Origin: Candidatus Saccharimonadota bacterium
GTDB taxonomy: Bacteria > Patescibacteriota > Saccharimonadia > Saccharimonadales > Saccharimonadaceae
DNA: 32,000 bases
Direction: 5' to 3'
Assembly: GCA_023898645.1 (NCBI GenBank)
Contig: CP060232.1
Span: 990,001 to 1,022,000, forward strand
Position numbers and translations under genes: made by a program
The notes under the pieces: generated by a model
Databases searched by the model: none
What the model saw: the letters and a program-made list of their open reading frames with translations, nothing else
What the model was told of the DNA's origin: nothing
Part shown: positions 1 through 32,000 of the stretch, piece after piece
Numbering within the stretch: position 1 is the stretch's first letter
How the letters are laid out: every line of letters begins with the position of its first letter

Positions 1-74
1 CGCTTATCGTAATGATACCACATTTCATATGATTGCAACACTTTACCATATCTGTTAATATAATGAGGCTTTAC

Positions 75-151
75 GGGCGATTAGCTCAGCTGGCTAGAGC
101 GCCTCATTGACGTTGAGGAGGTCGGGGATTCGAATTCCTCATCGCCCACCA
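75..151 (+). tRNA. tRNA-Val (anticodon GAC), CCA encoded
   Basis: Cloverleaf readable by eye. Acceptor GGGCGAT/ATCGCCC, D-arm GCTC-AGCTGGCTA-GAGC, anticodon stem CCTCA/TGAGG with loop TTGACGT, T-arm GGGGA-TTCGAAT-TCCTC, 3' A-CCA. 77 nt. Confidence 0.9.
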
Positions 152-165
152 GAAAATATTCCAAC

Positions 166-194
166 AGATTACCGCAAGGTAATCTGTTTGTTTT
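166..194 (+). terminator. Intrinsic terminator after tRNA-Val
   Basis: 8-bp stem AGATTACC/GGTAATCT with GCAA (GNRA) tetraloop, followed by GTTTGTTTT. Confidence 0.6.
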
Positions 195-223
195 CCACTA
201 GGTCACAAAGTTTTCCACTAGGT
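190..223. repeat. Two perfect 14-bp direct repeats (GTTTTCCACTAGGT) with 20-bp period
   Basis: Identical 14-mers at 190-203 and 210-223. The spacing equals two helical turns, as expected for a direct-repeat protein binding site. Confidence 0.7.
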
Positions 224-238
224 TCTACGTACACTTTA

Positions 239-274
239 CACGTACCGTATATCAGCCATGATATACGGTACGTG
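239..274. promoter_or_regulatory. Perfect 15-bp inverted repeat (putative operator or hairpin) 11 bp upstream of a -35 box
   Basis: CACGTACCGTATATC (239-253), 6 nt AGCCAT, then GATATACGGTACGTG (260-274). No mismatches and no downstream T-run, so an operator is more likely than a terminator. Confidence 0.5.
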
Positions 275-285
275 TACTTGTTCCA

Positions 286-314
286 TTGACATTTCTAATT
301 GCTTATGTTAACAT
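286..314 (+). promoter_or_regulatory. Sigma70-type promoter (TTGACA-17-TGT-TAACAT) feeding a leaderless small ORF
   Basis: TTGACA 286-291, 17-nt spacer ending in TGT (extended -10), TAACAT 309-314. ATG lies 6 nt downstream. Confidence 0.5.
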
Positions 315-320
315 TAGTAC

Positions 321-467
321 ATGACAGAATCGTCACACAAAAAAGTTACCAACAAAAAACATATGTCCGACATCTCTGAACTAGAAAAGTTTACTCTTGG
401 CTTTGAGTTAAATGTACCCTGGAGTGAAGCAAGTCAGACAGTTCAACACCGACCTACGAAAAGATAA
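321..467 (+). CDS. Hypothetical 48-aa small protein (MTESSHKKVTNKKHMSDISELEKFTLGFELNVPWSEASQTVQHRPTKR), possibly leaderless
   Basis: ATG 321 to TAA 465-467, below the 60-aa cutoff of the ORF track. Sits at the expected transcription start of the consensus promoter above and has no SD. No recognisable domain. Confidence 0.3.
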   Translation: MTESSHKKVTNKKHMSDISELEKFTLGFELNVPWSEASQTVQHRPTKR

Positions 468-475
468 CTTTACAG

Positions 476-2104
476 TTATTTTGATTTCGATTTTACAGTA
501 GCTTTTTCGGTTACATCGAATTTATCAAAATATCGACCTAACAAAAGGGCTGTTTGTGATGTAAAAGCCGAAGCTGAACTATATACAATAGCCGTAACAG
601 GCATCAGGAACCACTGAAGAATCATCCAAACATTACGATGACGTTTGTATCTTAATGGGCGCGGTGGAAGCATCTTAAAGGCGAAAAACACTGTTATAAA
701 CAAGCCAACAAGAGCAATCTGTTGGATATGACTGATAACTTCTGGAAGTTGATGAGCGGCGATACTATGAGCAGCCTGACCGTTAACAAAAAGTGGCACC
801 CACCCACCTATTGCAATCAGTATCGCGATGCTTGCAAGAGTAACGTGACCATCAATCAAACGAATAAGCCGAGCTAAACTTGGTCCAAGAGGCACTTCTC
901 TACGATCAGTAAAAATTCTTGTTGCAACATATGCTATATCGGAAGCTCCGTATGCCCAACGACGAAGTTGTATAAACTGAGCCTTAAGTGTTCGTAGATA
1001 AGTTGAAGATAAAACAGCATCTTGATATATGGGTACAAATATAGATACAACGCCGTAATTACCTTTAAAATGAAAGTAACTCCTCCAATACTGATGGCCG
1101 TCTTCTACTATTGTTCGAGTGCTCCAAAAATTCATTTCAACAAGCGCATCCATTGGCTGAGAATGTGATGCAAAATTACGCAAAGTATGCGGTCTCATTG
1201 AGCTAATAATATTCCAAAATGAGTTTCCAGTAGCGACCACGCGCATCGGCGCTGGAGCATCCCAGATATTGTTAATGAAAAGGCATATTGGTTGATAGGA
1301 AAGGTTCTTGCGATCAAGATGAACGACATATTCATACGTAAGATAGTCAAAATAAGTAGGGTGTGTTCGATTGTCTGCGTCAAGAGTAGTAACAATTACA
1401 TCACTATATTTAATTTTACGCTTATCTAGCCAGTCCTTTAGAAAGAATCCTGCATACGTTATATTGCCGCCCTTACCCCGAACTTCATTAGGCAAATCAT
1501 TCGGATGTTCAACAAGTAGAAAATCCTTAAACTTACCCCGAAATTCCCTTTCAAGTGCATGAACTGTATCTTTAATCGCAGCGCCACCTCTCGCTTCATA
1601 TGCGACGACGACAATCATATGTTTTTTATCATAAGTAGAGTCAACAAGCGACTGAATTGTTGGCTGCAAGATATCATAGGACTCATTGTATGTTGCAATT
1701 ATAACAGCGTTATATATTTGAGACGGCTTCGGGTAGTTGTTCGGATGGGCGATAATTTCCTTTAGGTTCCCCGCATGATTATCGTGTGCAAAATCATTAT
1801 CCGGTTTCAGTGCGTCATCGATATATTTCGATGGATTTTCTAATTGTTTTAGCCTATCATGCCAATCTACCTTCTGAGCCTTCTCAAGTTGATTACGCCC
1901 AGTCGTTGTATGATATGCAATACCGACAGCCTTTATAAGGGTGGTTATAATAATCGCCAACAAATAGGCGGCTGCAATTAACGGATTAAGCAAAGAAAGT
2001 GCAACGAGCAATATAATGGATCCGTAACTTAAAAACGCAGGCAACATTTCATAGAAACGATATGCTGGAGTTCGCTTGCCTATTGGAATCTCTAGATCAG
2101 GCAT
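476..2104 (-). CDS. Processive family-2 glycosyltransferase (cellulose/chitin-synthase-like), polytopic membrane protein
   Basis: Readable motifs: TLDADN (DxD), VEDGHQYW (ED), QLRRWAYG (QxxRW). TM helices at both ends. Preferred start is ATG 2104 (MPDLEIP...), 1 nt after the stop of the upstream ORF. The track's 2203 start would overlap that gene by about 100 nt. Confidence 0.85.
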   Translation of the reverse strand: MPDLEIPIGKRTPAYRFYEMLPAFLSYGSIILLVALSLLNPLIAAAYLLAIIITTLIKAVGIAYHTTTGRNQLEKAQKVDWHDRLKQLENPSKYIDDALKPDNDFAHDNHAGNLKEIIAHPNNYPKPSQIYNAVIIATYNESYDILQPTIQSLVDSTYDKKHMIVVVAYEARGGAAIKDTVHALEREFRGKFKDFLLVEHPNDLPNEVRGKGGNITYAGFFLKDWLDKRKIKYSDVIVTTLDADNRTHPTYFDYLTYEYVVHLDRKNLSYQPICLFINNIWDAPAPMRVVATGNSFWNIISSMRPHTLRNFASHSQPMDALVEMNFWSTRTIVEDGHQYWRSYFHFKGNYGVVSIFVPIYQDAVLSSTYLRTLKAQFIQLRRWAYGASDIAYVATRIFTDRREVPLGPSLARLIRLIDGHVTLASIAILIAIGGWVPLFVNGQAAHSIAAHQLPEVISHIQQIALVGLFITVFFAFKMLPPRPLRYKRHRNVWMILQWFLMPVTAIVYSSASAFTSQTALLLGRYFDKFDVTEKATVKSKSK

Positions 2105-2105
2105 A

Positions 2106-2489
2106 TCACGACAGCGAAGCAATTTTAAGAATTTGATAAAAAATTGTAGCCGCAACAAGAATAAGAATAATACTGAACCATATAAATGCCGCTGTAAAGT
2201 CACGCCCCTTTTTTTGAAGCAATTTATAACTGGTCATACTGTGCACAACCGCTAAAACAATTACGTAAGCAACAAAAGTTAGAAGATAATACCATTTATC
2301 ACGATAAAAATTCGTAGGGCCAAAACCTGTGTAATGAACGACAACCTGAAGCTCGCTTGGGTGAATTTGGGAAAGTAAAAAGACGATGACACCAGCACAT
2401 ACTAGAAGAAATACGAACAGAAGGACGGCTATATACCGATCTTTAACGACTTCATTCACTGAACCTATGATTGTTTGCTTAATATTCAT
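2106..2489 (-). CDS. Small polytopic membrane protein (127 aa, about 4 TM), partner of the GT-2 enzyme
   Basis: Hydrophobic helices are readable. The stop abuts the GT-2 start (TGA-T-ATG). The ATG lies only 8 nt after the 3' CCA of tRNA-Gly. No domain recognised. Confidence 0.7.
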   Translation of the reverse strand: MNIKQTIIGSVNEVVKDRYIAVLLFVFLLVCAGVIVFLLSQIHPSELQVVVHYTGFGPTNFYRDKWYYLLTFVAYVIVLAVVHSMTSYKLLQKKGRDFTAAFIWFSIILILVAATIFYQILKIASLS

Positions 2490-2497
2490 AATCTAAT

Positions 2498-2572
2498 TGG
2501 TGCGGGTACAGAGAATTGAACTCTGCTCTTAACCTTGGGAAGGTTACATATTAGCCACTATACGATACCCGC
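2498..2572 (-). tRNA. tRNA-Gly (anticodon CCC), CCA encoded
   Basis: Reverse complement GCGGGTA...TAACC-TTCCCAA-GGTTA...CAGAG-TTCAATT-CTCTG-TACCCGC-A-CCA. 75 nt. Confidence 0.9.
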
Positions 2573-2583
2573 GTTTATCGTTA

Positions 2584-2659
2584 TGGAGCCGCTGTCCGGA
2601 TTTGAACCGGAGACCTACGCTTTACGAAAGCGCCGCTCTACCAACTGAGCTACAGCGGC
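2584..2659 (-). tRNA. tRNA-Thr (anticodon CGT), CCA encoded
   Basis: Reverse complement GCCGCTG-TA-GCTC-AGTTGGTA-GAGC-G-GCGCT-TTCGTAA-AGCGT-AGGTC-TCCGG-TTCAAAT-CCGGA-CAGCGGC-T-CCA. 76 nt. Confidence 0.9.
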
Positions 2660-2681
2660 GAAACCGCGGTCCGTGCGTCTG

Positions 2682-2690
2682 ATTATACCA
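2682..2690 (-). promoter_or_regulatory. Extended -10 promoter (TGGTATAAT) for the tRNA-Thr/tRNA-Gly/membrane protein/GT-2 transcription unit
   Basis: Plus strand ATTATACCA is TGGTATAAT on the minus strand, 22 nt upstream of the tRNA-Thr 5' end. Confidence 0.5.
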
Positions 2691-2723
2691 TTTGACGTAA
2701 AAGAAATAAACGAATCTACACCG

Positions 2724-2752
2724 TTGCGCCAGAGGCGAAAAGCTGGTATCAT
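2724..2752 (+). promoter_or_regulatory. Promoter for tRNA-Asp (TTGCGC-17-TGG-TATCAT)
   Basis: TTGCGC 2724-2729, 17-nt spacer ending in TGG, TATCAT 2747-2752. The tRNA starts 22 nt downstream. Divergent from the minus-strand tRNA promoter. Confidence 0.45.
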
Positions 2753-2773
2753 ACTTGAAGCGCCAAGCTATGA

Positions 2774-2851
2774 GGGCTCGTAGTGAAGTTGGCCTATCAC
2801 GCCTCCCTGTCACGGAGGAGATCGCCGGTTCGAATCCGGTCGGGCCCGCCA
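2774..2851 (+). tRNA. tRNA-Asp (anticodon GTC), CCA encoded
   Basis: GGGCTCG-TA-GTGA-AGTTGGCCTA-TCAC-G-CCTCC-CTGTCAC-GGAGG-AGATC-GCCGG-TTCGAAT-CCGGT-CGGGCCC-G-CCA. 78 nt. Confidence 0.9.
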
Positions 2852-2858
2852 AAAATGT

Positions 2859-2886
2859 ATCACCCAAACAGGGTGATTTTTGTTTA
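2859..2886 (+). terminator. Intrinsic terminator after tRNA-Asp
   Basis: Stem ATCACCC/GGGTGAT, loop AAACA, then TTTTTGTTT. Confidence 0.65.
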
Positions 2887-2907
2887 CATAAAACAGGGGT
2901 GTTTTGA

Positions 2908-2936
2908 TTGACCGCTATCCGTTAGCGTGATAGGAT
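2908..2936 (+). promoter_or_regulatory. Promoter of the surface-protein gene pair (TTGACC-17-TGA-TAGGAT)
   Basis: TTGACC 2908-2913, 17-nt spacer ending in TGA, TAGGAT 2931-2936. An A-rich leader of about 30 nt runs to ATG 2974, with no obvious SD. Confidence 0.45.
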
Positions 2937-2973
2937 ATAACAGTAGTAAAACAACTTCGCAAAAATAAAAAAA

Positions 2974-5172
2974 ATGAGAAAAATATTCGGACACAAGTTT
3001 ATAATCGGGCTAACGCTTATTACTGCTCTATTTTCACTTGTTCCCACCTCTGCTTACGCAGCTAGCAATTCCGTAGCCCTGACGCCCGCATCAGGAACCA
3101 ACCAGCCTGGCACGAATTTCCCGGTCAGCATTGACGGTCATGTCGGGAGTTCATGGTTTGGAACCCACAGTGTCACCGGAACGATTACGTTTCCAGCGAA
3201 TTTAATAAAAGTTGTCAGTATCAACACATCCGGATCAACATTCTTCGCATCGTCAAAAATTACATTCAGCAACACCAATGGTACGATAACGTTTAATCAA
3301 AGTAGCGGCCTCTTTTCTGCTGCTAATAACCAAGATGTTCACTTATTTATAGTAAACTTTCAATTTCTCGCCAATGGAACTGCGAATGTTAATTTCAGCA
3401 ACGTAAAATACGACACAGGTACAGCCGCTACAAGTGGCGGTATCTACACCATTAGCACACCATCACCATCACCATCACCCTCACCTTCACCATCTCCGTC
3501 TCCAAGCCCAACGCCCACTCCTACGCCATCTACGAAACCAAGCCCGACCCCTACGCCCAATGCGAAATCGACCCCGAGTCCAGCGCCATCTACGAAACCA
3601 AGCCCGACCCCTACGCCCAATGCGAAATCGACCCCGAGTCCTACCCTTAAGGATAATGTAAAGCAAACACTATCATCCCCCACTCCAATAGCTAATAACC
3701 CTGTAAACCAGGATCTCGAGAGCACTCTCACACCCGTGTCGAGTAGTGAAGGAGGTCTTAAAATAAAAAACGTTAAGGTCACGGCTACTCGACAGCAAAA
3801 CAGTATCACTTGGTCTCTAAGCAGTATCGACGCAAAACCCATATTTCTCTACGGGACATCAAAAGATTCTCAAAACAACACCGGAACAATCGTTCAACAA
3901 AATGACGGCAGCTATCTTGTCAACCTTACAAACCTTAAACCCGGAACGCTGTATTACTTCACTATCAATGCCGCATCTAAAGATAACTTACTCGGAGCAA
4001 ACTATAGAGGCGCCCTAACTACCCGAGGCTACCCCGTTCAATTAACAATAAAACAAAATAACTTACTCATACCTGGCGCAAAAGTAAAAATTGGCGAAAG
4101 AGAGTTTGTAACAAATGAGTACGCAATCATATCAACAGAACTAAGCGATGGGGATTTCACGGCCATCATTACAGAACCCAATTCAACCGATAGTCATAGT
4201 GTTGAATTTACCGTAAAAAAACTTGTATACAACGGAGGCCAAAATCCAAGTCAACAGAAAATTGCACTTAATTTATCGACTCTTGGAAAATCAGCCGCGC
4301 CGAACACCTCGCTTTTGCCTATGGCCGTCGGAGGTGGCGTATCAGTAACTGGCATGACGGGCGGTATAGTCGGTCTCGCTATCTATCGAAAACGAAAAGC
4401 CAGTGAACAAGCAGGAAACCAAGTGGACAGCGACCTTCTTATTTCGAACTACGGTGAAAATGTAAGTCAACACCGTGATAATACCCCTGCTCCAAATTTA
4501 GCAATGATACCTGATATCAAATCACAATCTGGAATAACCCAAGTCAATCAGCCAAACTCCGAAAATCTACCCGCTGAACAAATAATTTATTCAGCTCCAT
4601 CACCTAATGTCGACTCGGAGCCTAACTCCTTTAACTCAGAATCCCTGCCCCTACCCCCGTCGCCCAGTGTGACTACGGTCACGACCAATCAAAATGACTC
4701 TACCGGAGCTGTCATGAATAGTGACGTCTCTACGAATACCCGGTATGATTCTGAAGCCGAACAAATCTCTGAAGAAATAATAAAAGTGGAATCTTCCGAG
4801 CAGACAGTTGACGATTCACCGAGTGCTATTTACGATGCAGAGACAGGACAACTTGACATAATCCATCATCATAACTCCGAGAATTCAACCGAAAGTGAAT
4901 CTCTCAACAGTTCCGGAACAGAAACATCACCTCCGAATGACTCAACAGAAACGACATTAAGTAATTCGTCTATAGACCAAGATGAATTAGACTTTCCCGA
5001 TAACGATCATAGCCAGACCGAATTATCTTTAGATGAGAATGATTATTTGGATCATACTGCACCGTCCGTCATGTCTAAAGCAGCAAACCCCGCACCAGCA
5101 TCAACATCAACATCAGCACCGACGACAACACAGCAACCCGTGATAACAGAACCTCATCAGGAGCTGATATGA
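2974..5172 (+). CDS. Type-I membrane surface protein with cohesin-like domain, (SP/TP)n linker, FN3-like and CarboxypepD_reg-like beta-sandwich domains, TM helix and long acidic disordered C-terminal tail
   Basis: Signal peptide (...[10 protein letters not shown]). Cohesin-like N-domain (VALTPASG...FPVSIDG...[14 protein letters not shown]...[10 protein letters not shown]). [12 protein letters not shown] linker. FN3-like segment (ITWSL...[13 protein letters not shown]). GYPVQLTIK...VKIGE module. TM helix GGIVGLAIY plus YRKRK. About 260 aa of S/N/D/E-rich tail. Domain names come from motif reading only. Confidence 0.85.
3459..3512. repeat. Hexanucleotide (TCACCA-like) microsatellite encoding (SP)n
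   Basis: CCATCACCATCACCATCACCCTCACCTTCACCATCTCCGTCTCC... translates to [16 protein letters not shown]. Confidence 0.8.
3524..3641. repeat. Perfect 58-nt direct repeat with 60-nt period (2 copies) inside the linker
   Basis: 3524-3581 is identical to 3584-3641. It encodes [19 protein letters not shown] twice, and only 2 nt between the copies differ. Confidence 0.95.
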
Positions 5173-6809
5173 GTAAGAAGATTCACCTAATCCGAACAAC
5201 TCGTCGATATACAAAGGTGATCGTGGCAATTTTATACATCATAACAATCATTACGCCGTGTACGAATGTATTTGCAGCGACGAATATACTTTACGTTGCA
5301 CCAAATCAATCACAAATGAACATAGGTGATCAACTTTGCGTGGACATCACTAGCTACGTCGGTACAATTAGTTCCGGTACAGATATCACAACCACTGGCA
5401 CACTAACTTATAACTCAAACTTGCTGCAATTCGTACAGATATTAGCAAACGGCAAAAAATGCCCAGGCACCAACGGCAACGACAATGCCACTAGCTATTA
5501 CCAGGGTCGATCAACAACCGTACATACGGGTTCAATCGATTTCAGCGCATCACAAAGTCAAGCGGATAGCGGAGTGCGGTACGTATTCGCCGCTAAATTC
5601 AAGGCAACCGCAGCTGGTAATGCCTCAATTGACTTCAGTAGTGGCAGTCTTAATGGCACTCAACCGACCCTTCAGGGTGGTACGTTCACGATTATCAACC
5701 CCACTCCTTCCAGTACGCCACAACCATCTAAAAAACCCTCATCCAGCCCCAAACCCGTCAGCTCGACACCCAAAACTACACAGCCTAGTACAACAACTCC
5801 TCCTAATGCGACAAGTCCCCAAACAACAACCAGTACGACAATACCTCAAACGACAGTCGACCCCACCGGACTTATTGACAGTGTCACGGCGACACCTTCA
5901 TATACATCAAGCACGGTTACATGGCGAGTGGACGCTACAAATCCCACTTCAAGTATTAACTACGGAGTCTCATATGATCAATTAGATAAGAAAGCCAGTG
6001 TGAAAAAGGGAGCAGGCGGCACCTTTACCGCTACGCTATCCAACCTTTCACCGGGAATATATTATTATTTCACTATAACTGCAAATGGAAAGCACGTTTC
6101 AACCGGAAATTACAGTTCATCATTTGTCACATCTGGCTATCCGGTTGTTCTAACAATCACCGAAAACCATATACCTATACAAAGTGCGCAAGTAAAGATT
6201 GGTGAACAGAGCTTAACGGCAAATAGCAGCACCCTTACCGTTGGACTTGCCGCTGGCAGCTATAGTGGCACCATTACGACAGATACTGCCACGCTAAACA
6301 TCAACTTAACCGTCAAAGAAGAACCGATTCCGACTGACGGCACTCCACCAAAATCGCAATCTCGATCATTCGATCTAACTAGCGCAGCCATTGATGGAGG
6401 ACCTGGCTCTAATTTTGCAATTTTCGCATTCATTGGCGCCCTTGCTGGCGGCACCATACTTTTGGCATTTGGTTTTGTTGTCTTTATGAACTACCGCAAA
6501 CGAAAGTTTGATTCAGAAACCTACTCCACTTCTCCCACGTCTACTGTCGTTATAGAAGACGGTTACAATTGGCATCAAAAAGCTGATTTACCCTTACCCG
6601 ATGTAGAGCCAGTACCACCTATGCCAACCCTGGTGCCACCAAATATAGAAACACCCCGACACGCTAATTCGGTTTACTTAACAGAAGAAGAGCCACCCGA
6701 TATGTTTGAACAAATACAGACACCTTCGCCAGAAACAATTAATCCGACTTCTCCGTCGACAAACGAGATGCCACAAAATCCCAATTCACCACATTCCACC
6801 ACGCCTTAA
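5169..6809 (+). CDS. Paralogous type-I membrane surface protein (cohesin-like, S/T/P linker, FN3-like, CarboxypepD_reg-like, TM helix, Pro-rich tail)
   Basis: Same architecture as 2974-5172. Clearly homologous blocks include [18 protein letters not shown] vs [29 protein letters not shown]...VKIGEQ vs [11 protein letters not shown]...VKIGER, and MNYRKRKF vs AIYRKRKA. The start overlaps the upstream stop (ATGA at 5169-5172). Confidence 0.85.
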
Positions 6810-7344
6810 CATAATCATCTCTCTTATTTTTATAATCAAGATAATATGCGTGCTCCCACACATCCAATCCTAAAATCGGTTCAGGAAGACCATTGTTTAT
6901 AGGGGTATTCTGATTAGGTGTTGTAGTTATTGTCATATCAGGCTGCAACCATACCCATCCACTTCCAAAAATACCTAATGATTTTGTAGTAAATTCATCA
7001 ACAAATCTCTGAAAACTTCCGAACTTTTCTGCCAAATCTAACGCCAATTGGCCTGTTGGCTCGCCTCCGCCGTCAGGAGACATCCATTTCCAAAATAGTG
7101 AATGATTGTAATGACCACCACCATGATTTTGAATTGCGGTACGAGCTGACTCCGGTAGATTATCTAACCCACTCAGTAAATCTATCAATGTTCGATTCTT
7201 AAGCTCGGGGTGGCTATCTAGTGCGACGTTTAACTTATCGATGTAAGCTTGATGGTGTTTATTGTGGTGCAGCTCCATGATGTCGCTACTAATATATTTT
7301 CCGAGTGCATCGTAATCGTAGTCGAGAGCTGGTAAGCTGTACAT
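6739..7344 (-). CDS. sodA: Superoxide dismutase, Fe/Mn family (Mn-type signature)
   Basis: LPALDYDYDALG, HHNKHHQAY, QNHGGGHYNHSLFW, FGSGWVWL and DVWEHAYYLDYKNKR are all canonical Fe/Mn-SOD motifs. The GGGH motif and Q in PNQNTP indicate the Mn type. AGGAG SD upstream. Confidence 0.95.
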   Translation of the reverse strand: MYSLPALDYDYDALGKYISSDIMELHHNKHHQAYIDKLNVALDSHPELKNRTLIDLLSGLDNLPESARTAIQNHGGGHYNHSLFWKWMSPDGGGEPTGQLALDLAEKFGSFQRFVDEFTTKSLGIFGSGWVWLQPDMTITTTPNQNTPINNGLPEPILGLDVWEHAYYLDYKNKRDDYVKAWWNVVNWDFVASRLSTEKSD

Positions 7345-7354
7345 ATTTTAACTC

Positions 7355-8488
7355 CTATGGCTGTGTACTAAGTGATGATTTTACTTCAGGTAGATTTATA
7401 TACTCCTCTACCTTGTGATCCTTCTTAATCTGATCTAACTGCTGCTGGAACATCGTCAACGGGATGCGCAACACTGCATAACTTATACGTTCGTTGTCGC
7501 GTTGCAATAATTTCACAACGTAATAGCCGTCTCCCGTGGTTGATCGAAAAATCTCTGAAATTTTCCCCACTTCAAGTTTTGACGCTTGTTCCGCCAAGCC
7601 TCCATCTTGATTATTAGAGGGAACGAGTGGAGTAACGCTTGATTGCACCTTGACACCACCTACGGGAGCAATCGCTGATGCTATCTTATCAAAATCAGAC
7701 TCGCTTTTTAACTTTGCCTGCATCTCATCACGGAGCTTTGATGCAATAGTATCAACACGATAAGCCACTTTTTGGCGAAGCAGTTCATTTGCAGTAGCCT
7801 CACGAACCTCATCTGGAGTCCAGTCGTAATGGTCCAGTGCAATTGCAAAGTACGTATCCTCGGATATGGTACCGTTACTTGACTGACGTTGGTGCAAGAT
7901 AGCCTCATTCACTTCTTTTGTTGAAACAGTTATATTCGTGGCTTTAGCCAATTTCTCTGCATAACTGTGAGCAATGGCACTATCAAGAGCCTGACGTTTC
8001 AACCAATTCAGTTGGGCTTTATTCTCTTTGCTATATAGATTAACGCCTTGCTTCGTCTCTAAATAATGCTCCTGTGACCTGAAGCTCTCTAAATAATCAC
8101 TGTACGGAACATACTGACCATCCACGCTAGCCACTGGTAACGGCACCACCCTCGTTATTCTGTAGAAAAAAGTAGACGTATTTTGAACTAAGTATAATTG
8201 CCACCAAATCAAGACAACAACCAGGATAAGAGCAACTACGCTTATGACAATCGTGTTAATAACTAGACGATGTTTCGCGTATTGTACCGGGTATTTAAAA
8301 CGACGACCACCAGCGAGAATCTTCTCTCGATGCTCGGCGACTGTTTCATTGGTAATCCGATTAGGTTTTTCGGCCTCTTCGGACTTATTTCGCTTAAATC
8401 GGCGTAGCTTTTTCATGCGATTCCTTGGTGCCCTCTGCTGCCGCAACGGCATCTTGAAGTTTGTTGTAGATCTCTTCGGGGTGTTCAA
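7355..8488 (-). CDS. Membrane-anchored PpiD/SurA-N-like chaperone (putative peptidyl-prolyl isomerase family)
   Basis: Basic N-terminus, one TM helix, then a helical SurA-N-like region (VASVDGQYVPYSDYLESFRSQ...) and a degenerate parvulin-like C-terminus (GDGYYVVKLL). The start is uncertain: ATG 8416 or 8452 would cut the 95-nt overlap with the upstream gene. Confidence 0.6.
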   Translation of the reverse strand: MNTPKRSTTNFKMPLRQQRAPRNRMKKLRRFKRNKSEEAEKPNRITNETVAEHREKILAGGRRFKYPVQYAKHRLVINTIVISVVALILVVVLIWWQLYLVQNTSTFFYRITRVVPLPVASVDGQYVPYSDYLESFRSQEHYLETKQGVNLYSKENKAQLNWLKRQALDSAIAHSYAEKLAKATNITVSTKEVNEAILHQRQSSNGTISEDTYFAIALDHYDWTPDEVREATANELLRQKVAYRVDTIASKLRDEMQAKLKSESDFDKIASAIAPVGGVKVQSSVTPLVPSNNQDGGLAEQASKLEVGKISEIFRSTTGDGYYVVKLLQRDNERISYAVLRIPLTMFQQQLDQIKKDHKVEEYINLPEVKSSLSTQP

Positions 8489-8918
8489 CTTTATTTATAA
8501 CCAAATCTCCAACATAGGTCTGAATTACTATAGTCCCAAACCCAAGTACCTCACCACCGAATCCAGGTATATTATAGCTTATGCTCTGTATTTTTGACAG
8601 GCCAAGCTCAACGACGTCTTTACCAAAAAACCCTTTTTGTGTCACCTGCCTCAGGCGCTGGTCGGTAACAATATAGACTGTATAGTACCACATGAGAAAA
8701 TGATATAAAAATAACAACAATCCAACTCCTAAACCCGCTACGGGAAACCAATATATCGGAAGTATTGTAGGCCAAATAAATACAGGGATCGCTGATAATG
8801 CAAATGGAATCAACAGTAGCCAGAACCCTTTACGCATGGCGATTACATGACGTCGAAAAACGAAGAGTAGCTCTTCACCTACGCGCTGACCATCGAAATC
8901 AATAACTTTTTTTGCCAT
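8394..8918 (-). CDS. Bacterial PH-domain (bPH_2, YdbS/YdbT-like) membrane protein
   Basis: Two TM helices followed by YIVTDQRL...LSKIQSISYNIPGFGGEVLGFGTIVIQT, typical of bPH_2. ATG lies 6 nt after a TGCTAGAAT box. Confidence 0.65.
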   Translation of the reverse strand: MAKKVIDFDGQRVGEELLFVFRRHVIAMRKGFWLLLIPFALSAIPVFIWPTILPIYWFPVAGLGVGLLLFLYHFLMWYYTVYIVTDQRLRQVTQKGFFGKDVVELGLSKIQSISYNIPGFGGEVLGFGTIVIQTYVGDLVINKVEHPEEIYNKLQDAVAAAEGTKESHEKATPI

Positions 8919-8933
8919 AGCACTATTCTAGCA

Positions 8934-9010
8934 TGGTACCCCGGGCAGGAGTCGAACCTGCAACCTTATCCTTAGGACGGATCTACTCTATCCAGTTGAG
9001 CTACCGGGGC
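8934..9010 (-). tRNA. tRNA-Arg (anticodon CCT), CCA encoded
   Basis: Reverse complement GCCCCGG-TA-GCTC-AACTGGATA-GAGT-A-GATCC-GTCCTAA-GGATA-AGGTT-GCAGG-TTCGACT-CCTGC-CCGGGGT-A-CCA. One G:A mismatch at the top of the anticodon stem. Confidence 0.8.
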
Positions 9011-9182
9011 ACGTCAGAATCAACGTTCAGCTTCTACGATGCCAATAAATAACAATCGCCTCGAAGCTCTAGTCGCTTCTTCCCTTCAAATTATCAAACA
9101 ACTAAGGTTCGATTTGGCAATTTGGGTAACAACAAGGGTTACAAGAAAGATTATACTTTTTTTACTTCAGATTAGCCAATCG

Positions 9183-9689
9183 CTACCGTGTGAATTTCTC
9201 ATTCAAGACGTTGTAGTCATACAACTCATCGTCACTGAACCAATGAGGTATCTCTTTCTTGGCATCATCAAGATCCCCAGACGCATGTATCAAATTCGGG
9301 ATACCTTTGCCCTTCGCGTCTCCATATCCATAGCTCATATGCGAAAAATCACCACGAATCGTACCGGGCGCAGATGATTTCGGCTCAGTTGAACCCACAA
9401 GCTTTCGAACCAACGCAACCGCCTCTACACCCTCGAGCACCATGGCAATGACCGGACCCTCGTTCATCATGTCGAGGACATTATTAAACGTCGCTTCGCC
9501 TCGTCGAGTAATTACTTGTCCGATTTCTTCATAATGTTTGTAGTAGTGTTCCTTATCTGGAGCAATCATTTTAGTACCGATAATCTTCAAGCCGACACGT
9601 TCAAAACGAGTTAGAATCTCGCCTACAACACCACGCTGTACTGCATCGGGTTTAAATAATATTAGTGTTCGCTCTACATGTTCGCTCAT
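9183..9689 (-). CDS. ndk: Nucleoside diphosphate kinase (long form, 168 aa)
   Basis: ERTLILFKPDAVQRG, GLKIIGTKM, GPVIAMVLEG, PGTIRGDF and NLIHASGD (catalytic His). Has an insertion of about 15 aa (HMSYGYGDAKGKGIP) before the His motif. GAGGAG SD. Confidence 0.9.
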   Translation of the reverse strand: MSEHVERTLILFKPDAVQRGVVGEILTRFERVGLKIIGTKMIAPDKEHYYKHYEEIGQVITRRGEATFNNVLDMMNEGPVIAMVLEGVEAVALVRKLVGSTEPKSSAPGTIRGDFSHMSYGYGDAKGKGIPNLIHASGDLDDAKKEIPHWFSDDELYDYNVLNEKFTR

Positions 9690-9706
9690 TTGATCTCCTC
9701 ATATTT

Positions 9707-10507
9707 TCAAACTAATTGTAACAAAAGTACGACTGTAAGCACAGCCGCAAGGGCCACACGATACCATCCAAATAATGACAAACCGTGATGCGAAAGATAA
9801 TTAATAAGAAAGCTTACAGCCCAAAGACCTGAAACAAAAGCGACAGCATTGCTCAATATAAGAGTCGGCGCGTGCTCAATAAAATAATGCCTGCCATCAG
9901 AAGACACGATCAACTTGAGCATAAGTCCGAACATAATCGGCAGCGACGCCAAGAAGCTATATTCTGCGGCAGCAGCTGCACCAAGCCCCATCATACGGCC
10001 CGCTACTATCGTGGAACCAGACCTAGAAACGCCCGGAATTAATGCAGTTACCTGAATAAGCCCGATTACGAGCGCCCTACGCCAACTTAGTTTCTCACCG
10101 CTTTTAACACTGGACTTACTTGGAAGTTTATCTACCATCACCATAATGACTCCAACCACACCCAAAAAGACAGTCACCGTTACGAGGCTGCTGAAGAAGG
10201 GTGCGGTCTCAATAAAACCACTAAATGCTAATCCTACAGCTCCTGCAGGTATTGTGGTCAATATTATATTACGGCCCAGTTGATACTTCTTGCGCACCGT
10301 CACGTCAAGCGCAATATCAACAATACGATGCCTGAAATATACAACCAACGCGAGAAAAGTACCGAGATCAATCCACTCCAAGAAAAAATGGTCAGAGGCA
10401 CCCGAGAAAAAAATTTGCGCGACTACCAGGTGGCCCGAACTACTTACAGGGATAAACTCCGTAAGCCCCTGGATTAGTCCCAGAATTATTGATTCGAATA
10501 CATTCAT
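9707..10507 (-). CDS. uppP: Undecaprenyl-diphosphate phosphatase
   Basis: ILGLIQGLTEFIPVSSSGHL, GVSRSGSTI and a polytopic profile typical of BacA/UppP. Confidence 0.9.
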   Translation of the reverse strand: MNVFESIILGLIQGLTEFIPVSSSGHLVVAQIFFSGASDHFFLEWIDLGTFLALVVYFRHRIVDIALDVTVRKKYQLGRNIILTTIPAGAVGLAFSGFIETAPFFSSLVTVTVFLGVVGVIMVMVDKLPSKSSVKSGEKLSWRRALVIGLIQVTALIPGVSRSGSTIVAGRMMGLGAAAAAEYSFLASLPIMFGLMLKLIVSSDGRHYFIEHAPTLILSNAVAFVSGLWAVSFLINYLSHHGLSLFGWYRVALAAVLTVVLLLQLV

Positions 10508-10535
10508 AACGCTTATTATACGTTATTCTTATAGT

Positions 10536-11450
10536 ATGTACGTCTCCGAACTTATCAATGACTACGTTGAACACCTTGAGGTGGAGGGCGGACGATCATT
10601 AAAGACGGCTGAAAGCTATAGGCTATATCTGGAGCGATTTGTAGAATTCACTGATGATATCGACGTGTCTAATATATCATCAGAACAAATAAGAAAATAT
10701 CGATTATGGCTAAATCGTTACAAAAACAGTAACGGTGAAGAATTGGCCACTATTACACAAGGCTATCACTTGATTGCTCTACGTGGTTTTTTACATTACT
10801 TATCAACAAGAGACATTGATTCGTTGAGCCCAAATAAAATCACATTACCAAAAATTTCACGCAAACAAGTAACTTTTCTTTACAATGACGAAATAGCTCG
10901 ACTCATTTCACAAATAGATACAGCTACGGAATCGGGACTTCGTGACCGTGCAATCATTGAACTACTCTTTTCAAGCGGACTTCGCGTTTCTGAGCTAGTG
11001 AACCTCGATCGTGATCATGTAAACACTAAAAGACGGGAATTTATGGTTCGCGGTAAAGGGCAAAAAGACAGACCGGTCTTTATCAGTCAATCCGCTTCTG
11101 CGCATATCGAGGAATATTTGGACGCACGGCATGATAGTTTACCACCTTTATTTATTAGCTACAGTCGAAACGCAGGAGCCGACACAAGCGGAAACTACAG
11201 GCGACTAACTGCCAGGAGTATCCAACGAATGCTTAGTGGCTACGCGCGTCTTGCCGGCATTACCAAGCACGTCAGCCCACACACTATGCGCCACAGTTAC
11301 GCAACAGACCTACTTATGAACGGTGCCGACATACGCTCAGTCCAATCAATGCTTGGACACAGCAACATCAGTACGACACAAATATACACTCATGTCACAG
11401 ATAAGCATCTGCGTGAAATCTATGAACAACATCATTCGGAAATAGATTAA
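10536..11450 (+). CDS. Tyrosine site-specific recombinase, XerC/XerD family
   Basis: SAM-like N-domain (YVEHLEVEGGRSLKTAESY). Catalytic residues are readable: R (GLRVSEL), HxxR (HTMRHSYAT), GH (LGHSNISTTQIYTHV, with Tyr). Start taken at ATG 10536. The track's 10290 start would run antisense through uppP. Confidence 0.9.
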   Translation: MYVSELINDYVEHLEVEGGRSLKTAESYRLYLERFVEFTDDIDVSNISSEQIRKYRLWLNRYKNSNGEELATITQGYHLIALRGFLHYLSTRDIDSLSPNKITLPKISRKQVTFLYNDEIARLISQIDTATESGLRDRAIIELLFSSGLRVSELVNLDRDHVNTKRREFMVRGKGQKDRPVFISQSASAHIEEYLDARHDSLPPLFISYSRNAGADTSGNYRRLTARSIQRMLSGYARLAGITKHVSPHTMRHSYATDLLMNGADIRSVQSMLGHSNISTTQIYTHVTDKHLREIYEQHHSEID

Positions 11451-12682
11451 CTACTTGGCTTACATAAGTGGCTATTGGACTTATAATCACCTGTGGAATC
11501 TGTGATTTGGAATGCCTTACATAAACTTCCGGTGATATCGACTGTGGCCTCAACGTTCGGAATACTACTCTTCGTAAACTCAACACGACTTTGAACTCGT
11601 CTAAAATACGTATTTGCTCTACCCGTTGAATCTACTATAGGTTGAACACCCGAAAACCTCGGATGGCTAGGGTCTGTAGGATTACCACAGGACTCCAGGC
11701 ACACACGAAATGTCGTATTCGTATTGTAGAACTCACTAACGTTTAAGTACGCATGCCGATCGGTACCGTCAGAAGAAGCATCCTTAGGTGTCGTAAGGGT
11801 TATTGTGGCGCTACAAGCATATTCACCCGCTGAAAAGTCCGTATTTTCACATCTTATAGGGCTTAGCACTCCTGATCGTATACTTGATAGTCTTTCGTCA
11901 TCGGCAAAATTAGCTTTTTTCAACCCCACCTCACTAGGAACCAAGAAGAGTGTTGCATTGTTACTCTTGAAATTAAAGTCGTCCAAGCTAAAGGTTTTGC
12001 CGTATTGAAAAAGTTGCAGCCTCATAAGCGCTGGCGTATGCGGTGTCCAAGGATAAACAGACGTACCTGAATCTGTTGGAAGTTTTAGGTCCCTGCGTAA
12101 GTCGACCGTATTTCGATGGGCACTACCCAGTGAATCTGCTTGAAAATCTTTTTGAGAATACCATTGGATTTCGATATGTGTAAATTTCTGACCATCTTCC
12201 GCTTTAAGTGGAATAAGCCTAGAAGTGTTCTGCACTAATGATCCAACATAATCAAAGGTATTAAGCTGCACTTTTACGCATGTATACGCCTGATTGAGCT
12301 CCTTATCGCCCTCGCTTTGCTTTATGAGCACCTCTTTATCACTAGGAGATCCAACGACACCCGCCTGTTGTAATGTCGTACATTGCGTACTTTTACCGTC
12401 ATTGCCGCCCATCAAATTAAGTAAGCTGTCGCATGTCGTACGATTCGCAATGGAATGAGATGAACATTGTTGGTTGTACATTACGACAAGACGCTTCGCG
12501 TCTTCTACTCCGGCATTAGCAGAATCAAGTGCGCTTTTTGACAAATCGTTTGCTGTCGCCTGCATTTGATTCTGAATCATAATTCGTATGAAAACTATAG
12601 TAATTGTAGTAATAAGAAGTGCTGAAAAAACAACTATGAATATCGAGACTGCCCCTCTTTGCTTATGATTATCCATGCTCAT
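11447..12682 (-). CDS. PilX-N-like pilus-associated protein (411 aa), last gene of the minor-pilin block
   Basis: The N-terminus KQRGAVSIFIVVFSALLITTITIVF resembles the PilX_N/TadG hydrophobic segment without Glu5. Large Cys-containing C-domain. ATGA overlap with the upstream minor pilin. Confidence 0.55.
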   Translation of the reverse strand: MSMDNHKQRGAVSIFIVVFSALLITTITIVFIRIMIQNQMQATANDLSKSALDSANAGVEDAKRLVVMYNQQCSSHSIANRTTCDSLLNLMGGNDGKSTQCTTLQQAGVVGSPSDKEVLIKQSEGDKELNQAYTCVKVQLNTFDYVGSLVQNTSRLIPLKAEDGQKFTHIEIQWYSQKDFQADSLGSAHRNTVDLRRDLKLPTDSGTSVYPWTPHTPALMRLQLFQYGKTFSLDDFNFKSNNATLFLVPSEVGLKKANFADDERLSSIRSGVLSPIRCENTDFSAGEYACSATITLTTPKDASSDGTDRHAYLNVSEFYNTNTTFRVCLESCGNPTDPSHPRFSGVQPIVDSTGRANTYFRRVQSRVEFTKSSIPNVEATVDITGSLCKAFQITDSTGDYKSNSHLCKPSS

Positions 12683-13425
12683 GTATTGCCCCCTTTATTT
12701 CCCGCAAGTGCCGTGAAGTCAAAATGGTTGATAGCACAAAAATCCTGCAGGGAGCTAGAATCACTTGGTGGCTTACAGGACGTATCGATTGTATCTATAG
12801 CGCCAGAGGACGATGCTGTACGGTCCACCGTAGACAAATCATCTGTACCGATTTCCATGACTACACGATATAGCGCTTCGTTGGTCGTCGGGTCTTTTGC
12901 AATTTCGGCGATATTGAAGCTCTGCAGTGCTATATGTCCACCCTTGTCCAGTAACTGCGTCGCATCGCTCTCATTGATTTTTGCATCCGGATTAGCACAA
13001 TAACGCCCGCCATTATCGCGGACTCTGATAAACCGAATTTCTTTATTTACACCATTATCATAGACATTAACGTGGATATTATGAGAAAGTGAATCACTAA
13101 GATTCCATACGTAGCTATACGTACCGGTGCATAAACGTCCGCCATAAGCATCGTTTGCAGAAGCACCACACGCGCCAAGCTGTTTCTGTAAACATAAAGC
13201 GGTGCTAATTGAAAATGGCTGGCTTTGGCTGAGAGTCTGGCGAATGTCAGTACTAATTGCCCTGCCGGCTTGATCCACTTGCTGCATGGTCAAACCTCTA
13301 TTGTATATAGTGATAATCTGTATAACCGTCAATGCTATCACGATTAACAAAACTGACACGAACGTCATAGCAAGCGTAAGCTCAATTATGGTGAATCCGG
13401 AACGATTATCAGCCTCGTGGTTCAT
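12679..13425 (-). CDS. Prepilin-type minor pilin (PilW-like position)
   Basis: Class III signal peptide ...NRSG/FTIIELTLAMTFVSVLLIV. Confidence 0.8.
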   Translation of the reverse strand: MNHEADNRSGFTIIELTLAMTFVSVLLIVIALTVIQIITIYNRGLTMQQVDQAGRAISTDIRQTLSQSQPFSISTALCLQKQLGACGASANDAYGGRLCTGTYSYVWNLSDSLSHNIHVNVYDNGVNKEIRFIRVRDNGGRYCANPDAKINESDATQLLDKGGHIALQSFNIAEIAKDPTTNEALYRVVMEIGTDDLSTVDRTASSSGAIDTIDTSCKPPSDSSSLQDFCAINHFDFTALAGNKGGNT

Positions 13426-14026
13426 ATAACCTCACAATCGTTCCCAATGTAATTGGGGTAGTCTGGCCGGGCGTATGCCAACATGCCCTGATGTGAAAAT
13501 CGTAAAAACCAGGCTTCTGCTTTCCACTGTCTGTGTACGTACTATTTGGCGATGAGACTGCCTGAATCCATAAGCCCTCGGCAGTCGTAGGTGCATTGTC
13601 GCTATTAACCCTGGCATAGGTGATGGCATCAGCTGTAGGCGACAGTAGCGGATTACTGTCCAGCTTCGTTAAATCAAGTGCAAAGTATGGCTGACCGTGT
13701 GGCAAAAGACAATTTGCACCATCCGTCATTTGATCAAATTGCTGAGCCTGCGCGCCACTAGTTAGGGCGTTATTGGTTACAATATCGTTCCAGAGTTTTG
13801 ATGCTGGCCCGTTCTTACCGTAATCTGTTATATACGAACTGTTAAGAAATCGTAGAGCATCCGCTTGTCCATCTATCTGCTCACGCACAAGACCAATTTC
13901 TAGCGATCTTTGAGCAAGGGCCGTACCTTGATTCATGACAGACAAACCTCCGACTGATACCAAACTAAATACGGTAATAGCAAATAACACCTCAATGATC
14001 GTATCACCACGACTATACCCCGCCAT
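13409..14026 (-). CDS. Prepilin-type minor pilin with atypical +1 residue (PilV-like position)
   Basis: MAGYSRG/DTIIEVLFAITVFSLVSV keeps Gly-1 and Glu+5, but Asp replaces the usual Phe at +1. Start taken at ATG 14026. Confidence 0.65.
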   Translation of the reverse strand: MAGYSRGDTIIEVLFAITVFSLVSVGGLSVMNQGTALAQRSLEIGLVREQIDGQADALRFLNSSYITDYGKNGPASKLWNDIVTNNALTSGAQAQQFDQMTDGANCLLPHGQPYFALDLTKLDSNPLLSPTADAITYARVNSDNAPTTAEGLWIQAVSSPNSTYTDSGKQKPGFYDFHIRACWHTPGQTTPITLGTIVRLYEPRG

Positions 14027-14741
14027 GATGCACACAATCTGGATCTGCATCCATTACTGTTACACCACTCGCCCCTGCCACGCTAGGATCGATAGAAACT
14101 GACTGTACAGGTAAAAATACCGCGTCACCACGGACACAGTATTTCAGCAAATCCGTGTTCATACTAGAAATATCAATATTGCTTGTCAGAGGTCTTGGTG
14201 ACCAAAATACTTTTATAAGCCCACTTACCGGTGAGCGCAGGATTAATACACTCGCTTGAGACACACTACTGTCTTTGGCATAAAGAGTCGTACCCCATCC
14301 AAGGCTATCCTTTTCTTCGTCAATTGTCGTTACTTTTGGCGCATACGATTTAAGCGCCGAAACATCGTCAGAGCTAAAGTCCAACGTATTATTATCTAAC
14401 CCGACAACATTTGAAATTTTCACTGAAGTCCCGTTATCTTCAACTTGAACTGCTCTACCCAAAAGAACGCACTGTGACGTTCCAGAAGTCTGAGCTGTCG
14501 GAGCATTAGGGTCTATAACTCCATTACTAGCACACTCGCCGATCGTACGAGCATTTTGAGTATTTAAAACTTCTGAATATTGATTTTTTAAAAGCGAGCT
14601 ATATTCAATAACTCCGTCACGATAGCGCTGCTGAGTTAGGTTACTGTTTACCCCTATCATGAGAGCTGCAAATAGCACTCCCGTGATACCCAAAAAAAGC
14701 ATCACCTCAATAATTGTAAATCCACGCTCTACCATGCCCAT
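14013..14741 (-). CDS. Prepilin-type minor pilin (FimT/GspH-like position)
   Basis: MGMVERG/FTIIEVMLFLGITGVLFAALMI. TGCTATAAT box 9 nt upstream of the ATG. Confidence 0.8.
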   Translation of the reverse strand: MGMVERGFTIIEVMLFLGITGVLFAALMIGVNSNLTQQRYRDGVIEYSSLLKNQYSEVLNTQNARTIGECASNGVIDPNAPTAQTSGTSQCVLLGRAVQVEDNGTSVKISNVVGLDNNTLDFSSDDVSALKSYAPKVTTIDEEKDSLGWGTTLYAKDSSVSQASVLILRSPVSGLIKVFWSPRPLTSNIDISSMNTDLLKYCVRGDAVFLPVQSVSIDPSVAGASGVTVMDADPDCVHHGGV

Positions 14742-14765
14742 TTGAGGTAAATTATAGCATAAGCT

Positions 14766-15653
14766 TTAAACAGTGCCCAGAGTAAATGTGAGGTACCAAG
14801 CAATGATATATGTTCCAAAAAGACCTGCTATAAACCACCCACCTATCAATAGTGGTCCAAATGGTATGTGTGTTCGGCGCTTTACACTTCCGCGTGCCAT
14901 GAGGGGTAGGTAAATTATCGTACCTATTAGATTCGCCAAAAAGAGCGCTAGCGCAGAAAGCCTCCAGTCAGCTAACAATAATGCCAGCACAAGTCCCAGC
15001 TTGACGTCACCAAAACCAACCCATTTATATCGAGATAGGATGTAAATCAAATAATAAAGGCCCGAAAGGATAGCACAGCCATAAAAAATTCCTATAATTT
15101 CAGACCATGCAAACTGTCGATCTGCCAAAACGACAAGGACATTAATGATACCCAAGCCCAAAAGCGGAAAAACAACTGAATTCGGCAACAGGAACCATCG
15201 CATGTCGTATACGAACAAAATCGCAAGCCCAACACCAGCAATAAGCCAGATAATAAACTGTGTGATATCTGTAATAGAAACGAGCTGAGACGGCCAAAAC
15301 AAATAAGAGACAACGAAAAAGGCCGCAACGCCTAATTCAATAGCTGGTTCAAACCACCCAATTGCCACGCGACAATATCGACACCTGCCCTGCAGGGATA
15401 GCCAACTAATGATTGGTATAAGGTCATACCATTTCAATTGATGACCACAGTGAAGACAAACAGACCGATCCTCAAGTGCAGACCTCTTCTTTATTTTAGT
15501 AACTTCTTGTAGTGCCTTTTTGCCGACTTTTTCGCCTTCCGATATATCTATTCGCAACTGTCTCGCTCTCAATCGCCAAACAGACGCGCCAGCAAAACTA
15601 CCAAAAAAGAGACCAAGAAGACCCAAGATTAGACTTATACTTATTCCGCTCAT
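14766..15653 (-). CDS. pilD: Prepilin peptidase / N-methyltransferase (A24 family)
   Basis: N-terminal Cys4 motif CLHCGHQL...GRCRYCR. Polytopic. Catalytic Asp motifs VYDMRWF and GFGDVKLG. Confidence 0.9.
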   Translation of the reverse strand: MSGISISLILGLLGLFFGSFAGASVWRLRARQLRIDISEGEKVGKKALQEVTKIKKRSALEDRSVCLHCGHQLKWYDLIPIISWLSLQGRCRYCRVAIGWFEPAIELGVAAFFVVSYLFWPSQLVSITDITQFIIWLIAGVGLAILFVYDMRWFLLPNSVVFPLLGLGIINVLVVLADRQFAWSEIIGIFYGCAILSGLYYLIYILSRYKWVGFGDVKLGLVLALLLADWRLSALALFLANLIGTIIYLPLMARGSVKRRTHIPFGPLLIGGWFIAGLFGTYIIAWYLTFTLGTV

Positions 15654-15704
15654 GCATTATCATTCTAGCAAAGTAGAATATTTAAAGATAGGCATGCCAG
15701 TAAT

Positions 15705-15739
15705 AATAAATAACGGCCATAAATTGACCGTTATTTATT
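15705..15739 (-). terminator. Hairpin/terminator directly downstream of the major pilin gene
   Basis: Perfect 12-bp inverted repeat AATAAATAACGG/CCGTTATTTATT with an 11-nt loop, 15 nt after the pilA stop. On the minus strand it is followed by ATTATTA. Confidence 0.55.
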
Positions 15740-15753
15740 AAACTTCGAAACAA

Positions 15754-16263
15754 TTAATTGGTCTGGCAATACGCTCCGCCAGCTTCAAGACCTATAGATA
15801 CTGCTATACTGCGGCCTGAGCCCCCTGTTACGTGTGGAGAGCCGTCGTCGTTACAAGATGCCGACTTACCAGCAACATAGTTGATATTAGCATCACCTGG
15901 AGTCGTAGAGGTGTCTCCAGCTTTAGGAACTTTGTCATTAATTGACATGTGAGTGTAGTCGCCTCCGCTCTGAGGATCTTGGAACTTATCATTACCTACA
16001 GTCAAGTATTGACTTATGAAACTATTCACAGATCCGGCAGTGGGTACATCTCCACGGTGATTTGATTGATAGCTACTGACCTGCGAAAGAAATCGACTTA
16101 AATCGTCTTTACGCTGCGCATCTCGCTGACTCCTCTGTAACGAAGGAAGCGCAATGAATACCATAAGAAATATTAGACCCGCAATCGCAAGTACCAACAC
16201 AACTTCAATGATGGTAAAACCACTTTTTGCTGCCCGTTTTGATTGTTCTTGTTGTTTGTTCAT
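15754..16263 (-). CDS. pilA: Major type IV pilin
   Basis: MNKQQEQSKRAAKSG/FTIIEVVLVLAIAGLIFLMVF. C-terminal Cys pair (SASC...AYC). Strong SD AGGTGG 5 nt before ATG 16263. The track's GTG 16272 lies inside that SD. Confidence 0.9.
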   Translation of the reverse strand: MNKQQEQSKRAAKSGFTIIEVVLVLAIAGLIFLMVFIALPSLQRSQRDAQRKDDLSRFLSQVSSYQSNHRGDVPTAGSVNSFISQYLTVGNDKFQDPQSGGDYTHMSINDKVPKAGDTSTTPGDANINYVAGKSASCNDDGSPHVTGGSGRSIAVSIGLEAGGAYCQTN

Positions 16264-16374
16264 GAATCCCACCTTTCTATGAACGTTTGGAAATATTTAT
16301 CCGTTAATCTGTTAATTCCGTTCCGATGGGAACGCTTATGCTTATGGTACACCAGTCCCCCGACATTGTCCATA

Positions 16375-17586
16375 TCACACGTGCATGGTGTTTACTAGGC
16401 TGTAGATAGGCAAGAGAATTGCAGCCACCATACCACCCGCAACTACAGCAAGTACCACCATAAGAACCGGCTCGATAGCGGTAGAGATTGAACCAATTTC
16501 GTCATCAAGTTCATCCTCATAAATCTTCGCGGTCTTACCCATCATCTCATCAATACGACCCGACTTCTCACCGATGTTAATCATTTGAGATACAAGCTCT
16601 GGAACATGCCGCTCCGGTAAGAGTGACGATGACAAATCCTTGCCACCTTTAACCTTTTCAGCAGCATTATCGATTTCATCAGATATAACACTGTTGTTTA
16701 CTGCTTCACTAGCTATAGCAAGCATGTCTAGCATGTTTACGCCCGTATCAAGAAGTGTCTGCCCTGTCCTGTTAAATCGTGCCATATAGAGACGCTGGAA
16801 CAAACCTTTGATAATCGGAGTGTTGAGCTTAATCTCGTCAAGCATTCGTTGACCCCCTTCAGTACGAAAATACTGATAAACCATATAGGCAATAATCGCT
16901 ACTACGAACACTACCAGCCACCAATATTGCGTAGAGAATTGCGAAAGCGCAACGATAATTTGCGTAATAAGAGGTAGTGACTGATGTAAATCGTGGTACA
17001 GCTTCTGAACCTGTGGCACGACTGTGAAAAGCATAAATACCATAACAGCGAGAATGACCACTAAAACAATAAGCGGATATGTCATTGCTCCGCGAATACG
17101 ACCTACGATTACTGCATCTTTTTCCTGTTGCATCGCGATTCGCTGCAATGCTTCGTCTAACGTACCCGAGGCCTCACCTGCAGCCACCAATGAAAGAAAT
17201 AACCTGTCAAAAACATCTGGATGCTTCGAGAAAGAATCGTGGAGAGTGTGTCCTCCCTCGACAGAAGCAATAACTTCCTGAATAACATTGCGCAGTCTTG
17301 AATTTGCGGTTTGATCAACTAACGTGCGCAAACTCTGAGACAGAGGGAGTCCTGCTGTAATAAGTGTCGAAAGCTGACGAGTAAATACAACTCGGTCCTT
17401 AGTCGTAATACGATTCGTAAATCGAGCAAAAAAACTTTCCTCGGCGTTTACTTCCTTAATATTAAGCGGAGTAAAACCCTGCGCAACAAGTAACTTTGCC
17501 GCTTCGTGCTCAGTCTCGGCCTGAACAATAGCCTTTACAACCTTATCTGTAGTGTTGTCTCTTGCTTCGTAGTTAAACTTTCTCAT
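16375..17586 (-). CDS. pilC: Type IV pilus platform protein (GspF/PilC family)
   Basis: Two T2SSF repeats and three TM segments. Family-typical length (403 aa) and position after pilB/pilT. Confidence 0.9.
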   Translation of the reverse strand: MRKFNYEARDNTTDKVVKAIVQAETEHEAAKLLVAQGFTPLNIKEVNAEESFFARFTNRITTKDRVVFTRQLSTLITAGLPLSQSLRTLVDQTANSRLRNVIQEVIASVEGGHTLHDSFSKHPDVFDRLFLSLVAAGEASGTLDEALQRIAMQQEKDAVIVGRIRGAMTYPLIVLVVILAVMVFMLFTVVPQVQKLYHDLHQSLPLITQIIVALSQFSTQYWWLVVFVVAIIAYMVYQYFRTEGGQRMLDEIKLNTPIIKGLFQRLYMARFNRTGQTLLDTGVNMLDMLAIASEAVNNSVISDEIDNAAEKVKGGKDLSSSLLPERHVPELVSQMINIGEKSGRIDEMMGKTAKIYEDELDDEIGSISTAIEPVLMVVLAVVAGGMVAAILLPIYSLVNTMHV

Positions 17587-17593
17587 AGCAAAT

Positions 17594-18664
17594 CTAGCCT
17601 CGCATCAATCTTTCAAATTCAGTCAAATCTACTGCAAAACTTCTTGCTTCGTCATATGTTATGACACCGCTTTGAACAAGACCTACTAGAGTACGGTCCA
17701 TCGTCTGCATGCCCGCATCTGCGCCTGTCTGTATAACTGCGTCGAGCTGATGAGACTTACCCTCCCTGATAATGTTACGTACAGCAGGATTAGCAATCAA
17801 AATTTCAGCCGCTACGACCCTGCCCCCTCCAATCGCAGGAACAAGACGCTGTGAACAGATTGCCATAAGAATATTGGCAAGTTGAGCGCGAATTTGCGAT
17901 TGTTGATGTGGTGGAAATACGTCTATCATACGATCTATCGATTGAGCAGCACTGTTCGTGTGAAGGGATGCCAAAACCAAATGGCCCGTTTCAGCAATTG
18001 TAATAGCAGCACTGATCGTTTCGAGATCTCGCATCTCACCAATCAATACAACATCTGGGTCCTGACGAAGACTTGAACGCAAAGCTGCCGAGAAACTATA
18101 AGTATCATAGTGAACTTCTCGCTGCACGACGACCGACTTTTTAGATGTATGTGTAAACTCAATCGGATCCTCGATAGTAATAATATGCTGGGATGTCTCA
18201 GTATTTAACTTGTCGATCAGAGATGCAAGCGTCGTTGACTTACCACTACCCGTAGGACCCGTTACTAGTACAAGCCCCCTGGGATACTTTGCAAAATTCA
18301 TAACGACTGGCGGTACACCTAGTTCGTTGATAGTCTTGATCTCGTTAGGTATAAGCCTCAGTGCAGCCGCAAGATTACCTCTTTCGTGGTAGGCATTTAC
18401 GCGAAACCGACCTAGCGTTCCAAAAGCAAAACTAAAGTCAAATTCCTTGTCTTTGTCGAGGATTTGCTGTTGATCCTGATCCAAAATGGCAAAAAGTAAG
18501 GTTTCGACAGACGCCTCATCAAGAGGGTTAAATCCAGATATAGGTACAAGCGAACCATCGACACGCAATACCGGAGGTAGTCCGACTTGCAAGTGCAAAT
18601 CAGAAGCTCGCCGACGAACGACTTCTTCTAGTAGAATTTCAATCCTTAGTTCTTGATTTGGCAT
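17594..18664 (-). CDS. pilT: Type IV pilus retraction ATPase
   Basis: 356 aa. Walker A GPTGSGKSTT, Asp box/Walker B (VVLIGEMRD), His box (GHLVLASLHT), and AIRNIIREGK-like motif (AVRNIIREGKSHQ). Confidence 0.9.
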   Translation of the reverse strand: MPNQELRIEILLEEVVRRRASDLHLQVGLPPVLRVDGSLVPISGFNPLDEASVETLLFAILDQDQQQILDKDKEFDFSFAFGTLGRFRVNAYHERGNLAAALRLIPNEIKTINELGVPPVVMNFAKYPRGLVLVTGPTGSGKSTTLASLIDKLNTETSQHIITIEDPIEFTHTSKKSVVVQREVHYDTYSFSAALRSSLRQDPDVVLIGEMRDLETISAAITIAETGHLVLASLHTNSAAQSIDRMIDVFPPHQQSQIRAQLANILMAICSQRLVPAIGGGRVVAAEILIANPAVRNIIREGKSHQLDAVIQTGADAGMQTMDRTLVGLVQSGVITYDEARSFAVDLTEFERLMRG

Positions 18665-18679
18665 ACTATTCCTATCTCT

Positions 18680-20443
18680 CTACGCGGTGTCCGCTGTTAC
18701 TCGGTTTACTTCTTCCAGCGTTGTAATTCCTTGCAGCGCTTTGAGATACCCATCCTGGCGCATGGTAATCATACCCTCTGCTACTGCCTGCCTTTGAATT
18801 TCTGAACTAGTTGCACGGCGAACTATGAGCTGCTGGATCGTTTCCGTCACATCCATTACCTCGTAGAGTCCTGCGCGTCCGCTATATCCCTTTGGCGTAG
18901 CCGGGGTGTCTTTACCCTTGACTAAAGTATAAGCGTTTTGACCTGCCAGAGGCAAGTCTTTATAGCCTAAATCTTGTGAAATCTTTGCAACATCTGCCTG
19001 CGTCTTGGGAAGAAGGTGTCCAACAGTAGCCAAAATATTTTGTGTTTCAATAGGACCAGACTGATAGGTGTCCCGCTTAGGAGCTACTCGACGCACCAAA
19101 CGCTGACCAATAATTGTATTTACTGTGCTCGCTATCAGAAATGGTTCAATCTTCATATCTAGTAAACGCGGCAACACTCCAGCAGCGCTATTTGTGTGCA
19201 ACGTACTAAGTACAAGGTGCCCTGTCAGTGCCGCCTGAACGGCCAAGTTAGCCGTCTCGTCGTCACGGATCTCGCCCACCATCACGATGTCTGGGTCTTG
19301 GCGTAAGATTGAACGAAGTCCAGTTGCAAATGTTAGCCCAACCTCACTGTTCACCTGGATTTGATTGACTCCCGCCATCTTATATTCGACTGGGTCTTCC
19401 AGTGTAACTATATTGACCGTGTCATCCTTAATTTCTTGAATAAGAGCGTACAAACTGGTTGATTTACCACTACCTGTTGGTCCAGAGGTCAAAACCATTC
19501 CATTCGGCCTATGAGCTCCCTTGCGAATAGCACGTAACGCACGCCCAGCGTACCCCATCTCTTCAAGATTAAACGTAGATCCAGACTTGTCTAACAGTCG
19601 GATTACTACCTGCTCACCCCAGACTACAGGACTAATCGCAATACGAAGATCAACTTCCTTGTTGGCAACTTTAACTGCAAATTGCCCATCCTGCGGCACT
19701 CTATGTTCGTCAATCTTTAGATTGGACAAAATTTTTATACGACTTACCAATGCTGGCTCGATAGCCTTTGGAAGCTGCATTATCTCCCGGAGGACACCAT
19801 CCACACGACAACGAATCTTCAGAGCTGCTTCAAGTGGTTCGATGTGTATATCGCTAGCTCGTGACTTAACGGCATATTCCAAAATAGTCGATAAGGCGCG
19901 GCTAATCGGAGAATCTTGAACAATAGTTTTAATATTACTCGACTCTTCCTTCTCCGCCTCTTGTGCGGTCGCTTCTGCAGCGGCACCAACCGTAGACAAA
20001 TCAGCTTTATATTGGTCTAAAACGTGTCGTACGCCAACCTCAGAAGCCATAAAAACCTTTAATGGCCGTTCTATCATGCTTGAAAGATAATCAACAGCCT
20101 GCACATTACTTGCGTCTACCATCGCAACCGCCAAGCGATTTTGAACTTCAGCAAGCGGAACGGCCATGAAACGCTCAGCAACATCCTCTGGTAAAAGTTC
20201 GAGTACGTTTTGATTTATAAGACTATTTGTCAAATTAACATAAGGAACGCCGGAAACCTGTGCAATTCCATGTGTGAGCATTTCGTCGTCTATGATGTGC
20301 CTTTCAGACAGAAGGGCAAACAGAGGTTTTTTCGTTTTTTGCGACTCCTCGTCTGCGGCACGCAAAACAGCTTTCGAAACAAGCCCTTCATCTGTAAGAA
20401 GGGTCATGAGCTTTTCCTGCATTTCAGTGGTCAGTAACGCCAC
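18680..20443 (-). CDS. pilB: Type IV pilus assembly ATPase (GspE/PilB family)
   Basis: T2SE_N-type N-domain, Walker A GPTGSGKSTS, IVMVGEIRD, GHLVLSTLHT. GTG start preceded by GGGGGGGAG SD. Confidence 0.9.
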   Translation of the reverse strand: MALLTTEMQEKLMTLLTDEGLVSKAVLRAADEESQKTKKPLFALLSERHIIDDEMLTHGIAQVSGVPYVNLTNSLINQNVLELLPEDVAERFMAVPLAEVQNRLAVAMVDASNVQAVDYLSSMIERPLKVFMASEVGVRHVLDQYKADLSTVGAAAEATAQEAEKEESSNIKTIVQDSPISRALSTILEYAVKSRASDIHIEPLEAALKIRCRVDGVLREIMQLPKAIEPALVSRIKILSNLKIDEHRVPQDGQFAVKVANKEVDLRIAISPVVWGEQVVIRLLDKSGSTFNLEEMGYAGRALRAIRKGAHRPNGMVLTSGPTGSGKSTSLYALIQEIKDDTVNIVTLEDPVEYKMAGVNQIQVNSEVGLTFATGLRSILRQDPDIVMVGEIRDDETANLAVQAALTGHLVLSTLHTNSAAGVLPRLLDMKIEPFLIASTVNTIIGQRLVRRVAPKRDTYQSGPIETQNILATVGHLLPKTQADVAKISQDLGYKDLPLAGQNAYTLVKGKDTPATPKGYSGRAGLYEVMDVTETIQQLIVRRATSSEIQRQAVAEGMITMRQDGYLKALQGITTLEEVNRVTADTA

Positions 20444-20458
20444 GTCTACACTCCCCCC

Positions 20459-20686
20459 CTACGGTGTTTGACCGTTACCAATTTCCACCTCGACCGTCGG
20501 ATTAATTGCATCCTTATTAAAAATCGTCTTATCAGGTGTTTCGATAGTATCGCTGATTGGCGCTATAGTTTTTACCTTAACACTTTCACCACTCGGCTGG
20601 CCAATCACCATACTCGCTACAAAATAAGCAACAACTACGCTGATAGAGGCTATAAGTACTATAGATGCTACTTCAGTGTTTTTCAT
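20459..20686 (-). CDS. Small single-pass membrane protein (75 aa) embedded in the T4P operon
   Basis: One N-terminal TM helix. ATGA start/stop overlap with the pilO-like gene argues for real translation. No domain recognised. Confidence 0.55.
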   Translation of the reverse strand: MKNTEVASIVLIASISVVVAYFVASMVIGQPSGESVKVKTIAPISDTIETPDKTIFNKDAINPTVEVEIGNGQTP

Positions 20687-21357
20687 TGCTTAACCACCTT
20701 ATCAGTTAATTGAACGGTTTGAGCCGTGTCATAGTAGCCGACACCATTTGCAGTTAAAATGACTCTTCCACCCTGACTTTCGATTGATAGATTAGTTACG
20801 TCAAATGGCCTAATCGACATCTCTATACGCTGTAATACACTTCGTAAACTAGTCTGCTTGTTTGAAGCAGTACTAACAGCGAATGAAAAACTTATGGTAT
20901 TTGAGCCAGCGGCATCAGTATTTGACGTTCCATCACTACTAGCAGAATCAACTCTTAAGCTCTCAATCGTTACTCCTGGTACACCGGCCAACAATTTTGT
21001 TTGCAAAGACGACGCCATCGCAGTTGAATTCGCATTAGATGGAAGCGCATCGAGAACAGATTGCAGAGGCGCGTCAGTACTATTAAGGCGCACTGATGCG
21101 AGATCTTGGTTCGTGTTAAGTACTCTAATGTTGTCTTTAAGAGCAGGAACTGTATCAATATTTTTCTGCAACACTGAAATGGTATGATCTTTTTCTGCAA
21201 TAACTTTTTCACCAAACAATATACGTTGACCCAAAAAGATAACAAGGACAAATGAGAAACCAACGACAGTTGACGCGCCGGCAATTGCTAAAAACATTGT
21301 TTTATTCGCACGGCTAATTTGTTGACGTTTACGCAGTCCTGCCGCTTGTTTGTCCAT
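20683..21357 (-). CDS. pilO: PilO-like pilus alignment protein
   Basis: Basic N-terminus, single TM, coiled region, then a globular periplasm-like domain. Sits after pilN. Assignment rests on architecture and synteny only. Confidence 0.5.
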   Translation of the reverse strand: MDKQAAGLRKRQQISRANKTMFLAIAGASTVVGFSFVLVIFLGQRILFGEKVIAEKDHTISVLQKNIDTVPALKDNIRVLNTNQDLASVRLNSTDAPLQSVLDALPSNANSTAMASSLQTKLLAGVPGVTIESLRVDSASSDGTSNTDAAGSNTISFSFAVSTASNKQTSLRSVLQRIEMSIRPFDVTNLSIESQGGRVILTANGVGYYDTAQTVQLTDKVVKQ

Positions 21358-22082
21358 TAGTTAGTCCCCTTCTGATCAGCTGCGCGATCGCTAAACAAGC
21401 TTTGTGGCAATCCTAAGTAGGAATCGGTTGCATTTTGACGACCAGGTCCAACAATGATTGCATCACTTGAGCTTCTCGCAAAAAACGCAGGGTCGTAAGT
21501 AAATGACATAGTGAAGCGAAGAACTTTATTTCCAGTTGCATCTTCTCCGTAACTCAACTCAGACGTCGAGACATTGTCCGTAAGCGGAACAGTTTGAGCC
21601 GTATCGCCATCCTTGTAACTCAATGACGTACCAAGAATTGTCTTTTTTAAGATATCTGCGGCAACATATCCATTCGCCGCCTGACCCTCTAGGTGAATGG
21701 TTCCGCTGTCAGAATCAACACGAGCAAGTGAAAAGGTGACTTGGTTTGGCGCTTGCGGATTGATTTTTGCCAACAACTCAAAGAACCGTGAGTAGATATT
21801 CTTCTCATTATGATAATTGGTTAGCTGTGTGAGTTGGTGCTGGATAGTCAACATGTGAGCTAGATCAGGTACGCTTGATAGTGATTTGCTTTTTTGCTTG
21901 ATTTGATCGTCGTCGATAGATGAACGTACAGTTTGTACTCCGACTAAATAAACCGTCATGAGTACCACAATACCTATAAACACAAGGCTTACAAAAACAG
22001 CACCCGTGATGACAAGACTTCTTACCCGTTTTGCGCGTATGAGTTCTTGTTTAACGTCTGGTACAAGATTAATTTCTGTCAT
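21357..22082 (-). CDS. pilN: PilN-like pilus alignment protein
   Basis: N-terminal EINLVPD motif (PilN INLLP-type), single TM, extracytoplasmic domain. Overlaps the pilM stop. Confidence 0.6.
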   Translation of the reverse strand: MTEINLVPDVKQELIRAKRVRSLVITGAVFVSLVFIGIVVLMTVYLVGVQTVRSSIDDDQIKQKSKSLSSVPDLAHMLTIQHQLTQLTNYHNEKNIYSRFFELLAKINPQAPNQVTFSLARVDSDSGTIHLEGQAANGYVAADILKKTILGTSLSYKDGDTAQTVPLTDNVSTSELSYGEDATGNKVLRFTMSFTYDPAFFARSSSDAIIVGPGRQNATDSYLGLPQSLFSDRAADQKGTN

Positions 22083-23125
22083 GCGATGTTCCTTCTCTTA
22101 GCCAGTCCTACGGCCACAGAAAATTCCGAGGCAATCGCAGCAAAATTCTGATCATTCGAAGGTGCAGACACACCCTGCCATGGGTTAGCAACAGAACATT
22201 GAATGCCTATCTTGGTTGTCATATACTGATCTAGCTGCGGAATCACACCCGCAAAACCAGCTAATAGTACGTTGCTTACCACCACTGCAGGATACCTTGT
22301 TTGAAAAAACTTAATGGATTTTAGTAGCTCCGACACAAGACCTTCTAGCGTACCCTCTAGGGCTCGCACAACCTGCCCCTCTAACTTGTCAGGAGCTAGG
22401 CCGAATTTAAGTATAAATTGTCGAGCCTGGTCCTCTTGGATTCCTAGATTTTGAACAGCAGCATGGACTAACGTCTCTAGACCGCTTGGAATTGATCTGA
22501 CTAACCGTGGCGCATCTCCGTAGACAATACCAACGTTAATGTTCTGTTCTGCTACTTCAACAATCACCTGAGCCTCATGGATACCGGGTGCAGCAAGGGC
22601 ACGGATGGCAGCAAGTGGCTCTGGCTCTGCAGCAATAACATCAAACCCGAGGCTCTCGACAAGCTCGAGTCGCTCCTCAGCATAAGAAATTGGTGTGCTT
22701 GCAAGTAATACTTCCTGTTTTGTGGGGTCATGTAGCGATTGACCCAACACTGACCAGTCAACCTTTGCATCATCTAATGACATCGGTATGTATTGATCAA
22801 GTTGATACTTAATAGTACTTTTCAACTCAGCCTCAGATGTAGTTGGTATGTCGATTACCGTAACAAACGTCTTGCCGGCAGATAAGCCGATTGCAACGTT
22901 TTTTGTCTTGATACCACTCTGCCCCACCACTGTCATAATAATCTCGCCAAGTCGATGCTTTGCCTCTGCAGAGTCAGATGTCGCAGTCTTGACATCGATC
23001 GGTGCATAACCATAGTGACGTAACGACCATTTATCTGGACCTGCGGGCGTAAGTTGCACGGCCCTAACTGAATTAGTTCCTATATCGAGACCAAAGAAGT
23101 CGCCCACGCCTTTTATCATAGCCAT
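22079..23125 (-). CDS. pilM: PilM, actin-like ATPase of the T4P alignment complex
   Basis: FFGLDIGTNSVRAV (actin-fold phosphate-1). About 350 aa. Candidate starts are ATG 23125 (9 nt after TATAAT) or ATG 23119 (10 nt after AGAGG). The track's GTG 23143 is less likely. Confidence 0.85.
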   Translation of the reverse strand: MAMIKGVGDFFGLDIGTNSVRAVQLTPAGPDKWSLRHYGYAPIDVKTATSDSAEAKHRLGEIIMTVVGQSGIKTKNVAIGLSAGKTFVTVIDIPTTSEAELKSTIKYQLDQYIPMSLDDAKVDWSVLGQSLHDPTKQEVLLASTPISYAEERLELVESLGFDVIAAEPEPLAAIRALAAPGIHEAQVIVEVAEQNINVGIVYGDAPRLVRSIPSGLETLVHAAVQNLGIQEDQARQFILKFGLAPDKLEGQVVRALEGTLEGLVSELLKSIKFFQTRYPAVVVSNVLLAGFAGVIPQLDQYMTTKIGIQCSVANPWQGVSAPSNDQNFAAIASEFSVAVGLAKRRNIA

Positions 23126-23179
23126 AATGCCTCTATTATACACAAGCGCTTTCGCACATAAAAGCCCATTTTTATTAAT

Positions 23180-25342
23180 CTAGTAATACGGGGGTAAATC
23201 CGTAGAATATGTTGTTTGTAATTTACCGACACTCTCACCGCCACCTTTGATCTGCGACCACAAACTAGTCGTACCTGGCAAGTTAATGATCTCCGCAGGA
23301 TCACCCGCACCACTATCCGCACCATACGTACGCAACAGATATAAATGACGTGCCATAACCGGACCATTAATCAATAGCTTGATGTCGCAAACTTTGGTCG
23401 ACAAATGAATATTGACATCATCTCCGCAAGTAGAAATGTTACCCCCTGCACCACTAGCAATTAGCCAGGCATCAATCTGTTTCACTGACTTATCGATGTA
23501 AATGTTATTCGCGATAATCACTAGCTGTGGAATCTCGCTAATATCCTTATAGGGGTCAACACCCTTGCCGTTATCATATTTGATGTTACCAGTAATCGAC
23601 ACATTCGCATTTGGCGCCCAGACGATAATCATCTTTCCTTTACCTATAGGATCTTTAGCTTCTACTTTTAACGAATTTGATTGCGTTACGTGCAGTCCAT
23701 TTCCTAGGTCTGAAATATTTAACTTCCTACTAGAATCAATAATGGGTATCTGACTACCGGCTGTTAGTGCGGGGACTGCATCTGGGATTGTGCCGACACC
23801 AGTACTACTCGAGAAGTTACCGCAAGAACTCGTATCGTTAGCAAAGGTAAGAATATTAAGTCTATAATCGCAAGTGCCCGATGGCACCCCAGAAAATCCT
23901 CCCGCATACCCCGAAAGAGAGGCGACTCCTACGACTGGTCCGGGAGCGATTATGCCGTACTCAACCCAGCTGCCATACGTCTTTCTGCTTCCACCAACCA
24001 TCTTTGTCGATGTACTTGCATATACCTTTGCAGAGGCACTTCCAGGCCCACCGGCGAAACCTCTCCCGACCCTAAGGTCGCCACCTTGAATCTGTACGAA
24101 CGCATGCTCCGCCACAAATATACATGCCGACTGACTATAACGATCTGTTGGCGAATCATTTTGAGTTGGTTGGTGGATTTTTAGAAAATAACATATTTTT
24201 GTGCCAGGACCCCAAGAAGGATCAAGTGCAGGCCTAGATGCTGCGGTGTTAATAACGTTATATCCTGGATTGAATGTCCTATTATTAGAATCGAGATTGT
24301 CATTGCATGATTGAGTTAATACTTGCCTGGTCAGCTGCGCACAAGTTCCCCCGCTAAGTCTAGAAACATCTTGCCCAGGGCTCACGACAACTTGAGTAAT
24401 TGACCATTCAGTTGATTGACTAGTAGTGTCGATAGATGTGTTGTTTACACTAAAGACTAATGGCTGAACGCTCGCGCCACTTCCCGGGAAAACAGCTTGA
24501 CTAGCGGGAGTCACTGACGGTATCAAATTGTACACTTTAGGCGCTGGTGTCGGCGGCGGCGTCACAGGGGGTTTAATTTCATCACACGCATTACCAATAT
24601 AACTACGGAGCTGCTCAGCTAGGTTGGAATAGTTAGAATCAATGTGAAAGGTGTGCGTCGAATTATTAGAGCTACCATTAATCACACTGTTAAGTGCACC
24701 CTGATCCGCATTACCGATAATACCTCCTAGTATCAATTTAGGGTTTCCGATATCCGGACCACCTGCTTTTAATTTCCTTACAGCATTTTGAGCCAACCTG
24801 ACCGCGTTACCAACGCCAGATGGCTGGTTCGGCAGGCCGTCAGTCATAAAAACAATAATGTCTGTCTTTTTCATGATGCCTGCAATGGCAGGATTGAGAT
24901 TTCCATGATCATAACCAAAACCTTGCTCATAGTCGGTACCACCATAGGAAACTATGGAATTTAAATTCGCCATAAAGTTATAGTAGCCCGGGTCAAGATT
25001 GCCATATGAACTTACGAAGTCGCTATAAGGTGCGTCGTAATTAGAATCCGCAACGCCATACGCAAACGACCAAAATGCCAAAAATATGTTCGGGTCGTAC
25101 AACCCGGTATTAGTATTGTTATTGTTATTTCCCGGGGGTTGAAACAACAATTTAATCTGTGCTTGCAAGGTTCGCTCATTAGTTGGACCAACTGAACCCG
25201 AGCGATCAAGTACCATAGCAACGTGACAAAGTGGAGTCGACTGAGCATAACTATAGGGAGTCACGATTGCAGCCACGAGAGCAGTAATCCCTATGCCAAA
25301 CATAATGACCCATGGCAATATCCTATTCATCCATATTGTCAT
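23180..25342 (-). CDS. Large secreted/anchored von Willebrand factor A-domain protein (720 aa), candidate pilus-associated adhesin
   Basis: N-terminal hydrophobic signal/anchor. MIDAS DRSGS in VAMVLDRSGSVG, plus a downstream FMTDGLPN motif. About 450 aa of C-terminal region without recognisable motifs. TAATG overlap with the upstream TPR gene. Confidence 0.8.
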   Translation of the reverse strand: MTIWMNRILPWVIMFGIGITALVAAIVTPYSYAQSTPLCHVAMVLDRSGSVGPTNERTLQAQIKLLFQPPGNNNNNTNTGLYDPNIFLAFWSFAYGVADSNYDAPYSDFVSSYGNLDPGYYNFMANLNSIVSYGGTDYEQGFGYDHGNLNPAIAGIMKKTDIIVFMTDGLPNQPSGVGNAVRLAQNAVRKLKAGGPDIGNPKLILGGIIGNADQGALNSVINGSSNNSTHTFHIDSNYSNLAEQLRSYIGNACDEIKPPVTPPPTPAPKVYNLIPSVTPASQAVFPGSGASVQPLVFSVNNTSIDTTSQSTEWSITQVVVSPGQDVSRLSGGTCAQLTRQVLTQSCNDNLDSNNRTFNPGYNVINTAASRPALDPSWGPGTKICYFLKIHQPTQNDSPTDRYSQSACIFVAEHAFVQIQGGDLRVGRGFAGGPGSASAKVYASTSTKMVGGSRKTYGSWVEYGIIAPGPVVGVASLSGYAGGFSGVPSGTCDYRLNILTFANDTSSCGNFSSSTGVGTIPDAVPALTAGSQIPIIDSSRKLNISDLGNGLHVTQSNSLKVEAKDPIGKGKMIIVWAPNANVSITGNIKYDNGKGVDPYKDISEIPQLVIIANNIYIDKSVKQIDAWLIASGAGGNISTCGDDVNIHLSTKVCDIKLLINGPVMARHLYLLRTYGADSGAGDPAEIINLPGTTSLWSQIKGGGESVGKLQTTYSTDLPPYY

Positions 25343-25929
25343 TACTTCTTCTCCATTGCAGCGGCATGAGTGGCCTGTGAATCGTAATACGCCTTGCTAA
25401 GAAGTGCTTCGTTCGTTGGACTTGCCGCCCATTTACCAGCCAAGGTATAGTATCGTGCAGCATTGGCGTATTGTTTTTGATCTGCATACATACGCGCGAG
25501 CCAGTCAGCTGCGAGATATTTATCAGTTGACACGCTTTCAGCCTGCAAAGCAACCTTAATTGCCTTGTTCGCATTACCCGTATCGTATAGAAGCTGTGAC
25601 TGGCTAATATATAGCTGTATTTTGCGAACCGTATCTGGCTCGGACGCTATTTCAGACGCATAAATATCATTAGCCTTTGCAATGTCGCCATCCTTTATAG
25701 CCGCCAGAGCTTTATTATGTATCACACCTTCGCGCTTAATCTGCGCAACTTTGTCATCTCGTGCAGCCAATTGTGCCGCCGTAGGAGCTGCAGTCTCATC
25801 AGTGGTCTGTGATTGATTTAACCTAAATAATACCAACGTTATGCCTACGATAAAAAGCGCTCCTACGACAATAAACACTTTCGTCCGAAAGGATAACTTA
25901 ATCCACCACTTGTTATTCTTTTTTGACAT
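25342..25929 (-). CDS. Membrane-anchored TPR-like repeat protein, first gene of the T4P supercluster
   Basis: N-terminal TM helix (VFIVVGALFIVGITLVLF), then helical repeats with TPR-like A/Y/L spacing (NKAIKVALQAE..., LARMYADQKQYANAARYYTLAGKW). Confidence 0.6.
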   Translation of the reverse strand: MSKKNNKWWIKLSFRTKVFIVVGALFIVGITLVLFRLNQSQTTDETAAPTAAQLAARDDKVAQIKREGVIHNKALAAIKDGDIAKANDIYASEIASEPDTVRKIQLYISQSQLLYDTGNANKAIKVALQAESVSTDKYLAADWLARMYADQKQYANAARYYTLAGKWAASPTNEALLSKAYYDSQATHAAAMEKK

Positions 25930-26039
25930 CTACCATCCATTAACGCTTATGCTGGGTCAAGTATAAACGACGGTGAATGTTTGGACAAGCAAACAAATAA
26001 TTACTCGTCTCTTAGTGGCAATATACCGATGAGTGCCAT

Positions 26040-26059
26040 CCACATCTACATAGATGTGG
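26040..26059. promoter_or_regulatory. 20-bp palindrome CCACATCTA-CA-TAGATGTGG between divergent promoters
   Basis: Perfect 9-bp arms around a central CA. Lies between a possible minus-strand TATATT box (26020-26025) and the plus-strand promoter at 26087. Confidence 0.5.
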
Positions 26060-26086
26060 GTATGTTTCTATCAGCCTCGCATTATA

Positions 26087-26116
26087 TTGGAAAAACTTCA
26101 CCACCTCTGTTAGAAT
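26087..26116 (+). promoter_or_regulatory. Promoter TTGGAA-18-(TGT)TAGAAT
   Basis: TTGGAA 26087-26092, spacer ending in TGT, TAGAAT 26111-26116. ATG of a 25-codon ORF lies 9 nt downstream. Confidence 0.45.
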
Positions 26117-26125
26117 AGATTGGTT

Positions 26126-26203
26126 ATGAGTTTATCAATAGGCACAGCAAGGACACAAACCAACCTATCGCCGCTACTCTTCTCCCCTTCAAGCTGTCAG
26201 TGA
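26126..26203 (+). CDS. Possible leaderless 25-aa peptide (MSLSIGTARTQTNLSPLLFSPSSCQ), or the 5' end of a non-coding transcript
   Basis: ATG 26126 to TGA 26201-26203, positioned like the other -10-proximal start codons in the window. There is no other support. Confidence 0.2.
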   Translation: MSLSIGTARTQTNLSPLLFSPSSCQ

Positions 26204-26562
26204 AGTTGCCAGTGCCGGACCAAGGCGGGCGTGGCTACTCAAAGGAATTCCTACAACAACTTACTTAAAGTGAATTCGACCCACCCCCCGTTCGAGTAGG
26301 GTGCGTTGGTTCCATGTTCAATAACAATATATAGCGAAGCGTCGGAACCTGTGGTTTCACCAGATCTTGTTATACGACACTAGCAGGCTTACTGCGTTGC
26401 AGTCGTCAATTCCAATACATTTGGCTGAATACGTAATATATACAGAATAAGATTGCTCGGTAATGCGTCAATCAGTACGTGTAGGCCGCGTGGGCAGGTT
26501 GCTTGGGTAAGCAGTTGATGTTAGAATTTACAGCATTAGGGTGGGAGACGGGAAGTATAGAA

Positions 26563-26898
26563 ATGAAGGCTCGTTGGACCACCCCGCAACTTATTTGGGC
26601 TATTTTGTTAGTCGTTGCCGGAATGATAGCGGCTTTGAGCAGTGTGCCTAAACTATTGGATGCACTACCACAATCATCTCAGCTCTGTACGACTGCCGGC
26701 CTACTTGGTTTCATAGGCTCTATTTTACAACCGAGATATTACCTTACAATTTTGTTTCTATTGATTACCGTCACCCTGATACACAGGGCCACGAAACTTC
26801 TCTCATCAAAGAGTGCCGCGTTCGCTCCCTATCCTGCGCTTGTAGTCGCCCTGGCTGTAACGGTGCTTCTTTCCATTTCTGCTTTTAGGTGTGGTTGA
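26563..26898 (+). CDS. Small 4-TM membrane protein, upstream partner of the KAP-type NTPase
   Basis: Four hydrophobic helices (LIWAILLVVAGMIAAL, TTAGLLGFIGSIL, YYLTILFLLITVTLI, LVVALAVTVLLSISAF). ATG 26563 is preceded by GGGAGACGGGAAG. The track's TTG 26503 is an alternative start. The stop TGA abuts the ATG of the next gene. Confidence 0.65.
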   Translation: MKARWTTPQLIWAILLVVAGMIAALSSVPKLLDALPQSSQLCTTAGLLGFIGSILQPRYYLTILFLLITVTLIHRATKLLSSKSAAFAPYPALVVALAVTVLLSISAFRCG

Positions 26899-28356
26899 AT
26901 GCACAACCTTTTTCATTTTCCTGAGCAGAGTAAGAAATCTCTGAGCACACTATCTTATGACAATCTTGGCGAAGCAATTTACATTGAAGACCTCAAACAC
27001 GCTCAGAAATCATTATCTGACCTGATAAATGGTTCGCAGAAAGCCAAACTGCTGCAAAGGGGCTACGTGAGTATCGTTAGCGGACCTTATGGTGTCGGCA
27101 AGACGGTATCCGCATGGGCGATAATTAACGAACTGCGCAAGGAAATACCAGAGATATTTTTTATAGAGAGGTCGCTATTGCCTTTCGGTAACACATCCGA
27201 AGCGATTTCGGCATTCCTGAACAATTTTGCATATCGATTGTGGCAAGAAGGGGTTGTGGATATTCGAGAAGATATAGCGCAATTTATATTTGAAGTGACC
27301 CAGGATGCAGTGCCGCTTAAACTCGAAGCAAGTATCGGACCTATCAGGGTTGGAAAAGACCTTGTTCCAGGTGCTAGAAGTGATGATGTGTACGAAGTAG
27401 TCAGTGGGAAATTCTCAGGTATAAAAAAATGTCCCGCTATCATCATACTACTTGACGATGTTGATAGGCTTCGCACAAGCGAAATCATCGAAACAATGAG
27501 ACTTGTTGAAAAGTTACGGTTGCTCCCGCGTACAGTCGTTTTGTTACCCGTGTATAAGGATATTTTGACAAACGCTTTTCAAAATGAACTGCACGTACCT
27601 GGAGATACTGCTCCAACCTTCCTTAGAAAATTGTCGGACTACGAAATAAGCTTACGTGCCGATTACGGCGGACTGAAGAAGATTTTTCTTAGTAAATTTG
27701 AAGGAAAATACGGAAGCATAGACGGTATCAGTATCCCGGAGCTTTGCTGGTACAGCCTAGTGCATAACATTGTTATTCGAGAAGCGATAGCGAAAATCGA
27801 TGGCGCACCAGACAAAGGTGTAATCAACCATGCCTTTGAATTTTCCAACTCACCTTATCTGTCTCACTTGCAAAAAGCCTTCATGCTACAAAATCACTAT
27901 CAGGCAGGCTTCTCCAAAGAAGAGCATCCGATGCCTGCTCATTATTTTGAAAGCGGTCAAGACTATTTTTCACCACTCGGAAAGCAATACTCATACATTG
28001 CAGACAGGACTAATGACAGCGGCATGTATACACAGCTGGGTGAACTTAGAAACATAGATAATGTCGCGAAACTAATTACGTTGGATTCGAATATAGTAGA
28101 TGCCTTGAGGTCAAACTATAAGACTGAGTTCAAAAAGGACGTAGAAGACAAGTCGTCTAGGCCCGCATTAGTTGCATTTTTTATACCGAAATTGCAAATA
28201 TCCGAAAACGAACCTCTACTGACTAATAACTATAGAGCGCGAGACGTCGAGGACATGGCGCTACGCATTCTGGGTGACCGGAGATTTGATAAAAAAAGCA
28301 GTGACGCCTTATTGTTTTATAGAATTGCAAGTGAACGGTTCGATGAATATCGATAA
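26899..28356 (+). CDS. KAP-family-like P-loop NTPase (485 aa) lacking the usual intradomain TM insertion
   Basis: Walker A SGPYGVGKT. Walker B with KAP-type continuation AIIILLDDVDRLRTSEIIETMRLVEKLRLLPRTVVLLPVYKDIL...TFLRKLSDYEISL. No hydrophobic segment between the two motifs. About 250 aa of C-terminal region of unknown function. Confidence 0.7.
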   Translation: MHNLFHFPEQSKKSLSTLSYDNLGEAIYIEDLKHAQKSLSDLINGSQKAKLLQRGYVSIVSGPYGVGKTVSAWAIINELRKEIPEIFFIERSLLPFGNTSEAISAFLNNFAYRLWQEGVVDIREDIAQFIFEVTQDAVPLKLEASIGPIRVGKDLVPGARSDDVYEVVSGKFSGIKKCPAIIILLDDVDRLRTSEIIETMRLVEKLRLLPRTVVLLPVYKDILTNAFQNELHVPGDTAPTFLRKLSDYEISLRADYGGLKKIFLSKFEGKYGSIDGISIPELCWYSLVHNIVIREAIAKIDGAPDKGVINHAFEFSNSPYLSHLQKAFMLQNHYQAGFSKEEHPMPAHYFESGQDYFSPLGKQYSYIADRTNDSGMYTQLGELRNIDNVAKLITLDSNIVDALRSNYKTEFKKDVEDKSSRPALVAFFIPKLQISENEPLLTNNYRARDVEDMALRILGDRRFDKKSSDALLFYRIASERFDEYR

Positions 28357-28405
28357 TTACAAAAAATTACACTCCCATAATCATCAGAGTTATAATTGAT
28401 TCGCA

Positions 28406-28780
28406 ATGAAAGACATAAAACAGCATAGTTCACTAACACCTAAACAAAGCGCATATATACAGGCATATGCCAGCCCTGACAGCGCCAGCTTTGGTAACTC
28501 GTACCAAAGCGCCCTGTTGGCGGGCTATAGTTTCCAAACTGCCCGCAACATGACACACCTCCGACCTGAGTGGTTATCGGAAAATATCGGACAGATGGCC
28601 GTCATTAAACCTCAAGAAATTATGCAGGAGCTAACAACGGTCATACATAACGAAAATGAACCAACAATTATCCGACTAAAGGCCATGGAGCTATCTATGA
28701 AGGCGTATAGTATGTTGCAGCAGCGCACCGCTACCGAACCAACAGCCGTTTCAATATCAATTGATTTATCGCAATCTTAG
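28406..28780 (+). CDS. Phage terminase small subunit-like protein (Terminase_2-type HTH)
   Basis: LTPKQSAYIQAY...GNSYQSALLAGYSFQTA... and C-terminal IRLKAMELSMKAYSML match the TerS pattern (LTxKQxxF...GNxxxAAxxAGYSxxxA...RLKAxELLGK). TATAAT box 9 nt upstream of the ATG, no SD. Confidence 0.6.
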   Translation: MKDIKQHSSLTPKQSAYIQAYASPDSASFGNSYQSALLAGYSFQTARNMTHLRPEWLSENIGQMAVIKPQEIMQELTTVIHNENEPTIIRLKAMELSMKAYSMLQQRTATEPTAVSISIDLSQS

Positions 28781-28792
28781 TTGCCGCACCAA

Positions 28793-28821
28793 GGAACACA
28801 CTCTATGAACCGTGTTTTTTT
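28793..28821 (+). terminator. Possible terminator after the terS-like gene
   Basis: GGAACAC/GTGTTTT stem (two G:U pairs), 12-nt loop, then a T-run. It overlaps the 3' end of the convergent gene. Confidence 0.3.
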
Positions 28822-29369
28822 GCGGCTCTTCGCTTCTTCACAGTCCTTTTGTGCATCGGGAATCTTTTTTGCACGTCCTTCTCTATAGCCTTAGCTTCCG
28901 CCTCGATATCAAAGTCGAAGGCGGCCATTACGCCGACGAATGCGTTATAAGTCTCACGTGCCTCCATGCTACTATTCTCAATACCATCTGAATCCAGGTA
29001 GCCAACCTCAATCGCATTAATAACGCTCCATAAAGACCCTATGCATTCATGCCAGGCAGTAACAGCAGCTTGCTTAGCCTCTATCGAATGCTGGTCAGAA
29101 GACAGTACGGTTTTTACATGTCGCCGACAAATCACGTTCAATTCATATTGCACCCGTTTTGAATTCAATATCTCACTATGTAACTTTTCGTCAAACAGAT
29201 CGTCGTATGGCTTATTAATATCTTTTTGCAAGAGTTCCTGGACCCTTCTATACCTATCCTCGCCATACCTATCAAGCGACTCCTGTAATATCGACAGACG
29301 CCTCCCCGGACTGTTCGCGTACACGACCCAAGCGATAACGGCTACTATAACGATGACTATCCAAAACAT
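28803..29369 (-). CDS. Hypothetical N-terminally anchored helical protein (188 aa)
   Basis: N-terminal TM helix (FWIVIVIVAVIAWVVYA), helical body, Lys/Arg-rich C-terminus. TGTTAATAT box 7 nt upstream of the ATG. No domain recognised. Confidence 0.6.
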   Translation of the reverse strand: MFWIVIVIVAVIAWVVYANSPGRRLSILQESLDRYGEDRYRRVQELLQKDINKPYDDLFDEKLHSEILNSKRVQYELNVICRRHVKTVLSSDQHSIEAKQAAVTAWHECIGSLWSVINAIEVGYLDSDGIENSSMEARETYNAFVGVMAAFDFDIEAEAKAIEKDVQKRFPMHKRTVKKRRAAKKHGS

Positions 29370-29391
29370 ACGTTCTATATTAACACCTTAT

Positions 29392-29835
29392 TTATTCGTC
29401 ATAGGTCGCAACAACAAGAAACACAAAGCCAGCCACAATATCAATAATCATCCATGCCTCCTTTGGAAATACAAAAAGAGCAATCGGATTGAATAGTAGA
29501 GCTATTAAGGGAAACATCGCCGCTCTTACATATCTACGCCGACTTAAGTACAGCCATATCGCACCCAATGACGCTGCGCATACAACCCACCGCAGAACAA
29601 TAAAATACGCGTACGGGGCGGGTATTACGGATGATACAAACAATAATATTGCTACAGCACCAAGCAAAAATTCCTGCCAATGGTTTGTGATTCCGTAAAA
29701 CAGATTCTCAAACTTTCGAAAAAAATTACCCTCGTCAATTACTTGCACTATTATGCCAGCCGTTAGAAAAACTATCATGAGCGCCCCGAACCCTATACAA
29801 TACCACATCCATACTTGCCCAATAAATTGTTCCAT
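29392..29835 (-). CDS. Hypothetical polytopic membrane protein (about 147 aa, 4-5 TM)
   Basis: Hydrophobic helices throughout. ATG 29835 is preferred over the track's GTG 29907 (AAGGG 7 nt upstream). Confidence 0.6.
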   Translation of the reverse strand: MEQFIGQVWMWYCIGFGALMIVFLTAGIIVQVIDEGNFFRKFENLFYGITNHWQEFLLGAVAILLFVSSVIPAPYAYFIVLRWVVCAASLGAIWLYLSRRRYVRAAMFPLIALLFNPIALFVFPKEAWMIIDIVAGFVFLVVATYDE

Positions 29836-30030
29836 ATGCGACCCTTTCCGTTTGATACATGGCAAACCAAAAAGCCCGCCATGAGCGGTGGCCTTTCGGT
29901 CACCCACTACTGTTTCCAGCAGCGATAACGGAAAGATGTACTCACGACGAGCTGTTTCTTTCCGTTGATTGTTTAGCCATACCTGCGCATTTGCGTGGCT
30001 CTAGGCCAGTGGACTTGCCACTTGTTCATA

Positions 30031-30039
30031 ATTATACCA
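30031..30039 (-). promoter_or_regulatory. Extended -10 promoter (TGGTATAAT) for the minus-strand membrane-gene pair, giving a leader of about 190 nt
   Basis: Plus strand ATTATACCA is TGGTATAAT on the minus strand, in the divergent intergenic region 29836-30091. Confidence 0.4.
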
Positions 30040-30091
30040 GCCTGATAGATATTACCGCATAAGCAATATGAAATGGTAGCATTGATTCAGA

Positions 30092-30679
30092 ATGGTTGCT
30101 GTTAATGACTTTGGCCCGATAATACCGTCGCAACTTCGCACAAGGGGCGACTGGCATAGATTTTTCGTATTAAACGATGAGGGTTTTATAAATGACGTCT
30201 ATTCAAAGGTACGAAGAGTGAATGGTAAAAAAAATCTTAGCGACGAGGACGCGACAACAATAGGTAGCGCGTACGCCATAAACGTACTTGATATACATAA
30301 TTATGTCGCGCGGGGTAGTCGCGGACAGTGGGTACCGCCATCCGACTACTTCACTGTACAGCAGTCGCCAGATTCACCCGATAAATGGGTGGTGGTGTTC
30401 GATAAATCAGCGATGCAGCAGGATTTTCTTAACGCATACGAACAGTTTGACTGGTTCCGCTCTAAACAACACCCCTTGGACTTCATGCGACGCCGAGCAC
30501 CAGAACAGCCCGCGTTAATATACTCTATTTTTACCCAACGCAGGCAGGGAAAACATTGGGGCGAAATATTCAAAATGTATCAAAACGGTACACTTCCGGG
30601 ATACGAAGGATCGGCATCACAATACACGCATCAAAAGTCACTGGAAGCCCATTACAACAGGTACCGACCAACACCCTAG
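30092..30679 (+). CDS. Hypothetical protein (195 aa)
   Basis: Long ORF with TGGTAGCAT box 9 nt upstream of the ATG. No recognisable motif. Confidence 0.6.
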   Translation: MVAVNDFGPIIPSQLRTRGDWHRFFVLNDEGFINDVYSKVRRVNGKKNLSDEDATTIGSAYAINVLDIHNYVARGSRGQWVPPSDYFTVQQSPDSPDKWVVVFDKSAMQQDFLNAYEQFDWFRSKQHPLDFMRRRAPEQPALIYSIFTQRRQGKHWGEIFKMYQNGTLPGYEGSASQYTHQKSLEAHYNRYRPTP

Positions 30680-30813
30680 AATCACTTAATCCGAGACAAA
30701 ATGTTAGCTGTTTTTAGCAACAGTTCCATGTGTAATAGCTACAGAACGGTATCGATAGCCCTCTGACCAATAACCGTTCTGTCAGGGGGCTTTCCATATG
30801 CAGGAGAAGTGTA

Positions 30814-31224
30814 ATGTATTCAATAGAAACGGTAGTGCGCTCAGAGCTAAGAGACGGAAAGGGCTACAGACTCAAAGTATCAATACTAGATTTGGGCCTC
30901 TATATCGATGGGTTTCGTGCGTTAAAATCCGAACGTAATCAAAATGGATGGTGGGTACAGCCACCGTCAAACCTGGTAAAGGGTGTCTGGGTAACGGCAT
31001 GCGAATTTGATAAAACCAAGGCCTTCTGGCTGAATATCGAGCAATCGTGTGTCGATGCCATCGCGACATATTTGTCGGAAGACCGACAACAAATCACGCA
31101 AAACTCTTCGCGTGACATATTGCCAGCCGACGACGAGATGGAGGATGTTCTGTCTAAGGGTTTCGAGTTCCCTCCAGGCTGGGATGAGAAGACACCTGAA
31201 CCACGCAAGGAATATCACCCATGA
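30814..31224 (+). CDS. Hypothetical protein (136 aa), with faint SpoVG-like pattern in the N-terminal 90 aa
   Basis: AGGAGA SD 7 nt upstream. The pattern YRLKVSILDLGLYIDGFRAL...NGWWVQPPS loosely resembles SpoVG (AxASITLDxxFVIHDIRV...NGLFVAMPS). This is a weak, by-eye match only. Confidence 0.55.
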   Translation: MYSIETVVRSELRDGKGYRLKVSILDLGLYIDGFRALKSERNQNGWWVQPPSNLVKGVWVTACEFDKTKAFWLNIEQSCVDAIATYLSEDRQQITQNSSRDILPADDEMEDVLSKGFEFPPGWDEKTPEPRKEYHP

Positions 31225-31259
31225 CGCCACATCGTATCACCATGTTCACTACGCCCATA

Positions 31260-31271
31260 TCTATATATAGA
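31260..31271. promoter_or_regulatory. 12-bp perfect AT-rich palindrome TCTATATATAGA, with ATCTATATA repeated 36 bp downstream
   Basis: Palindrome at 31260-31271. ATCTATATA occurs at 31259-31267 and again at 31295-31303. Confidence 0.4.
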
Positions 31272-31356
31272 GATACCTCTATAACGGTTATACGTATCTA
31301 TATAAAGATTCTAGTAATAGAGATGCTTACCAGTTGCCTGTGGGTAGAGGTCAACT

Positions 31357-31545
31357 GTGCAGAACCTGATTCATTACTGGACACCTGTATTGCTATTTAT
31401 GACGAGTATCACGATGATATTGCCTATTGAGGTCAAATACGAACAAGTGGAAACACCCGACCAAGATAGGATTGATACAGCGTTCAACTACCTCTTTGAG
31501 CTAGTCTTGAAGCAAAGAATGTCAACCGAAAACGATGGACATTAA
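31357..31545 (+). CDS. Hypothetical small protein (62 aa, GTG start)
   Basis: AGAGG lies 8 nt upstream of the GTG. Hydrophobic N-terminus. Competes with the overlapping ORF 31221-31430, so coding status is uncertain. Confidence 0.3.
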   Translation: MQNLIHYWTPVLLFMTSITMILPIEVKYEQVETPDQDRIDTAFNYLFELVLKQRMSTENDGH

Positions 31546-31553
31546 AGTTATAT

Positions 31554-31573
31554 TTACTTATAATTACTTATAA
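31554..31573. promoter_or_regulatory. Tandem 10-bp repeat TTACTTATAA x2 containing TATAAT, upstream of the excisionase-like gene
   Basis: 31554-31563 equals 31564-31573. TATAAT at 31559-31564. AAGGA SD follows before ATG 31583. Confidence 0.45.
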
Positions 31574-31582
31574 AGGATAGTT

Positions 31583-31768
31583 ATGGATACCGAATACCTC
31601 ACAGTCGAACAAGTCGCCAACCTGCTCCAGGTCCACTGGCAAAGTGTTTTGAACTACATCAAGCGTGGCGACTTGCCTGCTATGCGGCTAGGGCGAGGTT
31701 ATCGTATAGCTCGAAACGACTTGGACAAATTTATTGAACAGCGCACAACTAGGGGCAGCAGTCGATGA
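31583..31768 (+). CDS. xis: Excisionase-family / MerR-like helix-turn-helix DNA-binding protein (61 aa)
   Basis: LTVEQVANLLQVHWQSVLNYIKRGDLPAMRLGRGYRIARNDLDKFI is the typical HTH_17/excisionase pattern. ATGA overlap with the recombinase gene. Confidence 0.8.
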   Translation: MDTEYLTVEQVANLLQVHWQSVLNYIKRGDLPAMRLGRGYRIARNDLDKFIEQRTTRGSSR

Positions 31769-32000
31769 AAAGAGCCGCCGTATATGTACGCGTTAGCACC
31801 GCCAACCAGGAAGATGAAGAGACCATTGAGAATCAGCTCATGGAGCTCAAGGAGCGCATTAAGAACGATGGGGCCCTACTGCTGCCCGAATGCATCTATA
31901 GCGACAACGGATGGACCGGTACACTCTTAGAGCGACCAGACCTTGACCGGCTACGGTCAGACGCCAAGGAAGGCGCTTTTGACCTTCTCTACTACTATGA
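31765..32000 (+). CDS. Serine recombinase (resolvase/invertase N-terminal catalytic domain), 5' partial that continues beyond the window
   Basis: MKRAAVYVRVSTANQ... (catalytic Ser in the YxRVST motif), then ...SDNGWTGTLLERPDLDRLRSDAKEGAFDLLYYY. Whether it is a large serine integrase cannot be seen from 78 codons. Confidence 0.85.
   Translation, partial: MKRAAVYVRVSTANQEDEETIENQLMELKERIKNDGALLLPECIYSDNGWTGTLLERPDLDRLRSDAKEGAFDLLYYY

Follow-up and report, generated by a model that had tools for sequence, protein, structure and literature searches.

The window, as we call the whole 32,000-nucleotide stretch of DNA analysed here, carries two adjacent genes that form a conserved two-gene cassette, or operon, specific to one subfamily of KAP NTPases: a gene for a small membrane protein, hereafter the partner, and directly behind it a gene for a P-loop NTPase. 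The pair is better described as a KAP subfamily in which a separate gene supplies the membrane module in trans. On balance, we favour the reading that the two genes are a co-transcribed, coupled cassette on mobile islets of Patescibacteria and serve as a membrane-associated conflict module, directed against phages or other mobile elements. The pair would then be a so far undescribed two-gene variant of the KAP NTPase candidate defence modules, for which an anti-phage role is plausible.

26563..26898, + strand: partner gene, probable extent; 111 aa, small integral membrane protein, three TM helices predicted
26899..28356, + strand: gene of the KAP-family P-loop NTPase; 485 aa, TM-less (Pfam, PADLOC, AF2)

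Judged by its sequence, the 485-aa protein belongs to the KAP NTPases rather than to the generic AAA+ or ORC ATPases, the alternative considered in the preliminary description. It matches the Pfam profile KAP_NTPase (PF07693) with 49.5 bits (E 4.6e-13; gathering cutoff 20), residues 36-253 covering profile positions 5-226 of 293, and the same domain is present in 8 of 8 NTPase homologues. With the KAP family, which is named after Kidins220/ARMS and PifA, it has in common a Walker A motif of the form GxxGxGK[ST] and a Walker B motif of the form hhhhDDxDR.

27082..27105, + strand: Walker A GPYGVGKT, NTPase aa 62-69
27442..27468, + strand: Walker B IILLDDVDR, NTPase aa 182-190

Residues G62, G65, G67 and K68 of Walker A (9 homologues) as well as D186, D187, D189 and R190 of Walker B are invariant, and both motifs remain so across 29 subfamily members. 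Walker B, with the ...FLRKL that follows it, lies 120 aa past Walker A, which agrees with the spacing and both motifs as first described, and the conserved helix downstream in KAP proteins is present. No TM-level hydropathy is found between the Walker motifs, as had also been noted before: the 19-residue Kyte-Doolittle mean of the whole protein peaks at 1.34, at the Walker B strand. The AF2 model of the full NTPase has a pLDDT of 82 and a pTM of 0.70. Among viral sequences, the NTPase is best matched by one that bears the name 'KAP family P-loop domain protein', and a PDB sequence search with the NTPase family profile returned 0 matches.

The small ORF upstream is, by its conservation, a real gene. 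A leave-one-out HMM from the neighbours' counterparts scores the partner at 28.0 bits, against 12.1 bits for the best of 2000 composition-matched shuffles; together with the 19 homologous clusters of the partner family, mostly 110-112 aa long, this rules out a chance ORF. No Pfam domain was found in the family, whose TM2 opens with a P-x-N-W-type motif; conserved in the partner are P-H-N-W, ILK[DE]RV and loop residues. Hydropathy gives three clear TM segments (aa 30-48, ~79-99 and 112-130 in 131-aa numbering) and not the four helices originally ascribed to the ORF. The remaining full-length members of the family that were examined likewise show three strong segments; in the short 96-aa call at locus L001 (P0173), a single segment exceeds the hydropathy threshold used. 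An extra fourth helix, TTAGLLGFIGSIL, was rejected, being with 13 aa too short and not hydrophobic in homologues. With three TM helices, the positive-inside rule would place the C-terminus of the partner outside the cell, and only ~15 aa at the N-terminus and a ~12-aa loop are exposed to the cytoplasm.

Three candidate starts exist for the partner, TTG 26503 (131 aa), ATG 26518 (126 aa; NCBI-sourced P0164, H6797_05365) and ATG 26563 (111 aa). Because of the family lengths of 110-112 aa and the upstream elements shared between loci, ATG 26563 is more likely the start than TTG 26503. The preceding ORF does encode a membrane protein, as was proposed, with a start that probably has to be moved downstream.

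26519..26527, + strand: TGtTAGAAT, extended -10 promoter-like element upstream of the partner gene, recognised by its conservation
26540..26548, + strand: GGTGGGAGA, Shine-Dalgarno-like, conserved, 14 nt before ATG 26563
26896..26901, + strand: gene junction TGA/ATG with zero spacer, partner TGA (26896-26898) directly before the NTPase ATG (26899)

TTG 26503 and ATG 26518 fall upstream of or inside the promoter-like element. In five other loci, GGTGGGAGA stands 6-9 nt ahead of the partner ATG, and the order TGnTAnAAT, ~10 nt, GGTGGGAGA, partner ATG is kept in six loci (the window, L002, L003, L023, L024 and L025). A generic sigma-70 scan of the window did not call the promoter-like element, since TGtTAGAAT has no good -35; generic sigma-70 and terminator scans gave results not above shuffle expectation. 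At the junction, where the partner TGA indeed abuts the NTPase ATG as first described, translational coupling of the two genes is probable. Across 13 loci, the partner ends in TGA, TAG or TAA. Both ORFs share a reading frame in seven of these loci (the window and the clade-A loci L002, L006, L021, L023, L024 and L025) and are out of frame or overlapping in the other six, which rules out a read-through fusion across an in-frame TGA as the conserved mode.

The linkage of the partner and NTPase genes is strict and ancient. In 14 of 14 subfamily loci examined, found with either the partner or the NTPase as the start of the search, the partner lies immediately 5' of the NTPase on the same strand with a spacer of -4 to +8 nt, and it is next to more distant KAP genes in 0 of 71 loci. 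The small membrane ORF is conserved beside homologues of the NTPase, as had been supposed, throughout the subfamily loci examined. Partner and NTPase diverge in step, their pairwise identities being correlated (r = 0.964; reached in 0 of 5000 Mantel permutations). The NTPase subfamily is small and sharply separated, with ~35 representative clusters at E<1e-30 among 3889 library matches, and the pair is rare, so far named only from Patescibacteria. Its flanking genes vary between loci, which indicates that the two genes move together.

Two or four TM helices lie within the P-loop domain of animal and some bacterial KAPs, not of all. Among the 150 best relatives of the NTPase, at least 90 have no TM segment, TM helices at the N-terminus occur in ~20, and TM segments between the Walker motifs in 3. 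Since in addition PifA is reported to be TM-less (PMC13001434), the earlier statement that inserted TM helices define the KAP family is too strong, and the missing TM insert in the P-loop domain of the NTPase does not exclude KAP membership. As the nearest analogue of the pair we would regard the KAPs with an N-terminal TM anchor (such as P0054-P0057, P0081, P0093, P0030 and P0034), which have the same order of membrane module, then NTPase. Of these, the subfamily relatives P0030 and P0034 give a near full-length profile match that includes the C-terminal domain. Unlike the partner, however, the TM helices of these KAPs are covalently attached, and they show no detectable sequence similarity to it. 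A partner HMM run against 154 KAP relatives, of which ~20 are TM-anchored at the N-terminus and 3 insert-bearing, reached a best E of 0.011 in a non-TM region, a null result that is weak evidence on the KAP TM segments since TM sequences diverge fast. At the level of sequence, no homology of the partner to KAP TM modules, insert or N-terminal, was detected.

27247..27378, + strand: soluble helix and conserved beta-hairpin, NTPase aa ~117-160 (alignment, pLDDT profile)
27658..28353, + strand: subfamily-specific C-terminal domain, NTPase aa 254-485, mostly helical (AF2 domain model)

An alignment with the insert-bearing P0064 identifies aa ~117-160 of the NTPase as the site of the TM insert in TM-bearing KAPs, as do alignments with other KAP relatives in which the Walker A-to-B spacer is long. 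The AF2 model has low pLDDT at aa 137-156, and the conserved residues of the region include T134 and G147. The hairpin face may be close to the membrane or to the partner. The C-terminal domain, modelled separately, reaches a pLDDT of 88.8 and a pTM of 0.88. A Foldseek search against the PDB gave a best E of 1.4, with no match reaching 0.001, and the domain has no Pfam, NCBIfam or PHROG family and no recognisable catalytic motif, in agreement with the first reading of the C-terminal ~250 aa as being free of any motif that can be named. It is conserved only in the ~35 representative clusters. According to the model, the domain is a confidently predicted fold without a solved relative.

In the window, the pair is found at one edge of a mobile, phage-related serine-integrase islet. 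Its position beside a phage-related island had been recognised before, and the islet genes bear this out:

28406..28780, + strand: terminase-small-subunit-like (TerS-like) gene; phrog_51 E 7.5e-8, weak Pfam Terminase_2 match
31583..31768, + strand: excisionase-like HTH_17 gene; phrog_66 E 5.2e-10, PF12728 on the L026 copy
31765..32000, + strand: large serine integrase, 5' end; 545 aa, continues past the window, translation identical to the L026 copy

The L026 copy of the integrase contains Resolvase and Recombinase domains (phrog_95 E 3.6e-95), and the gene next after the integrase encodes the GTPase YchF. A search for att-site repeats around the islet gave only short repeats at chance level; none are expected for serine integrases. 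A large serine recombinase is found within 5 kb of the pair in the window, L012, L023 and L025, and restriction-modification (RM) enzymes (type ISP, MmeI, Eco57I-like) are found beside it in L023, L025 and L011. The subfamily relative P0030, with an N-terminal TM helix of its own and no partner gene, has Zeta toxin, DUF4411/M78 and SNF2-PLD/Eco57I-MmeI genes as neighbours. In L002, L003 and L006 the pair is situated among housekeeping genes. Taken together, the genomic context favours a defence role.

KAP NTPases are said to have been proposed by Aravind et al. in 2004 both to act in the NTP-dependent dynamics of membrane-associated complexes and to be anti-invader proteins. Their validation as phage defences came only in 2026 (PMC13552941), and their mode of action is still to be worked out (PMC13552941). 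EF_KAP and its relatives (PLoS Biol 2026) are single-gene KAP NTPases that protect against phage (PMC13552941), for which Walker B and a C-terminal region without known fold are needed (PMC13552941). They resemble the pair in the combination of a KAP domain with an uncharacterised C-terminal region and in being linked to serine recombinases; in addition, EF_KAP associates with the membrane (PMC13552941). By comparison of descriptions, EF_KAP carries an N-terminal TM helix and another in the domain, both in cis, while here the TM helices are on a separate 111-aa protein (PMC13552941); the integrases near the pair are large serine integrases, as opposed to the small recombinases of EF_KAP (PMC13552941).

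PifA of the F plasmid, which mediates T7 exclusion, is like the window NTPase a TM-less KAP NTPase. It is the sole PADLOC model matched: NTPase aa 181-251 align to positions 184-252 of 720 (33.9 bits, E 3.2e-9), so PADLOC gave no full-length PifA match and recognised no complete system at the pair. The NTPase differs from PifA in its length of 485 aa and its unrelated C-terminal domain. We know of no dedicated small membrane partner gene for PifA. Compared with the KAP family at large, the subfamily stands apart by its own C-terminal domain and by a membrane component on a separate upstream gene.

The best PDB fold match of the NTPase is RdrA of RADAR, a heptameric defence ATPase (E 4.9e-5, TM-score only 0.35); PADLOC gave no RdrA match, and no RdrB and no deaminase family (Pfam, PHROG) occurs among the neighbours in the window and the loci examined. 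QatA of QatABCD is a KAP NTPase with an uncharacterised C-terminal domain that forms 7-8-mers (PMC13279940). Here, too, PADLOC found no Qat match, and genes for QatB, QueC-like QatC and TatD-like QatD, with their QueC or TatD domains, are absent among the neighbours in the window and the loci examined. Unlike the pair, the RdrA and QatA systems are located in the cytosol and lack a membrane partner. For Tmn and YobI there is no PADLOC match, and their two-TM insert after Walker A is absent from the NTPase. A P-loop NTPase defence of another family is membrane-anchored and acts at the membrane (PMC13001434); in contrast to the pair, it consists of one protein, whose P-loop domain contains two TM helices.

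For interaction, oligomeric state, C-terminal sensing, membrane permeabilisation and defence function of the pair, we infer the following sequence of events. The soluble KAP NTPase would probably form a ring, by analogy with other KAP-type defence NTPases, and the three-helix partner would anchor it to the inner membrane face. Sensing of an invader cue may fall to the subfamily-specific C-terminal domain; an NTP-dependent rearrangement would then act via the partner, most likely through leakage or depolarisation of the membrane, so that infection stops. PifA, one of the two name-giving KAP proteins, is reported to cause membrane depolarisation and leakage in spite of having no TM helices (PMC13001434). 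The KAP membership, intact Walker motifs, strict linkage, co-divergence and the recombinase and RM context, together with P0030 and its neighbourhood, argue for such a conflict module. Against it count the loci among housekeeping genes, the limitation of the PADLOC result to a PifA match of 70 aa and no complete system, the little docking surface that the predicted topology would leave on the partner, and the result that a tblastn search of GenBank phages and PLSDB plasmids found no relative; an IMG/VR scan gave distant KAPs only. The membrane-lesion step in particular may be wrong, since EF_KAP is reported not to act by abortive infection (PMC13552941).

A narrower form of the defence reading, which we put forward only tentatively, is that of a Patescibacteria (CPR)-specific defence in which a KAP ring senses phage through its new-fold C-terminal domain and gates the three-helix partner into a leak or pore, the cassette being cargo of satellite-like serine-integrase islets. 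The immune repertoire of the Patescibacteria is poorly known and their phages are mostly uncultured. If true, it would make the cassette the first case of a KAP membrane module in trans and place it among the few dedicated immune modules known from reduced-genome episymbionts. If the defence reading is wrong, a tightly co-evolving couple of membrane protein and NTPase on integrase islets remains. As the membrane component is separate from the NTPase in the cassette, the contribution of each part is genetically testable.

It is also conceivable, if rather doubtful, that the partner is a mere tether and that the C-terminal domain is the effector, acting directly on the invader, as is reported for EF_KAP (PMC13552941), with no membrane damage. 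This would be in line with EF_KAP also in that its defence needs the C-terminal region and is reported as not abortive (PMC13552941), and with the size, conservation and confidently predicted fold of the C-terminal domain. In relatives, the partner is replaced by fused N-terminal TM helices, one to four in number and unrelated in sequence, and one of these N-terminal-TM proteins has no partner gene. However, the conserved partner motifs (P-H-N-W, ILK[DE]RV, loop) and the tight co-divergence exceed the needs of a plain anchor, and the C-terminal domain offers neither a recognisable catalytic motif nor a recognisable fold for an effector.

We consider a non-defence role for the mobile element or the cell, such as entry exclusion against related elements, NTP-driven assembly of a membrane complex or a function in the type IV pilus, to be unlikely. 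The membrane-complex dynamics said to have been proposed in 2004 would fit such a role, and so would the location in the window, where the pair sits between the islet and a type IV pilus operon (PilM, T2SSE, T2SSF) just upstream. Pilus genes adjoin the pair in none of the other loci examined, though, its flanks are unrelated except for the recurring recombinases and RM enzymes, and the pair has its own promoter-like element, all of which speaks against such a role.

Very improbable, finally, is the proposal of the preliminary description that the intradomain two- or four-TM insert of a KAP NTPase has become a separate gene: a membrane protein is encoded directly upstream and the insert position (aa ~117-160) holds a conserved soluble hairpin, but TM-less proteins are the norm among the relatives (no more than 3 of the 150 best carry an insert) and PifA, too, is reportedly TM-less (PMC13001434), the partner HMM matches no KAP TM segment, and the partner lies 5' of the whole NTPase, off the insert position, with three TM helices, neither two nor four, and with a predicted outside C-terminus that would be awkward for a former in-line fusion.

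The pair is encoded on the forward strand by two abutting ORFs:

26503-26898, +, first ORF, small membrane protein, 131 aa counted from TTG
26899-28356, +, second ORF, KAP NTPase, 485 aa, ATG start

The 485-aa protein is a KAP NTPase. In agreement with the preliminary description, it contains a Walker A motif GPYGVGKT (aa 62-69) and a Walker B motif IILLDDVDR from aa 182, followed by the segment LRTSEIIETMRLVEKLRLLPRTVVLLPVYKDIL...FLRKL, and no hydrophobic stretch is found between the two motifs or anywhere else in the protein (highest 19-residue Kyte-Doolittle mean 1.34, on the Walker B strand). The proposed family assignment is borne out by Pfam, where PF07693 (KAP_NTPase, gathering cutoff 20) matches aa 36-253 with 49.5 bits (E 4.6e-13) and generic AAA models score far lower, most of them under their own cutoffs. 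No significant match was obtained in NCBIfam or PHROGs. The AlphaFold2 model, calculated with nine homologues as input, is good (pLDDT 82, pTM 0.70). Its top fold neighbour in the PDB is the heptameric RADAR ATPase RdrA (E 4.9e-5), followed by Mpa, FtsH, ORC and NLR ATPases, and among viral proteins the top neighbour carries a KAP family annotation; a search of PDB sequences with the NTPase family profile gave no match. The Pfam match and the fold, viral and PADLOC results therefore identify a KAP NTPase. Orthology to PifA, RdrA or QatA was rejected, as PifA, the sole PADLOC match, is limited to aa 181-251 and the TM-score with RdrA is only 0.35.

The subfamily is small and has a C-terminal domain of its own. 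A word-indexed search of 5.8 billion proteins recovered only eight full-length homologues (30-38% identity). When 1.84 billion representatives were searched exhaustively with the profile, 3889 KAP matches were obtained, only ~35 of them at E<1e-30; these include the near-full-length profile matches, and past them the alignment covers the NTPase domain alone. Modelled by itself, the C-terminal domain (aa 254-485) shows a confident fold (pLDDT 88.8, pTM 0.88), for which a PDB fold search returned no neighbour (best E 1.4). Organism labels on the records are Candidatus Nomurabacteria (window) and Candidatus Saccharibacteria or Saccharimonas, the other contigs being metagenome assemblies. No relative was found among PLSDB plasmids or GenBank phages.

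The small ORF is a genuine gene, conserved as the partner of the NTPase. The pairing had been proposed on condition that the small membrane ORF recurs next to homologues elsewhere, and in every homologue locus with readable context (L001, L002, L003, L006, L007, L008, L011, L012 and L027) an ORF of 96-147 aa ends -4 to +8 nt from the NTPase start, at L002 as an ORF absent from the called genes listed for that record. In the control, none of 71 more distant metagenome KAP loci (0/71) has an abutting upstream ORF matching the partner HMM. The small proteins align with each other, and an HMM built without the window sequence gives the window ORF 28.0 bits, with 2000 shuffles reaching at most 12.1 bits. 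Searching with the partner alignment yielded 19 clusters, most of 110-112 aa and none with a Pfam domain. In the reverse test, starting from the partners of L021, L023, L024 and L025, a KAP NTPase was the next gene in 4/4, the KAP ORF of L021 being broken by an assembly gap. Across 12 loci, partner and NTPase pairwise identities are correlated (r = 0.964, Mantel 0/5000), and the linkage is kept although identity falls to about 10-20% among partners and about 30% among NTPases.

Four TM helices had been assigned to the partner. By hydropathy, the window protein and the other full-length members examined each have three strong TM segments; the supposed fourth helix is a stretch of 10-13 residues ahead of a conserved P-[HNK]-N-W-type motif, too short for the membrane and not hydrophobic in most homologues. 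The 96-aa partner of L001 (P0173), which may be N-terminally truncated, has one TM segment only above the threshold used. The charge distribution suggests, by the positive-inside rule, that the N-terminus is inside and the C-terminus outside. The partner family consists of two clades, as seen in the window protein (26563-26898) and the partners of L001, L007, L008 and L011. The window clade carries two co-occurring cysteines, in the first loop and at the extreme C-terminus, which may form an extracytoplasmic disulfide; the highly conserved 110-aa clade (MNNTKTLILK[DE]RV...) has neither. This cysteine pair, present in a single clade, is weakly consistent with the first loop and C-terminus both being external.

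The partner of the window is probably shorter than the ORF. The order TGnTAnAAT, ~10 nt, GGTGGGAGA, ATG recurs at six loci, the window among them, and points to ATG 26563 as the start and to a protein of 111 aa, in agreement with the family length. A generic promoter scan made no call of this promoter-like element, so the reassigned start is drawn from conservation. TTG 26503 and ATG 26518, the latter implied by the 126-aa NCBI-sourced record P0164, are less likely starts, both lying upstream of or within the element. The reported abutment of the small ORF's TGA to the NTPase ATG (26899) is correct. The junction is in frame at 7 loci and out of frame at 6, six of the in-frame loci belonging to one clade (clade A). 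Because the frame relation varies, stop-codon read-through was rejected as the conserved mode.

The pair had been described as a split KAP, on the premise that TM inserts define the family. This premise fails for the bacterial relatives: among the best 150 KAP matches, at least 90 are free of TM segments, in ~20 the NTPase domain is preceded by one to four TM helices, and only 3 place TM segments between the Walker A and B motifs. The same three architectures are seen in metagenomic control KAPs, and PifA has been reported to be without TM helices (PMC13001434). Residues ~117-160 of the NTPase align with the TM insert of insert-bearing KAPs and are modelled as a soluble helix and a conserved beta-hairpin of low confidence. 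The partner HMM found no match in any TM module of other KAPs. More informative are the relatives that have TM helices fused at the N-terminus, P0030 and P0034 and the more distant P0054, all matched by the profile over nearly their full length, and the 17.6-kb locus of P0030 contains no partner gene or partner-like ORF. This one locus fits an N-terminal membrane module as functional equivalent of the partner. Given the TM-fused relatives and P0030 without partner, the pair is therefore described as a KAP with its membrane module in trans; the evidence favours such a subfamily over a broken insert-type KAP.

Already known are the KAP family, its connection with defence, and both TM-less and N-terminally anchored KAPs. 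Neither PADLOC (2023) nor the literature searched contained a two-gene form in which a three-helix partner of its own is strictly conserved; the records of this form that bear organism names are from Patescibacteria only. We rate it a variant beyond the known KAP forms, with a candidate defence function.

In the window, the pair is flanked by a type IV pilus operon on one side and a short islet on the other:

22079-23143, PilM, type IV pilus operon (T2SSE and T2SSF lie further upstream)
28406-28780, terminase-small-subunit (TerS)-like gene, islet (phrog_51, E 7.5e-8)
29392-29907, -, DUF6804 membrane-protein gene, islet
29887-30007, -, LOOT RNA (Rfam RF03000; 58.5 bits, gathering score 46.4), islet, directly 5' of the DUF6804 gene
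31583-31768, excisionase-like HTH gene, islet
from 31765 to beyond the window end, large serine integrase, 545 aa, with a YchF gene next

The TerS-like, excisionase-like and serine integrase genes support the earlier placement at the edge of a phage-related island. The islet (~26000-32000 and beyond; 9620-16504 in the L026 copy) lacks capsid and tail genes and looks like a small integrative element of the phage-satellite or PICI type. Elsewhere, the pair lies back-to-back with a large serine recombinase, adjoining type ISP and MmeI-type RM enzymes (L023, L025), 2 kb from a serine recombinase (L012), directly downstream of an Eco57I-type enzyme (L011) or between housekeeping genes (L002, L003, L006). 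The flanks vary and only the two pair genes are constant. A mobile, defence-island-like distribution is supported, as read from individual loci. L023 also has a TerS-like gene, so that KAP pair, serine recombinase and TerS-like gene occur together there as in the window islet. Another gene of possible defence type is the 554-aa one directly downstream of the pair in L024 (2100-3764), which has a match to phrog_31300 (E 2.7e-28) and a weak match to a reverse-transcriptase PHROG (E 4.3e-4). The P0030 locus (L100 9889-17635) is a dense conflict neighbourhood with a Zeta toxin, a DUF4411 and Peptidase_M78/HTH pair, an SNF2/PLD helicase and an Eco57I/MmeI-type methylase.

Protection against phages has been shown for KAP NTPases fused to C-terminal regions of unknown kind, and it depends on that region as well as on Walker B (PMC13552941). 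PifA-mediated exclusion has been described with membrane depolarisation and nucleotide leakage (PMC13001434), QatA, also a KAP NTPase, forms 7-8-mers (PMC13279940), and RdrA, the closest solved fold, is a heptamer. From these precedents and the anatomy of the pair, the best-supported model has the NTPase forming a ring that would dock on the three-helix partner at the inner face of the membrane. The invader would be sensed by the C-terminal domain, and the partner, remodelled in an NTP-dependent manner, would give rise to a membrane lesion. In the main rival explanation the partner would merely be a tether and the C-terminal domain the effector, for which the report that EF_KAP is not abortive (PMC13552941) speaks. 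Non-defence roles are less likely, since recombinases and RM enzymes are the only recurrent neighbours.

Distant from the pair, five tRNA genes (Val-GAC, Gly-CCC, Thr-CGT, Asp-GTC and Arg-CCT) lie within the first 9 kb of the window (75-151, 2498-2851 and 8934-9010). The type IV pilus operon has at its end a reverse-strand gene (23180-25342) for a 720-aa protein that belongs to no Pfam family and carries a TM or signal segment at its N-terminus; this protein may be an adhesin associated with the pili, of a kind typical of episymbiotic Patescibacteria. Next comes a 195-aa gene whose TPR_2 match is below threshold (21.2 bits, cutoff 27).
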